From NCBI GenBank assembly GCA_964645535.1, contig CAZYCQ010000006.1, positions 37,583 through 101,582 on the forward strand: a stretch of 64,000 bases of DNA, written 5' to 3'. Both the position numbers and the translations under genes were made by a program. Positions 1 through 64,000 of the stretch are shown here, in pieces. Every line of letters starts with the position of its first letter. Within the stretch, counting starts at the first letter, position 1. This stretch comes from an uncultured archaeon. GTDB taxonomy: Archaea; Asgardarchaeota; Heimdallarchaeia; Heimdallarchaeales; Kariarchaeaceae. The notes under the pieces are model-generated. The model was not told the DNA's origin, searched no databases, and saw only the letters and a program-made list of their open reading frames with translations.

Positions 1-471
1 TTCATATTTTCTGTGCCAAACATAGATCGGGACGTTCAACCCATCGCAAGAGATATCCTCAATCATGTGGTCATGGAATAGGGGATCGATGGGGCCATAT
101 CCAATAAGATCTCTTTCAATATAATACATCAATTTGTCTTGTACTGGTGCTGGAACCTTTAGCCCATACGTCTTCAGGGTATCAGTGACCATTTTCTTTA
201 GATATTCCTGGGCTTTTCCTTCATTGGAAAGGACATTGAAATCAACGTCAAGCTCCTCTACAAGCACTTCCTTGATGAATTTGTATAGCCGTTCCTCTTC
301 AGGGGTAAGTGGACTTTCCATTACCTGATAATAGGTTCGCTTGCTGACTGGATCCGTTTGGATAGACGCAAGCGAAAATGGAGGCTTCAATGGATAGTTT
401 TCGAGAAGAAATGGCATTGTAGATTCCAAATCCGAAGTTTGGTCAAAATCGGGTACTTCTATCTTGGACAT
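1..471 (-). CDS. Type IV pilus/archaellum secretion ATPase (FlaI/PilB family), N-terminal part; runs off window start
   Basis: Not in ORF track. Hand translation from ATG at 471: MSKIEVPDF...YYIERDLIGYGPIDPLFHDHMIEDISCDGLNVPIYVWHRKYE, the typical archaeal FlaI-type GYGxIDPL..D..IEDISCDG motif. Confidence 0.85.
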   Translation of the reverse strand, partial: MSKIEVPDFDQTSDLESTMPFLLENYPLKPPFSLASIQTDPVSKRTYYQVMESPLTPEEERLYKFIKEVLVEELDVDFNVLSNEGKAQEYLKKMVTDTLKTYGLKVPAPVQDKLMYYIERDLIGYGPIDPLFHDHMIEDISCDGLNVPIYVWHRKYE

Positions 472-627
472 AATTCCTCTTCCTTACTATTAAGTAATCA
501 TGATCCTTTAAAATGATTTCCAGAAATTCATTCCATGCATTGCTGTGTTTTTTTTGCTGAAGATTGCTCACCAAGTTCTCCCGAGTAGTAGAACTGATAT
601 AAAGATGAATGTTCGAGAACAATTCGG

Positions 628-1686
628 ATGGCCACTACTGACCAATACCTTCTCTCCATAGGTCATATGCTTAAAGATCACCTTGTTGATGAGTTGGAAA
701 AATTCTACAGGCGAAAGGTGAATCATTTCGATATCCATAGCATTCAGTCTCAAGAACGGTTTGGTGCGACAGGATCTCTGATCATTGCAAAATACAGTAT
801 TTCCACGGACATAGGAGATTTTGACAGGCATCTTGCCATCAAGTTCAACCCCTCGAAAGAAAGTGCTTTAGAGGAATTGAAAAACGCCATTCTTTTAGAA
901 AACCAATTTTTTTCATTTCCCCAGTTTGGAGTTCCGAAAGTCCTCTTCATGTCTACTTCAGATCCAAATGTGTTGATCTATGAAGGAATTGAAGGGATAA
1001 ACTATGATGAAATTGAGGAAAAGGGAAAATTGCCATATCTTGCGGGACAACTTCTCGCCCTGATCCATGGAGGAGAGATTCGACCGGTTCAGGAGGAGCT
1101 ATACCGGGATCTTGCCAGAATATTGGGAAGAAAGCTTGCAACTACCGGCAAGGAGTTGGAAATTTCTCAAGCGATGGGAGGGGCATTCAATACCATTCAA
1201 CAGGCCTCTTCAGGATGCAATGCTTTTTCCGATTTTCACCAAAGCAACGTAATGGTGACATTTTCAGATGGAAAACCAATAAAGATGTGGGTCATTGATC
1301 CTGAATTCATGCAGGAAGGTTCTTTTGATCGGATGGAGGATGTGGGGACATTTTTTGGGTTTCAATTTCTCAAGGAATACCAGATTGCAGGTACTTATGA
1401 ACAGGCCAAGATTGATCTTCTTCAGTTTTTGCGAGGGTATGATTCCATATTCTACCAACTTTCGGGCAGGCGCCTTTTCGAGATATATCCTCATGGTTTC
1501 CCCATTCAGTTCTTCATTGCATTTTGGGTTCTCATGGACGGCTTGGATCTAGCAGAAAACCGATTGAATGATCCAACATTCAGCCATCCTGAAATACAGG
1601 ATAGAATTGATTTTGCTTTGAAATTCTTGAGAGATCAAAGTTTCATCAATTTCATCAATAAAGAAATGACTAAGAAATTAGGTTAA
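628..1686 (+). CDS. Kinase-like phosphotransferase (APH/choline-kinase-like fold)
   Basis: LAIKF lysine, helix-C-like EELKN, catalytic-loop-like SDFHQSN, IDPE (DFG-like). Confidence 0.65.
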   Translation: MATTDQYLLSIGHMLKDHLVDELEKFYRRKVNHFDIHSIQSQERFGATGSLIIAKYSISTDIGDFDRHLAIKFNPSKESALEELKNAILLENQFFSFPQFGVPKVLFMSTSDPNVLIYEGIEGINYDEIEEKGKLPYLAGQLLALIHGGEIRPVQEELYRDLARILGRKLATTGKELEISQAMGGAFNTIQQASSGCNAFSDFHQSNVMVTFSDGKPIKMWVIDPEFMQEGSFDRMEDVGTFFGFQFLKEYQIAGTYEQAKIDLLQFLRGYDSIFYQLSGRRLFEIYPHGFPIQFFIAFWVLMDGLDLAENRLNDPTFSHPEIQDRIDFALKFLRDQSFINFINKEMTKKLG

Positions 1687-3117
1687 ATTGATTCGTGGGA
1701 AGCTCTGCAATCTAGGACGAATTTTCGGAATAATTCCAAGCCTTTCCAAAAGACCGACACGTCCAGGTTGCAGAAGGTAGAAATCTCTTGCGAGTTCAGG
1801 ATCAAGGACGTATCTTCCATCAAAAACAATTTTGTTCGAGAGCAACAAGGGATTGAGTTCCTTAAATTCCTGATGGTCAGTCACAATGATTACGATGCTT
1901 GCCCAATCCAAGGCCTTTTCCAATGACTGATCTTCAAATCCGATGCCATTTCCAAAGAGGCGGTCAATTTCTTCGGCAGAATAGAGGGGATCAAAGATTT
2001 TAACTCCCAACGGATTTTTTTCTCTTACCAGAGGTAACAATCTGAGTGTGGGAGAGAGGCGGTGTTCTTTTACTCCTCCTCGATAGGCCAAACCTAGAAC
2101 CAGCACATTTCTCTTCCAATCAGGTGTTACAAGATCAATCATATCGAGGGCATACTCGACCATGTAGTCATTTGTCAATCTTCCTTCCACAAAGATTGTG
2201 GGAAGAAACTCATTTTCCTTCCCTTTTTGGATGACAAAATGTGGATAGACAGGAATGCAATGACCTCCAACTCCGATACCGGGGGTGTGAATATGCGAGA
2301 AGGGTTCGGTATTTGCAACCTGTATAACTTCAAGAATGTCCACTCCTAGGCTGTCAGCAAGAATTGCCAATTGGTTGGCAATAGCGATATTGGCATCTCG
2401 ATAGGCACCCTTGAAGGTTTTTATGGCTTCTGCCGTTGTTGCATCAGAAACCTGGATGACTCCCTTGACAACAAATTGTTCGTAAAGAATTTTAGCGAGT
2501 TCTCCACTTCTCTTATCGACACCACCAACAATTTTCGGATAATTCTCTTCAATATCCTTTATCGCCCTTCCCGAAAAAGTCCTTTCTGGAGCAAAAACCA
2601 GTCCAAAGTCGGAACCGATTCGATATCCCTGTTCTTCAAGGTATGGAGCAATGACCTCAGCAGTGGTTTTTGGAGGCAGAGTGCTTTCCTGAATGAAAAC
2701 GGCGCCCTTTGGAGCCATTTGCGCAAGATTGCGGTATGTCTCAAGCAATCCATCCAAAGCAGCATTTCCGTGGTCGTCTGTAAGTACAGGAATGATAATC
2801 ACAATGAATGAGGTACCATCTACCGCTTCCCCTACATCAGTGGTGGCATGGAAGAGTCCTTTCTTCACGGCTTGTTGCAATCTTTCAGGAACTTGGGGTT
2901 CATCAATGATTGTTTCTCCCCGGTTCAGCATTTCCACAGTTTCAGGGACGATGTCAAGCCCTTTGACATTGAATCCTGCATTGGTGAAAACAGTAGCCAA
3001 AGGAAGACCCATTTTGCCAAGCCCGACCACTGTCACCGTTACATCCCGGGCTTCAATCTTTCGTCTTGCTTCTTCTAGATTGACCGTAAGAATGGACACA
3101 ATTGGAGATAGGAACAA
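1678..3117 (-). CDS. Nucleotide-sugar dehydrogenase (UDP-ManNAc/UDP-GlcNAc 6-dehydrogenase family)
   Basis: GLGKMG Rossmann motif, ESTLPP, APER, GVGGHCIP catalytic Cys, GLAYR. Confidence 0.9.
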   Translation of the reverse strand: MFLSPIVSILTVNLEEARRKIEARDVTVTVVGLGKMGLPLATVFTNAGFNVKGLDIVPETVEMLNRGETIIDEPQVPERLQQAVKKGLFHATTDVGEAVDGTSFIVIIIPVLTDDHGNAALDGLLETYRNLAQMAPKGAVFIQESTLPPKTTAEVIAPYLEEQGYRIGSDFGLVFAPERTFSGRAIKDIEENYPKIVGGVDKRSGELAKILYEQFVVKGVIQVSDATTAEAIKTFKGAYRDANIAIANQLAILADSLGVDILEVIQVANTEPFSHIHTPGIGVGGHCIPVYPHFVIQKGKENEFLPTIFVEGRLTNDYMVEYALDMIDLVTPDWKRNVLVLGLAYRGGVKEHRLSPTLRLLPLVREKNPLGVKIFDPLYSAEEIDRLFGNGIGFEDQSLEKALDWASIVIIVTDHQEFKELNPLLLSNKIVFDGRYVLDPELARDFYLLQPGRVGLLERLGIIPKIRPRLQSFPRINLT

Positions 3118-3146
3118 TTCATATTAAATCTTTAGAATTTGTTCTT

Positions 3147-3425
3147 TCAATAGCGGATTTCAAAGGAACCAAATTTTTCCCCCTCATTGGGATCAAGATT
3201 GGTTACTTCAACCACATCCACCTTTGCCCTCTTGGGACCTACTTTTGCCCATTCGATGAACCTGTTCACCGCTTCATCATCTCCATATACCTCGGCTTCA
3301 ACATCCCCATTTGGAAGATTTCGGACATAGCCAAAGACACCAAGCCTATCTGCCTCGATTTTTGCGGACTTTCTATAGAACACTCCTTGGACAATTCCGG
3401 ATATTCTGAGTTTTACCCGTTTCAT
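3147..3425 (-). CDS. acyP: Acylphosphatase
   Basis: GIVQGVFYR and GYVRNLPNGDVE signatures. Confidence 0.95.
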   Translation of the reverse strand: MKRVKLRISGIVQGVFYRKSAKIEADRLGVFGYVRNLPNGDVEAEVYGDDEAVNRFIEWAKVGPKRAKVDVVEVTNLDPNEGEKFGSFEIRY

Positions 3426-3547
3426 TAATCAAATTAGCAGAGGATACCTATTTAGGATTTTCCCCTTTTCAAAGATTACCGGTTCACTCAAACTAAAACC
3501 TGTTGATTATGGGAAAAATTAAGAGATTTGAATGAAAGGAAGGAATA

Positions 3548-4906
3548 ATGAATGTTGACCATATATTCCGAGCTTACGACATTAGGGGGATCGTTGGCGA
3601 GGATTTGACGGAGGAAGTAATTAATCGCATTGGAAAGGCCTTTGCAGTTTTCATCAGGAAGCGGGGTCATGATGTCGTGGCTGTTGGAGGCGACATAAGA
3701 GGAACCACATCGGAACTTCAACGGTCTCTTATTAATGGGATCACCGAAATGGGAGTCAATGTCCATCTTGTGGAGACGGGCCCCTTGGGATTGGCTCTCT
3801 TTGAATCCTTCGATCGAAAACTTGGAGCAAGTGCTTTTGTTACAGCTTCCCATCTCCCACCTGAATGGAACGGAGTTAAGTTCTATTGGGGGGAGGGAAT
3901 AGGCTTTTCTCCTGAGGAAAACGAAGAAATCCACGACTTGTTCAGACAAAATGAATTTGCCCCTGCTGAGAAACAGGGAACTGTCGAAAAGGTCTCCACT
4001 TACCAAAGATATGTAGAATATCTGAAAGATAAGTTTGCTTTCGAAAAAGATCATGTGATCGGTGTTGATTGCGGCAATGGGGCAACTTCAGTCATAATGC
4101 CCCAACTTTTTGAGGATCTAGGATTCAAGGTTTACTCCATATTCGACGAGCCTGACCCCACCTTTCCCAACAGAACATCGGAACCAAATGCAGAATCTCT
4201 CAAGAAATTTGGAGAATTCCTGAAAACAAAGACAGTTGAATTTGGGGCGGGATTTGATGGAGATGGAGACAGATGCGTTTTCACAGACGAAAATGGACAG
4301 GTCATTCCATCAGACAATGCTGGACTAATCATTGCAGAATATCTTGTCAAAACCAGTGGCAACCCCAGAGTCATCATCAATGAGGAATGCAGCAAAATTG
4401 TTGAAGATGAGCTTAAAAAAATGGGTGCTGAGGTTAAACGAATACGAGTTGGGCATTCATTCCTTTCTTTGGAGGCAAAGGCAACTAATTCGATCTGGGG
4501 AATTGAGGCTTCAGGCCATGCAGTTGCACCTGAAATCTTTCTTTTCGACGATGCCCTTATACTCCCCTTGCTTATGGCAAAGGCTTTGGAATATCATGGA
4601 AAACCCCTTTCCGAACTGAATTCGAAAATCCCTTCCAGCGTTCGACAGCGATTTGACTTGAAATGCAATGATTCAGTCAAGTTCGAGTTGGTGGAAAAGC
4701 TTACCAAAATTTACAAGGAAAGGTATGCTCAAGTCAGCACTCTTGATGGAGTATCTGTTACCTTGCCTGAAGGGAGAGTTCTTGTCAGAGTATCCAATAC
4801 TAGTCCAAAAATACGCGTGACTGTTGAAGCCCTGAATCAGGAAGATTTTGAAAACCTTCAAAAACGGTTCCTGCCAGAAATCCAAGACATGATCAATGGT
4901 TCTTGA
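3548..4906 (+). CDS. Phosphomannomutase/phosphoglucomutase
   Basis: FRAYDIRG, TASHLP phosphoserine loop, DGDGDR metal loop, RVSNT. Confidence 0.9.
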   Translation: MNVDHIFRAYDIRGIVGEDLTEEVINRIGKAFAVFIRKRGHDVVAVGGDIRGTTSELQRSLINGITEMGVNVHLVETGPLGLALFESFDRKLGASAFVTASHLPPEWNGVKFYWGEGIGFSPEENEEIHDLFRQNEFAPAEKQGTVEKVSTYQRYVEYLKDKFAFEKDHVIGVDCGNGATSVIMPQLFEDLGFKVYSIFDEPDPTFPNRTSEPNAESLKKFGEFLKTKTVEFGAGFDGDGDRCVFTDENGQVIPSDNAGLIIAEYLVKTSGNPRVIINEECSKIVEDELKKMGAEVKRIRVGHSFLSLEAKATNSIWGIEASGHAVAPEIFLFDDALILPLLMAKALEYHGKPLSELNSKIPSSVRQRFDLKCNDSVKFELVEKLTKIYKERYAQVSTLDGVSVTLPEGRVLVRVSNTSPKIRVTVEALNQEDFENLQKRFLPEIQDMINGS

Positions 4907-5288
4907 TTGGTTGATTGAATTCCAAGAGATTGCCGGACGGGTCTCTCAAATGAAATGTCCGGACTGACCAGTCCGGTCGATCCGTAGGATCCGAAAGAAG
5001 CACAATTCCATTTTCCTTGAATCGGTTTGCAAGGGAATCAACATCATCAGTCCGGAAAATAACCGCGATAGGGTCAGAACATTCATGGCATTTGGATTCA
5101 TCTTTTAAGCCCAATGCCTGCTCCATCTTCTCTCGATCGAAGATTGCAAGAGTTGCACCTTCAGTGGAAAATTCAGCGTATTTGTTGGCATCATCGACAA
5201 ATCGCACCTCAAACCCAAGCTTGTCTCGATAGAATGTAACCATTTCATCAAAACAATCAGTTAGGAGACGAACATAGTTCAGGTTCAT
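4893..5288 (-). CDS. VOC/glyoxalase family protein
   Basis: FYRDKLGF and RDPSGNLLEF motifs. Confidence 0.85.
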   Translation of the reverse strand: MNLNYVRLLTDCFDEMVTFYRDKLGFEVRFVDDANKYAEFSTEGATLAIFDREKMEQALGLKDESKCHECSDPIAVIFRTDDVDSLANRFKENGIVLLSDPTDRPDWSVRTFHLRDPSGNLLEFNQPIKNH

Positions 5289-5544
5289 GGTCTATATTGG
5301 CACGTACCTCTTCAAATGGTTTTTTACAATCATTCAAATTCCCGCTAAAAAAACTCCTGCATCTTGGGTGTCTCAGAAACGCAAGATTTTGGAAAAGAAA
5401 TACTGATTCGCAAAAGTGTTAATATGTGGGGGGAGGGAGGGAAGCCCCGTAAAAAAATTATCGGAGCTTCCAATTGTATTATGTCATCACACCTTATTAT
5501 ACCTTTTGTTATCAAATGAACTTTCTGTCGAGTTTGCGGCAATA

Positions 5545-6363
5545 TCAAGTCCTTTGGTAGATCACGGAAATCCATCTTTGCAGAGTCCCTGCCTTCATTC
5601 CTTCACGTGCTTCAGGTAGGAAGTCAATTTCCATCACCTCTTCCATAGCCTTATCTTCAGGAATCCCTTCATTCCGTAGCTTTTCACCAAGGTCAATGAT
5701 CTTGCCCATGTATTCATGGTATGTCTTGATAACCTCAAGTGTATCTACAGGAGACCCATGACCTGGAATGACCCATTCGGGGCGAATCTCAAGGATTCTC
5801 TCCATTGCAGATTTCCAATCATAAGGTGAGGCAGTTGGGTCTCCACCCCATGGAAATCGTCCTACAAACAGGTTATCCCCTGCAAAAATAACATTATCCG
5901 TTTTGAGATGAATAAGTACAGAGCCAGAAGTATGTCCCCCTGTATGGATTATTTCCACATTGTCGATTTCTTCTGGAACAAAGGGATTAGTTGAAAAGAC
6001 CCTGCTTGGAGGGGTCGGCTCAAGATCAAGGAACTGTTCATCCTGCTTCCTGACTCTGTCAAGGAATTCTTCAGTCATGTAATTTTTTTCAAAATTCTGG
6101 AGAGCCAACTGATGACCATACATCGGCACGTCATGAAAAACCTGGCTCCCACCGGTATGGTCGAAGTGGTAATGGGTGAATACCCCACCCAACAATTGTC
6201 CTCCCCTAATGGTTTCAAGCGATTGACGAATCTCGCGTGCCACCTTGGGATACATGGATGTATCAATCAGAAATTTCCCGGATTCCAAGGCAATAAGACC
6301 GACATTTCCGACGGTACTTCCATCGGTGATGGCATAGACGTTTTCAGTCACTTTTTCGAACAT
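5545..6363 (-). CDS. Metallo-beta-lactamase-fold hydrolase
   Basis: THYHFDHTGG, GHTSG, AGDN, IPGHG; start moved to ATG at 6363 (MFEKV). Confidence 0.9.
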   Translation of the reverse strand: MFEKVTENVYAITDGSTVGNVGLIALESGKFLIDTSMYPKVAREIRQSLETIRGGQLLGGVFTHYHFDHTGGSQVFHDVPMYGHQLALQNFEKNYMTEEFLDRVRKQDEQFLDLEPTPPSRVFSTNPFVPEEIDNVEIIHTGGHTSGSVLIHLKTDNVIFAGDNLFVGRFPWGGDPTASPYDWKSAMERILEIRPEWVIPGHGSPVDTLEVIKTYHEYMGKIIDLGEKLRNEGIPEDKAMEEVMEIDFLPEAREGMKAGTLQRWISVIYQRT

Positions 6364-6538
6364 AATGAGCCATGATTGATGCAAATGATAAAAATGATTG
6401 GCTTGAGGTAAAAAAGCACCAATATTTAGTGGAAAACAATCAATTGGACGAGATCCAAATTCATCACCACTATTCCGAAAATGCATAAGCGAAAATTTGT
6501 GGTCTTGATTCAGCATTTAATTTGAAATGTATTAGTGT

Positions 6539-8257
6539 GTGATTGTGACTCAAAAGGGACTGGGAAAACACTTTGTCGTGTTGATTATTGTGATAGGTGC
6601 AGGATACTTCTTGGCGCCACAGGAAATGGAAGAAGGAAAGTATTCCTCCTCATTTATCCTTGATGGAAAAAAAGTTCAGGACATCTCTTTCATGGTCAGC
6701 AGCTTGAAGAGCAGCAAAACAACCACTGCACGGTTCAATATTTCATCAACGACATTTGAGATTACCTATCTGGAAACCTATGCTAACGACCTAGGATCAA
6801 AAATTTGGTTTTCGGTGAGGGTTTTTAGCTTAAACGCCGATATCAGCAAAGAATATCGTGAAAGACTAAACCTGAGGGTTGAAGGATCCAATGAATTTGC
6901 CATCACACTTGCACCAAAATATACAGGCACAATTGATTTTAGTTTCCGAGTTCTTAGATATTCACAGATCATCCTGCCTCTTCTCATGGCAATTGCTTAC
7001 CTATGGTTGACTGAACTCATTCCCCTCTCTGCCGCATCCCTCATTGTGCCGGCAGTCATAATCATTTTCGACATTGATACATCAACATCAGCTCTATCTC
7101 CCTTTTTCTCGAAAATTATTGTCCTCTTTTTTTCAGGGTTTCTCCTTGCTAAAGCAATGCAACGGGTAAAGCTAGATGAATATTTATCATTGCTCATCCT
7201 CTCCAAGATACCACCAAACGGAAACATTTTACTGTTAATTCTCATGAGCTTGACTGCCTTTTTTTCAATGTTCATGAGCAATACCGCGGCTGCCGCTGTT
7301 CTTATCCCACTTTCGCAATCACTATTGGGAAAAATCGATGAAGATCATGAGACCTTTCAAAAAGTGACAGTGCTAGGCATCGCCTACGCCGCAACCATGG
7401 GAGGCATTGGATCACTTATTGGAACACCACCAAACCTGATGGCGGTAGAGTTTGTCTCTTCATATGAAGGTGTCGAAATCGGTTTTCTTGATTGGTTCTT
7501 TTTTGGATTGCCTGTCATGATGGTTATGATACCTATAATCTATCTTTACCTCAGATGGAAGTACAAACCGACAATTTCACGAAATGCGTTGAAAGAAACA
7601 AAGAGAACCGCACTTCTCACCTTAAAGGAACATCATAAATTTTCAAAAGATCAATGGATTGTGTCAATCGTGTTCATCGGAATTGTTGGGTTTTGGCTAA
7701 CAGAGCAGTTCCATAACATCCATGCAGGAATTATCGCCTTGATCGCGGCAATCGTCCTGTTTTTTGCAGGACAGATACAGGAAGAGGACGTCAATTCAAT
7801 CAACTGGAATGTTCTTCTTACTTTTGGTGGAGGAATCTCTCTCGGCTCGATCGTTCTGAAATCAGGACTTGCAGAATGGTTTGCCTCATTGTTCATTTCA
7901 CTTAAAGGAAGTCCAATATGGTTGATCCTCCTCAGTCTCGGAATTTTCGCCCTAATTCTCACTGCTTTTGCTTCAAACACCGCTTCAGCAGCCATCCTTA
8001 TTCCAATTGCAATGCCTATTGGTAATCTCTTCGGATTGAACCCTGTAACCTTGGCAATCTATATTGCAATCGTCTGCTCTGTCGATTTCGCAATTGTCAT
8101 AGGCACTCCAACAACCCTGCTTGCATATAGTACTGGAATGTTCAAGGTCAAGGAGATTTTTCAAATCGGCATCATATTGGATCTAATAGGCCTGATCCTA
8201 ACTTGGACTATGGCCGCATTGCTATTTGAACTGAGTTTCCAAATCCTCTTTCCATAG
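6539..8257 (+). CDS. DASS/SLC13 family anion:sodium symporter with extra N-terminal soluble domain
   Basis: Twin SNT motifs (MSNTAAA, ASNTASA), IGTPPN, many TM helices. Confidence 0.88.
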   Translation: MIVTQKGLGKHFVVLIIVIGAGYFLAPQEMEEGKYSSSFILDGKKVQDISFMVSSLKSSKTTTARFNISSTTFEITYLETYANDLGSKIWFSVRVFSLNADISKEYRERLNLRVEGSNEFAITLAPKYTGTIDFSFRVLRYSQIILPLLMAIAYLWLTELIPLSAASLIVPAVIIIFDIDTSTSALSPFFSKIIVLFFSGFLLAKAMQRVKLDEYLSLLILSKIPPNGNILLLILMSLTAFFSMFMSNTAAAAVLIPLSQSLLGKIDEDHETFQKVTVLGIAYAATMGGIGSLIGTPPNLMAVEFVSSYEGVEIGFLDWFFFGLPVMMVMIPIIYLYLRWKYKPTISRNALKETKRTALLTLKEHHKFSKDQWIVSIVFIGIVGFWLTEQFHNIHAGIIALIAAIVLFFAGQIQEEDVNSINWNVLLTFGGGISLGSIVLKSGLAEWFASLFISLKGSPIWLILLSLGIFALILTAFASNTASAAILIPIAMPIGNLFGLNPVTLAIYIAIVCSVDFAIVIGTPTTLLAYSTGMFKVKEIFQIGIILDLIGLILTWTMAALLFELSFQILFP

Positions 8258-8311
8258 TCATCATTGCAGCAGAAGAGCAAAAGACTATGTTTTATATTCA
8301 ATGTCAGAACC

Positions 8312-9517
8312 ATGATTGTGAAAACCTTCCCCAAAATGGTCAAATGGGAAGAAGCTATGCAACTGATTTCCTCCCATATTCGACCAATTGCTGATGAAGA
8401 ACCAATCTCCATCAATGATGCATATGGACGAATAGCAAGCAGAAACGTCACTGCAACCCGACAGATCCCAGCATTCCCCATGTCCCTCGTCGACGGATTT
8501 GCAGTCGCAGATGACTCTGGAGAATGGACAATTGTAGGAGAAGTCAAGATCGGAAAACAGCACCAGATCAAACTCGAAGAAGGACAATGTGCACGAATCG
8601 CAACAGGTGGGATAGTACCCGAAGGAACATACGCCATTCTCAAAATAGAGGACGTTCAATTGACACAAACAGAAACACAAGGAACTGTCATCTATTCAAA
8701 AGAAATCAAAAAAGGAAATGAATTCGTCCCGGCAGGAAGTGACATTCCCTTGGGAAAAACCATACTCAAACACGGCCAACGAATTGGCTTCAAAGAAATC
8801 ACAGTACTATCCGCCCAAGGACATCCCGCAGTCTTCGTCAAACGAAAACCAAGAATCTTCCTGATCATCACTGGTCATGAAATCAAACCCCCAGGAGTAG
8901 AGCTGCAACATGGTGAAACATACGATTCCACATCGGCAATGCTACGGGCACTTGTCACACGCCTAGGAGCAGAAATTCTTGAAGTCATCTATGTGGGAGA
9001 AGACGTCGATTCAATCAGAGCCGCTCTAGGACAGTCAATGCCCATCGCAGACCTCATCATAACAACAGGAGGAACATCGGTAGGAAAGGCAGACAACGTC
9101 GCAAAAACAATCGAAATGCTCGGTCAAATCATCTTCCATGGAATGAACGTCCGACCAGGAAAACCAATGCTCTTCGGAATGATTGAAGGAACACCAATCC
9201 TAGGATTCCCGGGATTTGTAACCTCAAGCCTCGTCATGGCTCACCTTCTCCTCCCAAAAGTCATTGCAGACCTCTATGGAATCCCTCCCATCGAATTGAA
9301 ACAAACTCAAGTCCAACTGGCAAATGATATCAAAGGATACCTAGGATGGAACCGTATCATCCCAGGAAAAATCATCCAAGGAAAATTCCACTCAACTTTC
9401 AAAACAAGCGCAGCACTAAGCAGCTTCGCAGAATCTCAAGGATATATCCACCTGAAACCGGACGAGGAGATCGCAAGAAAAGGAGAAACCAGACTGTTCA
9501 CCCACTTCATCAAATGA
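8312..9517 (+). CDS. moeA: Molybdopterin molybdenumtransferase
   Basis: SLVDGFAV, IATGG.VP.G, TTGGTSVG..D, RPGKP, PGF; start moved to ATG 8312. Confidence 0.9.
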   Translation: MIVKTFPKMVKWEEAMQLISSHIRPIADEEPISINDAYGRIASRNVTATRQIPAFPMSLVDGFAVADDSGEWTIVGEVKIGKQHQIKLEEGQCARIATGGIVPEGTYAILKIEDVQLTQTETQGTVIYSKEIKKGNEFVPAGSDIPLGKTILKHGQRIGFKEITVLSAQGHPAVFVKRKPRIFLIITGHEIKPPGVELQHGETYDSTSAMLRALVTRLGAEILEVIYVGEDVDSIRAALGQSMPIADLIITTGGTSVGKADNVAKTIEMLGQIIFHGMNVRPGKPMLFGMIEGTPILGFPGFVTSSLVMAHLLLPKVIADLYGIPPIELKQTQVQLANDIKGYLGWNRIIPGKIIQGKFHSTFKTSAALSSFAESQGYIHLKPDEEIARKGETRLFTHFIK

Positions 9518-9614
9518 AGCAAAATTCATTGACTAATCAGATTCGATCTGAAATGCAGACCATCAGCTTTACACAATGATTGCAACCTATGCCAGATACT
9601 CCATTGTAGCATCA

Positions 9615-9857
9615 GTTTCAATCCCTAATGGGTCTTCACCCTCTCATAACAAGTCAACATAGGATTTTAAAAAATGTAGACCCATGGTTTCAATCCCTTA
9701 AGGGTTCTCATCTCTCGCGACCAAGATTGACATGCTGAAAAACCATGGAGAAGGGTTCAAACCCTCATATGTTTTCAGCAGTTACAACAAGTCAACATAT
9801 AATTTAAAAAAATGTGGGGTCATGGTTTCAATCCCTTATGGGTTATCATCTCTTGAC
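9615..9857 (-). CRISPR. Degenerate orphan CRISPR-like mini-array (4 diverged repeats, 3 spacers)
   Basis: Repeats at 9615-9650, 9687-9721, 9754-9788 (most diverged) and 9825-9857; three begin GTTTCAATCCCT. Reverse complement of repeat 2 is GTCGCGAGAGATGAGAACCCTTAAGGGATTGAAAC (CCC/GGG hairpin plus ATTGAAAC handle). Spacers 36, 32 and 36 bp. No cas genes in window. Confidence 0.6.
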
Positions 9858-9879
9858 AAAGACTAATTTTATAACTTAA

Positions 9880-10491
9880 GTCATTCTACATAAAATTTAC
9901 GAAAACAAATATGACTTTTGCATCGATTCAAAAGAATCACAGTTTTCAGAAGCTGTCCTCATAAAATTCAAAATCACATCCAGATCAAGTAACTCACGAA
10001 TTATTGCTATATTCATACCAAGAAGAAACATAAAAATAGATGGTAAAGCATACGAAGACATCGTAAAAATTCTTTCCGAGAAGGCAAGAGTTGAAATCAA
10101 AAACCCCGCATATAGATTGACCCCATTACTCGAAAATATGGAAGAAGATATACGGCAGCTGAAATTAAGGATACTTGCAACATTTTTCACCCCACCACAG
10201 ACTTTCTTCGCACCATCTGGAAGAATAATCTCCCTGCCCGAATTTAGTGTCAGAAACGGAAGGGACGTCCATATACTCGACCTAGAACAGCCAAGCCAGG
10301 AATTGATCCATATATTGGATGAAATCGAATTCCTCCAACCTGTACTCAAAAACTTGGATCGAACAATAAGGAATTGGGCATATCAAACTACAGATACAAC
10401 GATTAAAAACCTCATCGAAAAACTTACCAAAAATAACCAACCGTCCAAATTTGTTGAGATGCTGATTCAATGGCTCCAAAGATTCCGATGA
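9880..10491 (+). CDS. Hypothetical protein; frame open from 9880 but no ATG/GTG/TTG before 10117 (non-canonical start or 5' truncated)
   Basis: Stop-free frame checked by hand from 9880 to 10491; the ORF track reports only 10117..10491. Confidence 0.45.
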   Translation, partial: VILHKIYENKYDFCIDSKESQFSEAVLIKFKITSRSSNSRIIAIFIPRRNIKIDGKAYEDIVKILSEKARVEIKNPAYRLTPLLENMEEDIRQLKLRILATFFTPPQTFFAPSGRIISLPEFSVRNGRDVHILDLEQPSQELIHILDEIEFLQPVLKNLDRTIRNWAYQTTDTTIKNLIEKLTKNNQPSKFVEMLIQWLQRFR

Positions 10492-10762
10492 GAACCTTCC
10501 GAAAATTATAATTACTTCAAAATACTACTTCAATTGTCTACGGACGGACATGGAATTTCAGTGCGAGATTCGAAACATGGTGCTGAAAAACCAATAGTAG
10601 ATCCTTCTAAAGGGCGTGTAGCTCAGCTTGGTAGAGCAGCGGGCTTTTAGGGTGTATTCAAAGATACCCGAAGGTCGAGGGTTCAAATCCCTCCACGCTC
10701 ATATTTTTTTTGTGTGTATTTTGTGGAAGGATTTATTATTGTTTTTTTCATTTTTGTGAACG
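10492..10762. other. Candidate replication origin (strand-composition switch)
   Basis: Hand counts on + strand: G3/C14 at 10381-10440 versus G18/C6 at 10861-10920, both inside + strand ORFs. Confidence 0.4.
10612..10701 (+). tRNA. tRNA-Lys(UUU) with 16-nt intron at 37/38 (10650-10665)
   Basis: Acceptor GGGCGTG/CACGCTC-A, D arm GCTCAGCTTGGTAGAGC, anticodon TTT at 10646-10648, BHB helix CTTT/AAAG, T arm GAGGGTTCAAATCCCTC, downstream T-run. Confidence 0.93.
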
Positions 10763-11110
10763 ATGGAAGATCGTATTATTCGGGAGCAATTTGAGGAAGT
10801 TTTGGATTATTTTCATGGTAATCGTTTTCGTATTTTATCGGATCGAGATGTTGACGGTCATCGTACGGTTACGTTATCTAAGTACGGAGCAATATTGGTT
10901 TTGGTTTTGGAGGGTAATGTGATAGCTTTTGACACGTATGCAGATTTGAAGGCAGGCATTTATGAGTTGGGTGAATTGAATACGTTGGTCAGTGTTATGC
11001 TTCAGGCGAAGCGTATGTGTTTGGATCGTGGTTTTCGTGAGATGAATACAACGGAGCGTCTTTATCCTAGGGATCGTCGTGGTTCAGAGACACGGACGTC
11101 AGGCTTGTAG
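10763..11110 (+). CDS. Hypothetical protein
   Basis: 115 aa ATG ORF followed by a T-run; no recognised motif. Confidence 0.6.
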   Translation: MEDRIIREQFEEVLDYFHGNRFRILSDRDVDGHRTVTLSKYGAILVLVLEGNVIAFDTYADLKAGIYELGELNTLVSVMLQAKRMCLDRGFREMNTTERLYPRDRRGSETRTSGL

Positions 11111-11133
11111 TTTTTTTTTGCTGTTGTTATTTT

Positions 11134-12441
11134 TTAGTATGCTTTGTATGGTATGAGGAATAGTTTGCTTTGGAAGATAAACCAGAATAGGAGTAGTTGG
11201 AACATTAGAGTGATGAAGAGTGATGATGCGAAAGCTATTGGATATCTTGATTGATTTTTCTTGACGAGTTTTGAGTATCCTATACCTACGAGGAATACAT
11301 AGATGAAGAACATTAGGAATATTGGCAGAGCGACGAGGAATAGGAATGGGAGTGTATCTTTTTCTTCGATGGACAGTTCTTCACTGGATGGGTGGAATCC
11401 TACAAGTTCTTGGTAGAAAATTCCTGCGAATAGTTGTGCGAATGCTAGTACGAATATGGCAATTCCTGCGAGGAGTATAGCGCTATTCATGAAATTTTTG
11501 GAGAAATTTCCGGTGACGAGTCCGATGACCAAAGGTTGGAGGATGATATATGATAGTAGTACACCGAATATCATGAGGTAGAAGCTGATCCAGAATTGTA
11601 AAAATCCAGCATTTGCTTCATTTGCTCGTATTGAGTTGATGCTGAATGTATTAAAGCTAAGGAAATAGAAGAGTCCTTTTCCATTTACGACGATTGATGT
11701 GAAGAATGAGGAGCTGATGAATGCGAGAAATAGGAACCACCACGGGAGTATTTCAGCGTATGCACCTCTTGTAGGTCGTGTAATGAATTCAGGGATGAAC
11801 TTGAGCATACTTTTGACTTCTTCTGATTTTGACACGAGGAATGAGGTAATAAATCCGGGCACCAGAAGGAAGATTGCATAACTTGCGAGGGTGATGGCGA
11901 ACTGTGTTGGGCTGATGCTCAGAGCCACAAGGAGGTTATTGGTGATTGAAATAGCTGGGCTGTTGTTGAGGAAGAACATGGGGAACCAGAATGCGGAGAA
12001 GACGATTGCAAGAAGTGCCAAGGTTGTCATGATGAGTTTTGGTTTTTGGGGGACGTTATTGTACCATAGTTTTTCTTCGACGACCTCATCAACGATTGGT
12101 TCGAAGTCGTCGAGGATTCTTCCATCGATTTGGAGATCTTGGTATTTTTCCCTGAATCTGGAGATGAATTCATTGAGGAGTTCTTGTGCATCTCCTTCGT
12201 CCATTCGTTTATCAAGTGTGAGGACGAACAGGAGGTCGGCCTGTCTTTCCTTGAAGATGGTTCGGACGTTTTGGAGGTCGAGGTTTTCGATTTTTTCTCC
12301 TTCGGTTTCGGCGGTCATGCTGTAGACTGCGCTGATAAGTCCAGCGGTCAAAGATACATCAGTCTCGATTTCTTTTTGGCTGAATTGTTTGGAGAAGTAT
12401 ATTTGTCCATAGGTTGTCATGACAAGCAGTGTCTTGATCAT
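11134..12441 (-). CDS. Longin-like domain fused to a multi-pass membrane region (C-terminal part Yip1-like)
   Basis: Start moved to ATG 12441: MIKTLLVMTTYGQIYFSK..LTAGLISAVYSM..LLFVL..F...FREKY longin pattern, then about 7 TM helices. Confidence 0.7.
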   Translation of the reverse strand: MIKTLLVMTTYGQIYFSKQFSQKEIETDVSLTAGLISAVYSMTAETEGEKIENLDLQNVRTIFKERQADLLFVLTLDKRMDEGDAQELLNEFISRFREKYQDLQIDGRILDDFEPIVDEVVEEKLWYNNVPQKPKLIMTTLALLAIVFSAFWFPMFFLNNSPAISITNNLLVALSISPTQFAITLASYAIFLLVPGFITSFLVSKSEEVKSMLKFIPEFITRPTRGAYAEILPWWFLFLAFISSSFFTSIVVNGKGLFYFLSFNTFSINSIRANEANAGFLQFWISFYLMIFGVLLSYIILQPLVIGLVTGNFSKNFMNSAILLAGIAIFVLAFAQLFAGIFYQELVGFHPSSEELSIEEKDTLPFLFLVALPIFLMFFIYVFLVGIGYSKLVKKNQSRYPIAFASSLFITLMFQLLLFWFIFQSKLFLIPYKAY

Positions 12442-12695
12442 TGTCTCGTACCTAAAGAGACGGCTTTCACATATAAATGGAACGGATTCCTGATTGGAAT
12501 TTGCAAGAGAATGGAGGTGGAGAAATGTGCAAGATACACCGAAGGGGTTTAAATACCGAATCAAGGTTTAATAATTTCCAAGATCGGTGATGCATTTCGG
12601 AATTTTTTTCATAAACCATAATTGTTATAAATATATCCTCGATAATTGGTTTATTTCTTGGAAAAATTGATGAATTTTTCCGAGAGGTGAGATAT

Positions 12696-14099
12696 ATGAA
12701 AGGTAAAGGAATAAATGCAATCCTTCTGAGTCTGGTTTTCCTCATGTCCTTCATGTTGGTTGGGCAGATCAATGGAAATACCAACGTTCAAATGATCATT
12801 CCTGACGTAACGACTGATGAATATGCAGTTGAATTTTTCACGGAATTTGATGCAGGGACAGGGAGCGGAACGCTTCCGACATTGGAGCCCTTTTGGACTG
12901 ACATAGTGAATACCGAAAGAGTGGAAGAAACCGGGGAAGATGTCTATGTTGCGGTATTGGATACCGGCTTGTTGCCACAGTGGGACTTTTTCTTTTCTGA
13001 AGCGAATATTGCAGCGGATTTGGGAGTTGGGTTCACGCATGACATTTTCTTTGATTCCAGCGGCAATTTGGTGGTTGGTCCATTGAAACAGGTTGGTTTT
13101 GTTACAGAATTGGCGAGTGGTCATGGGACTCATGTGACAAGTACAATTGTTGGGTTCAACCTGAACAACCAGGTGTGGGTTGATGGGATTGCCCCAGAAG
13201 CGACAATCATTCCAGTGAGAGTTCTGGATGCTTGGGATCTCGGTGGCGGGTTGAGGCTGAGTGGTGGATTCAATGACATGATTGCAGCAGGGATCATGTA
13301 CGTTGCCGATCTAGCGGATGAATTGGATGGCAAGATCATAATAAACATGTCTCTTGGTGGACCAAATCCTTCGCAATTGATTGAAGACGCCATCAACTAT
13401 GCGATAAGCAAAGGAGTGATCGTTGTGGCCTCAGCCGGCAACAGCGGGTTCAATGGGATGGGATATCCCGGGGCATTTTCCCAGGTGATTTCGGTGGGTG
13501 CTGGAGGCTGGACAGACATGTTCACGAATTGGTGGGACACAGGAGCTCCAGAACAGCTGAACGTACCTGATTCTTTGGGCAATGAGATGCAACTGTACCT
13601 TGAGGATTTCAGTTCTCGTCCGAATCCTCTGTTGGGGCAAACCACAGATCTTCTTGATGTGACCGCTCCCGGTGCTTGGGTGGTTGGTCCATTCAAGAGT
13701 TCATTCAGGGAGAACACAGGATATTATTTTCTTTCAGGGACAAGCATGGCGGCTCCCCACATTAGTGGGATTGCGGCCTTGGTAGCGGAGGAGGAAGAAG
13801 ATGTCACACAGGCACAGATGGAAATTCTGCTCAAAATTGCGGCTAGTGGGGAAGATTTCAATGCTTTCAGAGGCTTCCCGTTTATCGGCAATGATGTCAA
13901 GGTTGCGTTTCCCTTTATTCCGGGAGGATTCTACACTGTATCTTGGGGATTAGGGGAATTCGGGACAGGCTTTATAGATGCGGAAGTTGTCATGGAATTG
14001 GCGCATGAACTTGATGATGATGATGATGGATTCAATGACCTGATTGCAGATCTATTGGAAAAGTTGGAGGATTTTTACGAGGATCTCTTTGAAGATTGA
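12696..14099 (+). CDS. Secreted S8 subtilisin-like serine protease
   Basis: Signal peptide, VLDTG, HGTHV, SAGN, GTSMAAPH; SD GAGGTGA before ATG 12696. Confidence 0.93.
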   Translation: MKGKGINAILLSLVFLMSFMLVGQINGNTNVQMIIPDVTTDEYAVEFFTEFDAGTGSGTLPTLEPFWTDIVNTERVEETGEDVYVAVLDTGLLPQWDFFFSEANIAADLGVGFTHDIFFDSSGNLVVGPLKQVGFVTELASGHGTHVTSTIVGFNLNNQVWVDGIAPEATIIPVRVLDAWDLGGGLRLSGGFNDMIAAGIMYVADLADELDGKIIINMSLGGPNPSQLIEDAINYAISKGVIVVASAGNSGFNGMGYPGAFSQVISVGAGGWTDMFTNWWDTGAPEQLNVPDSLGNEMQLYLEDFSSRPNPLLGQTTDLLDVTAPGAWVVGPFKSSFRENTGYYFLSGTSMAAPHISGIAALVAEEEEDVTQAQMEILLKIAASGEDFNAFRGFPFIGNDVKVAFPFIPGGFYTVSWGLGEFGTGFIDAEVVMELAHELDDDDDGFNDLIADLLEKLEDFYEDLFED

Positions 14100-14113
14100 A
14101 GTAAACGTAAGAT

Positions 14114-14203
14114 GTAGATGAATCATATTTTTATATTAAACGTAGATGAATTATATTTCAAACGGATTTACGTGTAGATGAATTACGTCTGTTTGTAGAT
14201 GAA
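14114..14203. repeat. Four copies of GTAGATGAA between convergent genes
   Basis: Copies at 14114, 14142, 14174 and 14195; the last lies in the final EF-2 codons. Confidence 0.7.
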
Positions 14204-16426
14204 CCGTGCCCAAGTGTCGATTGTTGGAACTTCTTCTTTGAGACCGTTTCTCTTTCTGATGAAGGCGATTTTCTCGTCTCGCAGATGGGGTGGAACTTCC
14301 TCGAAGTGGCTGAACTGATATCCAAAGAAACCTCGTCCTGCGGTGGCACCACGGATTTCATCAGCCAGTCCCACAGTCTCGGATGTTGGGATGAGACCCT
14401 TGATCATGTTGGAACCGCCTGCTTCCTTGATTTCTTGGATGATCCCTCTGTGCTGTGTCAGAAGGCTGGTAATGGCGCCGACATATTCAGGGGGTGCCTT
14501 GATATCGATGGTAAGCATGGGTTCGAGCAATTTGGGACCTGCTGTGAGGTAACAGAGGTTACATGCAGCGGACACCATTGCCATGATTTCGGTCAATCCC
14601 GTGTGAGCCGGATCTGTGTGGACGGTTGCATCGGTCATGACGAAGAGAACGCCCATCAGGGGTTCTCCAGCAAGGGTTGCTTTTCTTGTGAATTGCTTCC
14701 AGGTGTTGATGACGAATTCCTTGATTCTTTCAAGTCTTTGAACACCTTTGGTGGATTCAATGAAGAGATTGGTGTCGGAAGATGCCCAGAATCCTCTGAA
14801 GAATTTTTCGTCGAATTCGGGATATTTTTCGGTGTCCATATGTTGTGCCAAGAGTTTGGCTCTTTCCTTGGTATCCATCATGGTAAGATCCTTTCCTTCC
14901 TTGAGGAAGTCGATCATGGACTGTGGCAGGGGATAGAGCTTCATCTGGATTCTGTTGTGTCCATTGGGTGACTTGGTGGTGAATACCTCGGATTCTTTTG
15001 AGATGGTTTCCCTGTGGACAATGACTGGATCAGAAACTTCGATCGGAACCTGTTCATTGATACGGGTGATAAGGATCTCGATTTGGAGGGGATCAATTCC
15101 TTGGAGGGTATATTTCTTGGTTTCGGGATCCATTTCATAGGAGGCAGTTGGGTCTGCCATGATCCAAGTACTGATGACCTTGCCCAATTTAGCGACATCG
15201 GTCTGTTTCTTGGGGAAGATAGACCTTGAAACAACAGGTTCGGCGGCATATGAAATGGCTTCGAATCCGGGAATGTTTGTTCCCTCTCTTGTGAAGGATT
15301 CACCGGCGGGACAAATGAAGCCGTCTGCTGCGAAGAGGTTTCCGGCAGGGATCTTTGGAACGGGAAGGATGTCATCAAGTTCCATGACACCAAGTCTTGT
15401 GATGTTTGCCTTTTGTCGTCCGTTGATGAGATAGATCTTGTCGGTATCCTTGAGTGTTCCTGAGAATACACGTCCGATGAGCGTTGGTCTCTTGGTTCTT
15501 GGATGGATGAAGATCTTGGTGATCATTCCAAGGAGTGGTCCATTGGGATCACAATTCAACAGTGCCTGACCGGCTTCGGATTCAAGGTCACCGGGCCAGA
15601 TTTTGGGGATCTTGATTTTTTGGGATTCGCGGGGGTTGGGTAGGTGTTGGATAACCATTCTGAGAAGGGCGTCATCCAACGGAAGGTTTTTCCTCAACCA
15701 AGCCTTGTCATCCTCAGCATACTTCTGGAAAACTGACTGTGGAGTAAGCTTCTTTTCCTTGAGGATCTCAACAGTGAATGCCCATCCGTCTTTTGCGGAG
15801 CCTACAGCAACGGAGTTGTCTTGGAAGGAGACCCTCCAGCTCTTCTTGAATTCTTTTGGAACGATTGCCTTAATCTTGTTGTTGACTTGTGAGACGATGA
15901 TGTCCAATCTAGAGAATACATCCTTGGGATCAAGCTTCAGTTCAGAGATCAATCGGTCTACCTTGTTGATGAAAAGGACTGGTTTACAGAATTCTTCACC
16001 GACAGCCAGTTGGATGTTTGTTTCAGTCTGTGTCATCATTCCTTCAAGGGCGTCTACAAGGATAATTGCACCATCCGAACCACGGAGGGCTCTTGAGACT
16101 TCACCCGTGAAGGAAAGGTGACCGGGAGTGTCGTTGATTTGGAAGATGTAGTCATTGACCGTTCCGTCTTCTTCTGTGTATTGGTAAGAAAGGATGACAA
16201 CAGTTGTGAAAATAGTAATTCCTCTTTCCTGTTCTTCCTCGTCTAGGTCAGTCATCCTTTTGTCTCCAGCAGTTTCAGCAGACATGAGACCAGCCTTTGC
16301 CAGAAGGTAGTCTGCGGTGGTGGACTTCCCATGATCGATATGAGCTGCAATAGAGAAGATTCTGCGCAGCTCGATGGGATGATTCATGATCATGTTCCTG
16401 ATTTCTTCGGTGTTCTTTACTTTCAT
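14183..16426 (-). CDS. fusA: Translation elongation factor 2, probably the aEF-2p paralog
   Basis: AHIDHGKST, ERGITI, DTPGHLSF, NKVD; diphthamide loop reads HTDPAHTG instead of HRG. Confidence 0.92.
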   Translation of the reverse strand: MKVKNTEEIRNMIMNHPIELRRIFSIAAHIDHGKSTTADYLLAKAGLMSAETAGDKRMTDLDEEEQERGITIFTTVVILSYQYTEEDGTVNDYIFQINDTPGHLSFTGEVSRALRGSDGAIILVDALEGMMTQTETNIQLAVGEEFCKPVLFINKVDRLISELKLDPKDVFSRLDIIVSQVNNKIKAIVPKEFKKSWRVSFQDNSVAVGSAKDGWAFTVEILKEKKLTPQSVFQKYAEDDKAWLRKNLPLDDALLRMVIQHLPNPRESQKIKIPKIWPGDLESEAGQALLNCDPNGPLLGMITKIFIHPRTKRPTLIGRVFSGTLKDTDKIYLINGRQKANITRLGVMELDDILPVPKIPAGNLFAADGFICPAGESFTREGTNIPGFEAISYAAEPVVSRSIFPKKQTDVAKLGKVISTWIMADPTASYEMDPETKKYTLQGIDPLQIEILITRINEQVPIEVSDPVIVHRETISKESEVFTTKSPNGHNRIQMKLYPLPQSMIDFLKEGKDLTMMDTKERAKLLAQHMDTEKYPEFDEKFFRGFWASSDTNLFIESTKGVQRLERIKEFVINTWKQFTRKATLAGEPLMGVLFVMTDATVHTDPAHTGLTEIMAMVSAACNLCYLTAGPKLLEPMLTIDIKAPPEYVGAITSLLTQHRGIIQEIKEAGGSNMIKGLIPTSETVGLADEIRGATAGRGFFGYQFSHFEEVPPHLRDEKIAFIRKRNGLKEEVPTIDTWARFIYKQT

Positions 16427-16526
16427 AGTGAAATCCCAACTTTGATGTTTTTGGCTTTAGCCTAACTTAACTCCAATACCCATTCAGTCTTTAAAATATC
16501 ATAGATATTGACACCCAGTATATTAT

Positions 16527-17219
16527 TTAGATCAATGATTTAAGGAATGCTATGATCTGTTTCTTTCCAATTTTTGAGGTGCCGTATTCTCTATTTCGGA
16601 AGACATAACCGAACTCACAGATTTTTCCATCCTTAGGGAAGACCTTCAGCACATCAAAAAGGAATTTGTATCCCGTAAATTCGAGGATTTTGTCATTTTC
16701 GGCATATTTTGTGAGAACACTGGTTTTACCTCCGAAGAATCCTGACATGATATCCTTTGGGATTTGCTTTCTTCTGAGTAATAGGGAGATTTTGCCAAGT
16801 GTCTGAGCCCCTACAGAAATCAATTTTCTTGTAAAGGGCCATTCCTCGATATGATCTCGTCTGCCGATAATAAGATCCGGATCTTGATCCATGCATGCAA
16901 TGGCATCCTGAATGGATTCAGGGGGGTGTTGAAAATCTCCATCCATTATGATGAACCACTCGGTTTCGGTATGAAGTATGCCATCCCTTATTGAAATTGT
17001 CAATCCCTTTACGGGTTCTGATTGTCTATCAAGTAATCTGACATTTGGATATTTTTTTGATTTTTCTCGAACGATATCCGTTGTCTTGTCCGTTGAGCCA
17101 TCATCCACCACGACAATGTGTATCCCGGGATAGAGTTCTTGGATTTTGTCTATTAAGCGACCGATATTTTGTTCCTCATTTAGGGTCGGGACGATTACCG
17201 TAATGTTGGAAAATTCCAC
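16527..17219 (-). CDS. GT2 glycosyltransferase (dolichol-phosphate mannosyltransferase-like)
   Basis: VPTLNE, VDDGSTD, MDGDFQH, D.MSGF. Confidence 0.88.
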   Translation of the reverse strand: MEFSNITVIVPTLNEEQNIGRLIDKIQELYPGIHIVVVDDGSTDKTTDIVREKSKKYPNVRLLDRQSEPVKGLTISIRDGILHTETEWFIIMDGDFQHPPESIQDAIACMDQDPDLIIGRRDHIEEWPFTRKLISVGAQTLGKISLLLRRKQIPKDIMSGFFGGKTSVLTKYAENDKILEFTGYKFLFDVLKVFPKDGKICEFGYVFRNREYGTSKIGKKQIIAFLKSLI

Positions 17220-17402
17220 AAGGCATCATTTTTTCGAGTTTTCTAAGACTTTTGGTCAAGTTCGCACCATCAAAGCATTAAATCATAGACGAGTTCACAA
17301 TTTTGTCATGATTTGTGATGATTTGTCAATCAAAGATGCAGGGGCGGATGAATGGACTCTAAATTGAATAGGTTTATATCTTGATCTGTTCAAAAGGTTA
17401 CC

Positions 17403-18533
17403 ATGAGTATACTTTTTTGGGCATTCATCATTTCGCATGGGTTGAATGTCATTGGTTCGATCCTGATTATGATTCCGTTAATCCGTCTTTATTACCGAAC
17501 AGGAATTTCTCTTGTAAATATCATGATCATGTTGTTTGGGGTATGGGGCATAACCAACTTGCTTCTTATCATCCCAAATGTTCTTGAAATTCAGATTTTA
17601 CCAATAGCACTGGCAAATATTATCGGTTCGGCATTTGCACCTGCGTTATTCCTTTTGTTTGCGGATAGGTTCGAAGGGAGAGTTTCCCCTCTCAAAACAT
17701 CGGTAGCCGTCTCAATGATTCTTTTATCCATTTTCGTGGTTATTGTGAGCTTATGGACAGGAATACTTGACATTGCAACAGTTGTGCTCATTATTGAATC
17801 GGAATCCTTGATCACCATGAGATGGGCAGAGATACCATCTCTTTTTCTTTTTCCGGGAATTCTTCTTACTGGATATTGGGTCAGGCAGGAGTTGAAGAGC
17901 ACAGGTGAGCATGCGATTGATGAAAGGCAGATTGAACAGATTAAGTGGATGCAACGGGGGAATTCGTTGACATTCTTCATTGGACCGATTTTTGGTGCTA
18001 TTGGAGTGATACTGGTTTCTTTGGACAATCCGATGGCAGGAACTTGGGCATCGGAAATAATCGGATACCTGATTGTTTCGGCCGGTGTATTCATCTTTGG
18101 GATTAACTATCTGCTATCACCGGAAGTGGCATTCCTTCAACCTCAACGGGTGGATACCTTATTGGTTCTTCATGAGACAGGTGTTCCGGTGCTCCGGTAT
18201 GATTTTCGACCACCAGAGATTGAAGCAGATACAGCATTGGTCAGTGGAGCCATTACCGCCATTACTGCAATTATGAATGAGGCGTTCGGAGTGAAATCCA
18301 TGGTCAGGTCAATTCATTTTGAAGACAAAGAGTTGATGCTCCAATTTGCAGATGGTCTTGCTTTTGTGCTTATTGCAGACAGAACTTCGATTTTCCTTGA
18401 AAGCTCTCTGAAAAGGTTGAAAGAAGAGTTTGAATTAAATTTCATTGAGAAATATGATTTTGGAGGTGGGGAAATTCTGGATCAGGCAATATTTTTGCCT
18501 GCGATCCTCAAAAGTTTCGGACTGAAAAGTTGA
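17403..18533 (+). CDS. 7TM membrane protein with C-terminal longin-like domain
   Basis: Seven hydrophobic helices, then TLLVLHETGVPVL..LVSGAITAI..IHF.DKEL..AFVLIADR longin pattern. Confidence 0.72.
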   Translation: MSILFWAFIISHGLNVIGSILIMIPLIRLYYRTGISLVNIMIMLFGVWGITNLLLIIPNVLEIQILPIALANIIGSAFAPALFLLFADRFEGRVSPLKTSVAVSMILLSIFVVIVSLWTGILDIATVVLIIESESLITMRWAEIPSLFLFPGILLTGYWVRQELKSTGEHAIDERQIEQIKWMQRGNSLTFFIGPIFGAIGVILVSLDNPMAGTWASEIIGYLIVSAGVFIFGINYLLSPEVAFLQPQRVDTLLVLHETGVPVLRYDFRPPEIEADTALVSGAITAITAIMNEAFGVKSMVRSIHFEDKELMLQFADGLAFVLIADRTSIFLESSLKRLKEEFELNFIEKYDFGGGEILDQAIFLPAILKSFGLKS

Positions 18534-19732
18534 TTCCCGAAAAATTATTCAGAAATCCATTCATGACAGATAGGAGTAAAAACCAAGGGATTTTGATTGG
18601 GGACATGGAAGTTTTGAGCGAGAATGAGCTTCGGTTATATTGTCCATTGAAGTGGCATGAAGGGATTCCTGAAGGCGGAATAGGATTAGGTATTGCAGAC
18701 ATTGATTTCAAGGGACCAGAAGGGATAGTTGAATGGATTTCCTCAAGATTGACGGAAGAATATCATTTCTATCAGAAACGGGAGGGGTTGGATTTTGCCA
18801 TTGAGGCAGTGAAAGAATTTTTGAAGAGGAAGGAAATGGCGAATGCAACGATCCAATTGATACCGGGTACAATGGCAGGAATTTATGCAAGCATGAAATT
18901 TGCGTCTTCAATGGAAGGAGAGGTAGCAATTGTCAATCCAATCTATCCACCAGTGCATTTCCACGCCTCATCGGAAAAAAACAGGATCGCGTGGGTAGGT
19001 CTTGATGACCAATATCGATTGGATCATGACAGCCTTCAGGAAACAGTGTCAACTGATACAAAACTGCTTGGGATTGTTCATCCAAACAATCCAACAGGAA
19101 CAGTTTTCACAGACGAAGATTTTCGATTGATCCGGGATTTGGCAGTTGATTATGACTTTATCTGTTTCTCTGATGAGCTGTATGACCCATTGGCATTTAA
19201 TGGGGCAAAAAAAAGCCTTGGCTCATTTGAAGGGATGGAAAACAGAACAATCACACTCTTCGGTTTTTCCAAGGCCTATGGACTTGCAGGATTGAGAGCA
19301 GGATTTATGGCAATTCAGCTTCAGGATTCAACAAAGATCCAGGAAATTGTGGAGCACCTATTGGTTTCTCCATCTCCTGTAACATCGATAGTGACAGAGT
19401 ATGCATTGAAAGAAGAGAAAGTTTTGAAATGGGTGAAAGATTTCAGGGAGACCATGAGAGTGAATATGGAATTTGCAAGCAAGGTGTTTGATGATGAAGG
19501 TTATAGCTGTCCAAAACCAGATGGCGGGTTGTTTGTCTTTCCAGATATAGGAAAGAAAGATGATGTCAGGTTCTGTGATCAGCTTCTTCGGGAAAAAGGG
19601 GTTGAAGTGGTGCCTGGTTCAAAATTCGGTCCAGATGGAATTGGTCACATCAGGGTGAATTGTGCTACATCGATGGAAAGATTGGAAGATGGAATCGGAA
19701 GAATTATCGAATTTTTGTCTTATGATAAGTAG
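18530..19732 (+). CDS. PLP-dependent class I/II aminotransferase
   Basis: PNNPTG, SDELY, GFSKAYGLAGLRAG. Confidence 0.9.
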   Translation: MIPEKLFRNPFMTDRSKNQGILIGDMEVLSENELRLYCPLKWHEGIPEGGIGLGIADIDFKGPEGIVEWISSRLTEEYHFYQKREGLDFAIEAVKEFLKRKEMANATIQLIPGTMAGIYASMKFASSMEGEVAIVNPIYPPVHFHASSEKNRIAWVGLDDQYRLDHDSLQETVSTDTKLLGIVHPNNPTGTVFTDEDFRLIRDLAVDYDFICFSDELYDPLAFNGAKKSLGSFEGMENRTITLFGFSKAYGLAGLRAGFMAIQLQDSTKIQEIVEHLLVSPSPVTSIVTEYALKEEKVLKWVKDFRETMRVNMEFASKVFDDEGYSCPKPDGGLFVFPDIGKKDDVRFCDQLLREKGVEVVPGSKFGPDGIGHIRVNCATSMERLEDGIGRIIEFLSYDK

Positions 19733-20388
19733 GTAGGAGGATCCTGATCAGACAATTTCAATGTTTTCAGGAAGAGATGAAGGTCTTCACTGAATTTTTC
19801 CGCTTTATCAATTGATTGTTCAAGAATTGAATTGAGATCTTTTGCCAACATGAATTGTTTGAAATCGATTTCCTTGTGGTAGATCTGTTTCATGAAAGCA
19901 CGTTGAGAATCATCCGCCTTGTTTTCCAATTCTTGAACCATTTTCAAGTTTGGAGTTTTTGAATCTTCAATCCATGTAAAAACTTCGGACAGGATGGAAT
20001 GAAGAAAATTCAGCATTTCGTCAAGATGACTTCTTATCCACTCTTCAATGGGGTATAGATCGATTCGATGACCAAATGCTTCAATGGAATCTATCAATGA
20101 TGAAAGACCCCTAGCCATATTGTACAATGATGTTTCCTTGAAAGGAAGGAAGATGCTTTCATTGATGATATTGTTGATCAATTCAATATAACTGTCGTTT
20201 CGTTCAGTCAGCCTAGACAGAAGGTCTTCCAATCCCTCCATGGATTGGTTTTCGATCATTTTCTTGAAATTTTCAACTTCGATAATCAGATTTGAGAGGA
20301 CAAGACCGAAAACATCTATTGTTCTGGCTTCCACAGTTTGATGCAGCAAATCCCTGTTTTCATTGGAGGAATTTTCAACCATACCCAT
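19720..20388 (-). CDS. DUF47/PhoU-like helical protein
   Basis: ELENKADD and LE..IDKAE repeated helical pattern. Confidence 0.6.
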   Translation of the reverse strand: MGMVENSSNENRDLLHQTVEARTIDVFGLVLSNLIIEVENFKKMIENQSMEGLEDLLSRLTERNDSYIELINNIINESIFLPFKETSLYNMARGLSSLIDSIEAFGHRIDLYPIEEWIRSHLDEMLNFLHSILSEVFTWIEDSKTPNLKMVQELENKADDSQRAFMKQIYHKEIDFKQFMLAKDLNSILEQSIDKAEKFSEDLHLFLKTLKLSDQDPPTYLS

Positions 20389-20530
20389 TCTAGACCACCT
20401 GAGATTTAAGGAAAGTGGAAATTGACTGGATTTCCGAGATCTAGAGGCAATTTATTTTGCTTTTTTTTTGAGGATTTCAGGCATTTCCGAAGAACTTACC
20501 CTTATAATCTTGCGATGCATGGTTCGTGAG

Positions 20531-22330
20531 ATGACTTCGCCCCATCTTTCATGGTTTCGGATACAGAAGGAATTGTTCAAGATTTCAAAACCACACATTC
20601 ATCTTTTCATTATCGGCATCATTGCAATGATAGGAGGGGTTCAACTCGGTCTTTTTACAAGTGTTGTATTTGCCTACTTCATCGATGACATAATTGTAGG
20701 TGGCAACAAGGAAAGATTTTGGATTTATCCTGTGGCCTTTATTGGATTGACGTTGCTTCAGAGTGTCTTCAATTACGGCAATAGATATTTCAATGACAAA
20801 GGAGGTTTTGTGACCACATTCGACCTAAGAAACATCATGTTCGAGAAACTTCAGCGACAGTCATTGGCAAAAATGGCAAAGGAGACCCCAGGAGAAATTC
20901 TTGCAAAGATGACCTCCGATATTGAGATAATTAGATCATATCTGTCAAGAAATTTTCGTGTGGGACTGAATGCAATTTATTATTGGGTGAGCATCGGGCT
21001 CACCATTTATCTAATCAATCCAGTCATCCTATTGATTTACCTATTGATATTGCCTTTTCTTCTTACGATTTCAGTATTTTATGGAAGGACAGTTCGCCCA
21101 ATCATCAAGTCAAGGCAGAAGGAATTTGGGAAAATCTCCAATGACATTCAGGAAAAAATTGCAGGAATTGAAATAATCAAAGCATTCGGAACTGAAGAGA
21201 TGGAAACAGAGAAATTCGAACAGAAAGCGCGAAGGTATCTCAGTCTTTTCCTCAAGGCAGTCATTGTTAGGCAGTTGTCCATCCCTTTGGCAGTGTTGTT
21301 CATTTCCATTGCTTCAGTTGCAGTTGTCATGCAAGGAGGGATACTGTTGATCAATAATCCCTCCATCCCATTAACATTGGGAGAATTGATTTTGATCAAC
21401 CTATTCATGCTTCAATTGAGAACACCAACAAGGCTTTTCGGGAATTTTTTGACAGGTATAAATTCAGTGACTGTGGCGGGTCAGAGAATATTTTCATTTA
21501 TTTATGCTGAAGAGGACGTAAAAGATGCTGAGAACGCCACTGAGTTGAAGGTCAAATCCGGAGAAATTGAGTTCGAGAAAGTTTCTTTTGTCTATCCCAA
21601 TGGAAGAAAGGTTCTGGTGGATCTTTCATTCAAGATCGAGGGGGCTTCCACAATTGCCATTCTTGGTCCGTCGGGAAGTGGCAAATCTACACTTGTTCAA
21701 CTCATCCCTCGGTTCTATGATCCAACACAGGGAAGCATCAGCATTGATGGAGTGAATATCAAGGAAGTCACGCTTGAATCCTTAAGGAGAAATATTGGGT
21801 TTGTCGCTCAAGAAACCTATCTTTTTTCTCGAACCATCAGAGAAAACATTGCATTTGGAAAGCCTGACGCGACTATGGAGGAGGTTATTGAGGCTGCCAA
21901 GTTGGCAAAAGCCCATGATTTCATTGAAAAACTGCCAAACGGATATGAAACGATAATTGGTGAGAGGGGGATTACTCTCTCAGGAGGTCAGCAACAGCGG
22001 ATTGCGATTGCTCGAGCCCTGCTGACCAAGCCAAAAATTCTGATTTTTGATGATAGTACAAGCTCAGTCGATGCTCAAACGGAACATGAGCTCCAGCAAG
22101 AAATTTCAACCCTTTTTGAAGGGCGAACCATAATCATAGTCACTCAAAAGTTATCCTCCATTCGTTATGCAGACAAAATTTTGGTTTTAGATGATGGGTA
22201 TCTAGTGGAATATGGGACACATGATGAACTCATGAAAAACAGGAAAATTTACCATGAAATATTCCAAGTTCAGAGTTCAATTGAATTGGAGGAAGAAAGA
22301 TTGCATCTTCTAAAGGAGGGAATGAAATAA
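20531..22330 (+). CDS. ABC exporter TMD-NBD subunit (degenerate nucleotide site)
   Basis: GPSGSGKS, LSGGQ, Walker B IFDD, switch Q; start moved to ATG 20531. Confidence 0.9.
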   Translation: MTSPHLSWFRIQKELFKISKPHIHLFIIGIIAMIGGVQLGLFTSVVFAYFIDDIIVGGNKERFWIYPVAFIGLTLLQSVFNYGNRYFNDKGGFVTTFDLRNIMFEKLQRQSLAKMAKETPGEILAKMTSDIEIIRSYLSRNFRVGLNAIYYWVSIGLTIYLINPVILLIYLLILPFLLTISVFYGRTVRPIIKSRQKEFGKISNDIQEKIAGIEIIKAFGTEEMETEKFEQKARRYLSLFLKAVIVRQLSIPLAVLFISIASVAVVMQGGILLINNPSIPLTLGELILINLFMLQLRTPTRLFGNFLTGINSVTVAGQRIFSFIYAEEDVKDAENATELKVKSGEIEFEKVSFVYPNGRKVLVDLSFKIEGASTIAILGPSGSGKSTLVQLIPRFYDPTQGSISIDGVNIKEVTLESLRRNIGFVAQETYLFSRTIRENIAFGKPDATMEEVIEAAKLAKAHDFIEKLPNGYETIIGERGITLSGGQQQRIAIARALLTKPKILIFDDSTSSVDAQTEHELQQEISTLFEGRTIIIVTQKLSSIRYADKILVLDDGYLVEYGTHDELMKNRKIYHEIFQVQSSIELEEERLHLLKEGMK

Positions 22331-24126
22331 TGCATTTTGGAAACTCCTCGGATAGAAGGGAACATGGAACGGATGCTTCAGACTGGGAATTGCTGAAATT
22401 CAGTATGGGATATGTCAAGGATCACAAATACAAGGCCATTACAGCCTTGGTCGTGGTGATACTCAGTGTTTTAATAAATTTGCTCCCGGAGCTGTTCCTG
22501 AAAAAAATATTTGATGAGGACATTCCCAATGGAAATGTGGGAGCAATTCTTTCAGATGGAGGGATCATGATAGGATTGTATGTATTTTCGTGGATTTTGG
22601 GTTTTCTTAATGCGTACCTGATCACCTATATCGGTCAGGGGTCGACTTTCCGAATGCGTACAGACATGTTTCAGAAACTGATGAAACAATCAATGAAATA
22701 TTTTGAGACACATAAATCAGGTCAGATCAACTCTAGGATAACCAATGATGTCAACACCCTGTCAAATTTCCTTGGAAGTTCGTTCATTGACATCGTTTCT
22801 GCTGTTCTCCAGTTGATAGGCATTGTGTCCATCATGATTTTTTTGGACGTTGAATTGGGCATGATCAGTCTTTCAATCATCCCTCTTATGATTGTTCTGG
22901 CCATTTTCATAAGGGGGCCGATAAGAAGGATTTCCCAAAAGAGGCGCCAATCCGTTGCAGAGGTAACATCAAATCTTGCTGAAAATATTTCCGGACAAAA
23001 GGTATCAAAAGCTTTTGCCCGTGAAAAAGAAAACACAAAGGAGTTTGAAAAGGTCAACCGGAGGAATCTTGAGGTTCACATGAAAGCGACATCACTTTTT
23101 GCCTTAATTCAACCGCTTTTTGTGGTGATTGGATCGTTAAGCACTGTGATTCTTATGACCTATACAGGATTAAATCCATCAAAATATTCTGTTGGCACAG
23201 TTGTCACCTTCAATGCCTATCTGAGCAGGTTTTTCTTTCCAGTGATCATTTTGACGATGTTTTACAGCAATTATCAATCAGCTCTTGCATCACTTGAAAG
23301 GATCTATATCTTCCTTTCAGAACCGGTTGAGATTGAGGACAAGGTCAACTCCTCCCCCCTTAAGGTTGGAAAAGGAGAGATTGTGTTTGAGGATGTGGAT
23401 TTTGGATATTCGCCAGACTTACTGATATTCCAAGGACTTTCTCTAAAGATTGAAGGAGGGAAAAGAACTGCGATTGTTGGGTCTACGGGAGCGGGCAAAT
23501 CAACATTAATCAAACTTATTGTCCGGTTCTATGATCCATTAGTCGGAAGAGTAATGATCGATGGTCAGGATCTGACAGAAGTGGCATTGAAATCGATCAG
23601 GGAACAGATAGGATTGATTCCTCAAAGACCATTTCTTTTCAAGGGGACAATTTATGAAAATCTTACATATGGTACGACAATGGTTTCCCAAGAGACTGTT
23701 GAAGAGGTGGCTGAACTCATTGGATTGAAGCCGTTGATTTCGAATCTTCCGAATGGATATGAAACGATGATCGAAGAGGGAGGGGAATCATTATCTTTAG
23801 GGCAACGACAATTGATTGCATTTGGAAGGGTATTGATACATAATCCGAAAATCTTAATATTGGATGAGGCTACAAGCTCAATGGATTCAATTTCCGAATT
23901 GAAGATCCAGAAGGCGCTTGATCTGGTGAGCAGGGATCGTACAACGGTCATTATCGCTCACCGATTATCGACAATCAAATCCGCAGATAGGATTTTGGTG
24001 ATTGAAGAGGGAAGGATCATCGAGGATGGAACCCATTTATCCCTGTTGGAAAAGAGAGGACGTTATTTGGAGCTTTACAAAAAACAATTGCAACAGACGG
24101 AAGTTCATCAAATAACAGACGAATAA
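22330..24126 (+). CDS. ABC exporter TMD-NBD subunit (partner of heterodimer)
   Basis: GSTGAGKS, LSLGQ, ILDEATS, AHRL; overlaps the previous stop codon. Confidence 0.9.
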   Translation: MHFGNSSDRREHGTDASDWELLKFSMGYVKDHKYKAITALVVVILSVLINLLPELFLKKIFDEDIPNGNVGAILSDGGIMIGLYVFSWILGFLNAYLITYIGQGSTFRMRTDMFQKLMKQSMKYFETHKSGQINSRITNDVNTLSNFLGSSFIDIVSAVLQLIGIVSIMIFLDVELGMISLSIIPLMIVLAIFIRGPIRRISQKRRQSVAEVTSNLAENISGQKVSKAFAREKENTKEFEKVNRRNLEVHMKATSLFALIQPLFVVIGSLSTVILMTYTGLNPSKYSVGTVVTFNAYLSRFFFPVIILTMFYSNYQSALASLERIYIFLSEPVEIEDKVNSSPLKVGKGEIVFEDVDFGYSPDLLIFQGLSLKIEGGKRTAIVGSTGAGKSTLIKLIVRFYDPLVGRVMIDGQDLTEVALKSIREQIGLIPQRPFLFKGTIYENLTYGTTMVSQETVEEVAELIGLKPLISNLPNGYETMIEEGGESLSLGQRQLIAFGRVLIHNPKILILDEATSSMDSISELKIQKALDLVSRDRTTVIIAHRLSTIKSADRILVIEEGRIIEDGTHLSLLEKRGRYLELYKKQLQQTEVHQITDE

Positions 24127-24196
24127 GCTACGCGAGGCAGTGAACCTTTAGTAGTGCTTTTTAATAATGGTGAAAATGGGAAGTTAGGAGAATAAA

Positions 24197-24358
24197 ATGC
24201 CAGTTGCAAATCCCGTACATAGAGAAATAGCAAGAAGCGTTTTGGTTGACAAATGGGTATGCCGCAAATGCTATGCTTCTAATCCTATTGGAGCACGCAG
24301 ATGCAGGAAGAAGAGGTGCAGATCACCCAATCTGAGACCCAAGAAATACAAGACATAA
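24197..24358 (+). CDS. rpl40e: Ribosomal protein L40e
   Basis: Not in ORF track (53 aa): MPVANPVHREIARSVLVDKWVCRKCYASNPIGARRCRKKRCRSPNLRPKKYKT; SD AGGAG. Confidence 0.93.
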   Translation: MPVANPVHREIARSVLVDKWVCRKCYASNPIGARRCRKKRCRSPNLRPKKYKT

Positions 24359-24371
24359 TCAGGTTTCATAC

Positions 24372-25364
24372 ATGTTGAAGTTTGTCGACCTATTTTCTGG
24401 TGGTGGCGGCTCTTCAGCAGGTTACCACATGGCAGGACTAAAAACAGCTTTTGCAATAGATAGTGAATACCACTGTGTTCAAACATATCGTGCAAATTTC
24501 GGAGATGTCATAGTTCATGGAGATGTCAGCAAACTCCATTCCTATGCCATTTTAGATCGTATAGGAAATGAGAGACCATTCTTAGTCAATGCATCTCCCC
24601 CTTGTGAACCCTACACGACGGCAAATAGCAAACGTGTCAAGGATCCATATATGAGAATGTTTGACGATCCCACAGGCAGATTGATGATTCATGCCATCAG
24701 ATTAATTGGAGATTTGGAACCGGAATATTATGTCATAGAAAATGTGATGGGGATTCTCGAAGGGGAAAATGCGGATTTGATTGCGGATGAGTTTGAACGG
24801 TTGGGTTACAATCGTCCTTATTTCAATGTAATTGAGGCTCATGAATGGGGGGTGCCGTCCCGACGAACGCGTGTCTTCATTTCGAATGTCAAGCTCAAAT
24901 CACCTAGATTACCACTTCAGACGGTTCGTGATGCCATCGGGGATTTGCCTCCACCTCAATACCCAAATGATTATTCATGGCATGAATTCATCCCCCTTCC
25001 ATCCAAACATACCCACAAGGTTGTTGGATTAACTGAAGGGCAGGGACTGGTATTTTTCAGGGGAGCCAAGCGAGACCACAAGAATTTCATACGGCTAAGT
25101 TTTGATAAGGTTGGGGAGGTTGTCATGGGAAAATCAAGATTTGTACATCCCACCGAAGATCGACTATTGACACCTCGGGAACATGCACGGCTTATGACTT
25201 TTCCAGACAGCCATAAATTGGTCGGAAGTCTTGAAGAGGTATATGACATAGTGGGTGAAGCAGTTCCAAGCCAAGTAGCATTTCAGATTGCCCGACAACT
25301 ATTGGAACATTATGGGATTAAACAAGAGGAAATCGAAGCCAACATGTCATTCTCTGGAAAATAG
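24372..25364 (+). CDS. C5 cytosine methyltransferase (orphan)
   Basis: DLFSGGGG, SPPC, ENV, R.RVF, TPREHARLM.FP, GEAVP. Confidence 0.88.
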   Translation: MLKFVDLFSGGGGSSAGYHMAGLKTAFAIDSEYHCVQTYRANFGDVIVHGDVSKLHSYAILDRIGNERPFLVNASPPCEPYTTANSKRVKDPYMRMFDDPTGRLMIHAIRLIGDLEPEYYVIENVMGILEGENADLIADEFERLGYNRPYFNVIEAHEWGVPSRRTRVFISNVKLKSPRLPLQTVRDAIGDLPPPQYPNDYSWHEFIPLPSKHTHKVVGLTEGQGLVFFRGAKRDHKNFIRLSFDKVGEVVMGKSRFVHPTEDRLLTPREHARLMTFPDSHKLVGSLEEVYDIVGEAVPSQVAFQIARQLLEHYGIKQEEIEANMSFSGK

Positions 25365-25404
25365 ATTTAAAATCTCCACAGAAAAATAAACATGGGTAAA
25401 GTAA

Positions 25405-27639
25405 ATGGGAAGAAGCTATTCCAATGCAGATATTGACCAACTCCTTCTAGGGGAAGGGGAATCGATGACCGGTGACATGGGGATGTTTTTCCTGAAGGGG
25501 TGCCTTGAATCTGGAATTAGTTATGCCGCAGGATATCCAGGGGCACCAACTTCGAATGTCATGGATCTTTTGGGAGATGCCCAGAATAGAGTTCTTGAGA
25601 AATATGGAATTTATTTTGAACCTTCGATTAATGAAGCTGCCGCTGCCACAAAGCTATATCTTTCAATCAATGAACCAATACGGGGTTTTGTCAATTGGAA
25701 AGTTGTTGGAACCAATGTAGCTTCTGATGTGCTTGCACATATTAGTTCAAGCGGTGTCAAAGGTGGAGCGATTGTCCTTATTGGAGAGGACGAAGAATGC
25801 ATTTCAACCACGGTTCAGATGAAAAGCCATGTTTATGCCAAAGGGTTTTTCCTTCCAATAATTGATCCGATAGCCTCTCCGGAACATATTCTTCAAATCA
25901 CGAAAAAAGCCTTTCAATTGTCGGAAGCATGCAATCAACCAGTAATGATGCTGTTCAGATCCTTGAGCAGCAACATGATCGGAACTTCCTTGGTTGGAGA
26001 TAATGTAGGTCCTTCAATTTCCATCAATAAGAGAAAGAAGGATTTTCAACCGGATCTCTCTAGAGTACCCATTCCACCGGATACCTTGATTCATGCCAAA
26101 GAGAAATACAAAGCTAGGAAACCCAAGGCGATACAGTTTATTCGGGAAAACAAACTTAATAGGTTAGACAAGGGCAAACAGACCTCAAGAATAGGGATTA
26201 TCACCCATGGAGGGGTTTTCAATTCTCTATTGACTACATTGACTGAATTAGGGTTGGCAAATATTCTCGGAGAAGTTGCAATTGACTTGCTTACATTGAA
26301 TGTAATCTTCCCATTGGATCCTGAGGAAATCAAGTCATTCCTGGAAGGGAAAGAAACTGTTTTGGTTGTGGAACAAGGTGAACCCAATTTTATTGAACAG
26401 GAAGTCAAGAATATTGCTTATGATCTTGGTTTGCCTGTGAAGATATTCGGAAAGGAAGGAAACAATTTTCAGAAAGGCTATATCCCACAGACGGATGCCC
26501 TGAATTTTGATAATTTGCTGATACCCATTGCGACTTTCCTACTTGAAAATGTCCCAATGAATGGATATGGGAAGGTCGTTTCAAAAATAGTTGAGGCCAA
26601 ACGCAAGATCGATGAGGAAATTGCTGAAGAAATTCTTACCAAATGGTTGCCACGTTCCCCTTCATTTTGTACGGGATGTCCAGAACGTCCAGTTTTTGCT
26701 TCTTTGAAAAGGGCAGAGGAAGAGTTGGACACAAGATTCATAAGACTGATTGACATCGGTTGTTACACCATGGCCAAACTTCCTCCTTTCAATATGAGTG
26801 ATTCGTGTACGGGTATGGGATCTGCATTGGATGTAGGAATGGGCATGGCCAATCTATATGATCGGCCGATTGTTGTGGTATTTGGAGACGGAACCCTTTT
26901 CCATGGAGGGTTCAGAAACATCGACAATGCCATCCACAACAATTTGAATCAGATCTACAGAGAACACGGTCTGAAACGTGGAGAAGCCAACATCCTTCTT
27001 TTCATCCTTCTGAATTATCATACAGCAATGACAGGAGATCAGGAAAATCCCATGACTGTATATGATATGGCGGAAGTATTGGGAGGTTCGAAGAAAAACG
27101 TTGGAATCAATATGAGAGGAGAAGCCGTTCCCCGGGTTGATTTATCAAATGTTTTCAAAGCACATGGAGCAAAATGGGTTAAGACTATTCCTTCCTATAA
27201 TATGCATGAAATGAAAGAGACGATCAAGAAAGCATTGAACGAACCTGGGTTGAAAATTATTGTTTCTGATGGCGAATGCATGCTTGAAAAACAAAGAACG
27301 TTAAGAAGAGTAAATGCAAAGAAGTTGAAGGATGGAAAGAAGGTAATTCAACCAAAAGTTCAAGTCGATCCACGGCTCTGCCAAGGATGTTGGCCTTGTT
27401 CAGAATATATTGGCTGTCCCAGTGAAACCAAGGTCAAATCTGAAAATCCGCTTAGAAAAGGAACGATAAGAAGGATGGATGAGACCTGTGTGGGATGTGG
27501 GGTATGTTCTGAGGTTACCCAAACCTTTGGACTCTGCCCCAGTACGTATAATGAATATTACATATCGAATCCTTCAATCATCGATCGCTTAAGGGCAAAA
27601 TTGAGTTATGGATTAATTTCTGTTTTCAGGAAAATATAA
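25405..27639 (+). CDS. iorA: Indolepyruvate:ferredoxin oxidoreductase alpha subunit
   Basis: GYPGAP, NEAAA, FCTGCPER, DIGCY, GDGT TPP motif, C-terminal ferredoxin Cys clusters. Confidence 0.85.
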   Translation: MGRSYSNADIDQLLLGEGESMTGDMGMFFLKGCLESGISYAAGYPGAPTSNVMDLLGDAQNRVLEKYGIYFEPSINEAAAATKLYLSINEPIRGFVNWKVVGTNVASDVLAHISSSGVKGGAIVLIGEDEECISTTVQMKSHVYAKGFFLPIIDPIASPEHILQITKKAFQLSEACNQPVMMLFRSLSSNMIGTSLVGDNVGPSISINKRKKDFQPDLSRVPIPPDTLIHAKEKYKARKPKAIQFIRENKLNRLDKGKQTSRIGIITHGGVFNSLLTTLTELGLANILGEVAIDLLTLNVIFPLDPEEIKSFLEGKETVLVVEQGEPNFIEQEVKNIAYDLGLPVKIFGKEGNNFQKGYIPQTDALNFDNLLIPIATFLLENVPMNGYGKVVSKIVEAKRKIDEEIAEEILTKWLPRSPSFCTGCPERPVFASLKRAEEELDTRFIRLIDIGCYTMAKLPPFNMSDSCTGMGSALDVGMGMANLYDRPIVVVFGDGTLFHGGFRNIDNAIHNNLNQIYREHGLKRGEANILLFILLNYHTAMTGDQENPMTVYDMAEVLGGSKKNVGINMRGEAVPRVDLSNVFKAHGAKWVKTIPSYNMHEMKETIKKALNEPGLKIIVSDGECMLEKQRTLRRVNAKKLKDGKKVIQPKVQVDPRLCQGCWPCSEYIGCPSETKVKSENPLRKGTIRRMDETCVGCGVCSEVTQTFGLCPSTYNEYYISNPSIIDRLRAKLSYGLISVFRKI

Positions 27640-27692
27640 AGAAGACAAAAGCCACCAATACCATTAAATCCCGAATCTCTGAAACAACAAAT

Positions 27693-28082
27693 ATGATAGA
27701 AAGGATTCCTCCAGTCATTCTTGTCGGGATTGGTGGTCTTTTTGGTGCAATCTCACGATATCTGGTGTCTGGATTTTTCAAAAACTATGTGGATTTTCCT
27801 TTGGGAACACTTGTCGTGAATGTTCTGGGATCATTCCTTTTGAGCTACATGGTCACATTGAATCGAATGAATCTTTTTGATCCAACTTGGTTGATATTTC
27901 TAGGGACAGGATTTATGGGAAGTTTCACCACTATGTCCACCTTTGTTGTTGAGACTATGAGTTTTTCAGGGTCATCTCTGAAAACCGGTGCATTCAATTT
28001 GTTGATTACATTGATTATGGTTTTTCTAGGAGGATTCCTAGGACAGGCAGTTGCAGTTCAGCAGATCAGGAGGATTCTTTGA
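27693..28082 (+). CDS. crcB: Fluoride channel Fluc/CrcB
   Basis: GGLFGAISRY, GTLVVNVLGSF, GFMGSFTTMSTF. Confidence 0.92.
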   Translation: MIERIPPVILVGIGGLFGAISRYLVSGFFKNYVDFPLGTLVVNVLGSFLLSYMVTLNRMNLFDPTWLIFLGTGFMGSFTTMSTFVVETMSFSGSSLKTGAFNLLITLIMVFLGGFLGQAVAVQQIRRIL

Positions 28083-28396
28083 TGGAACTCAGGAAAATGC
28101 TCAGAGTGATTATCAGGCTACCAGGGGGAAAAAAATCCAAGGGGAGCCACAGTCTGGTCAAGGAAGTCCTCAAATTATGCAAAGAAGAGGGAATCATTGG
28201 AGCCACAGTCATTCAATCAATTTATGGATATGGGGACAAGGATTATGAGATCAGTATCTTGAGAGGCATCGGAGACCTTCCTCAAGTAATCGAGATAGTG
28301 GATGAACCAATTGTGATTAGAACCTTGCTACCTAAGTTGAAAGAATTGATAGAAAGTACAGGTTTGATCACCATAGATGAGGTATATTCGATTTAA
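28079..28396 (+). CDS. DUF190 domain protein
   Basis: GATV...IYGYG and DLP.VIEIVD; usual crcB neighbour. Confidence 0.85.
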   Translation: MMELRKMLRVIIRLPGGKKSKGSHSLVKEVLKLCKEEGIIGATVIQSIYGYGDKDYEISILRGIGDLPQVIEIVDEPIVIRTLLPKLKELIESTGLITIDEVYSI

Positions 28397-29775
28397 TCCC
28401 TATGTCGTTCAATAATCTGTTCCACGCTTCTTTTAAGGGAATTTAACCTCTCTTTGGTTTGGGCTTCAATCCTGTAGGATAACTTAGATTCGGTATTGCT
28501 ACTACGAACCAAGAACCATCCATCTTTGAACTCCGCACGGATGCCATCTATTTCCAAAAGGTCAGCCCCATTTGCTATGGCAAATTCACGGAGCTCATCG
28601 AAGATACCTTCATGCCTGGCTCGTTCGATCTTCAGTCTGATTTCTGGTGATGAATGATAGGTGGGATACTGATTCCTTATGGCATCAAAATCCAAGCCAG
28701 AAGATTTCATCTCTGAGAAGATTTTAAGGAAACGAATAGCGCTGTAAAGACCATCGTCGAATCCAAAATAATCATCGTTGAAATAATAATGACATGACAG
28801 TTCTCCAGCAAGGTCAAAATTTTCTTCAAGAACTAGTTCTTGGATATATGAATGTCCAACTTTAGAAAGCCTGCATATCCCACCCTTTTTTTCGATGTAT
28901 TCTGAAGTTGCCTTGCTGATTTTTACATCGAGAACAACTGAAGGGGATTTGACTTTGAGAATATCATCAAAAAACATCATCATCACTAAATCAGGAGAGA
29001 TAATGTTCCCATCCGGTCCCATAAAACCAACTCTGTCGCCATCACCATCAAAAACTATTGCAAGCTCTGCATCATTGGATTCAATGAATTTTTTCACGAA
29101 TTCATAGGATTTTTCCTTTGTAGGATCTGGATTCAGAATTGGAAAATTCCCTTTTGGCTCTTCATGGAGGTGTTTCGCTTCAAAAGGCAATACTTCTCGA
29201 AATCTTCCAGTGCACCCATTTCCGTATTCAACAACCAGATTTAGGGGAGAGATTGACTTTGCGGTTTCTTTCAGGAAGGAGAAGTAGGCGTCCTGCAATT
29301 CTATATCGATTTTATGGGTTCCTTTGGATTGGTTGCCTGCTTCCATTTTTTTTCTTTTGAAATCTTTTTTAGTCAATTGGATTTTGGTTTCAATTGCATT
29401 GAAGAAATTTTCATAGCTGAGGGAAACACCGTCTTCATTGCAAACTTTGAACCCATTAAACTCAGGAGGGTTATGTGAAGCTGTAATCGCGATACCTAGG
29501 TCAAAGGATTTTGAGTTGGCCAACGTGAAATACAACATTGGAGTGGGCCCCATCCCAATATCAACAGTGTTTACACCCATTTCATTCAAACCCTTACAAA
29601 GAGCTTCTTTTAGCTTAGGGGTAGACTCTCGAGCATCTCCAGAAACAACAACAGAACCTTGGAAACCAAGATAATCTGCCAATGTCCATCCGAGCTTTTC
29701 TGCAAATCCCTCATTGATTTCATCAGGGAAAATCCCTCTGATATCGTTTGCAAGGAAAATTTTAGAATTTTTCAA
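28393..29775 (-). CDS. Phosphomannomutase/phosphoglucomutase
   Basis: DIRG, TASHNP, DGDGDR, GELSCH, RSSNTE. Confidence 0.9.
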   Translation of the reverse strand: MKNSKIFLANDIRGIFPDEINEGFAEKLGWTLADYLGFQGSVVVSGDARESTPKLKEALCKGLNEMGVNTVDIGMGPTPMLYFTLANSKSFDLGIAITASHNPPEFNGFKVCNEDGVSLSYENFFNAIETKIQLTKKDFKRKKMEAGNQSKGTHKIDIELQDAYFSFLKETAKSISPLNLVVEYGNGCTGRFREVLPFEAKHLHEEPKGNFPILNPDPTKEKSYEFVKKFIESNDAELAIVFDGDGDRVGFMGPDGNIISPDLVMMMFFDDILKVKSPSVVLDVKISKATSEYIEKKGGICRLSKVGHSYIQELVLEENFDLAGELSCHYYFNDDYFGFDDGLYSAIRFLKIFSEMKSSGLDFDAIRNQYPTYHSSPEIRLKIERARHEGIFDELREFAIANGADLLEIDGIRAEFKDGWFLVRSSNTESKLSYRIEAQTKERLNSLKRSVEQIIERHRD

Positions 29776-29866
29776 CGTGTTAACTGATTACTTCCGGTTT
29801 TATTATTTTTCGAAACCTTCTGGACTGCACCGCCATAATTATTTAACGTTTAGCACCTATTGGGGT

Positions 29867-31285
29867 ATGAACAATTCAGGATCCTTGAGATTTCATTTCT
29901 CCACAACAGGGATCAGAGGAAATGTTTCAAAGGACTTAACCCCACAATTTTGCTTTGAAGCAGGACGTGCAATTGCCAATTGGGCAAAAACACATATGAT
30001 CGAGAATCCAAAGGTCCTTATCGGGAGGGACTATCGGTTTTCATCGGATTTAATATTATCATCCTTATTGTCTGGACTGCTTGCAGAAGGACTTAATGTG
30101 AACATCATAGAAGATCAGGCCCCTACCCCGGCGATAATACAGTATTTATTGGAGAAATCCTATGATATCGCAATAATCGTGACTGGAAGTCATCTTCCCC
30201 CTGAAGACAATGGGATTATTTTGGTTGACGGAAAAGGCAATTATTTCAGAGGAATTTTGGAATCAATGCCAGAATCAGGAAATGTTTCATGGTCTGAATT
30301 CGGTTCTTTTGGTCTGGTGCACGATTATTTATCCACATATCTCAGTCATCTAAGAGAATTTGCATCACAATTGCAATTAACAAAACAGGATCTAAGAATC
30401 TTTTTAGATCCAGTTGGCGGGCCGATGGCAAAACCTCTTTCCAAGATCTTACAGGAGTATGTTGAGGACGTTGTTGGGATTAATCTGGATCCAAATCCCA
30501 AAATTGATTTCAGACCATCGGAACCGAAGCCGGAAACTCTTGTGAAAACGTTGGATTATTTCAAAGGTGGAATCTTTGATCTAGGGATCACAACTGATTT
30601 TGATGGAGACAGGGTCATTTTCATTACCCCTTCAGGAAGAATCCTTACTGGAGATTATATTGGGGCGGTTATTGCAAAATACTTTTGGGAACTTGATTCT
30701 TCAAGCAAGGTTGTAATTCCAATCAATACATCTGCAATAATTTCAGACCTTTCCAAAAAAATGAATACAAAATTTGTTTATTGTCAGGTGGGAGCACCCA
30801 AAATCATCGAGAAAATGAAGGAAACGGACGCGATTTTTGGGTTTGAGGAGACAGGGAAGTACTTTTTCAGAGATTTCTGCCTTTATCCAGACAGTGCTGT
30901 TACATCATTGTTTTTGCTTCATATTCTGCAACAAACAGGTCAAACCTTAGACGATTTGATACAAGAATTACCTACCTATTTCCAATTGAAAACCAAGACA
31001 CCCTCAGCTCGCGAAACCTCAGACGTACTAATGAAAAGATTGGAATTGGATCTAGACGATCTCGTTTCATCTCTTGGTGATGGGGTTGAGATCATTCAAA
31101 TCCACAAATTGGATGGTCTTAGGATAGATTTCTCAGATGGGTCATGGCTCCTTCTCAGGCAATCAGGAACTGAAGACAATTTAAGAGTCTTTTCCGAAAG
31201 CAAATCAGAAGAAATAGCTAAAATGCTGAATGACAAAGGTTTGGCATATGTCAAACAAAAACAAAAGGAACTTAAATTGCTCTAG
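29867..31285 (+). CDS. Phosphohexomutase family (GlmM/phosphopentomutase-like)
   Basis: FSTTGIRG, TGSHLP, DFDGDR, RQSGTE; start moved to ATG 29867. Confidence 0.85.
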   Translation: MNNSGSLRFHFSTTGIRGNVSKDLTPQFCFEAGRAIANWAKTHMIENPKVLIGRDYRFSSDLILSSLLSGLLAEGLNVNIIEDQAPTPAIIQYLLEKSYDIAIIVTGSHLPPEDNGIILVDGKGNYFRGILESMPESGNVSWSEFGSFGLVHDYLSTYLSHLREFASQLQLTKQDLRIFLDPVGGPMAKPLSKILQEYVEDVVGINLDPNPKIDFRPSEPKPETLVKTLDYFKGGIFDLGITTDFDGDRVIFITPSGRILTGDYIGAVIAKYFWELDSSSKVVIPINTSAIISDLSKKMNTKFVYCQVGAPKIIEKMKETDAIFGFEETGKYFFRDFCLYPDSAVTSLFLLHILQQTGQTLDDLIQELPTYFQLKTKTPSARETSDVLMKRLELDLDDLVSSLGDGVEIIQIHKLDGLRIDFSDGSWLLLRQSGTEDNLRVFSESKSEEIAKMLNDKGLAYVKQKQKELKLL

Positions 31286-31856
31286 TGTTTGAATATTTCA
31301 TTGATTTTTTGAGAGTATCATCTATTTCGTCAAACAAGTCCTCAATTTTTGGGATGTATTCCTGAACATAGTCCTGCAGTCTTGAGAAATCGAGGAGATA
31401 ATCCTCAAGTGATTTAAGGACATCTTCCTTGGCCGTTTCCTCATCATCCTCTTCAAATAGGTCGGTCAATTCTTGTTCGATTGCAATTAAATCATCTCTT
31501 AGCTTGTTTTGCATTGTTTCCTGATCTCTTAGGATTTCCAGTATTTTCTCATGAGTTTTATCCGCGAAATCCCAGCCATCCATATTCTGGATTATTTCAT
31601 CCATTTTCACCTGAAGTTCCTGAAGATTAAATAATAAATTATCGATTTCCTCAAACACAGGTTGAGTTCCTTTCCGGATCTCATCCACTGACGTTCCATT
31701 GGTCAATCCCTTGACTTTGGGAACTAGGTCAGCCTTGGTTAGGAGGGCAAGCTCACTTACCGTTTGTCCATATTTGTCTTGGACCTCCTTAAGTTCTCGC
31801 CTCACCGTTACAACTTCATTGAGCAGAAGATCGGATTTCCTCATGTTGTTCTGCAT
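31272..31856 (-). CDS. Acidic all-helical/coiled-coil hypothetical protein
   Basis: E/D/L-rich heptad pattern, 194 aa. Confidence 0.6.
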   Translation of the reverse strand: MQNNMRKSDLLLNEVVTVRRELKEVQDKYGQTVSELALLTKADLVPKVKGLTNGTSVDEIRKGTQPVFEEIDNLLFNLQELQVKMDEIIQNMDGWDFADKTHEKILEILRDQETMQNKLRDDLIAIEQELTDLFEEDDEETAKEDVLKSLEDYLLDFSRLQDYVQEYIPKIEDLFDEIDDTLKKSMKYSNTRAI

Positions 31857-32154
31857 AATAATCTCCTCTCCATCATTTAGATGGGATTCAAAAAATTACA
31901 GAAATATCCAAATCAAGGCCTTTGATTAAGAAGCTAAAAGTTGCATTCATTAATTCCACATCCATTGAATCCTGATTGGATATTTCTACAGATATTATAT
32001 TGACATAATCCTATAAAAATAAGTTGGAACGCGAAACCAGAGAAGAGAGGAAACACGGTGAATTTTCATTCGGATATTCGAAAATAATTGACTGGTTTCA
32101 GGATAACCAAACGAATAGAATAAATGTCTCTAAATAGAAACACTTCATATTGCC

Positions 32155-33804
32155 ATGAAGATGCAAGACTTCGACTTTGAAATAGCTCCCGTCATATCGG
32201 TTTCACGGGAGGAAATGCAGGGAATTGAATTCAACGAATATTTGAAAGGAATTTCCCCCTATGAATTGATGAAACGGGCTGCCAAAGCTTTTGCAGACCA
32301 AATTCTTGAGACTGTGGAAGGCAAAAAGGTGGTTTTCCTTGTTTCAGGAGGAAACAATGGCGGGGATGGAATTGAAGCGTTCCATCTCTTGTATGAACGG
32401 ATCGATGGATGTTTAATCCAAACAGATCCTCGAGGAATGAAATCCACAGAAGCACGGCAGGTCATCAGTGAAATGGTTGAGGGGATTGGGAATCCCCGCC
32501 TAGATGAGCGCCAACAGAATTGGTTTACAGGAAACTCAAGGCTCAAGGTTCTCGGCAAGGCAGAAAACCTTCCAAAACCCGAAATGTGGGAAGAGCTTGA
32601 ACTTTCCAATCTTGAGGAACTGCTTGCAAATGCTGAAGTGATAATAGATGCCTTGTTCGGTTTGAACCTTAGGACTCAAGTAAGAGAACCGTTTGATGAA
32701 ATAATTGGATTGATCGGCTCCATAAAGACCACACATCCTGAGAAGGTCGTGATATCCTTGGATTTGCCGTCAGGACTTGATGCAAATACAGGGGAATGGC
32801 ATGCACCCAAGTTCAAACCTGATTTGACAGTAACCTTCCAATATCCAAAACATGGTCATCTATTGGCAGGACTGAATCCGATAGTAGTCAGTATTGGAAT
32901 TCCGGAAGAAAGCATGGTATGGGTTAATACAGGCTTGTTCCTTTCACATTGGCCTCGACGGAATCCCAATAGTCATAAGGGAATGAATGGTAGACTTCTG
33001 GTTATTGGAGGGTCTGATGAGTTTACAGGGGCTCCGCTATTAAGCAGTATGGCTGCTTTGAGAGCGGGTATTGATACCGTTCGAGTGGCAATACCTGAGA
33101 AAATCCGGGACATACTTGCTTCACAAACCAAAGATCTTCTTTTGTTCAAATTGAGGTCAGATACGCATTCTCCCAAGCACATCAAGGTTCTGAAGGACTT
33201 AGCCCTTAAACGCCATGATTCTGTAGTCATTGGAATGGGGTTGTCAAACAAGCCGCCAGTTTACAAATTTGTCCGTGAATATTTCAAACAAATCCGAGAT
33301 CAAAATGTCCAGATCATTCTAGATGCAGACGCAATCAGGGCATTCAGAGAGGGTACTGATGATTTGAAAAACTCAAATGCCATCATTACCCCCCATCGGG
33401 CAGAGTTTAGGTATATGCTTAAGGAAGAGATTCCAGTGGATTTCCAAGAGTTGATTACATTCACGGAAAATGTTGCTTCAAGGCTTGGGATCACCATTGT
33501 TCTAAAGGGGTCAATTGATATCATTACCAATGGAACTAGAACGTTCCTAAATAAAACAGGGCATCCAGGAATGACGGTAGGAGGAACTGGAGATGTCCTT
33601 GCTGGCCTAATCGGTGCCTTTACAACCCTGATAAAAGATACCGTCCAAGCAGCTGCTCTTGCCTGTTATGTTATGGGTCTTAGTGGTGAGAAAGTGGCGG
33701 AGGTGTATGGGAATGGCCTCGTTGCTTCGGACATAATCCCACAAATTGCAAAAACCATTCTTGGTCTAGAAAAGAGGAGAGAAGAACTCATTTACCGCCC
33801 TTAG
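32155..33804 (+). CDS. nnr: Bifunctional NAD(P)HX epimerase/dehydratase
   Basis: GNNGGDG, DALFG, DLPSG, HKG..G.LLVIGGS, DADA, TPH, GGTGDVLAG. Confidence 0.92.
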   Translation: MKMQDFDFEIAPVISVSREEMQGIEFNEYLKGISPYELMKRAAKAFADQILETVEGKKVVFLVSGGNNGGDGIEAFHLLYERIDGCLIQTDPRGMKSTEARQVISEMVEGIGNPRLDERQQNWFTGNSRLKVLGKAENLPKPEMWEELELSNLEELLANAEVIIDALFGLNLRTQVREPFDEIIGLIGSIKTTHPEKVVISLDLPSGLDANTGEWHAPKFKPDLTVTFQYPKHGHLLAGLNPIVVSIGIPEESMVWVNTGLFLSHWPRRNPNSHKGMNGRLLVIGGSDEFTGAPLLSSMAALRAGIDTVRVAIPEKIRDILASQTKDLLLFKLRSDTHSPKHIKVLKDLALKRHDSVVIGMGLSNKPPVYKFVREYFKQIRDQNVQIILDADAIRAFREGTDDLKNSNAIITPHRAEFRYMLKEEIPVDFQELITFTENVASRLGITIVLKGSIDIITNGTRTFLNKTGHPGMTVGGTGDVLAGLIGAFTTLIKDTVQAAALACYVMGLSGEKVAEVYGNGLVASDIIPQIAKTILGLEKRREELIYRP

Positions 33805-34615
33805 TTTTCTTCTTTGATCTTTTCTTGGCAGATTTCGTTTTTGAGGAAAATTGTTTCACTCTTTTTGAGGATGTCAATTTTTTGACTGCCTCATTGTTTT
33901 CAATATGAAGACGAGCTACAAGAAAGAAGAAATCAAGAAATTTGGGTATCATATTAATCTTGTCGGTAGGAAGAGTAAAAGTCATTTGAAGATGAGGATC
34001 TGTTGATTCCTTTGCGGGTTGGATCGAAAGAAGATCAAGGTAGGGTTCCAATGATTTTGCCTTTCCTAGGAATTCTTCATTTGTGGCAAAATGGCGAATT
34101 TCCATGGGCAAATTAGCCTTAATCATGTAAAGTTTATCGACAGCGGGATTGTCAGTTGGAACATCCTCCATTTGCACGTAAACTTCAAAGTTTCTTCGAA
34201 TAAGTCCCTTGTTCCGATATGGCACAAAATAAAATCTGTATGCAGGATCAATATCAATTCCGGCTTCTCTGAACTTGACACCGATGAACAATTTCTCCTT
34301 TCCTTTAATGAGCTTGTTCAGAAGCACGTTAGTTGCAAAGGTTTGGTTGATCATGGTATAATTCAAGGTTTGGACTCCAATCTGCTTTCGATTGGGAACA
34401 CATCGAAATTCAATCACTTCAGGTTTCAAATCTACAGTCGTTATCTCTTTTGCATAGGGATTTAGTGCCTTTTCAACATGTTCAACAACGAGAGCCCTTC
34501 GTTTGGAAGTATATTTCTTTCCCAGATACATATTTCCAATGAGGAAAACCACGAAAAACAAAAACGGAAGCATTGCAACTATTATTGCCAGCACAGTGTC
34601 AGCGGTACTCGCCAT
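33788..34615 (-). CDS. Single-pass membrane protein resembling CCDC47/DUF1682
   Basis: N-terminal TM followed by GKK, alpha/beta domain and Lys-rich tail; resemblance judged by eye. Confidence 0.5.
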   Translation of the reverse strand: MASTADTVLAIIVAMLPFLFFVVFLIGNMYLGKKYTSKRRALVVEHVEKALNPYAKEITTVDLKPEVIEFRCVPNRKQIGVQTLNYTMINQTFATNVLLNKLIKGKEKLFIGVKFREAGIDIDPAYRFYFVPYRNKGLIRRNFEVYVQMEDVPTDNPAVDKLYMIKANLPMEIRHFATNEEFLGKAKSLEPYLDLLSIQPAKESTDPHLQMTFTLPTDKINMIPKFLDFFFLVARLHIENNEAVKKLTSSKRVKQFSSKTKSAKKRSKKKTKGGK

Positions 34616-34746
34616 AGGAGTATGTTGAAAGTTGTAGTTTTCAATCCTTTCTTAATGTCTCAGTCAAAAATTCCAAGAAAGGTCTTTTGATCGATTCTCC
34701 CGTGAATTTGGAAACGACTTAAATTGTTCTGATATTCTAAGACATT

Positions 34747-35427
34747 GTGGCAGATCAGTTCTCTTTGGATTCGATCATTCCAGAAATGATGGGAAAAACC
34801 TTTGGACTTTACGCTGATATTACCTATACAAGGGATTTCCTTATTCGTGACTTTATACTGAATGGGCTTGAGGATAACGGAGTCATTTGCATTGTAACAT
34901 TAACTCAAGGGGCAAACAAGGTAATTGACGAATTGAGCTCCATCTCTGATGATGCAGCGATGATCGTGAATGAAGCCATTCTTAATGAAAGGTTGCAAAT
35001 TGTCGACATGTATTCTTTCAGAAGTGGAATCCCTGAGGAGATAGCTCCAGGCACCTACTATCTTGAGACTGCATCAGACCTAACCTCCCTTTCCATCCAG
35101 TTGAATAAGATTTCCTCAATCTTTGATAAACTTCGGATTGTGATAAATCCTCTCAGTCTCCTTGCGGTATATGCCCCTTCAGGATCATTGTTGAATTTTC
35201 TTCAAACCCTTTCTGCACGAGTCACCAAAAGAAACCAGACTTGCCTCCTCATATTGGATAGTGGAGTGATTGAGCCAGTGGAGCTTTCGAAAATTGAATC
35301 TGTTCTGGATGGAATGATCGAATTACAAAGAGACGAAAGTCTGGGCAAATTTGGTGAAAAATTCAGGATAAAGTTCATGAGAGGATTAAGGGACACCCCT
35401 TATTTTGATTGGACTTTAGTTGCCTGA
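34747..35427 (+). CDS. KaiC/RecA-like domain protein without Walker A
   Basis: VDMYS, DLTSLSI, RIVINPLS, ESVLDGMIEL, IKFMRG; no GxxGxGK. Confidence 0.65.
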   Translation: MADQFSLDSIIPEMMGKTFGLYADITYTRDFLIRDFILNGLEDNGVICIVTLTQGANKVIDELSSISDDAAMIVNEAILNERLQIVDMYSFRSGIPEEIAPGTYYLETASDLTSLSIQLNKISSIFDKLRIVINPLSLLAVYAPSGSLLNFLQTLSARVTKRNQTCLLILDSGVIEPVELSKIESVLDGMIELQRDESLGKFGEKFRIKFMRGLRDTPYFDWTLVA

Positions 35428-36969
35428 AGATTTCCAAGGTTTTCTTTTGAGGACAACATATGTTGCGAAAAGCAGATAACCGCCAAGATTGTTGAAAATC
35501 AATGTTTGGAAGAAATTTTCGGTTATCACTAAATTGACATTTGCGAAAATACGGAGATTTTGATTTGCAAAACCAACAATGCCATGATACTGAGAAATCT
35601 TTACATTGCTGGAAACCTCAACCTTTAAAGAATAGGAGGTTGTCTCTCCCTGCTTCAATATCAATTTTTCATTTTGTTGGGATCCATGTATGAGTTGCGA
35701 ACCCACTGCATCTGCAAAAGGAGTCAATTCAAGCAATGGAACAGGTCCTGAAAGATATGTTATTTCCAATTCCACAGTGGCGCTTCTTCCTTTTTGGAAA
35801 TTGATCGTATTTGATTTCAAAGTGATTTCAATGTCAACCTGCTTGTTTTCAGGTACTACTGAAATAATTCCGTACTTAAATTGGGCAAACCAAAAATCAT
35901 TACCAGATAATTTCCCGAATTGAGCAGTTGGTTCATCACCCTCAGTCCTATATTCAATGATGGTGTCATGGTCGAGAACAGCAACAGAATCTTTGAAGTG
36001 TTCTACTGCCCACACTCGTTGCAACCTATCAATGTGTAAATCATTGATACCGGCAAGAATTATATTGTTTTCTGGTTTTGGAACATAATATTTCCTGTTT
36101 ACAGAAGCTGTATCTGGATCAAATTGGACAATCAAGTCGCCACCATGGGATCCAGACCAGAGTTTACCATTTCCATCAATTACGACACCAACAGGTGCGA
36201 TAAAGTCTGGATCGACAGGATATTTAATGATGGCACCGGTTTCAGGGGCATACCTAACAAGTAGATTGGTATAAGATTCAACGAACCAAATCTTTCCTTC
36301 ATGATCTTTCACTAATCCCAAAGGACCACATGTTTCTGCACAAACAATATCAATAATTGTAATCTCTTTTTTTTCAGGTTTCAGATATCCAATACTATTC
36401 CCTAACCAAAGACTGAACCAAATTCGATCCTCATCAACCAGAAGATCAAAAGGAGCAACAGAGCCACCATTGATTCTATAGGAATGATAAGTTAGGTTAT
36501 TGGGGAAAAAATGAACAATGTGGGTATCTGTATCATTGAATTTGTATGTGTAATCGGTTAACCAGATGGAACCATCATTTGCCATCTTTAATTTAAAAGG
36601 TGTTATTCCGGTGGGAAATTGATATTCAATTGCATTGCCTGTTTCCTTGTCTAAAAGATATAGAGAATTATCTTTGAGGATATTGAAAAAAAGATGAGTT
36701 GAGTTTATGGGAAGGACATCAAAAACTTGGTGTTCCTCTGAAAGGGAGTAATCCACCAGAAATTCTCGTTCGGTGATTGAAAGTTGTGGTTGATCTGAGA
36801 CAATTACCGAGCCAAATGTAAAATTTGTAACGTAGGTTTGTTTATTAAATGGAAAAATGTTTTCTTCTTTAGAGATTTTTTCAGGAGTTGCATGAGTTCT
36901 AATGGAATATTGTCCATGTGAAATAAAAAACAGAAGTAAAATAAAGCAAAACATGACTTGCCGGGACAT
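35416..36969 (-). CDS. Secreted, membrane-anchored Vgb/NHL-like beta-propeller protein
   Basis: Signal peptide, repeated P.gl..D..G.IWF blades, Ig-like segment, C-terminal TM plus KRK. Confidence 0.75.
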   Translation of the reverse strand: MSRQVMFCFILLLFFISHGQYSIRTHATPEKISKEENIFPFNKQTYVTNFTFGSVIVSDQPQLSITEREFLVDYSLSEEHQVFDVLPINSTHLFFNILKDNSLYLLDKETGNAIEYQFPTGITPFKLKMANDGSIWLTDYTYKFNDTDTHIVHFFPNNLTYHSYRINGGSVAPFDLLVDEDRIWFSLWLGNSIGYLKPEKKEITIIDIVCAETCGPLGLVKDHEGKIWFVESYTNLLVRYAPETGAIIKYPVDPDFIAPVGVVIDGNGKLWSGSHGGDLIVQFDPDTASVNRKYYVPKPENNIILAGINDLHIDRLQRVWAVEHFKDSVAVLDHDTIIEYRTEGDEPTAQFGKLSGNDFWFAQFKYGIISVVPENKQVDIEITLKSNTINFQKGRSATVELEITYLSGPVPLLELTPFADAVGSQLIHGSQQNEKLILKQGETTSYSLKVEVSSNVKISQYHGIVGFANQNLRIFANVNLVITENFFQTLIFNNLGGYLLFATYVVLKRKPWKSSGN

Positions 36970-37053
36970 AGGATTTCAATTTGTTTTAATAAAACAGATA
37001 TTTCTGTCTTTCCAAAGGCTAAATCATAAAAATCCTTTTGAAATGCTGTTATT

Positions 37054-37914
37054 ATGAAAGTTCTCCGGTATTTTCTGTTTCAAAGCAGTTTAATCACAAT
37101 TGCATTGATAAAAGTAGCTTCTGCGCATGGAGACATCCCGCATGGTGCAGAAACAGCAGAACCATCATTTCCGATCTTTGTTGCACTTGGAGCCGCCATC
37201 ATTTCAGGGGTGTTTCCTATCGTTTTTGGTTTTTTGGTTCCCCATTGGTTGCGTCAAGCAGATACCCTCCCCTTTTCATTAAAAGAGAATCTTGAGCCGT
37301 TGATGAGAGGAATGTCTTTTGGATTTCTCCTTTTCCTGTTCTATGATTTCGGTGTTCTTTCTAGTTTTGCAGGTCTAAATTCTTCAGATCTCGTGCTGAG
37401 AATCATTTTACCCTTAATTCTTTTTTCAGGCCTAGTCTTGATAGATTTACGTGCTTTGGGAAGGGAAGGAGAAAATATTTGGCTCTTCATCTGGTTATTT
37501 GGAATTGCATTCCATTCCACTGCAGAAGGAATAATAATGGGAGCAAACTTTCTGTTGCCTGAACCAGATGTCCTTAGATTTTTCCCAGCAATAAGTTTCA
37601 TCTTTCATAAGTTTGCAGAAGGCTTCATTGCAGGTGTCCTTTTAACTGATAAGAAGACAACAGAGAAGGGAATTATCATTAAGGGAACAATTGCATCTTC
37701 CTTTATTTTGATTGGGGTTTTAGGAGGATATTATAATATTCAAACTTTTGGGAGATATATTTCATATCTGTATACCATTACACTTGTGACTATCACATCA
37801 ACACTTTTCTACCTTGGGCAAAGAAGGAACAGTTCGGAAGACAAAACCTTTTTCAGGGGGTCAATCTTAGGAATCCTGTTGCTTTACCTGTTTACAATAC
37901 TGCATGAGGTGTAA
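37054..37914 (+). CDS. ZIP-family-like metal transporter
   Basis: FHSTAEG and FHKFAEG twin motifs in TM helices. Confidence 0.7.
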   Translation: MKVLRYFLFQSSLITIALIKVASAHGDIPHGAETAEPSFPIFVALGAAIISGVFPIVFGFLVPHWLRQADTLPFSLKENLEPLMRGMSFGFLLFLFYDFGVLSSFAGLNSSDLVLRIILPLILFSGLVLIDLRALGREGENIWLFIWLFGIAFHSTAEGIIMGANFLLPEPDVLRFFPAISFIFHKFAEGFIAGVLLTDKKTTEKGIIIKGTIASSFILIGVLGGYYNIQTFGRYISYLYTITLVTITSTLFYLGQRRNSSEDKTFFRGSILGILLLYLFTILHEV

Positions 37915-37917
37915 AAC

Positions 37918-38301
37918 TTGGTTCAGAAAAATTATCTCATATCATTTATCTTTGTCCTCCTATTCACAGGTTCAGTGTTTTTCCTAGGGTATTATGCAAA
38001 TCAGTCTTCTCAGGAACCATCTGAAGAGGTTACGATCCGGATTATCGCGAAGCAATTCGAATATGAACCTGAAAACATAACAGTATCATTCGGTGTGAAG
38101 GTGAAATTGATCCTCACCTCCGCAGATGTGGTTCATGGTTTCCAAATTGAAGAGTACAATATCAAGGACGTTCAAATCCGAAATGGTGAAGAAACCGTTG
38201 TTACATTTGTTGCGAACATCAGAGGAGAATTCATCTTTTTTTGTGACGTATTTTGTGGAGTCGGTCATGCAGACCATTGGGGAAGATTAAGAGTCGTATA
38301 A
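37918..38301 (+). CDS. Small membrane-anchored cupredoxin (CuA-like)
   Basis: DVVHGF and CDVFCGVGHADH. Confidence 0.85.
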   Translation: MVQKNYLISFIFVLLFTGSVFFLGYYANQSSQEPSEEVTIRIIAKQFEYEPENITVSFGVKVKLILTSADVVHGFQIEEYNIKDVQIRNGEETVVTFVANIRGEFIFFCDVFCGVGHADHWGRLRVV

Positions 38302-38404
38302 CTGAAAAGGATTTCCTTTAATGGTTTGCCGTATTTTGAAATGAAAGCAGTTAATTTATAAACACCTACACTTTTGATAGCTAAGACCCAATAGAGGTGA
38401 TTAC

Positions 38405-39148
38405 ATGGAGTTTCTAAAGCAAGTTAAATATTTCCTTTTGGGATTTGGAGGGGCAGGAGTAATCCTCCTGCTCTTTTTCCTTACGAATGACAAAGGAAAG
38501 ACAGCAATTTCATTAGGAGGCTCGACGATTTCTGCAAGGTTGAATGAGTCTACACTGACTCCAGTTCGGATCTTTCTAATTTCAATTGAATTTATTTGGC
38601 TTTTCAGCTGGGCAATCTTCTATATCAGGTTATCAAGGAATGCAAGTCAACCTGCTCCAGAGGAAACTGCCAAGAAGATAGAAGCATTTGAACCCAAATA
38701 CTTCCAAGGCGTGGCTGCGTTTCTTTTCCTTTTGTTAATCCTGTCCTTTGGTATTCCTTATCTTTTTGGACCAGGAATTGCCCAGTTCCACAATCATTCA
38801 ACGGATGATCCCTTTGATCAAAGAATCAATGTCAAAGCACATACCTTTGTTTTTGAGTTTGATTTGAACAATAATGGAACATATATATCTTCGCTCTCGA
38901 AGGATTCCCCTGCGGTTCAGTTAAAGACAAATGTCCGATATCTGTTCGTTCTTGTTTCTACGGACACTACGCATGGCTTTGGTCTTTATTCTCCAGACGG
39001 GGTGTTGCTTGGTCAAAACCAGATCATTCCAGGCTATGAGAACTATTATTATTTTACCTTTGAAGAAGCAGGCACATACAAAATTCTATGCATGGAATAC
39101 TGTGGTGCAGGACATCAAGTCATGATGTCATATATTTCGGTGGTGTAG
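38405..39148 (+). CDS. coxB: Heme-copper oxidase subunit II
   Basis: TM helices, DTTHGF, CMEYCGAGHQVM CuA site. Confidence 0.88.
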   Translation: MEFLKQVKYFLLGFGGAGVILLLFFLTNDKGKTAISLGGSTISARLNESTLTPVRIFLISIEFIWLFSWAIFYIRLSRNASQPAPEETAKKIEAFEPKYFQGVAAFLFLLLILSFGIPYLFGPGIAQFHNHSTDDPFDQRINVKAHTFVFEFDLNNNGTYISSLSKDSPAVQLKTNVRYLFVLVSTDTTHGFGLYSPDGVLLGQNQIIPGYENYYYFTFEEAGTYKILCMEYCGAGHQVMMSYISVV

Positions 39149-39156
39149 GTGGTAAT

Positions 39157-40644
39157 ATGAGTGAGAAAAGTTATGTAGAAGAAGCAAAAGAATTGTCTTT
39201 AGGTTATTTTGTAACTGGAGGACTTGTTCTTGCGATTGCAGTGCTCCTTGGACTGATGACCAGGATTTCACAGACTGGTTGGTTTGGAGAAGTTCCAAGA
39301 GTCTATTATTCCTTGATGACATTGCATGGTATGGCTGCATTTGTAGGATGGGGATGTTTCACATCCATGGGATTGACATGGTATGTTCTAGTTAAGACAT
39401 TGGATTCTCCACTTCACAGTCCTAAACTTGTCAAAGCGATTTATTGGTTGTTTGCAGTTGCTTTTGTACTGCTAGCTGTCAGTGTCCTTTATGGTCGATT
39501 CGGTGGATCATGGGTGTTCCTTTATCCAATTGCGTTTTATGGATATTGGGATTCAACTGCTGCAGGCATTTGGACATTTGGTGTCATTCTTGCTGGAGTT
39601 GGGATAATCCTTTACGGACTGGAAATCCTTTTGACCATTCGGAAAGCAGGATATAGCCTTTTGGCAGCTTTGGGATTTGAATCCTTCAGGAAAGATTTCG
39701 AAGACATTAAGGATCGGATTCCTTTGGCGGCAGTTCCCTTTGCAGTTATCGGATTGGGTATGATTGTTGCCACAATTCCATTTGCATACTTGTTGATCTA
39801 TCAACTTTTGGAGTTGATGGGAATAATCAACACCAGAATGGATCCTCTTCTTGCCAAAAATTTCCTATGGTGGTTTGGTCATCCTGTGGTTTATCTCATA
39901 CTATTTCCAGTGGTTGGTTTCTTTTACTATGTAACTGAAATTTACGCAGGACAGAAATTAGTTGGGGAACGATATGCAAAGCTTGCTTGGGCTTTGGCAA
40001 CTATAATCCAGAACTTCATTGGTGCCCACCATCTTTATGCAGACATTGCCCAACAACCATGGATCCACGTCTGGTCCCAAATGGGGACTTATGTTATCAT
40101 CATTCCATCCCTGATCTCCATTTTTTCCATTACTGCAACCATCTATATTTCTGAATTCAAATGGGGTATTGCTTCGCAATACATGTTCGTATCCTTGACA
40201 TTTTGGCTATTGGCCGGTCTTTCAGGATGGGTGAATGCAACAATCTCCTTGAACATTAATATTCACAACACATTGTGGGTTGTTGCTCACTTCCATGTCA
40301 TGGCACTAATGGCATTGACCACCATGATTTTCGGAATGGGCTATCACCTGATTGGAGATTACACAGAAGGTAATTTCAATGAGAAATTGGGGGTTAGGGC
40401 ACTTTGGACATATGTCATCGGTGCCCTTGGCTTCACCCATTTCTGGTTCATCCAAGGTCTTTGGGGAGGAATAAGGAGGTCTTTCTATTCCACACCAGAG
40501 TCCTTGACAGCCTTGACCTATTTCAGTATTCCATTTATGATCCTCGCAGTGATAGGGGTGTGGCTTAATATCTATGTTGCAATGAAAGCGGTCTTTGGAT
40601 CTTCCACGAAGGAACCAAATGCATCTGCCGTTGCAGGGCAGTGA
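39157..40644 (+). CDS. coxA: Heme-copper oxidase subunit I (B-family-like)
   Basis: TLHG, WFGHPVVY, GAHH, AHFH; start moved to ATG 39157. Confidence 0.92.
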   Translation: MSEKSYVEEAKELSLGYFVTGGLVLAIAVLLGLMTRISQTGWFGEVPRVYYSLMTLHGMAAFVGWGCFTSMGLTWYVLVKTLDSPLHSPKLVKAIYWLFAVAFVLLAVSVLYGRFGGSWVFLYPIAFYGYWDSTAAGIWTFGVILAGVGIILYGLEILLTIRKAGYSLLAALGFESFRKDFEDIKDRIPLAAVPFAVIGLGMIVATIPFAYLLIYQLLELMGIINTRMDPLLAKNFLWWFGHPVVYLILFPVVGFFYYVTEIYAGQKLVGERYAKLAWALATIIQNFIGAHHLYADIAQQPWIHVWSQMGTYVIIIPSLISIFSITATIYISEFKWGIASQYMFVSLTFWLLAGLSGWVNATISLNINIHNTLWVVAHFHVMALMALTTMIFGMGYHLIGDYTEGNFNEKLGVRALWTYVIGALGFTHFWFIQGLWGGIRRSFYSTPESLTALTYFSIPFMILAVIGVWLNIYVAMKAVFGSSTKEPNASAVAGQ

Positions 40645-40692
40645 AATGAGCAATATGACAAATTTGTTAAAAATAATAATGTAGTAAAGGTA

Positions 40693-41166
40693 ATGAAAAC
40701 AATCTGTAAAAAATATTTCCCATATTTTTTTTCTATTCTTGGAATATTCATTTTGGTCAGTTTTATTCCTACTGAATGGTTTAAGCTAGATTTAGTCAAG
40801 GATCCAAACGTGGTGTGGCTTGAATGGGAATTGACCTATCGTTTCAAAATGGTGATTGCAATTATTATTGGCGGGGTTATTGGTGCATTTTCGGGAATTG
40901 ATATTTCTCGGTATAAATCCCTCCTTATGAATGAGGAGGAAATTTCCAAGACACATGCCGGTTGGAAATGGATGCTGTTCAATGACCTGTTTGTTTTGGA
41001 ACTTTTCCTGTTTTTTTTTATTTCTGGTACTCTGTATATAAGAATTTTACAGGAAGATCAAGAGAATATACAAGTGGAGTTGCTTAGGCTAATCGACATA
41101 ACCTATCCTCTGTGGTATGTTTTCGGATTAATTGTAGGAAGGTCATTGCTTGGAAAATTTCGGTGA
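40693..41166 (+). CDS. Hypothetical 4-TM membrane protein
   Basis: Four hydrophobic segments, downstream of coxA. Confidence 0.55.
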   Translation: MKTICKKYFPYFFSILGIFILVSFIPTEWFKLDLVKDPNVVWLEWELTYRFKMVIAIIIGGVIGAFSGIDISRYKSLLMNEEEISKTHAGWKWMLFNDLFVLELFLFFFISGTLYIRILQEDQENIQVELLRLIDITYPLWYVFGLIVGRSLLGKFR

Positions 41167-42026
41167 AAAAGCCCAGAATTGTATCTTAATCTTTGTCTGT
41201 ATCTGTATAAGAAGGAGAGTGGGGATGCATTGGACACTATGTTTCGTAACCATTTGATTCGTCTGTTTTCAAGATCTATAATGCAGGCAGAATCCTCAAC
41301 CGTCGCGCCAGGATTTAGTCCCCACCATCCGTTGGGGGAATAATATAATCCTCTGGATTCATGGATATGACCGCAGATTACTCCTTCAATTCCTGCATTT
41401 TCCATAAAATAGGAAATTGGTTTACTTCCTGCATGAATTTTTTTCGATGGAATATAATCAAGAGATGTACCATAGGGGGGACTGTGTGAAATTAATATTC
41501 TGGTGTTAGCATCATCACGGATCTGTTTTCCCAATCCGCTCAATTTCCTGTAGGCGGTCAATGGGTGAATTTCTCCAAATGATTTTGCACGCTTTTCTCC
41601 TGAGGAATCGGTAACCCATCCAAAACCCAATAACTGCAAATCATCAATCATAATGCTCTTTTCCTGTAACCAGATAAGGTTGGGTTTAATTTCTGAGTAG
41701 GTCTTGATCCATTCCCTGAATTCCGGTGTTTCCACATTTCCAGGAATTGCGACAACAGGGACATCAAAATTAAGAAGAAAATCAAAGAACTTTCTGGCGA
41801 AAATTATCTGCAATCTGGTAGTTCTTTGGAGGAAACGGCTTTGGACATTCTTGACATATTCAGAACGACCACCCCGTTCGATCAGATAAGAATAAACGAT
41901 AACAGGGAGATCAACTGTTGTAGGAATATCACCCGGTAAGACAATCATATCTGGTTGTTCCTGTGCAATTATCGGAGTGACATTGGGGGAAATGCCATGA
42001 ATGTCGGAAAGAACCAGAATTTTCAA
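41103..42026 (-). CDS. Calcineurin-like metallophosphoesterase
   Basis: SDIHG, GD, GN, HSPP, CGHIHE. Confidence 0.88.
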   Translation of the reverse strand: MKILVLSDIHGISPNVTPIIAQEQPDMIVLPGDIPTTVDLPVIVYSYLIERGGRSEYVKNVQSRFLQRTTRLQIIFARKFFDFLLNFDVPVVAIPGNVETPEFREWIKTYSEIKPNLIWLQEKSIMIDDLQLLGFGWVTDSSGEKRAKSFGEIHPLTAYRKLSGLGKQIRDDANTRILISHSPPYGTSLDYIPSKKIHAGSKPISYFMENAGIEGVICGHIHESRGLYYSPNGWWGLNPGATVEDSACIIDLENRRIKWLRNIVSNASPLSFLYRYRQRLRYNSGLFHRNFPSNDLPTINPKTYHRG

Positions 42027-42069
42027 CTAACAATTCATGGAAGTTCAATTTATAATTCTTTGTGGATAT

Positions 42070-42471
42070 TTAGATTGCAAATGGCCATTCAATATCAACA
42101 GTGAAAAGAATCATGAGAACCAATCCAAGAATGGTCATGTTTTTCATAAAATGGGTCATTTCAGCCATTTTCATTTGTTCGTCCTCAACCTTCCAGAAAT
42201 TGTGCATCATTGGAGTCACACCAATGAAGAAAAGAGCCAAAGCAATTGTACCAATCAAAGGCTGAAAACCTATCAGGAAAGAAATTCCACCAATAAGCAG
42301 AAGCAAGCCGCTGCCAATGACAGCCAATTTAGGAGCAGGAACACCCTTTGATCCTGCATATCCGCTCAGCATTTCGAGTTTCATGAAATGGTTCAGTCCA
42401 AACATAATGAACATGAAACCAGCAATAATTCTTCCAACTAGAAATATTTCGTTGTAAGCCATAATAATCAC
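42070..42471 (-). CDS. DoxX family membrane protein
   Basis: GR.I...F...G..H, H.FW, HFMKN...LG. Confidence 0.88.
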   Translation of the reverse strand: MIIMAYNEIFLVGRIIAGFMFIMFGLNHFMKLEMLSGYAGSKGVPAPKLAVIGSGLLLLIGGISFLIGFQPLIGTIALALFFIGVTPMMHNFWKVEDEQMKMAEMTHFMKNMTILGLVLMILFTVDIEWPFAI

Positions 42472-42875
42472 CTCTATCAGGCAAATATTATTTCAATATT
42501 GGATATATAAACAATATTTTATAGGAAAACAAGGAAGGAACTACCCCTGCAATTTTCAGGAGAGACACCAGATTGGAAGAGAAGGGTGATTCTGTGAAGA
42601 ATATTATTGAGAAAATTTTGGATGGCTGAAATTACAGGTTTTGGATTTGTTCTGGGTCTGAGAATTGATCAACATGTAGGGTTCTTTTTTTCCTTTTTCA
42701 ATATGGTAACATAGGAGGACATGACATTAACAGATTTTCCAAGGCTGAAATTGAGCTAAAAATATTTCACATTTGGTTATAGCACATGGATTTTGTGCAA
42801 TTCCTAGAAACTTGTGAGTTCAGAGTTATTTGCCAAATAGCTCTGTTTTTTATATCGACTAACCGAACAAGGACA

Positions 42876-43817
42876 ATGATTGTTAAAATTGAAAATCTTT
42901 CCAAGGTTTTCAAAGATGGAGAAAAGCAGGTTGTTGCCCTCCAAGATGCAAGTTTGGAGATCAAATCTGGCGCCACAGCCCTTCTTGGTCCCAATGGAAG
43001 TGGGAAATCAACATTGATCAAAATAATACTGGGATTGGTGGAACCTACAGCAGGTAAGTTCATTCTGTTTCCCGAACACGACATGAGCCATCGGGAAAGC
43101 CTATTGAAAATTGGATACATGCCTGAAACTCCATCTTTAATTTCTGGAGTCAATGCAGTCAAATTCATCAGGCATATAGGAATGCTCAGTGGATTGAATT
43201 ATAATACAGCAATGCAAAGAACGCATGAAGTATTGGATTATGTAGGAATCTTTGAAGAAAGGTATCGTGAGATCCGCGGATATTCGACCGGGATGAAACA
43301 AAGGATTCTGTTTGCACAAGCATTAGTCCACGATCCGGAATTTCTAATCTTAGACGAACCGACAACTGGGTTATCTCCTGAGGGGAGAAGTGAGATGCTT
43401 GATTTGATTACAGAGATAACAAAGGACTATGGTAAATCCATAATGTTTTCTACACACATTCTTCCAGATGTGGAAGACATCTGCAACAATGTCATCATCC
43501 TCTACAACGGAAAAGTTCTGTTTCAAGGAGGAACTGCGGAGATGTTGAACAAAATGCGGAAGGGAAAAAGGATCGTTGTTTCTTCGAATGTAGAGCAGAT
43601 AAAGAGCCAATTGATGGCCAATGGTTATGAGATAGAAAATGATTGGAGACAGGAAAACTCTTTTTTTCTAAGGTCTCCTGACGAAAATCCAATTGAATTT
43701 TCTGAAATACGGGAAGTAGTCCAAGCAAACCAATCCTATCTCATAGCATTTGAAGAGGAACAGGTCAGTCTAGAAAATCTTTTTGTGGAGCGCATACGGA
43801 GGGAAAGAGAAGAATGA
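42876..43817 (+). CDS. ABC-2 transporter ATP-binding protein
   Basis: GPNGSGKS, YSTGM, LDEPT; start moved to ATG 42876. Confidence 0.9.
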   Translation: MIVKIENLSKVFKDGEKQVVALQDASLEIKSGATALLGPNGSGKSTLIKIILGLVEPTAGKFILFPEHDMSHRESLLKIGYMPETPSLISGVNAVKFIRHIGMLSGLNYNTAMQRTHEVLDYVGIFEERYREIRGYSTGMKQRILFAQALVHDPEFLILDEPTTGLSPEGRSEMLDLITEITKDYGKSIMFSTHILPDVEDICNNVIILYNGKVLFQGGTAEMLNKMRKGKRIVVSSNVEQIKSQLMANGYEIENDWRQENSFFLRSPDENPIEFSEIREVVQANQSYLIAFEEEQVSLENLFVERIRREREE

Positions 43818-44731
43818 GCGTATATGAAAGCAAATACAGACCACTGAAAAAAGCCAGATCAAAAGAGTCTTTGAAGAATGATATTTGGGTCATGACAGTT
43901 TTTGAAATCCGCAGAAGTTTAAGCGGAAGATGGAGTAAAGTTCCATTGATTTTTGCTGGCTTTTTCCTATTCATCGCTTTGACATCGCTTGGGCAATTAC
44001 TTCTTCTTCCAGAGAAGGAATTTCTCCAGAGTCTGGAATTTTTTTCTGCATTCTTTCTTACTCCTGCTGAAGGTCCCGGTTCACTGATTTGGTTGCATGT
44101 GGCCATCATCAATTCAGGGCTAATTGCAACAGATCTTGGAGACAATACCTTCACCCTCTACATGACAAAGATGAGATTGAAGACCTACTTCCTGTCCAAA
44201 GTGATTGCTTCGATGATATTGACCATTATAGGTCTACCTTTGGTTTCAATCGCTTACTTCATTGTAGCAATTTACAAACGAGGTTTTCCTATTTTTCCAT
44301 TCAATTGGGACTTGATGATTGATTACCTTGTCATCTTGGGTAAATTGGTCGTCTTTGCCATTTTTGTGGTGTTTCTCTACAGTTCTCTGATCTTATTGTT
44401 TTCTGCCTATACAAAACGATCAATCAACGCAGGTGTTATTTTCATCGTTTTTCTCATCGCTTCTGTAGTCATTGCGGATGGTATCCTGTATGAGACGACA
44501 CAGGTGGAAATGTTTAGGTTGTTTAGTCCATTGACTGCAATGTACATTGTATTCACCAATTATTTTTCTCTGCAATTTTCATTTGGTGGAGCAGGAAACG
44601 ATGGAGGACCTCAAGCTATTGAACCAGAAAGTCCAGATTTAGTGGTATGGGCGATTTTTAGTACCATTGCCATGGCTGTTTTCTCATTGACAATGACATA
44701 CAGGAAACTGGTTACACTAAGGAGTGAGTAA
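43814..44731 (+). CDS. ABC-2 permease
   Basis: Six TM helices, IATDL...T..LY..K motif, operon position. Confidence 0.8.
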   Translation: MSVYESKYRPLKKARSKESLKNDIWVMTVFEIRRSLSGRWSKVPLIFAGFFLFIALTSLGQLLLLPEKEFLQSLEFFSAFFLTPAEGPGSLIWLHVAIINSGLIATDLGDNTFTLYMTKMRLKTYFLSKVIASMILTIIGLPLVSIAYFIVAIYKRGFPIFPFNWDLMIDYLVILGKLVVFAIFVVFLYSSLILLFSAYTKRSINAGVIFIVFLIASVVIADGILYETTQVEMFRLFSPLTAMYIVFTNYFSLQFSFGGAGNDGGPQAIEPESPDLVVWAIFSTIAMAVFSLTMTYRKLVTLRSE

Positions 44732-45676
44732 ATGACAGGGATAGAGTTCAAAAATGTAAGTAAGTTTTATGGGGAAGTCCTAGGATTGAATGACGTATCC
44801 TTTTTCATTCCAAAAGGGATAACTGGATTGGTCGGTTCCAATGGCGCTGGAAAGAGTACAACCATGAAACTCTGTGTATCGATTATCAAGCCTGATTTAG
44901 GAGAAGTGACTTACCAAGGAGAGTCCATTTGGAACAATCTTGCGTATCTCAAAAAAGTGGGCTACGCAACGGAAAAAGACAAGCTTTTCGAATGGATGAC
45001 AGGGTATGAGTTCCTTAAATGGAATGCCAGATTATTGGATCTCCATGGAACTGTTGCTGAAACGCGGATTAAGGAAATTTTGGAATTAATGGATCTTTCA
45101 CATGCAAAGGATCGGAAAATCCAAGGTTATTCTAGAGGGATGAGGCAACGTGTCAAGATCGGTCAGACACTCCTTCACGAACCTGAATTGATCTTCGTGG
45201 ATGAACCTATGTCTGGAACAGATCCACTTGGGAGGTATACAATAGCGGAAACATTCAGGAGAGTATACAAAGATGAGGGAAGATCAGTAATTCTCTCGTC
45301 ACATGTACTTCATGAGCTGGAACGATTGAGTACATGGTTGCTTATCCTTGAAAATGGCAAGTTAGTGGCAGAGGGAACAATGCACGGAATACGTGAGGCA
45401 ATGAACAATGTTCCTCAACATTTCATCATTACATCTCCAAATGTTGATTCAATATTGGAGAGCCTAGTGGATCAGATCATAGAATTCAAGCGCCTTTCTC
45501 CGTATAAAATCCAAGTTGCCGCCAAAAACCGTGAGGCTTTGGAAAACTCATTGGTAGAAATCCAACAAGACCAACATATTGAGATCAATGAATTCCTAAC
45601 TGCCGACGCAGATTTATCGGCGGTTTATCGACTTTTGAAAAATGGCAACAGAGATTCATGGAGGTATTTAGCATGA
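44732..45676 (+). CDS. ABC-2 transporter ATP-binding protein
   Basis: GSNGAGKS, YSRGM, VDEP. Confidence 0.9.
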   Translation: MTGIEFKNVSKFYGEVLGLNDVSFFIPKGITGLVGSNGAGKSTTMKLCVSIIKPDLGEVTYQGESIWNNLAYLKKVGYATEKDKLFEWMTGYEFLKWNARLLDLHGTVAETRIKEILELMDLSHAKDRKIQGYSRGMRQRVKIGQTLLHEPELIFVDEPMSGTDPLGRYTIAETFRRVYKDEGRSVILSSHVLHELERLSTWLLILENGKLVAEGTMHGIREAMNNVPQHFIITSPNVDSILESLVDQIIEFKRLSPYKIQVAAKNREALENSLVEIQQDQHIEINEFLTADADLSAVYRLLKNGNRDSWRYLA

Positions 45677-46569
45677 TGCAATTAGAAGCCGTAAAGGAAA
45701 AAATTAGAATCACCAAGCCAGTTTATTCACTTGCAATTTCGATGAATCGGGCGAACAGAACAACCAAAGCCCTAACAATTGGAATGTTCATTCCAGTACT
45801 TGTCCAAATGGTGATTTATTTCTATGGAATTTATGACAACCGGTGGGATTTTATTCAGATTAACCCTCGAGACTTAACAGGAGGAGATTTTTACCGGAGA
45901 ATGCTCCGCGTTCAGTTGAATGCCGCATTCCCTTATTTTTATACAATGACAGCTTTAATTATTGGGACTAACATGTATAGGGAAGAAATAAATGAAGATA
46001 CAATCACCTATACCATAACGAAACCGCTTCCTCGAAATTACATCTTTCTTCAAAAATATTTGGCCTATTTACGGATTTCCTTTTTTATCACTTTCCCGGC
46101 GCTTTCTGTATCATTTTGGAGCTCCGTACTTGTGTCCATGGTTTTTGATTCCAATTTCAATTATGGGGGAAGAGGAACAACTCTTATCTCATATCTGGCA
46201 ATATCCACTGAAAACTGGATCATTCTTATTATTGGTCTTCTTATTCTTCTAGCAACATTGGGAGTGGTTTTTGTTACTACAGGACTTCTCCTGAACCGCC
46301 CCCTGTTAGTAAACCTCTTTATCGGTTTTGGAATATTAATTGAACGAATCTTGATAGATTTGATCGACAATAGGATTGAACCATTGTATCTAGCCCAAAA
46401 TTTCATTGTCAGAACCTTAGTTGGCTTCGATGAAGCATTTGCAGGATTCCTACGGTCACGGGAAATTTTCGGATTTGGATTGGACGGAACAATCATCAAT
46501 TCAATACTTATTGTATTTATTGGATTATGGTATGGTATGAGAAAGTCATTGGAGAAAGAATTTTGGTAA
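45658..46569 (+). CDS. ABC-2 permease
   Basis: EEINEDTI.Y..TKP..R motif, TM helices. Confidence 0.8.
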   Translation: MEVFSMMQLEAVKEKIRITKPVYSLAISMNRANRTTKALTIGMFIPVLVQMVIYFYGIYDNRWDFIQINPRDLTGGDFYRRMLRVQLNAAFPYFYTMTALIIGTNMYREEINEDTITYTITKPLPRNYIFLQKYLAYLRISFFITFPALSVSFWSSVLVSMVFDSNFNYGGRGTTLISYLAISTENWIILIIGLLILLATLGVVFVTTGLLLNRPLLVNLFIGFGILIERILIDLIDNRIEPLYLAQNFIVRTLVGFDEAFAGFLRSREIFGFGLDGTIINSILIVFIGLWYGMRKSLEKEFW

Positions 46570-46636
46570 TATGATTGTTCTTCTATCAAAGTATTTATAT
46601 CAATTTTTTTCGTTTAATTCATAAGGTTGTTAAATA

Positions 46637-46999
46637 ATGGAAACGTCAGAAGGCGAACATGCATATTGTCCATTGGCAATGGCGTCTCTCCTATTGAGTT
46701 CGAAATGGGATCTAATCATCATCTCAAATCTAATGTCGGGACCGAAACATTTCCAAGAACTGAAGACCATGATATCCATGGGGATTGAGGGAACCATTAC
46801 TCCTGCCTCACTTTCTAGAGTACTAAAACGATTGCAGGAAGAAGGTCTAATTGAACGACAGGTCAAGGTGAAGGATCTTTCGCCAATTGAGATACAATAT
46901 AGGCTCACTAAGATGGGAGAGGACTTGCGACCCGTTCTTGATGAACTCAGGAAATGGGGAGAAAAATACCAGTACAAGATTATTCAAAAATCAAATTAA
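46637..46999 (+). CDS. HxlR-family winged-HTH regulator
   Basis: CP...A..LL..KW, LS..LK.L...GLI.R, Y.LT..G..L.P. Confidence 0.9.
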   Translation: METSEGEHAYCPLAMASLLLSSKWDLIIISNLMSGPKHFQELKTMISMGIEGTITPASLSRVLKRLQEEGLIERQVKVKDLSPIEIQYRLTKMGEDLRPVLDELRKWGEKYQYKIIQKSN

Positions 47000-48022
47000 A
47001 AGATTGACAGGTTGATGTGATTGGAGAGATCTTATTGATGCATCTACAAATTCCATGACCCTTAATCCATTGTCAATATTCACCAATGGTTCAGCCCTTC
47101 CATTGATGACGTCTAGAAAATTCAGATGTTCTTCAAGGAGAGGCTCACCGTACACCTTTATTGAAGACCCTGGTCCGTGGGGGATTGAGATGACTCCTTC
47201 TTGACTGGTAATGTTGCCTAATGCGCGTATTTCAATTGTTTGGGCGATGAGATCGACATTGAAAGTGGATTTTTCACATTCAATGGTTATCTTTCTCTCT
47301 TTGCCTGCAAATTCTCTTGAAAGATGAACCATCCCATGGAAATTGTCTCCGCTAATGGATATCAGGGCAGAGTTGAGTGAATCTTCCTTATAGATACCTG
47401 TTGAATAGATTCTGAGTGACCCATTGACAAATCTGGAAAGAATATCGAAATCGTGCACACCCAGATCCTCCAAAACACCGGATAAAGACCCCAGGCGTTC
47501 AATAGGGACTGCACCTTTTCGGCTCACGGTGAAGGTTCGCACTTTTCCATAATGACCGGATTTAATCAATTCAATGAATTTCGATACAACAGGATTGAAT
47601 ACCTCAATGTGTCCAATTAAAGTCTTTACCTGCATGGACTGGAGGATTTCCGCCACCTTTCTTGATTCATGCAGATCAGAGGCCACAGGTTTTTCCAAAA
47701 GAACTGCCTTTATCCTTTCAAACTTTTTTTGGATCTGTTCAACTACAGACAGATGAAATTTGGTAGGTACAGCAATAATAATCCCATCAGGAGTAAATTC
47801 CACCTCGTCCAATGATTGATAGGTAGGAACATCATATTCACGGTCTGCAAGGCTTCTTGCCTTTTCCGAAGGTTCAACAATTCCTCCTAGGACCCCTAAT
47901 TTATTGGTGACTCTGGCATGTAGCCTCCCCATATTTCCAAATCCGATCAGTAGCTCTTTAACCACAACATTGGTCAGAATTGACCTGTAAAAAATCATAC
48001 GACAGGTACGAGTTCTTCCCAC
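46991..48022 (-). CDS. Gfo/Idh/MocA oxidoreductase
   Basis: GFGNMG, EKP, GHIE.FNP, DLGVHD; true start probably slightly downstream of the ORF start. Confidence 0.88.
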   Translation of the reverse strand: MGRTRTCRMIFYRSILTNVVVKELLIGFGNMGRLHARVTNKLGVLGGIVEPSEKARSLADREYDVPTYQSLDEVEFTPDGIIIAVPTKFHLSVVEQIQKKFERIKAVLLEKPVASDLHESRKVAEILQSMQVKTLIGHIEVFNPVVSKFIELIKSGHYGKVRTFTVSRKGAVPIERLGSLSGVLEDLGVHDFDILSRFVNGSLRIYSTGIYKEDSLNSALISISGDNFHGMVHLSREFAGKERKITIECEKSTFNVDLIAQTIEIRALGNITSQEGVISIPHGPGSSIKVYGEPLLEEHLNFLDVINGRAEPLVNIDNGLRVMEFVDASIRSLQSHQPVNLLI

Positions 48023-48102
48023 ACTAATTGGATTAATTCTTGCACCAAACCAATCGGATTCAGCTAGTTTTAAGTTCTTTGGAATTTCGGTAATATTCAG
48101 TC

Positions 48103-49641
48103 ATGACTATTTTCACCAAGAGAGGCGGAATTGTTGTTTTCAACGGAATTTTGTTTTTGGCGGTCGGTATCGCAATGGCAGGTTATAAAGCCATTGGAAT
48201 CTTTGCAAACACCTTTCTAGCGCAAGCATTAGGTGACTATGCAACAGACGACGCGATTCGAGCCTTGTATCCAACCAATGAGGCAATAGCGGAAAACGGG
48301 ATGGCAGCTTTAGGTCAGATCTTGGGAATAACAATTTTGGAAGCACTATTTCGGGCGATTTTGGACAGATTAGTCACAATAGACAATTCGCTGATCTTCT
48401 ACTTCCTAATGATTGGATCCATGCTGATCTTCTCAGTTGTAGTGAGCTTTCCGTTGTTTGCTGCCGGAGCAGATTATAAATCCGTGAAGATAGTCCGAAA
48501 AGTTGAAAGAGAAAAGGTGTTTGCGGGGGATTACTTGCTTGTCGAAGTAAAGGTGAAAAATAAGTCATTAAATCAGATCCCTGTTTTGGAGGTTTATGAT
48601 GCCTATCCAGAAGTATTTGATTTGGCGCTAGGTGAGAATTTCATTTCTACACAATTGGCAAGTAAACAATCGATAGTGTTTGCATATATTCTGAGAATTC
48701 CAATACGCGGAAGATTCCTGATAGGTCCAACCAAGGTCATAATTCATGACCGTCAAGGTTTCTTTTCAACTGAGGCGATTCTTGCGGAAATGACAGAAGT
48801 TCTAGTCTATCCATCCTATGAAGATATCAAGAAATTGCAGATGCTGGGTTCCAAACGACAGCTCGGAGTTCTATTCGGAGCTCATAAAACCAAAATCAAA
48901 GGTTCCGGTACAGATTTCTTCGGAATCAGAACCTATCAACCCGGAGACCCCTTAAAGTATGTTCACTGGCCTTCAGTTGCCAAATCCGGCGGAGAAAAAA
49001 TGATGGTTCGGGAATTTGAATCCGAACAGAACATCAGGGTCATAATCATGATAGATGCATCCGCCTCCATGGGGGCAGGACTCCCAAGAAATACAAAGTT
49101 GGAATATTCAATCAGAGGGGCAGTCCTAATGGCATATTTGGCCTTAGAAAAGAAGGATTCAGTTGGATTGGTGGTATTTGACAAAGAATTGCGAACGTAT
49201 CTTGAACCTTCTGGAAATCAAAATTTCATGTATCAATTCCTAGAAAGTTTGGCAAATATCACACCACAAGGACGTCCGGACATCGTAAGTGTAGTTGAAA
49301 GCTTGATTCCACGAATGACAAAGGCCTCTTATTTTGTTCTATTTTCCGATTTGGAAATGAACCATGAGGAAATTATCGATGCAATGAGAAAGCTTAGGGC
49401 ACATAAGCATAGGGTGATGATAATTTCCCCATTTGGACCATGGTTCGAAGCAAGGGTTTCAGAACTATCTCCAACAGATCGGATGATTGGTGAAGCCATC
49501 CAAGAAGGGTTCATTTCACAACGAACAGAATTATTCAAGCTATTAAGAGGGCTAGATGTCATTGCCATGAGTGTGGGGCCCGATGATATGCTAGCCAATG
49601 TAATGGCGGAATTTTCCAAGATGAAAGCAATTGGTTCATAG
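48103..49641 (+). CDS. DUF58 (vWA-like) membrane-anchored protein
   Basis: G.DF.GIR.Y.PGD.L..VHW, VREFE.E, D.S.SM MIDAS motif. Confidence 0.88.
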   Translation: MTIFTKRGGIVVFNGILFLAVGIAMAGYKAIGIFANTFLAQALGDYATDDAIRALYPTNEAIAENGMAALGQILGITILEALFRAILDRLVTIDNSLIFYFLMIGSMLIFSVVVSFPLFAAGADYKSVKIVRKVEREKVFAGDYLLVEVKVKNKSLNQIPVLEVYDAYPEVFDLALGENFISTQLASKQSIVFAYILRIPIRGRFLIGPTKVIIHDRQGFFSTEAILAEMTEVLVYPSYEDIKKLQMLGSKRQLGVLFGAHKTKIKGSGTDFFGIRTYQPGDPLKYVHWPSVAKSGGEKMMVREFESEQNIRVIIMIDASASMGAGLPRNTKLEYSIRGAVLMAYLALEKKDSVGLVVFDKELRTYLEPSGNQNFMYQFLESLANITPQGRPDIVSVVESLIPRMTKASYFVLFSDLEMNHEEIIDAMRKLRAHKHRVMIISPFGPWFEARVSELSPTDRMIGEAIQEGFISQRTELFKLLRGLDVIAMSVGPDDMLANVMAEFSKMKAIGS

Positions 49642-49752
49642 AGACAAAAGGAAATAGGCAACTCGATACAGCAAAACACTTTTGATGGGTAAGCTTTTTT
49701 TTGTAAAATGTCCTACTACCGATAAGCTATACCTTGGTATTGTGATGGAACC

Positions 49753-50748
49753 ATGTCAGAAACAGAAAAGAAAGCTACCAAAAGCAAGAAGGCCAAAGAT
49801 GCAAGGATGACCCCAGAAGACATTAAGAATATCTGGGAAGAATGCTATGCCGAAGTCAAGAAAGTTGTTATCGGAAAGGCAGATGTTTTGGAGGATATAA
49901 TGATTGTATTGCTTGGAGAAGGGCATATCCTTCTAGAAGGGGTGCCGGGCATTGCAAAAACACACATAACCAATTCGTTCGCTTCGGCCATTGGATTGGA
50001 ATTCAACAGAGCTCAATTCACACCAGACCTACTTCCATCGGATGTGTTGGGGACAAATATCTATGATCCAAAAACAGGTACCTTCAAACTTCGGAGAGGG
50101 CCAATTTTCACCAACCTGCTCCTTGCCGACGAAATCAACAGAAGTCCCCCCAAGACTCAAGCAGCCTTATTGGAAGCTATGGCGGAAAAACAGGTTTCCA
50201 TTGAGGGAACAACCTATAAGCTTGATCGTCCATTCATCGTAATTGCCACTCAAAACCCGGTTGAGCAGGAAGGAACCTATCCCCTACCGGAAGCGCAGGT
50301 CGACAGGTTTGGAATGAAACTACTACTTACCCTCCCCGAACCTGATGAAGAGTTGGATATTATCAAACTAAAGCACGAAGGAACAAAATTGAAGGTCAGA
50401 AGGGTCACTACTGCCCAAACAGTGAATAAAATGATCGAGGTGGTCAAGGAACACATCTACATTTCCAATGACGTAATGGCCTACATGAGAGACATCATTG
50501 TCAAAACCAGAACCGATCCAAGATTGGTGCTGGGATGTTCACCAAGAGCTTCTATTGCCTTACTTGGCCATTCCAAAGCTCATGCAGCATTGAAAGGCAG
50601 ATCATATGTTATCCCTGATGACTGCAAGAGAGTAATGGTCAATACTATCCACCATCGTTTGCAAATCAAATCAGAGTTTGAATTGGAAGGAGTTACTGGA
50701 AAGGTGGTTATTGAGGACATCATGAACTCAACCACGGTTCCTGTATAA
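49753..50748 (+). CDS. moxR: MoxR AAA+ ATPase
   Basis: EGVPGIAKT, FTPDLLPSD, DEINR, ATQNP.E.EGTYPLPEAQ.DRF. Confidence 0.93.
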   Translation: MSETEKKATKSKKAKDARMTPEDIKNIWEECYAEVKKVVIGKADVLEDIMIVLLGEGHILLEGVPGIAKTHITNSFASAIGLEFNRAQFTPDLLPSDVLGTNIYDPKTGTFKLRRGPIFTNLLLADEINRSPPKTQAALLEAMAEKQVSIEGTTYKLDRPFIVIATQNPVEQEGTYPLPEAQVDRFGMKLLLTLPEPDEELDIIKLKHEGTKLKVRRVTTAQTVNKMIEVVKEHIYISNDVMAYMRDIIVKTRTDPRLVLGCSPRASIALLGHSKAHAALKGRSYVIPDDCKRVMVNTIHHRLQIKSEFELEGVTGKVVIEDIMNSTTVPV

Positions 50749-50758
50749 TGGTGAGCAT

Positions 50759-52309
50759 ATGAGTGTCACAGAACGGGTTGGACAAGTCAGAGATCTATTC
50801 AGAAGTTCGAGAAGAAGAATCCAGATCTCCATGTGGGTCATCAGGGCAATTGGATTCCTCATTCTGGGATTGATGATATCCACGATCATGAATGCAACCC
50901 TTCCAGGAGTCTTCACTACAACTAACCTTCAGGTTTTCTTTTTGATACTTTTCCTAGTGGTTTTCAGTTTGATCCTTGCCACCTTCACACTCGTCGGTAC
51001 GCTCATGGCAATGCTTATTTCATTGATTCCATTAGTCTCAATTCCAGCAGATCAATTGAGTGCCGAATTGGTTTTTGTGACTAGGGCGTTTGTTGAAAAG
51101 GTTTTATTCAGTTCATTGGATATTAGCTCGACAGGTCTTGACAAAGATCAATTTCTGGGTACAGGCACAGATCCGTTAGGCCCCCTTGCATATTTGATCA
51201 ATAAACCACAAAGGGAATTGTACAACACTGCATTTGTCAACGGCACACTCTTCTTTGCCTTAATTCTAATGGTAATTGCTGGAATAAACTTTCTTTTCAG
51301 AGGTAATACTACCCAAGCAATCTCAGCATTTCTTCTCTCTCAATTTATCATTGGTTATGGATATATGAAAGACCGATTGCAACCCTTGGTTTTGCAGACA
51401 GGTTCTGTCAACGATCTTTTGGTATCTTCGATGTTTCAGATCGGTTTCATAACCTATCTTTTCCTTGAATATTCTCTTCAGACGTCATATCTTTCTTCTC
51501 TTGCACGACCCAGTTTGGAGCGCCAAACAAGAGTTCAGAAACAGATTGAACGGTTGGAAAAGTTCAAGTTAGGAATGGAGGAGGAAGAAACCAAGCAGAA
51601 ACCAACCATTAAGGAGGAGGAAAAAGAAGAAAAAGAAGAAAAGATGAGCTCAGAATTGTCAGCAGGGAGTGCAGGTTCCACCACCGCTAAAAAGTTTGGT
51701 GCTGAGGCACTGATGTTCCTTTTGGAAAGTGCTCATGATGCGGTATTGGCAAGACCCGAAGGAGAACAGCAAAGATTGAATGTTAGGCTTCAAAGATATT
51801 ATGAGGGCTTAACAGTTCACGATCGGAAACTTCCGTACAAGCTTGGAGGAACGGCTGGAAAGACCTTCAATCCATTTGTCACCTTATTCTACATAATTCT
51901 CTCTTCTGGATTGAGAATGACCGGAATTATTTTTCTGACTTGGTTAATCATCAATCCGAAAATATTCTTTTCCAGTATCAATTTTCCACCCACATTGGTT
52001 AATTCCATAGAATTCGACCAACCGGAAGGTCTTTTGCTTGTTTTGATACCAGTTATTTTCTTGATAATGGGAATCTCCATAATCCTCATTCGGATATTGA
52101 ATTATTCCAGATCATCTGAAGAGCTGATAATCCAAGAACATGAGATCCAGGAAATCATTAAAAGAGGGAAAGCGATTACCTCAAGAGAACAATACGAACA
52201 AATGATGAAGGAAGAGACGACGGCGAGTCCTACAAAAGAAAAGTCTCAATCCAAACCTCAAACCAAACCTTCCCAAACAAAAAGACGAAGAAGAAAGAAG
52301 AAACGATAA
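50759..52309 (+). CDS. Multi-pass membrane protein with charged loop and basic tail
   Basis: Multiple TM helices, acidic loop, C-terminal RRRRKKKR; starts 10 bp after moxR. Confidence 0.65.
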   Translation: MSVTERVGQVRDLFRSSRRRIQISMWVIRAIGFLILGLMISTIMNATLPGVFTTTNLQVFFLILFLVVFSLILATFTLVGTLMAMLISLIPLVSIPADQLSAELVFVTRAFVEKVLFSSLDISSTGLDKDQFLGTGTDPLGPLAYLINKPQRELYNTAFVNGTLFFALILMVIAGINFLFRGNTTQAISAFLLSQFIIGYGYMKDRLQPLVLQTGSVNDLLVSSMFQIGFITYLFLEYSLQTSYLSSLARPSLERQTRVQKQIERLEKFKLGMEEEETKQKPTIKEEEKEEKEEKMSSELSAGSAGSTTAKKFGAEALMFLLESAHDAVLARPEGEQQRLNVRLQRYYEGLTVHDRKLPYKLGGTAGKTFNPFVTLFYIILSSGLRMTGIIFLTWLIINPKIFFSSINFPPTLVNSIEFDQPEGLLLVLIPVIFLIMGISIILIRILNYSRSSEELIIQEHEIQEIIKRGKAITSREQYEQMMKEETTASPTKEKSQSKPQTKPSQTKRRRRKKKR

Positions 52310-52384
52310 AAATCCACAATGGTATGAGTTCGAGTTTGATTAAGTTTCGATACTGAAATAAATCATCCAAGTTCAACAAGATCG

Positions 52385-53185
52385 ATGGAAAATTTTGAAG
52401 ATATTGTCGGGATATTGTTCAGTGGAGGTAAGGGTTCCCGGCTTTTTCCAATCAATGAATTCTATCAGAAGGTAATGATGCCGATCGGGATTTATGGGAC
52501 ACCGCTTCTTGAATACGTAATCCGTCATCTCAAATACCATGGTATAAAAAATTTTATCGCGTTGATAGGATACAAAGGGGAGATGGTTCAACGTTATTTT
52601 GGAGATGGATCTCGATTTGGGGTCAACATTTCATATTGTTTTGACAATCCAAATTTGAAAGGAACTGCATCTGCCCTTTGGAATGCAAAAGACATGATTG
52701 GGGATAGGGATATGCTGGTGTACTATACAGACATCCTGACATCATTGGATGTGGGAAAGTTCATTAAGGACTTTCGCAGTAAAAGCTGGGCTTGGGGAAA
52801 CCTTTGGCTTGACCAGAATTGGGATGAAAGTGAAAAGATTGTCGAATATGATTCAGAGTTCGTGGTACAAGGTCTCTCATCGTCATTGAACAGTGAAGAA
52901 ATTCCAGTTTCAGAAAGGTTATTTGTCAATACAGGAATTTCTTTGCTTTCCAACAAGGTATTTGGTCTAATTGAAGAACTCATGCCCAAAAACATTGGTA
53001 CAGACATAATTGAGTTGGACATTTCAAGGGACATCCTTCCTAGGTTGGCAGAGGAAGGAAGACTGGGCGGCTACTTTTCAGATAACTGGTGGGTTGATGT
53101 CGGAAGCATCACGCGACTGACATCTCTTTCACCACAGATTCTTGTCAGACAGATGGCCCATCTTTCTGAGGAGGTAAAGTTTTAA
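52385..53185 (+). CDS. Sugar-phosphate nucleotidyltransferase (NTP_transferase)
   Basis: GGKGSRL.P......K, GTA.AL, NTGI, W.DVG. Confidence 0.85.
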   Translation: MENFEDIVGILFSGGKGSRLFPINEFYQKVMMPIGIYGTPLLEYVIRHLKYHGIKNFIALIGYKGEMVQRYFGDGSRFGVNISYCFDNPNLKGTASALWNAKDMIGDRDMLVYYTDILTSLDVGKFIKDFRSKSWAWGNLWLDQNWDESEKIVEYDSEFVVQGLSSSLNSEEIPVSERLFVNTGISLLSNKVFGLIEELMPKNIGTDIIELDISRDILPRLAEEGRLGGYFSDNWWVDVGSITRLTSLSPQILVRQMAHLSEEVKF

Positions 53186-53994
53186 TGGTACTAGATGTAG
53201 TTATTCAATTTCCAAGAGTGGAAGGATTGAATCCCATCAATACATACCTCCATCCAGGATTGTGGTTAATTGGAAATGAGAAACAGAACGGATCCATTGA
53301 ATCGAACAACCTGAGTGTTTTGGAATTGATCACCGGACATCTTAAACACCATAACCTGACAAGTTTCAAATGGGTTGGAAAACGGGAAATCCTTCAAACC
53401 TACAAATTGGCAGAAACCCTCAGTGAACAGAAAAACATCAGAGTTCAAGTTGTTGAAGCCCATCAGGATTATTCGGTTGAACAACTAGTAAATTTACCTG
53501 ACAAGCCAGTACTTCTTTATCCGGGACATATTCTAACCAACGCGAATTTTTCAAGGATGATTAATTTCCACCATAGTCACAATGGTTTAGGAACAGTTCT
53601 TGTTTCGAAGGGAATACAATACCGGGTGGGAATTGCAAAGGTGGATCCAACAAATCTCAAGATAACTGCCTTCAAGGAAAAACCGTATGATGAAAACAGG
53701 TCAATCTATACAGGTATTGTTTTGTTGAAAGAGGGATGGAGATCATACCTCAATTCATTTTTGAAAGTTGACTGGGAACCTGACACGGAGACAAGGGTTT
53801 TGCAGTATCATGGATACCGATCTTCAATTGACCTTTTCGTAGATTATCTCATCAAGAAATCCCGTATCAAGGCCTATGTCATGGATGCTACGGAAAAGAA
53901 CAAAAAACCATGGTGGATCAATCTTTCACAATTGGAGACGTGGAGAAAACTGGATACCTCCATCATCTTCAATAACATGAAACATCTGTTTTAG
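53185..53994 (+). CDS. Degenerate nucleotidyltransferase-like protein
   Basis: Retains F.EKP, YTGI and WINL, but lacks GGxGxR; overlaps the previous stop. Confidence 0.65.
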   Translation: MVLDVVIQFPRVEGLNPINTYLHPGLWLIGNEKQNGSIESNNLSVLELITGHLKHHNLTSFKWVGKREILQTYKLAETLSEQKNIRVQVVEAHQDYSVEQLVNLPDKPVLLYPGHILTNANFSRMINFHHSHNGLGTVLVSKGIQYRVGIAKVDPTNLKITAFKEKPYDENRSIYTGIVLLKEGWRSYLNSFLKVDWEPDTETRVLQYHGYRSSIDLFVDYLIKKSRIKAYVMDATEKNKKPWWINLSQLETWRKLDTSIIFNNMKHLF

Positions 53995-54059
53995 TCCTTC
54001 AAGTGTTATCAGAGTAATACCTCTCCTTTTATTAAATTACCACGGCAATAAGATGAGAA

Positions 54060-55133
54060 ATGATTTTGGATCCTCAAACCGAACCACAAATCCAAGAGGA
54101 TAAATCTAGTGAAAGATGGGCAATTCTTGTTTCTTGCTACATACTTTCCTTGGGAATTGGAGTTCTGACATTATTTGTGAGTGCCTTGGATTATGGCAAT
54201 CAACAGATTATTTTTCTTCTTTCAGCATTTCCCCTAGCCATAATCTTTGACGTCAACAAAATTCGTTCCTATATCGATCCAGCTCTAAAAGAAAATACCT
54301 TTTTCAAAATCAAGCCCAACCCAATCAAATTCACCGTTATGCACCAGATCTTATCCTTTAGTTTTCTTTCTGCAATGATTCTATTAATTTTCAGAGTTGT
54401 CAAGAACTTAAGCTTTCAAATTTTCGGGACAATGACAGCTTCAATTCCTTTAGTACTTGCATCTCTCTTTTCACTGTATTTTCTTTATGATTTCCTTACA
54501 ATCCATCCCCTAAAGCATCTAATGTTAGGGATGCCGTCATGGTCAAGAAGCAAAATTCCTGCATTCCCAGGGAGGGGGTCGGTTTTCATTGTCCGTTTAC
54601 CCCTTGTCCTGTTTTTATTAATGGTATCAATCAATCTAGGAACAAATCCCATTGGCTTAGCGACCGTTGCCTTTTTCGGATCCATTTTTCTTCAGTCAGT
54701 GACAATTATAATTGAACAGAATTATTTCCGTAATGCAGCATACCACATTATTGAGGAAACCAAGGAAGCGATCCCTCTTGGAGTCAACCCTAATGATACC
54801 AAGCAAAGTTGGCCATTTCTTTCTGCATTGGGTTTGGAAGATGATCCTATGACTGAGCCAGTGGTTCCTGAACCTACAATCAATAAAATCAGGGAAGCAA
54901 AGCCGGAAAATCCTGTTGGTCACCAACTGATCAATACGCATATTGATCATCCAACGGCGTCAAAAACATTGCAGAAACTGATTGCAAAAGTAAAAGAGGA
55001 AGAATATGGCGGGCAATCCCCTTTGGTAGGAGAAGAACAGGCAAAATTGTTTTTATTCTGCATGAATTGTGGAACGCGAAACAATGCAATCAATACCTAT
55101 TGCCATGCCTGTGGAACAAGTTTACAGTTTTAA
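54060..55133 (+). CDS. Membrane protein with C-terminal zinc ribbon
   Basis: About 6 TM helices, then CMNCG...YCHACG. Confidence 0.7.
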   Translation: MILDPQTEPQIQEDKSSERWAILVSCYILSLGIGVLTLFVSALDYGNQQIIFLLSAFPLAIIFDVNKIRSYIDPALKENTFFKIKPNPIKFTVMHQILSFSFLSAMILLIFRVVKNLSFQIFGTMTASIPLVLASLFSLYFLYDFLTIHPLKHLMLGMPSWSRSKIPAFPGRGSVFIVRLPLVLFLLMVSINLGTNPIGLATVAFFGSIFLQSVTIIIEQNYFRNAAYHIIEETKEAIPLGVNPNDTKQSWPFLSALGLEDDPMTEPVVPEPTINKIREAKPENPVGHQLINTHIDHPTASKTLQKLIAKVKEEEYGGQSPLVGEEQAKLFLFCMNCGTRNNAINTYCHACGTSLQF

Positions 55134-55202
55134 TGGATAATTTACATTCTTCCCCATAATGAGAAACAATATTTTAGAATTAGTATATGATATCTCCTAT
55201 AG

Positions 55203-55730
55203 ATGCTCAATAAGTTTTCAGACATTAGGGTCAAAGTCATCCTTTTAGGGGATGGAAGGGTTGGAAAAACTAGTTTGGCGGTTCGTTACACTCAAGGGAA
55301 ATTCCAAGCAAATTATAAGCCAAGCCTTGGGGTTGACTTTCTGATCAAACGTGTCACAATCAACAACCGTCAATTGAAAATTCTTGTTTTTGATACAGCT
55401 GGCCAAGAGACTATTTCATCGATCCGCAAAAAATATTACTACGGAGCACATGGAGCAGTGATTGTTTACGACGTCACTCGGAGAAAAACTTTTGAGAACA
55501 TTCCCATTTGGTTGAATGAACTAAAAGACCAAGTAGGGGAAATATATACTGTTATCGTTGGGAACAAAACAGATCTTGTTGAAGAAAGGGAAGTTTCCTA
55601 TGAAGAAGCAGAAGCCTATGCAAAAGAATTAGGGGCAGATTACCTGGAAACCTCAGCATTGAGTGGAGAAAATGTCACGGACCTGTTCCAGATGTACATT
55701 GATTATGTGATCAAAGAACTTGAGACGTAA
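55203..55730 (+). CDS. Rab-like small GTPase
   Basis: GDGRVGKT, LGVDF, DTAGQE, YYYGA, NKTD, ETSAL. Confidence 0.93.
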   Translation: MLNKFSDIRVKVILLGDGRVGKTSLAVRYTQGKFQANYKPSLGVDFLIKRVTINNRQLKILVFDTAGQETISSIRKKYYYGAHGAVIVYDVTRRKTFENIPIWLNELKDQVGEIYTVIVGNKTDLVEEREVSYEEAEAYAKELGADYLETSALSGENVTDLFQMYIDYVIKELET

Positions 55731-56381
55731 TTACCTCTTTCTCCAAAACTCGATACCAACTACACGAGACCCTTTAACCAATACCCTAGGTTCGTAATTG
55801 GCAACATCAAAGAACCCATCAGGGACACCATCTATTGGTTCAATTCTGGTTTCATCTTCTCCTTCAAGAATGGAAAATATTTTTCCGTCGACAATCATAT
55901 AATCGCGAACCATTCCCTTAGGTCGTTGAAGAGAGGAAAATTCATCCACAATTTTCATGGGATCCAGTTCTTCAGTGGTCTTTGGTGGAGAAGGTTCCTC
56001 AGACTGCTTTTTGGGGGTGGAAATAGGTCTTGGCTCTTCAGAAATGAAGTCTTCCCTCAACCGTTCCCTTTGCTCAATAAGTACCTGTGGCAACCCCTTA
56101 TGTGTTTTCAGATCATTCATATAATTGACAAAATCATTTTCAAAGTCCTCATACATATCATCATGCTGAACATTGAAAGTCTGAAATCCAGTCTCCATTT
56201 TTATTCTTCTTGCTTCTTTTGCAGCAATGAACCGTTTCCTCACATTAGCGTCCTTTCCCGTCCATATGTAGGTCCGTTTATTTCTGTAGCTAAGAAGAAG
56301 ATAGACCGAATCTTCTTTGAGTGTAGTTTCATGATCGGTGATTTCCCGCATTTCACCAGTATCATAGATTTCTATGAGCAT
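55731..56381 (-). CDS. Single gelsolin-domain protein with extra C-terminal domain (Asgard 1DGelX-like)
   Basis: DSVYLL....RTYIWTGKDANVRKRFIAA gelsolin motif, Pro-rich linker, small C-terminal domain. Confidence 0.78.
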   Translation of the reverse strand: MLIEIYDTGEMREITDHETTLKEDSVYLLLSYRNKRTYIWTGKDANVRKRFIAAKEARRIKMETGFQTFNVQHDDMYEDFENDFVNYMNDLKTHKGLPQVLIEQRERLREDFISEEPRPISTPKKQSEEPSPPKTTEELDPMKIVDEFSSLQRPKGMVRDYMIVDGKIFSILEGEDETRIEPIDGVPDGFFDVANYEPRVLVKGSRVVGIEFWRKR

Positions 56382-56876
56382 ACATAATCAATATTCTCAA
56401 TTGAATAAGAGTTTTTTCGAAAAAAACACTAAAATACACAAAAACATTGCCGAAGATTGAATTGATCTGGAAATTGCACAAATGTTTATTGCGATTAAGA
56501 AAGAAATTGCTTCTACATGGCATGAAAACCAATTCATTTAAAATTTAAATCATTTGATAAAATATTTTAATTTTTGTCGAATTATCTACAAGCATATTTT
56601 GGCGCCTCTATACACATTAGAATTTGTAATGGAAAAAGGCGCCATGAAACCGCATTTAATCGAATTTAGTGAAAGAAAAATCGACAAAGATGCATCCATT
56701 CGTCATTTTTAGATGTTCATATTTTTAAAAATTAAACGGACAATTTAACTATAGAGAGAACCATTCAATGAAATAATTCAGATTATTTCAACCATTCGTT
56801 GGATGAATGCAGACTTCAAAGTCAGTACGAAATGCGAATCCAGAGCCTCTTTCACAATTTTTTTGAGAGGAAGGCA

Positions 56877-56891
56877 CGAAACCTTTAAATA
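56877..56891 (+). promoter_or_regulatory. BRE/TATA promoter of histone gene
   Basis: CGAAACC followed by TTTAAATA (56884-56891); SD GGAGGT at 56942. Confidence 0.55.
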
Positions 56892-56956
56892 TGAGCCCTA
56901 CAAAGCTTATTTGTTCTTAACGGTCCTCGGACCAATAGAACGGAGGTACAACAAAA

Positions 56957-57130
56957 ATGGTAGAACTACTCGTCCAATCCAAAGTTAGAGCATACATCAA
57001 AGAAGCAGGTCTGAACACCGGAGGCGACAGCCTTGAAGCAATCGAAAAGGCCCTTAAAGGGATCTTGGATGATGCAATCCGCAGGGCAAAAGCCAACGAC
57101 AGGAAGACCTTGATGGCAAAGGATGTATAA
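56957..57130 (+). CDS. Short histone-fold protein (alpha3-truncated, face-to-face type)
   Basis: Not in ORF track (57 aa): MVELLVQSKVRAYIKEAGLNTGGDSLEAIEKALKGILDDAIRRAKANDRKTLMAKDV with RKTxxxxD; has promoter, SD and terminator. Confidence 0.88.
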   Translation: MVELLVQSKVRAYIKEAGLNTGGDSLEAIEKALKGILDDAIRRAKANDRKTLMAKDV

Positions 57131-57153
57131 TCTAGCTTTGGAATAAAACCAAC

Positions 57154-57184
57154 AAAAAAACACCCGCAAGGGTGATTTTTTTTT
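57154..57184 (+). terminator. Hairpin plus T-run terminator
   Basis: CACCC-GCAA-GGGTG followed by A and a T9 run, preceded by an A-run. Confidence 0.75.
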
Positions 57185-57259
57185 CGAATTCTCACGGATA
57201 ATTTTTCACTACAGTGCAAATCACAGGGTTTTTGAAAGCAGTTAAGCAATGTAAATTGA

Positions 57260-57538
57260 ATGCCTTCAAAAAGGGACTTGATTAGACAACAAGGTTATAA
57301 GAAATTAAAGAAAAAACGGATGAAGGAACTGGAAAAGCTGAAGACAGAGCTTGCAGCAGAGGAAGATCCAAAGCTACCTTCAAACAAGGGAGGGATGTGG
57401 AATATGGTTCTGGGATTGGTGTACATCATGATAGGAACCTTAGGTGCAGTGGTTGCCTTCATTTTCCAACAATTCTTTGTTGGGATTATTTTTGCGGTTA
57501 TCATGAACATTTTGGGTTGGAAGAGGATGTCCCGTTAG
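57260..57538 (+). CDS. Small membrane protein with basic N-terminus
   Basis: Lys-rich N-terminus and 2 TM helices. Confidence 0.55.
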   Translation: MPSKRDLIRQQGYKKLKKKRMKELEKLKTELAAEEDPKLPSNKGGMWNMVLGLVYIMIGTLGAVVAFIFQQFFVGIIFAVIMNILGWKRMSR

Positions 57539-58119
57539 TTTGTTGTAAGTTTACTGTTGGCATAAAACAATTGAAGAAGAAGTATTATGAGAGAGAGCAT
57601 CAACAACCCCAAAAGAATGAACATGAGAGGAAATGCGAAAAATTGACTTATAATACCGCCAAGCAGGAGAAGACCAATTCGTGTTGAATTTTCATAATAG
57701 ACGAATTTTGTGCTTATGTCCATTGAGCCAAATTTAGCATTGACATAGGAGATTGCCAAGGTCACCACCAATAAAGAAAGAACAACCAAGCGGGCTGTGG
57801 AAGAATCATCCATGAGATAGCCCATCAGAATTCCAGTCAGGATTACAACCTCAGAGAAAAATGAGCTTGCAAGGTCAATATACTCGATTCGGCTTTCTGG
57901 ATTTTCATTTACAATATATGTGGTAAGCTGATTGAAAATAAGATAAAGAGCCACAAAGGTCAGAAAATTGCTGAGATTTTCCAAATTGAAGAGAATGGCA
58001 CTTGCAAAAGCGCAGATTAGTTTGATGAACGAAAGAAGATGGGCGAAAGGGGGTGAAAAAAAGAATCGAGATTTTTTGGCATCATTATGTGTTGAAACCA
58101 CAAATATGATGGAACCCAT
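57535..58119 (-). CDS. Degenerate CDP-alcohol phosphatidyltransferase-like membrane protein
   Basis: YID...F.SE..IL.G, ISYVNAK, E...RI pattern; catalytic DG..AR motif absent. Confidence 0.55.
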   Translation of the reverse strand: MGSIIFVVSTHNDAKKSRFFFSPPFAHLLSFIKLICAFASAILFNLENLSNFLTFVALYLIFNQLTTYIVNENPESRIEYIDLASSFFSEVVILTGILMGYLMDDSSTARLVVLSLLVVTLAISYVNAKFGSMDISTKFVYYENSTRIGLLLLGGIISQFFAFPLMFILLGLLMLSLIILLLQLFYANSKLTTN

Positions 58120-58284
58120 GGCTTTTAAATCATTATGGCAGTGGCGTGGTTAAGCAAGTATTTCCATTGCATTCCCTTGTTGTCCATTATAGAGTGGAGA
58201 GAGAAATGAACAACCGTTGCAATTTAGCAACATAACATTCAGGTATTACCCAATTCCATAAAAGAAATCTGGAAAGTAGATAAC

Positions 58285-58581
58285 ATGTCAGGAATACATA
58301 CACCATCACCAAGGTTTTTCTTTTCTTCTTGGAAGGCGGAGGGATTCAAGGAAGGAACAGAAATTTTCGAGGAAACGACCTTCAGGGTAGTTTGCCAAGG
58401 AATGAACAATGAATGCAAACTCTCCTTTGATACCAAGAAAGAGAGATACATCTGTGAAGGAGCCTGTCGACGAAATACGTTCTGTACTGAACTGAAGATT
58501 TTGAAGGATGTAGCGATCAGAAAGGAAGGGAGAACAGATAACCCCAATACTGGATGCCATTTTCTCTTCAGGAAATTTTAG
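58285..58581 (+). CDS. Small Cys-rich hypothetical protein (possible zinc finger)
   Basis: Six Cys, including CEGAC.....C. Confidence 0.45.
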   Translation: MSGIHTPSPRFFFSSWKAEGFKEGTEIFEETTFRVVCQGMNNECKLSFDTKKERYICEGACRRNTFCTELKILKDVAIRKEGRTDNPNTGCHFLFRKF

Positions 58582-58644
58582 GAACAAAGAATTGACAAAG
58601 TCCATAAGTTATTTAACCCATTCAAGTACGAGTTGCCTTGAGTA

Positions 58645-60426
58645 ATGAATTTGGACATGAATGATGAAATCCAAAAAGCAATTTATATTGAACTTCTTTT
58701 GAATGCCAAGGATTTTGGAGGATCCCCCAATTCCAAAGCCGTTTTAGGAAAGGTCATGGGAAGGTTTCCAGAGGCCAGAAAAGAAGCGGTCAAGTATAAG
58801 GAATTGATTGAACAGATAATTTCGGAGGAATTTCCGAAATCCACAGAAGAAATACTTTTGAAACTTGAAGAGCTTGATCCAGAAGCTCTAAAGAAAAAGG
58901 AACAGTCTAAAAAAGAGAAAAAGGAAAAAACAGAGCAGAGGAAGAGAGAGCTTACCGAATTGCCCAATGTAATACCAGGTAAGCTTGTCGTCAGGTATGC
59001 CCCAGATCCAAGCAAATACCCTCATTTAGGGCATGCCCTGAATTACCGGATCAATCGGATGTATGTTGAAAAATATGGTGGTCGAGCGAATCTAAGGTTT
59101 GATGACACAAACCCAACGAAAGTTCGACCGGAGTACTATGAAGCCATCAAAGAGGGGTTGAGATGGGCAAATGCGCCATGGGATGATGAGTTCAAGGCTT
59201 CAGATTTTATGGAAGAGTTCTATATTGCAGCACGCAAACTCATTCGAAATGATCTTTTTTACATTTGCAATTGTGAGCCAGCGGTCATGAAAAAGAATAG
59301 AGAGGAAGGGATTGAGTGTGAATGCAGAAATAAGACTGTTGATCAAAATCTTGAAGAATTTGAACAAATGGTTGCAGGAGATGTAAAGGAGAATGCAGCA
59401 GTTGTACGGTTGAAGGGGGACATGAAATCCAAAAACAGTGTGATGCGAGATCCGGTGATGTTCAGAATCCTTCATGAGAAACATCCCCTTCATGACAGGT
59501 ATTACTACTTATGGCCATTATATGATTTTGAAAGTTCATACATGGATTACAAGCTAGGAACAACCCATATTATCAGAAGCAGTGAATTCGGCACCATGAG
59601 ACAGGAACTTCAATCCCTGTTGATTGAGGCATTTGGAGGACAGAAGCCAACCTTCTTTTCCTATGGAAGGTACAATATCGTTGGCTGTCCTACAAAAGGG
59701 AGAGTTATTCGAGAACTTGTTGAGAATAAGGTAGTCTCTGGATGGGATGACATCAGGTTGGTGACAATTGAAGGTCTCAAGAAACGTGGCATCCAGCCAG
59801 AAGTGATTACTGACCTGATTCGAGAAAAAGGAACTACCCCAAAAAGTACAACTATTGCATGGAGTGACATTGTCAAGTTCAATAGAATTCATTTGACACC
59901 AAAATCCAGACATTTCTTTGCGGTAAGGAAACCATTTGCGATTTATGTCAAAGATGCCCCGAAAAGAGAGGTGGAATTGGTCAATAATCCGGACAATCCA
60001 GATTTGGGGACTAGAACTCTGCATACGAAGGATTCGTTTTATTTAGACAACAATGACCAAGAGCTGTTCAAAGAAGGAAGATTGATTCGTCTGAAGGATC
60101 TCTACAACATAGAGGTTCTGAAATTCAATGAAAAAAGCGGGATCTGGATCTGTACCTATGCTGAAAATCAGGAATTGGACAAAAAAATGCCAAAAATCCA
60201 ATGGGTTCCTACACATAGTTCAAAAGATGCCGAACTGCAAATACCCGAACTTCTTGAACCGAAACCAGGAAAGATAAATCGTAAGTCGATGAAAAAAATC
60301 CGTCTGAAAGTGGAACATAACATCCAAAGCATCAATGAAGGTGAAATTGTTCATTTTGAACGTATCGGGTATGCAAAATTGTTCCGTAAGGAAAACAAGA
60401 TCTACGGTCATTTAGTCCATGATTGA
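58645..60426 (+). CDS. gltX: Glutamyl-tRNA synthetase
   Basis: RYAPDPS..PHLGH, RFDDTNP, RDPVMFR, WPLYDF, GWDD.RL.TI, FERIGY. Confidence 0.95.
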   Translation: MNLDMNDEIQKAIYIELLLNAKDFGGSPNSKAVLGKVMGRFPEARKEAVKYKELIEQIISEEFPKSTEEILLKLEELDPEALKKKEQSKKEKKEKTEQRKRELTELPNVIPGKLVVRYAPDPSKYPHLGHALNYRINRMYVEKYGGRANLRFDDTNPTKVRPEYYEAIKEGLRWANAPWDDEFKASDFMEEFYIAARKLIRNDLFYICNCEPAVMKKNREEGIECECRNKTVDQNLEEFEQMVAGDVKENAAVVRLKGDMKSKNSVMRDPVMFRILHEKHPLHDRYYYLWPLYDFESSYMDYKLGTTHIIRSSEFGTMRQELQSLLIEAFGGQKPTFFSYGRYNIVGCPTKGRVIRELVENKVVSGWDDIRLVTIEGLKKRGIQPEVITDLIREKGTTPKSTTIAWSDIVKFNRIHLTPKSRHFFAVRKPFAIYVKDAPKREVELVNNPDNPDLGTRTLHTKDSFYLDNNDQELFKEGRLIRLKDLYNIEVLKFNEKSGIWICTYAENQELDKKMPKIQWVPTHSSKDAELQIPELLEPKPGKINRKSMKKIRLKVEHNIQSINEGEIVHFERIGYAKLFRKENKIYGHLVHD

Positions 60427-60534
60427 TCGAATTTCAATTTCGGGGATCATCATGTGCCTCTACCCAATTTAATATCGATTGATTTAAAGCAGATAAATAC
60501 CAAATTTCATTAAGTCATAATAAAAGGGACGCCT

Positions 60535-61065
60535 ATGTCACAGAATTATTCATATACTTTCAAGATTCTTCTGTTAGGAGATGGGGCAGTTGGTAAAACT
60601 GCGCTTGTGCAAAGATTTGTTCATGGAAAATTCCAGAAGGCATACTTGATGACAATTGGGATGGAACCCTACAGCCGATATGAGACTATTGATGACACAA
60701 AGGTCTGCTTCAGTCTTTGGGACATTGCCGGACAGGATCGGTTCAAGGCAATGCGTGGAATGTTCTTTCGGGGAGCAATGGGTGCATTGGTAACGTTTGA
60801 TCTGACTAGAAGACAGACGTTTGACAATGTAGGCAATTGGATCAAGGAAGCCAAAAGTGAATCTCCAAATTCACTGTTCATTCTGGTAGGGAACAAAAAT
60901 GACCTGGAAGATCTCAGAGAGGTCTCACAAGAAGAAGGAATTGCCAAAGCAAAAGAGCTTAACTGCATCGATTACATCGAGACATCCGCATTGACGGGAG
61001 AAAACGTTGAGGAAGCATTCTATAAGATTGGAAAGACACTTCTAGAAAAGAAGAAGCAAGCATAG
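60535..61065 (+). CDS. Rab-like small GTPase
   Basis: GDGAVGKT, TIG, WDIAGQDRF, FFRGA, NKND, ETSAL. Confidence 0.93.
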   Translation: MSQNYSYTFKILLLGDGAVGKTALVQRFVHGKFQKAYLMTIGMEPYSRYETIDDTKVCFSLWDIAGQDRFKAMRGMFFRGAMGALVTFDLTRRQTFDNVGNWIKEAKSESPNSLFILVGNKNDLEDLREVSQEEGIAKAKELNCIDYIETSALTGENVEEAFYKIGKTLLEKKKQA

Positions 61066-61130
61066 GAAATCAAGCGTAGTGTAACATAAATATAAATAAA
61101 TTTTCACGACACACATGATTTGATTATTGG

Positions 61131-64000
61131 ATGCCTTCAGACTATGTCTCAATTTTAAGAAACCGTGAACTGCTTAAAACTTGGATCGATCTGGTTAACA
61201 CCAGTAAAGAACCCATTCCTGAAGAGAAAATTGAAAGCTTGGAAGGTAACAAGGATATTTTCGTCACATCAAAGGCGTTAATACCAAAAGATGGGAAATA
61301 TTTCCCACCAAGGTTGGAATTGATTTTTCAAGGGTTCATAGAGGAATTGTTGCATCTTACCCTTAATGATCTTGAACAGGACAAACTGTTGCATAAAATT
61401 GCCAAAACAATTCGGGCATTCCAAGTTTTGCTTGATAAGGTTGGGAGGGATTATGAGAATACTTACAGAAGCCAATTTGGCAAATACAGGATTTTAATGG
61501 ACAAGATAAGGGAACTCACCAAGGAAAAAATCCGGGACCAGACGATTGATATACAAAGCTCGCAAAACCTTATAGACAAATTTGAAGGGACAAGGCAGAC
61601 AATCAATCATGATGTTTTGGAAATTTTGCAAAAAACGAAGGCAACCACAGAAATTGGAAGTCGAGAAATAGATACGTTGCTTGAGCAGTTAACAATTGAG
61701 ATAGATCCAATATTGAAGGGAACATCCAATTTTGGAGAAAAAGGCCATCTGGAGGTAATCCAAGAGGTTCTGGATTACATCACAAAGCAACATAACCAAT
61801 TCAAGGAAAAATTTCACTCATTCAAAGCACGAACATCAACAGGGATTGAATTGATCAAGATTGAAATAAACAAGCTCAATCGATCCCAAACCGAATTCGT
61901 CAATTCTCTTGATGATCTGCTGTCAAGATTGGTTTTTAACTCATTGGAGCAAATTGCCCAACAGACAGAGCAGATTGTAGATCACATTTTCATAGATATG
62001 CGGAAAACATTAGATGAGATACGGAAGGAATTGCAAAAAATCAGTGAAATCACGGAACAAGAATCTGTTGAAGGTATTGAAAACCTCGTTAGTTCCGTAT
62101 TTGACATGAATGTTGAGATTCTCAAGAACCAAGCGGAAGCCTTGGAAGCCCTGAAGGAAAGTAGTGCATCAATCAAGGACAATCAGGTTGCAAATCTCAA
62201 TTCAATGGAAGAAAATCTTTCCAATGCCGTTAAGCAAACTACGGCAGATCTACGTGACAATATTGAGAGACTAAAACTCGCAAAAGAAGTAACGAAAGAG
62301 AGCATCTCGGACATTATCCAAATGATGCTTCAAGTCGAAAGGAATCTTTTGGATACATTCAGGAGCAATGTCGAATTAATTGGGGATCTTTCTGTCAACA
62401 GCATCCAAGAATCAATCTTAGTGGCCAATGAAATTGAGAATGAATTTTCGGACAAACTGACCAATCTTGAGCTTGCTCTTCTAAGGAATGAAGGAAATCA
62501 GGATGTATTGGACGGTATTTTTTCATTAGCGATCAATACCCTCAACAAATTCACTGAAGAGATTCAAGATCAGTTCAAGCTGTCACCGAAAAACGAGGAA
62601 TATCATTCAGAAGAACAAATCAAAGACAGAATCAAGGCGATGAAGGAAAACCTGATAATGAATTTCACGCAAGAGGCAGTCGATCTTGGAAAACAAGGGG
62701 CATCCCTTCGAGAAAAAGAAATTACTGAGACCACAGAAAAGTTGAAAGAAGAGATGGCAAACCGCTTGGCATCCTACAAGCAAAATGGAAAGACAGCTCT
62801 TAATAGAATTGTCGAGTTCAAGACACAGTTCGAGAGATTGGCGATAGACACATATGAGAATTTGGATGAGGCAAAAGTTGCGTTTGAAAAGGAAACTATG
62901 GAAGAAATAGATGCAGGATTCGAACAAATTCTGTCATCTTTGAATTCTCTTCATGGTGGGTTAGACATCTTTTGGTCAAATAAAATCCCGAATGTTTTTC
63001 AAACAACCAAGCAGCGAACGGAAAATATTGAAAGGCTTTTCATTGAAGTTCTTGACAAGGCAACAGCCCTGGCAAACAAAAACATCAAGAAGCTTGAAGA
63101 AAACCGAGAAAACGTTGGCCTCATACTTACAGGACAATTCAGTGCATTAAAGGAAACACTGATCTCGAGTCTGAATGAGCAGTTCAGTTCGTTGAACAAT
63201 AGGATCTTACAACTCATTGAAGGCCACAGACAATCAATCAAGAGAAAAATAGATGAATCAAGCGGTGAAGTATTTGAACATCTTTCAAAGGAATTGGACA
63301 AGCCCCTGAAAAATTTCATTGCTTTAAGAGAACAGATCATCTCGTCTGTTGATCGACTTGAAGAATTACGGTTGAAGGAGATAGAAGCCTTAACATTTGA
63401 TGTGATATCCTCTATCGGCAAAATTGCGGCAGACTTCCAGAAAACCCTAGATGCGGAACATCAAAAGGCACTTTCTTTGGAAGGGAATAATCGGAGAGAG
63501 GCGGCCCTTGTTCTAGAAAGGTTGAAGAGAAAGGTCAAACCTTTGATTTCCGATATTTATGTCCAAATTGAGGTTGAACTTTACACCCTTCTTTCCACTG
63601 CTGAAACAGACTTAGAAGCATTGAAAGAATTGGCATTGAACATGCTTGATGTGCTGAATAAAACAGGAATGGTGATTGACAACGCATTTGTTAAGCTCCT
63701 AACCGAATTAAATCTCTTTCAAAAGAATTTGCAACCTTCAACTATGATTCAAGCAATTGTCAAAGGTTCAATCAAACTGATGGACAAATTGAAGGAACAT
63801 GAAAAAGAGGCAGGTCTCAGTGTGGTTGATGTTGTTTTGCTTGAACTGTTGGGCAATCTAGTGGAAAGAACAGGTAAGCCCCCAGAAATTGATCTCAAAC
63901 GATTTGAAGAGAAGGTCAATCTTGATTTTGAATTGAATCAGGAAAAGTACCAGATCGATCCCAAACCGAATTCGTCAATTCTCTTGATGATCTGCTGTCA
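61131..64000 (+). CDS. Very long coiled-coil protein, partial (runs off window end)
   Basis: Not in ORF track. ATG 61131 (MPSDYVSILRNRELL...); frame open where spot-checked; E/K/L/I-rich helical sequence. Confidence 0.75.
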   Translation, partial: MPSDYVSILRNRELLKTWIDLVNTSKEPIPEEKIESLEGNKDIFVTSKALIPKDGKYFPPRLELIFQGFIEELLHLTLNDLEQDKLLHKIAKTIRAFQVLLDKVGRDYENTYRSQFGKYRILMDKIRELTKEKIRDQTIDIQSSQNLIDKFEGTRQTINHDVLEILQKTKATTEIGSREIDTLLEQLTIEIDPILKGTSNFGEKGHLEVIQEVLDYITKQHNQFKEKFHSFKARTSTGIELIKIEINKLNRSQTEFVNSLDDLLSRLVFNSLEQIAQQTEQIVDHIFIDMRKTLDEIRKELQKISEITEQESVEGIENLVSSVFDMNVEILKNQAEALEALKESSASIKDNQVANLNSMEENLSNAVKQTTADLRDNIERLKLAKEVTKESISDIIQMMLQVERNLLDTFRSNVELIGDLSVNSIQESILVANEIENEFSDKLTNLELALLRNEGNQDVLDGIFSLAINTLNKFTEEIQDQFKLSPKNEEYHSEEQIKDRIKAMKENLIMNFTQEAVDLGKQGASLREKEITETTEKLKEEMANRLASYKQNGKTALNRIVEFKTQFERLAIDTYENLDEAKVAFEKETMEEIDAGFEQILSSLNSLHGGLDIFWSNKIPNVFQTTKQRTENIERLFIEVLDKATALANKNIKKLEENRENVGLILTGQFSALKETLISSLNEQFSSLNNRILQLIEGHRQSIKRKIDESSGEVFEHLSKELDKPLKNFIALREQIISSVDRLEELRLKEIEALTFDVISSIGKIAADFQKTLDAEHQKALSLEGNNRREAALVLERLKRKVKPLISDIYVQIEVELYTLLSTAETDLEALKELALNMLDVLNKTGMVIDNAFVKLLTELNLFQKNLQPSTMIQAIVKGSIKLMDKLKEHEKEAGLSVVDVVLLELLGNLVERTGKPPEIDLKRFEEKVNLDFELNQEKYQIDPKPNSSILLMICC
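63954..64000 (+). repeat. Exact copy (47 bp or more) of 61879-61925
   Basis: ATCGATCCCAAACCGAATTCGTCAATTCTCTTGATGATCTGCTGTCA at both sites, 2075 bp apart. Confidence 0.9.

Follow-up and report, generated by a model that had tools for sequence, protein, structure and literature searches.

The sharp flip in strand composition at the tRNA-Lys gene of this DNA is a mutational footprint that was acquired locally, and some 40 such footprints are centred on tRNA genes in the genome of this Heimdall-group Asgard archaeon (Heimdallarchaeota; genome G000 below); this conclusion is well supported. The window is the whole stretch of 64,000 nucleotides that was analysed. The patchy occurrence of the pattern among relatives points to an undescribed DNA process that begins at tRNA genes, and a literature search found no paper describing tRNA-centred mirror-image skew footprints. 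From the polarity and shape of the footprint, and by analogy, we tentatively propose, at a little short of an even chance, that it is written by outward DNA synthesis that repeatedly starts or restarts at tRNA genes.

The flip pivots on the single tRNA gene that Rfam places at this locus (Table 1), and in fine-scale oriented profiles of all tRNAs it falls less than 50 bp from the gene on either side. The intron occupies the canonical 37/38 position, and ARAGORN run without its intron mode fails to detect the gene. A sharp skew inversion centred here, with a bias fading over several kb, had been reported in a preliminary description of the sequence, and both observations hold. Third-codon-position skew flips at the gene, GC skew in 1-kb bins moves from -0.18 (9-10 kb) to +0.34 (11-12 kb) and +0.20 (12-13 kb) while AT skew takes the opposite sign, and the fading is evident in the 1-kb bins and in the third-position skews of individual genes. 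The keto-skew step, defined as the 1.5 kb to the right minus the 1.5 kb to the left, is 0.36 (z = 5.4), a value reached by 0.2% of genome positions. Recounting reproduced exactly the six hand counts of that description (8881-8940, A22/T10 and C16/G12; 9961-10020, G4/C13; 10381-10440, G3/C14; 10801-10860, G14/C7 and T27/A12; 10861-10920, G18/C6; 11161-11220, G18/C4). On the left the + strand is A/C-rich, so the outward strand, leading away from the tRNA, is G/T-rich; this side peaks over MoeA and the adjoining orphan fragment and has a faint tail reaching ~5.5 kb. On the right the bias is very strong up to 12564, then weaker yet consistent in both gene orientations to ~19.7 kb.

Table 1. Features at the tRNA-Lys locus, in coordinates of the window; GC3 and AT3 denote third-codon-position skews.
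Feature	Position	Strand	Description
Na/sulfate-symporter-family gene	6539..8257	+	Pfam Na_sulph_symp; GC3 -0.16, AT3 +0.02
MoeA (molybdopterin molybdenumtransferase)	8264..9517	+	Pfam MoeA_N, MoCF_biosynth, MoeA_C; GC3 -0.48, AT3 +0.52
Left footprint	8264..10611	.	+ strand A/C-rich; GC skew -0.09 to -0.18, AT skew +0.17 to +0.19
Local tandem duplication, 138-bp unit	9615..9853	+	Four 24-nt palindrome-bearing units, ~70-bp spacing
203-codon open frame	9880..10491	+	No canonical start before 10117; C-terminal fragment of orphan family
tRNA-Lys(UUU) gene with 16-18 nt intron	10612..10701	+	Rfam RF00005, 59.7 bits; intron removal gives Lys(ttt)
Right footprint	10702..19732	.	+ strand G/T-rich; GC skew per kb +0.34, +0.20, +0.23, +0.17, +0.14
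orf115, conserved small protein	10763..11110	+	GC3 +0.73, AT3 -0.53
orf476	11134..12564	-	Coding-strand GC3 -0.62, AT3 +0.36 (+ strand +0.62/-0.36)
Subtilase	12687..14099	+	Pfam Peptidase_S8; GC3 +0.16, AT3 -0.21
EF-2-like GTPase	14183..16426	-	Pfam GTP_EFTU, EFG domains

Third-codon-position skews are expressed in + strand terms unless marked as coding-strand, against genome SDs of 0.18 (GC3) and 0.16 (AT3). MoeA is transcribed toward tRNA-Lys, and its coding strand has been pushed A/C-rich. The small gene orf115, which lies 62 bp from tRNA-Lys and is transcribed outward, is the genome-wide maximum of GC3 skew. Its neighbour orf476, with a weak longin-like Pfam match below cut-off, is transcribed toward the tRNA and has an A/C-rich coding strand, the opposite of orf115, so that both yield a G/T-rich + strand. 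Genes on either strand thus carry the same + strand sign, and gene orientation does not explain the skew, as had been argued from the sequence. Beyond orf476, GC3 skew stays between +0.16 and +0.36 out to 19.7 kb on both strands. The footprint is still detectable in the EF-2-like GTPase gene, 3.5-5.7 kb off tRNA-Lys, whose coding-strand GC3 skew is -0.36, compared with -0.13 in relative G002, -0.07 in G001, and -0.03 in G003 (a member of the same genus), and whose GC3 content is 0.54 against 0.39 in G002. The subtilase gene is less skewed than the genes on both sides of it; it has no tblastn match in L101-L106 and is probably a recent insertion, as G002, G001, and G003 have no such gene at the syntenic locus. 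The symporter gene, almost without skew, lies at the outer edge of the left footprint and is unmatched by synteny at the G002 locus, where mbl adjoins MoeA. Both of these apparently recent arrivals carry less skew than their neighbours.

The anchor of the pattern is the tRNA gene itself, genome-wide, so that the fixed site of strand-asymmetric mutation suggested for this one locus proves to be general. All 14 steps above 5 SD in the genome have the A/C-to-G/T polarity and each lies on a tRNA gene, with none of opposite polarity. The pattern is present at ~90% of the 43 tRNAs, giving ~40 sites in 3.6 Mb; the left 500 bp are A/C-rich at 95% of tRNAs and the right side is G/T-rich at 87-92%, and |D| stays below 0.3 at all 2208 intergenic sites that are over 8 kb away from a tRNA. 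Divergent or convergent arrangement of the neighbouring genes has no effect on the step, and divergent protein-gene promoters lack one. The signal decays exponentially from the gene edge, with length constants of 2.2 kb upstream and 1.1 kb downstream, and extends for 2-6 kb. In G000 the upstream side is stronger than the downstream side (p = 0.008), as expected under a head-on collision model; this asymmetry is not seen in relatives G002 or G015. Footprint amplitude correlates weakly with codon demand (Spearman rho 0.28, p = 0.09).

The preliminary description had left a choice between such a fixed mutation site and an atypical chromosomal origin at tRNA-Lys, and the second alternative finds no support. 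A single chromosomal origin, whether canonical or atypical, would account for the origin-like polarity and the sharpness of the switch, but it is extremely improbable: cumulative GC skew has no extremum here and climbs along the 101-kb contig both before and after the site, some 40 equivalent sites exist in the genome, and the skew fades within kilobases, decaying with a 1-2 kb length constant rather than persisting over a replichore. The lack of a cdc6 neighbour had been correctly noted. Matches to Cdc6_C occur only at C50:17064, C50:9013, and C12:37987, with none on C6; these three orc1/cdc6 loci show no skew step, and the ORFs within 10 kb on either side of tRNA-Lys belong to other Pfam families, with no orc1/cdc6 or whiP. 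The origin-like polarity is nevertheless meaningful, since DNA synthesis that starts or restarts locally, anchored at the tRNA, is still among the live mechanisms.

The repeats at 9.6-9.85 kb, which had been linked to the switch, amount to a tandem duplication confined to this locus and containing 24-nt units. They are the only repeats here, none of them inverted, and other switches do not share them. Two motifs put forward as markers common to skew switches fared no better, TGCTGAAAAACCA having three matches in the genome, two of them in this locus, and TACTTCAA having 226, of which nine lie near tRNAs where ~8 are expected by chance. An integrated element at tRNA-Lys was also considered and rejected: the 3' end of the tRNA (22 nt, three mismatches allowed) has no second copy within the 64 kb, no integrase domain was found in the flanking ORFs of the window, and the flanking genes are conserved, of housekeeping type, and have orthologues in relatives.

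Orthologous genes at other positions separate the effect of location from that of the gene. MoeA orthologues are without skew (+0.07/-0.12 in G002, +0.03/-0.03 in G001, and +0.03/+0.02 in G003), orf115 orthologues with 77% identity in G002 and 66% in G001 have GC3 skews of -0.20 and +0.19, and the orf476 orthologue of G002, which is inverted and 3 kb from the tRNA, has skews of +0.14/0.0. The three genes are therefore strongly skewed here and not in same-genus relatives that hold their copies elsewhere or inverted, and the faint skews in G002 have the sign that position predicts. Equal skew of orthologues at all locations was tested for and is not what is seen, so the positional reading survives; these orthologues prove the skew to be positional and acquired. 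The blocks on both sides of tRNA-Lys are inverted relative to G002, and G003 has a third order; the locus is a rearrangement hotspot, which fits breakage or recombination at the tRNA. An assembly join or inversion breakpoint, which had been named as a possible explanation, nonetheless fails, because the copies in relatives are almost unskewed and inverting them could not produce the pattern. We give next to no credence to artefact or history more broadly, including inversion of pre-skewed DNA or DNA imported at a tRNA integration site. The locus is indeed rearranged and tRNA genes are common integration sites, but the flanking housekeeping-type genes have nearly unskewed orthologues, there is no att repeat or integrase, the contig contains no N, and the same polarity recurs at ~40 tRNAs without a single opposite step above 5 SD.

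Read 5'→3' away from the tRNA, the outward strand is depleted in A and C and enriched in G and T on both sides, whatever the orientation of the tRNA or the neighbouring gene. At 4-fold sites, with gene orientations balanced, its composition is A.255, C.122, G.247, and T.376, where the background is.306/.194. The first and second codon positions are shifted as well, although 4-fold and third positions are hit hardest, and protein sequence is altered as a by-product. The deviation is mutational, since it is largest at synonymous sites and does not depend on gene orientation. Selection for G/T-rich outward strands, for example for polar motifs or for termination signals insulating the tRNA genes, would suit so regular a pattern anchored exactly at the gene; it is highly improbable given the concentration at 4-fold and third positions, the scaling with residence time of a gene at the locus, and the absence of the pattern from close relatives that share these tRNA genes. 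Among polarised third-position changes of the G000 lineage, scored on the outward strand, A>G ranks first in four genes taken from both flanks (10/34, 35/104, 43/138, and 20/78), followed by A>T and C>T; transversions (A>T, C>G) are included, and these parsimony counts are noisy at ~60% identity. Proximity to a tRNA does not raise the divergence of proteins between G000 and G002, which fits a bias and gives no sign of a higher rate.

Across the relatives, the footprint is full in G001, present in G002, AT-only in G015, and absent from G003, G012, and Lokiarchaeum ossiferum. The LSU rRNA operon carries it in G015 and G020, whereas the less transcribed RNase P RNA genes (five genomes) and SRP RNA genes show none, a contrast that was counted in favour of restart. 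Transcription-replication conflict should be universal, and the three genomes lacking the footprint therefore call for a lineage-specific factor. This was sought among EndoV, NucS, UDG, and CDA deaminases and was not found, since their presence does not track the footprint across relatives. The open frame beside tRNA-Lys belongs to an orphan family of proteins of 1005-1289 aa with full-length and truncated copies, found only in G000 and G002. Paralogues identified by tblastn lie 15-110 bp from tRNA-Arg (C42) and tRNA-Ile (C24), and in every assessable case copies are within 15-180 bp of tRNA genes. It is conceivable, but very unlikely, that a lineage-specific enzyme, perhaps that of a mobile element targeting tRNA genes, makes nicks or cuts in these genes and that repeated outward resection and repair synthesis write the footprint. 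The patchy distribution is that of a gained or lost factor, the orphan family adjoins tRNA genes in just two genomes, and rearrangements occur at the tRNA; yet G001 has a full footprint with no detected homologue of the family, which has no known domain, including no recognisable nuclease or recombinase, and whose predicted structure is unusable (pLDDT 39). The window offers neither an att-type repeat of the tRNA 3' end nor an integrase, and the rRNA operons of G015 and G020 carry the footprint too.

At mammalian promoters the non-template strand is enriched in G+T, with a mirror image upstream. A comparable transcription-associated asymmetry would arise here if untranslated transcripts from strong tRNA promoters ran outward both ways, as read-through downstream and antisense upstream, with the exposed non-template strand gaining A>G and C>T in bubbles or R-loops. 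Besides the promoter precedent, it is favoured by the rRNA operon footprints in G015 and G020 and by the flanks of eukaryotic tRNA genes, which mutate 7-10 times faster, more on the 5' than the 3' side, an effect attributed to transcription (PMC6130373). We consider it decidedly unlikely, because the scale is 1-2 kb or more rather than the tens of bases seen in eukaryotes and the bias prevails even in genes that are read toward the tRNA (MoeA, orf476, and EF-2). Coding strands genome-wide are C-rich rather than G-rich at 4-fold sites (C.232, G.156), so ordinary transcription here leaves no such signature; moreover, divergent protein-gene promoters lack a step, and simple read-through predicts a stronger downstream side, the opposite of G000.

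Local origin-like initiation at tRNA genes, for example R-loop-primed, independent of Orc1/Cdc6, and bidirectional over a few kb, with mutation of the displaced or lagging-template strand, differs from our preferred explanation solely in what starts the synthesis, which would be initiated anew and not resumed by an incoming fork. The polarity is that of a classical origin and the flip lies exactly at the gene, two-sided at most tRNAs. Cumulative skew reportedly shows no bidirectional pattern in complete Heimdall, Loki, and Odin genomes (PMC11291895), so that dispersed initiation could be accommodated, and R-loops are reported to prime unscheduled DNA synthesis (PMC4691750). It is still unlikely, as some 40 efficient origins ~80 kb apart should give a polarity declining over tens of kb; with a length constant of 1-2 kb, most initiation events would have to abort. 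No footprint is seen at RNase P or SRP RNA genes, and close relatives with the same tRNA genes are without the footprint.

Under the preferred explanation, DNA synthesis would repeatedly start or restart at tRNA genes (at rRNA genes in some relatives) and extend a few kb outward. It would most likely be triggered by the stalling of forks at very heavily transcribed untranslated genes, followed by restart through recombination or repair. The outward-running strand would be left single-stranded, or be copied by an error-prone polymerase, and so gather A>G, A>T, and C>T substitutions; the footprint would decay because the chance of an event reaching a given distance drops with that distance, and the process would differ between lineages. 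The footprint has the form of a restart or repair tract, being a kb-scale tract that falls with distance from a fixed point and in which the affected strand runs 5'→3' outward. Counted against restart are the missing upstream asymmetry in G002 and G015, the weak correlation with codon demand, the three genomes without a footprint, the transversions in the spectrum, and the flatness of protein divergence near tRNAs. The stronger proposition, in which chromosome replication in this Heimdallarchaeota subclade starts or restarts chiefly at tRNA genes (in neighbouring lineages also at rRNA genes), independently of Orc and driven by R-loops or recombination, seems to us rather unlikely. If true, the footprints would be a sequence-level record of replication start or restart usage at tRNA genes, and their presence in some close relatives and absence from others would signal a recent change in the way these relatives of eukaryotes replicate or repair DNA.

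The footprint resembles bacterial oriC and archaeal Orc1/Cdc6 replication origins in its G/T-rich leaving strand, its independence of gene orientation, and its switch at a point. It differs in having ~40 sites rather than 1-4, a tRNA anchor in place of orc1/cdc6 and apparently of ORB repeats, a 1-2 kb decay instead of a replichore-long bias, no chromosome-scale extremum, and no switch at the orc1/cdc6 loci. In vertebrate mitochondrial DNA, strand-displacement replication exposes one strand, which loses C and A through C>T and A>G changes along a single replicon-wide gradient. That system (see PMC8565317) likewise has a position-graded asymmetry strong enough to shape codon and amino-acid usage, although it forms one gradient and not dozens of local two-sided footprints. 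Eukaryotic tRNA genes show an elevated mutation rate over 10-40 bases, attributed to very high transcription and possible fork collisions (Thornlow et al., 2018; PMC6130373). This is also tRNA-centred, affects flanks, and is stronger 5' than 3', as in G000, but is a rise in rate without kb-scale mirror skew, whereas here the bias is strand-polar, reaches 2-6 kb beyond the transcribed unit and tens of flanking bases, and comes with no detectable increase in protein rate. A preprint on local deviations from strand parity in archaeal chromosomes ascribes local skew to gene orientation and not to mutation (10.1101/2023.11.15.567178); the deviation described here, in contrast, peaks at synonymous sites and is independent of gene orientation. 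Forks restarted by recombination at RTS1 in Schizosaccharomyces pombe likewise carry out error-prone, non-canonical synthesis from a fixed barrier for kilobases outward (Iraqui et al., 2012, PMC3475662; Naiman et al., 2021, PMC7876095), and the outward-running parental strand, the lagging-strand template, is left single-stranded as an RPA-coated gap of up to 30 kb (PMC7876095). RTS1 is an experimental system in a eukaryote for which no evolutionary compositional footprint has been described; in this archaeon, tRNA genes would be the putative barriers.

The inversion of strand composition at the tRNA-Lys gene, described preliminarily from six hand counts of base composition that all proved exact on recount, is real, holds at synonymous sites and is independent of gene direction, because it is seen in the third-position skews of genes on both strands (see table). 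In 1-kb bins, the + strand has a GC skew of -0.18 and an AT skew of +0.19 at 9-10 kb, and a GC skew of +0.34 at 11-12 kb that stays positive until ~20 kb; the step in keto skew (G+T versus A+C) at the gene has a z of 5.4. Third-position values were taken from rough whole-genome gene calls (3044 ORFs), with a genome SD of 0.18 for GC3 and 0.16 for AT3. As had also been described, the bias persists, weakening, over kilobases, five more genes in both orientations having values of +0.16 to +0.36 as far as 19.7 kb. The tRNA-Lys gene contains an intron of 16-18 nt at 37/38, the excision of which yields tRNA-Lys(UUU). ARAGORN in default mode called no tRNA anywhere in the 64-kb window and, with introns allowed, misplaced the intron and called the gene tRNA-Stop(tta). 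Asgard tRNAs with introns are prone to being missed or miscalled in this way, and the ARAGORN count of 43 tRNAs for the genome under study (G000) is a lower bound. orf476 may encode one of the eukaryote-signature-type proteins that are typical of Asgard archaea. At the far end of the window, a purine-rich stretch has a signature that differs from that at the tRNA and is probably a run of + strand genes.

Features of the window and of other contigs (C) of the same genome, or of loci (L) in compared relatives; coordinates are those of the window unless a contig or locus is named
Feature	Location	Strand	Remarks
tRNA-Lys(UUU)	10612-10701	+	Rfam 59.7 bits; sole tRNA in the 64-kb window
MoeA	8264-9517	+	+ strand terms: GC3 -0.48, AT3 +0.52
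orf115	10763-11110	+	+ strand terms: GC3 ~+0.73 (genome maximum), AT3 -0.53
orf476	11134-12564	-	+ strand terms: GC3 about +0.62, AT3 -0.36 to -0.40; weak sub-cut-off match to clathrin-adaptor small-chain (longin-like) family, E 0.002
Purine-rich + strand	57000-64000		7 kb; GC skew +0.08 to +0.18, AT skew +0.14 to +0.22
Repeats	9615-9853		138-bp tandem duplication; four 24-nt units (GTTTCAATCCCTTAAGGG..., palindrome CCCTTAAGGG), spacing 67-72 bp
Open frame	9880-10491		no canonical start before 10117; C-terminal fragment of orphan family
28-nt exact match	10488-10515 and C101:1040-1067		precedes each tRNA-Lys gene (UUU, CUU) by ~100 bp; window copy begins at the orphan fragment's stop codon
Orphan fragment	C42:8718-9263		ends 15 bp from tRNA-Arg(TCT)
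Orphan fragment	C24:2799-3275		ends 110 bp from tRNA-Ile
Orphan fragments	C97:68-508 and C154:3-182		both run off contig ends
Orphan full-length copy	C11:4555-7572		1005 aa; 142 bp from tRNA-Met
Orphan-family copies	L140:470-4339 and L141:3545-7408		
Cdc6_C domains	C50:17064, C50:9013, C12:37987		
Upward steps without tRNA	C7:66289, C42:11305, C36:17907, C79:7643, C14:14157		

The preliminary description had read the inversion as a candidate atypical chromosomal origin or another fixed site of strand-asymmetric mutation. Along the whole 101-kb contig (C6, of which the window is 37583-101582), cumulative GC skew climbs to the left and to the right of tRNA-Lys alike and has no V-shaped minimum there, so the anomaly is local. 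The absence of a neighbouring cdc6 gene was correctly noted, as the Cdc6_C matches are on C50 and C12 and not on C6, and there is no keto-skew step at any of these three orc1/cdc6 loci. The tRNA-Lys site is not the chromosomal origin. Contig C50 (23.9 kb) is a compositional outlier (GC 0.36) that carries two orc1/cdc6 genes, SRP RNA, a partial LSU rRNA and a tRNA-Arg(CCT) without the bias; it represents the genuine origin region or else a contig binned in error. Flips of strand composition are the standard means of finding origins in uncultured prokaryotes; in this genome they would point wrongly to ~40 origins, one at each tRNA gene.

The anchor of the bias across the genome is the tRNA gene. 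When all contigs were scanned for D, the keto skew of the right 1.5 kb minus that of the left 1.5 kb (SD 0.067), 14 sites exceeded 0.36; all 14 have A/C-to-G/T polarity, with none in reverse, and all 14 fall on a tRNA gene, in either tRNA orientation. The left 500 bp is A/C-rich at 95% of the 43 ARAGORN tRNAs and the right side G/T-rich at 87-92%. At intergenic sites with no tRNA within 8 kb, |D| never reached 0.3 (0 of 2208), and the mean step was zero for divergent, convergent and tandem gene pairs alike. Lowering the threshold to 0.24 yields 26 upward steps, of which 20 fall at tRNAs, and 11 downward steps that represent the outer edges of these mirror-image footprints, since most lie 1.4-3.6 kb from a tRNA. 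Five weaker upward steps (D 0.24-0.31) have neither an ARAGORN tRNA nor an Rfam match; they may mark undetected tRNAs with several introns, places that once held a tRNA, or a different type of anchor. Motifs that had been proposed as shared markers are not enriched at other skew switches.

Profiles oriented by the tRNA flip less than 50 bp from the gene on both sides, with exponential fits giving an amplitude of 0.24 and a length constant of 2.2 kb upstream, and 0.13 and 1.1 kb downstream; the mean bias around the 43 tRNAs wanes over 3-6 kb. Local origin-like initiation at tRNA genes would be one form of synthesis started there, but the decay is too short for efficient origins, and this reading is unlikely. 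The excess of upstream over downstream is significant in G000 and is not reproduced in two compared genomes, G002 and G015, for which reason the support that it might have lent to head-on collisions was dropped. Footprint amplitude is weakly related to codon demand (rho 0.28, p = 0.09).

Base composition was measured on the outward strand, which runs 5' to 3' away from the tRNA, at fourfold-degenerate sites with outward- and inward-transcribed genes balanced. Within 500 bp of a tRNA the frequencies are A.255, C.122, G.247 and T.376, against a strand-symmetric background of.306 for A/T and.194 for G/C. The first and second codon positions are displaced the same way, by ~0.1, and the proteins are therefore altered as well. 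Outward non-coding transcription from tRNA genes is quite improbable as the source, given that the bias prevails even in genes whose transcription runs toward the tRNA, that ordinary coding strands of this genome are C-rich at fourfold sites, and that divergent promoters have no step.

Changes on the G000 lineage were polarised from sites at which the same-genus relatives G001 and G002 agree and G000 differs, again on the outward strand. A>G is the top third-position change in all four genes tested, whichever side of the tRNA they lie on (orf115, 10/34; orf476, 35/104; EF-2, 43/138; MoeA, 20/78), followed by A>T and C>T; these counts are noisy, the genomes being ~60-65% identical in protein, and a single site class was kept because parsimony is noisy and composition-biased when the three taxa are about equally distant. 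Protein divergence between G000 and G002 does not depend on distance to a tRNA, so that the claim made for sequence near tRNAs is one of bias rather than of faster change; unusually fast evolution of MoeA was rejected for the same reason, in view of a typical identity of ~65% between these genomes. Near tRNAs, the footprint alters the codon usage and amino-acid composition of genes, and so can mislead phylogenies, binning and predictions of expression or horizontal transfer made from codons.

Among named relatives, the nearest are MAGs labelled 'Candidatus Heimdallarchaeota archaeon', whose EF-2 identities are 93, 89 and 83%. Between 5545 and 20388 of the window and the corresponding relatives' loci (L101, L102 and L103), mbl, MoeA, orf115, orf476, EF-2 and GT2 stay close in four genomes, in three gene orders and orientations with the tRNA as pivot: the orf115-orf476 and mbl-MoeA blocks are both inverted in G000 with respect to G002 and G001, and G003, also of this genus, has a third arrangement. 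Judged by gene order, the surroundings of tRNA-Lys are a hotspot of rearrangement. Coding-strand GC3/AT3 of MoeA is -0.48/+0.52 in G000, +0.07/-0.12 in G002, +0.03/-0.03 in G001 and +0.03/+0.02 in G003; in the same order, orf115 has ~+0.72/-0.53, -0.20/+0.09, +0.19/-0.01 and +0.11/-0.01, and orf476 about -0.63/+0.36 to +0.40, +0.14/0.00, +0.11/-0.13 and +0.05/-0.09. In G002 the weak skews carry the sign expected from which side of its tRNA each gene lies on and which way the gene points. The skew seen in G000 is acquired and tied to position. An inversion breakpoint, entertained earlier as an explanation that would refute the switch, fails, as inverting already-skewed DNA cannot give the pattern and the relatives' orthologues are weakly skewed; the same weak skews rule out import of pre-skewed DNA. 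A subtilase and a symporter without a match at the relatives' locus are each less skewed than adjoining genes, and a build-up of bias with residence time at the locus would therefore fit.

Distribution was surveyed around ~20 tRNAs in each genome, covering 5 kb to either side, keto values referring to the first 500 bp left/right. G001 (-0.14/+0.16) and G002 (-0.10/+0.12) have footprints with GC and AT components, and none was found in G003 (GC 35%), in G012 of the same order or in the complete genome of the cultured Asgard archaeon Lokiarchaeum ossiferum; since such footprint-negative genomes exist, the signal is not a method artefact of promoter or terminator sequence. G015, a closed genome of the same order, has an AT-only footprint (AT skew +0.20/-0.12; A -0.036, T +0.041; G and C unchanged), and that of G020 likewise has no G/C component. 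Stable RNAs other than tRNA differ from one another: the footprint is missing at RNase P RNA in all five genomes tested and at SRP RNA in G015 and G020, and is present at the LSU rRNA operon of these two (-0.16/+0.24 and -0.29/+0.16, respectively). The SRP RNA and LSU copies of G000 have none, a weak test that was given little weight because they lie on the outlier C50; the relatives were tested instead.

The on/off pattern among relatives demands an extra factor from every general model, and the candidates considered do not track it. No Endonuclease V was detected in the 12 genomes of the family (G000-G011), including footprint-negative G003, and NucS/EndoMS has a weak match in G004 alone among the 12; as neither was found in G003, both were rejected as the footprint factor. 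Loss of UDG was rejected because UDG is present in footprint-positive genomes, as were CDA-fold deaminases, of which every genome has about two. Both Endonuclease V and NucS/EndoMS are present in G015 and G020, a coincidence with the missing G/C component that is suggestive, in two lineages only. A lineage-specific nicking activity at tRNA genes would be such a factor by its nature; we consider it very unlikely. If footprints reflect tRNA-started DNA synthesis, their presence and absence within one genus would open the responsible factor to comparative genomics.

An orphan protein family, found only in G000 and G002, comprises proteins of 1005-1289 aa plus truncated C-terminal fragments, and in every assessable copy the distance to a tRNA gene is 15-180 bp, a G002 copy of 1289 aa ending 180 bp from one. 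It has no match in Pfam, NCBIfam, PHROGs or PADLOC, no known domain and no usable match in the protein atlas; it forms only 2 clusters in 5.8 billion proteins, and its AlphaFold model (pLDDT 39) is unusable. From its placement, the family may represent an element that targets tRNAs or no more than a gene linked to them, and it is not proposed as the cause because it was not detected in footprint-positive G001. The 28-nt match shared by the two tRNA-Lys genes could be a common promoter/leader or a remnant of the same element. The nearby repeats resemble a CRISPR array, yet two 'spacers' duplicate each other; related sequence also occurs on C58 and C98.

Any mechanism has to explain (1) anchoring on tRNA genes, and on rRNA in some relatives, (2) a two-sided effect on the outward strand, (3) decay over kilobases, (4) loss of A and C led by A>G, (5) independence of neighbouring gene orientation, (6) accumulation over time and (7) on/off variation among close relatives. 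The first six would fit synthesis of DNA outward from the tRNA gene, or exposure of a single strand beginning there. To our knowledge, experimental knowledge of replication in Asgard archaea is almost nil, and footprints, if produced by tRNA-started synthesis, would provide a sequence-only readout of stalling, restart or dispersed initiation in these organisms. A full-text literature search found no account of kilobase-scale skew anchored on tRNA genes. A preprint (10.1101/2023.11.15.567178) attributes local skew in archaea to gene orientation and not to mutation; the tRNA skew described here differs, gene orientation not being its source.

The reading that we tentatively favour, while holding it somewhat short of probable, is that forks stall at tRNA genes and are followed by restart or repair synthesis. 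It is preferred because of proposals of collision, the inversions pivoting on tRNA-Lys and a parallel with restart in yeast. Heavily transcribed tRNA genes have been proposed as collision sites in eukaryotes (PMC6130373), and the repeated inversions would be consistent with breakage or recombination at tRNA-Lys. Recombination-restarted forks are described as error-prone (PMC3475662). At a barrier in fission yeast, such forks leave the lagging-strand template as an RPA-coated gap of up to 30 kb (PMC7876095), and the gap strand there is the outward-running strand, the same strand as that affected at the tRNA genes of this archaeon.

Follow-up and report, generated by a model that had tools for sequence, protein, structure and literature searches.

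Sequence analysis of a diverged, leader-bearing mini-array points to a relic of the resident type I-B CRISPR system in an Asgard archaeon

A small array of four diverged repeats in the genome of an uncultured archaeon of the family Kariarchaeaceae looks like a fairly ordinary CRISPR relic, in which three of the four repeats still seem processable. Judged by its sequence, the locus is derived from CRISPR and belongs to the genome's own type I-B repeat family. We consider it probable that this mini-array is a static or decaying immune relic, namely an orphan type I-B array with its own leader, and not a regulator. The window, i.e. the whole stretch of DNA that was analysed (64,000 nucleotides), corresponds to positions 37583-101582 of contig C6 in a 3.6 Mb assembly of 176 contigs that is 89% complete. 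Within this 101.6-kb contig the array occupies C6:47197-47439, with 47 kb or more to each end of the contig. The features of the locus and its two bordering genes are listed below in window coordinates.

8264-9517: moeA gene
9615-9650, minus strand: repeat R1, leader-distal, 36 nt; handle ATTGAAAC and CCC-ATTA-GGG hairpin as in the canonical repeat, other half diverged
9651-9686, minus strand: spacer S1, 36 nt; near-duplicate of S3 (29/36)
9687-9721, minus strand: repeat R2, 35 nt; handle and stem intact, loop changed to TTAA
9722-9753, minus strand: spacer S2, 32 nt; has a 13-mer in common with the region upstream of tRNA-Lys and pairs with R3
9754-9788, minus strand: broken repeat R3, 35 nt; included for its phase and its likeness to R1
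9789-9824, minus strand: spacer S3, 36 nt, diverged copy of S1; its minus-strand RNA reads CATGACCCCACA, then T7
9825-9857, minus strand: leader-proximal repeat R4, reduced to 33 nt; intact handle and stem, loop TTAT
9858 to about 9968, minus strand: leader, with homology to those of the canonical C58 and C98 arrays
10612-10701, plus strand: tRNA-Lys(UUU) gene (Rfam tRNA, 59.7 bits) with an intron of 17 nt following the anticodon loop

The resident type I-B system and the repeat family of the mini-array

The initial annotation had described the array as Cas-less. This is correct locally, as a tblastn search with the Cas proteins of contig C98 recovered no type I-B cas genes or remnants in the window, including the region beside the leader. 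Genome-wide, the description does not hold: cas6, Cascade genes and canonical arrays of the same repeat, for which a search had been proposed, are all present. Canonical repeat arrays were found on C58 (17 repeats, extending to the end of the contig), at both ends of C98 and at contig ends of C71 and C123. Between the two arrays of C98 lies a type I-B operon consisting of cas8b-like, cas7, cas5, cas3 and cas6 genes, with hits to Cas7/Csh2 (TIGR02590, 215 bits), Cas5b, Cas3 (HD and helicase domains) and Cas6; a 150-aa ORF matches the C-terminus of Cas8b, and a 544-aa ORF in the cas8 position is without a family match. A second I-B locus on C92 comprises cas6, cas8b, cas7, cas5, cas3, cas4 and cas1. 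Because the repeat family is co-located with the I-B operon of C98, the cognate system is assigned to type I-B, which replaces the type I-D/III-like assignment made initially from the hairpin and handle.

The contig of the mini-array itself carries a lone cas6 gene at C6:9571-10350 on the minus strand (locus L016; TIGR01877, E=2.8e-13), 37 kb from the mini-array. It is the only type I-B cas homologue on C6, and no Cascade gene was found on this contig. Its neighbours are an AMP phosphorylase gene on one side and an unrelated gene on the other, and neither an array nor further cas genes lie in the vicinity. Likely orthologues are present in two genomes of the same genus, G002 (53% identity) and G001 (39%). 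In addition, a solitary diverged repeat of the same family (GTTTCAATCTCTAATGGGTAATCTGAACAATTGCAAC), with no second repeat, was observed at C42:28686-28722, upstream of a gene resembling leucine-rich repeats by sequence; other relics of this repeat family therefore exist in the genome. Altogether, the assembly contains at least four CRISPR repeat families. The three further families, distributed over C33, C69, C35, C54, C74 and C115, have the repeats GTCTCATTGACTGAGAATCCTAGTAATAGGTTGAAAC, GTTACAATAGAGGTTTCTAGCTGGTCTAGATTGAAAG and the 30-nt GTTTCTAGACCATAAAGGTACTTCTTAGAG.

Both the number and the positions of the four repeats agree with the initial annotation: they start at 9615, 9687, 9754 and 9825, which gives a start-to-start spacing of 72/67/71. 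The spacers of 36, 32 and 36 nt are near the canonical ~35-40 nt of the C58 array, so that length and periodicity are normal, and AT-rich cores such as those of S1 (TTTTAAAAAA) and S3 (TTTAAAAAAA) are also present in canonical C58 spacers. On the minus strand, R1, R2 and R4 all terminate in CCC-N4-GGG-ATTGAAAC, as had been noticed for three of the repeats, and R3 differs (GAGGGTTTGAACC).

The canonical repeat of the genome is a 37-nt sequence (GTTTCAATCCCTAATGGGTCATTATAGCTCTCGCGAC), which is matched by R1, R2 and R4. An nhmmer profile built only from the canonical repeat variants of this genome and searched against the 64-kb window returned R1 (E=1.4e-5), R4 (7e-5) and R2 (0.004, full length) as the top three window matches. 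R3 alone was not significant, since its ungapped agreement with the canonical repeat (19/37) is equalled by 391 window positions; its identity to R1 is 24/36, in phase with the other repeats (p~0.02, our estimate). The first 18-20 nt of R1 are identical to the canonical C58/C98 repeat, as is the far end of R2 (CTCTCGCGAC). A CCC/GGG hairpin is predicted for R2, and for R1 a competing GGGU/ACCC hairpin is predicted as well. R4 reached 29.9 bits against the Rfam family CRISPR-DR56 on the minus strand, which is under the gathering score, and the weak sub-threshold Rfam matches at the locus all belong to CRISPR direct-repeat families. An 18-nt motif occurs in three exact copies in the window, where no other site has fewer than three mismatches to it. 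A candidate fifth repeat at ~9543 ('R0') was rejected with an ungapped score at background level. A scan of GTDB genome contigs returned two unrelated arrays (Bacillota, Bathyarchaeota), which have only the repeat start GTTTCAATCCC in common with the mini-array.

Searched against the genome by blastn, the leader alone had its two strongest non-self matches in the leaders of C58 (E=7e-10; 77% identity over 84 nt) and C98 (E=0.008). These two canonical leaders, taken after the last repeat in GTTTCAAT orientation, are 83% identical to each other over 110 nt, and the flank of the mini-array aligned to them with 75% (C58) and 68% (C98) identity. This homology identifies the locus as a true, leader-bearing CRISPR array. 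Read on the minus strand, the best-conserved leader block (CATTCTACATAA..TTT.CGAA) gives the TATA-like sequence TTTTATGT, which precedes R4 by ~30 nt and represents a putative promoter. As the leader sits on the transcription-upstream side of repeats ending in ATTGAAAC, the crRNA strand is the minus strand, in line with the orientation chosen originally. The GC content of the leader is 27% versus 43% in the canonical leaders; at sites where the C58 and C98 leaders agree, 20 GC-to-AT changes compare with 5 AT-to-GC changes.

Repeat decay and the retained processing core

The repeats of the mini-array measure 36, 35, 35 and 33 nt and differ from each other by substitutions and indels, in contrast to the identical repeats of an adapting array. 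Likewise, an adapting array has unique spacers, whereas only two distinct spacers and one diverged duplicate are found here. The duplication of S1 and S3 reported earlier (36 nt each, 29/36 identical, 138 bp apart) was reproduced and forms part of a 68-nt unit at 9648-9715 that is repeated at 9786-9853 with 87% identity. The resulting order R-S1-R-S2-R-S1'-R is the product one would expect from unequal crossover between repeats. With a divergence of 19%, the two spacer copies have changed at about the rate of the unconstrained repeat half.

The decay is not evenly distributed. In R1, R2 and R4, none of the 42 handle and stem positions is changed, versus 20 of 57 positions elsewhere (Fisher p=4e-6; p=3e-5 with R3 included), which substantiates the proposal that hairpin and 8-nt handle were kept selectively; the hairpin loop is changed at 3 of 12 positions. 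The functional repeat variants of C58, C71 and C98 differ from one another in the same pattern, and part of the core conservation could therefore predate the stranding of the array. The repeats of an active array are mutually identical, which dates the differences among R1, R2 and R4 to the time after homogenisation had stopped. With ~10 events across the variable half of 19 nt, the 14 core positions should have received ~7; none was seen (p~1e-3, our estimate). Over much of its history the locus was probably under selection for processing by Cas6 and for loading into Cascade, and selection on the processing core may continue today. Such lasting selection would not be expected of a pure fossil and speaks against the relic reading. 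The conservation of this core keeps functional readings of the locus alive, without favouring regulation specifically.

The minus strand contains oligo-T tracts in all three spacers (T7 in S3, T6 in S1 and T5 in S2), and the S1 part of a minus-strand RNA would consist of CATGGGTCTACA, T6 and an AT-rich tail. Such oligo-T tracts act as terminators for archaeal RNA polymerase.

A possible history of the relic could have started with the leader-proximal end of an array being copied to this site or left behind by a rearrangement. Unequal crossover between repeats would then have duplicated one spacer-repeat unit and, once spacer acquisition had stopped, the repeats would no longer have been kept identical and would have begun to decay. 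If the conserved leader promoter still fires, it would produce a minus-strand pre-crRNA, which Cas6 could cut at R4, R2 and R1, leaving the broken R3 uncut. The predicted products are one canonical crRNA with S1 and one long handle-S3-R3-S2 species, or a version of the latter that stops early at T7. Loading of these RNAs in trans could be performed by the type I-B Cascade of C98.

Chromosomal surroundings and the neighbouring tRNA-Lys gene

The array is located in a housekeeping region between moeA and the intron-bearing tRNA-Lys gene, which lies 755 bp from the array and was found by Rfam after having been missed by ARAGORN. Further neighbours are genes for a Na-sulfate/citrate-type transporter, a longin-membrane (longin-7TM) protein, a subtilase and EF-2 as well as a small ORF. 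No viral, integrase or mobile-element genes were recognised near the array, PHROGs gave no meaningful match for the adjacent ORFs, and no toxin candidate was recognised adjoining the array. On the plus strand, an open frame of 203 codons (9880-10491) contains no ATG, GTG or TTG before 10117 and is thus without a start for ~240 nt. It belongs to a multi-copy family (motif RILATFFTPP..FFAPSGR) with paralogues on C97, C42, C24, C154 and C11, the similarity to which starts near 9985. The same domain is found at the C-terminus of a ~1000-aa protein of C11 and of a ~1300-aa protein of a relative, and no family was assigned in Pfam, PHROGs or the protein atlas. The frame looks like a gene fragment or a shortened, stand-alone copy of this C-terminal domain. 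Like the AT drift of the leader and the oligo-T tracts of the spacers, it is counted among the indications of decay.

The S2-R3 part of the array stands out by its resemblance to the neighbouring tRNA locus. S2 has an exact 13-mer and gapped flanks in common with 10565-10593, directly upstream of tRNA-Lys; the local score of 29 was reached by 5 of 1463 random genomic pieces (p~0.003). In R3, the handle has become TTTGAACC, the Cas6 stem is gone and no CCC/GGG hairpin is predicted. Together with its flank (GAAGGGTTCAAACCCTC...CATATGTTTT), this repeat resembles the T-arm and trailer of tRNA-Lys. S2 and R3 (9722-9795) are also predicted to form a long hairpin (-19.3 kcal/mol, z=-2.26). As the S2 seed mismatches the site upstream of the tRNA, this site is not a workable Cascade target. 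The likeness could be that of an old self-derived spacer with a disabled repeat, a local sequence patchwork, or chance.

This resemblance and the short distance to the tRNA gene could also suggest that the repeats are no CRISPR repeats at all, but tRNA-Lys T-arm fragments or integration scars. We regard this as the remotest of explanations: R1, R2 and R4 match the canonical repeat over their full length, including the end that is not part of a T-arm (CTCTCGCGAC), the flank is a CRISPR leader, and integrase or mobile-element genes are missing from the recognised neighbours. For R1, R2 and R4 the tRNA origin is refuted; any tRNA-derived sequence would be limited to S2 and R3.

Another reading places the activity on the plus strand. 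Here, S1 and S3 would each provide an archaeal BRE/TATA promoter in their AT core, directed into R2 and R4 respectively, with the outcome of either a short RNA that stops at the S2:R3 hairpin or expression of the downstream open frame. The cores do precede R2 and R4 by ~20-25 nt, T-runs are missing from the plus strand at these sites, and the S2:R3 hairpin is stable. However, the AT core is close to a palindrome and would work equally well for both strands, AT-rich spacers are common in canonical arrays, and the downstream frame opens with the long start-less stretch described above. Since such promoters would also leave the selective retention of Cas6 hairpin and handle unexplained, we consider this reading highly improbable.

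Synteny in related genomes, to which the initial annotation had looked for support, provided none. In a DNA search of 40 relatives, the mini-array was not found and only canonical repeats were matched. The same-genus genomes G001-G003 lack the array after moeA and around the tRNA gene. They contain moeA, tRNA-Lys, the small ORF and the longin gene, whose order and orientation differ in each of them. All three represent different species with MoeA proteins only 41-64% identical, and the absence shows lineage specificity and a rearrangement-prone site, but does not show recent loss.

The sequence was found only in three DNA metagenome runs from hot springs, all belonging to one study, with no RNA run listed as containing it, and was confirmed in the source sample. 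Over the array (window 9413-9982), the depth of Logan unitigs was about half that of the flanks or less, with 6.5 versus 12 in X1 and 3.6 versus 10.9 in X2, and no Logan contig is listed for 9858-9982. Strain heterogeneity at the locus is one possible cause of the low unitig depth, but k-mers shared with other arrays might also suffice to explain it.

Spacer targets and comparison with known systems

The spacers were compared with the genome and with viral contigs, for which the initial annotation had proposed a search allowing partial, PAM-adjacent seed matches. In the genome, neither full nor partial nor seed matches exceeded chance. In the assembly, blastn-short and an ungapped full-length scan returned no second full or near-full match of any spacer, and the best partial self-match (S2 versus C65:9864, 25/32) is near the chance limit. 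Seed matches (positions 1-5 and 7-11, with the PAM undefined for this system) amounted to four each for S1 and S3 versus ~7 expected in the genome; nearly all of them fall in long open frames and none in cas contigs. Exact and degenerate scans of IMG/VR and the JGI metagenomes, which would miss a diverged target, yielded no protospacer. With an assembly 89% complete, a target could sit in unassembled DNA. The lack of a recovered target is the reason why a static or decaying immune relic appears most likely.

The initial annotation had interpreted the locus as a regulatory, non-immune guide of the CreA/CreR type. According to this interpretation, a trans-acting CreA/CreR/crlRNA-type locus would produce R4-S3 and R2-S1 RNAs that guide the I-B Cascade to repress one or two promoters by partial complementarity. 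Each of these Cas6-processed RNAs would combine the 8-nt handle with a seed of 12 nt and a terminating T-run ('one-handle'). CreTA modules with creA have been described for type I-B in Haloarcula hispanica and Halobacterium hubeiense (PMC8501985, PMC9458426). In these modules, creA is located inside the cas operon beside creT, has one or two degenerate repeats and matches the adjacent promoter by its seed next to a PAM (PMC8501985, PMC9458426). Furthermore, creA genes have no leader, a feature that separates them from mini-arrays (Cheng et al., PMC8501985).

Several features of the locus recall this arrangement. Handle and hairpin are kept amid degeneration, as in the degenerate repeats flanking creA (PMC8501985), and in S1 and S3 the first 12 nt are richer in GC and lead into T6 or T7, similar to terminator-ended one-handle CreA RNAs (PMC8501985). 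The cognate system belongs to the subtype in which CreTA was found, and Cascade, several cas6 genes and the lone cas6 on the same contig are all available. Nevertheless, a regulatory role appears unlikely. The leader, the four repeats and the site remote from cas genes contradict the published definitions (PMC8501985, PMC10120712), the number of seed matches stays below expectation without any spacer match in cas contigs, no Cascade gene lies nearby, and the locus is absent from three genomes of the same genus. Moreover, the seven differences between S1 and S3 are at minus-strand spacer positions 5, 6, 7, 9, 19, 24 and 25; with four of the seven in positions 5-9, the duplicate spacers have diverged most in their PAM-proximal seed, which is the opposite of what a common regulatory target would predict. 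Even less probable, in our view, is a variant in which the two diverged copies give rise to cas-remote, leader-driven one-handle RNAs (AUUGAAAC, a 12-nt seed and an oligo-U stop), each steering Cascade to a different chromosomal or viral promoter. If true, this would represent CreA-style regulation uncoupled from the cas locus.

Immune function in trans deserves consideration as well, with S1, S3 and S2 as ordinary antiviral spacers of a still-useful array directed against an unsampled virus. The processable repeats, the conserved leader block, spacer lengths near the canonical range and AT-rich cores like those of C58 spacers would all fit such an array. Yet we consider it improbable that the array is still useful: the exact-match scans of IMG/VR and JGI metagenomes, in which a diverged target is missed, gave no protospacer, repeat indels and the shortened leader-proximal repeat argue against recent acquisition, and with S1 and S3 19% diverged, the spacer sequence itself does not look conserved.

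Compared with CreA, the mini-array is similar in its mutually divergent repeats that keep the Cas6-processing nucleotides and the 8-nt 5' handle, in its type I-B host and in a possible terminator after a short seed. It differs from creA by its leader, its four repeats, the absence of nearby cas genes and the lack of a seed match. Altogether, only the selective retention of processing nucleotides is common to the mini-array and CreA-type guides.

In the catalogue of Shmakov et al. 2023 (PMC10120712), a broader group of regulatory mini-arrays, comprising CreR and its relatives, is defined by a pair of repeats that are separated by 15-60 bp and located in a cas locus or next to one. These mini-arrays show conservation across related loci, and their spacers partly match the promoters of cas8 or cargo genes (PMC10120712). 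The present locus resembles them in having repeat-like sequences outside a main array, and its AT-rich, promoter-like spacers would suit a promoter target. In contrast to these mini-arrays, it has neither the two-repeat structure at a cas locus nor their conservation nor a promoter match. Mini-arrays and solitary repeat units of viruses and mobile elements (PMC6858448, PMC11656645) are alike in their few spacers, host-type repeats and distance from cas genes; unlike those of virus-borne arrays, the surroundings here consist of chromosomal housekeeping genes (moeA, transporter, EF-2, subtilase).

The relic corresponds to the orphan or degenerate class 1 arrays processed by Cas6, with which it has in common a leader, regular repeats of the resident family, normal spacers, repeat decay and duplicated spacers. 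In both cases, Cas proteins, if any, come from a distant locus. The mini-array differs from orphan arrays by its very small size with two distinct spacers, by indels that distinguish every repeat, and by a Cas6 stem and handle left untouched in three of the four repeats.

The correct annotation of the locus is that of a CRISPR-derived element of the encoded type I-B system, and listing it as a new guide-RNA system would be wrong. The locus provides an example of uneven decay, in which the Cas6 stem and the 8-nt handle are intact while the other parts of the repeats, the spacers and the leader have drifted. Given expression data from Heimdall-group enrichments, the locus would offer a cheap test of whether orphan Asgard arrays still feed Cascade.
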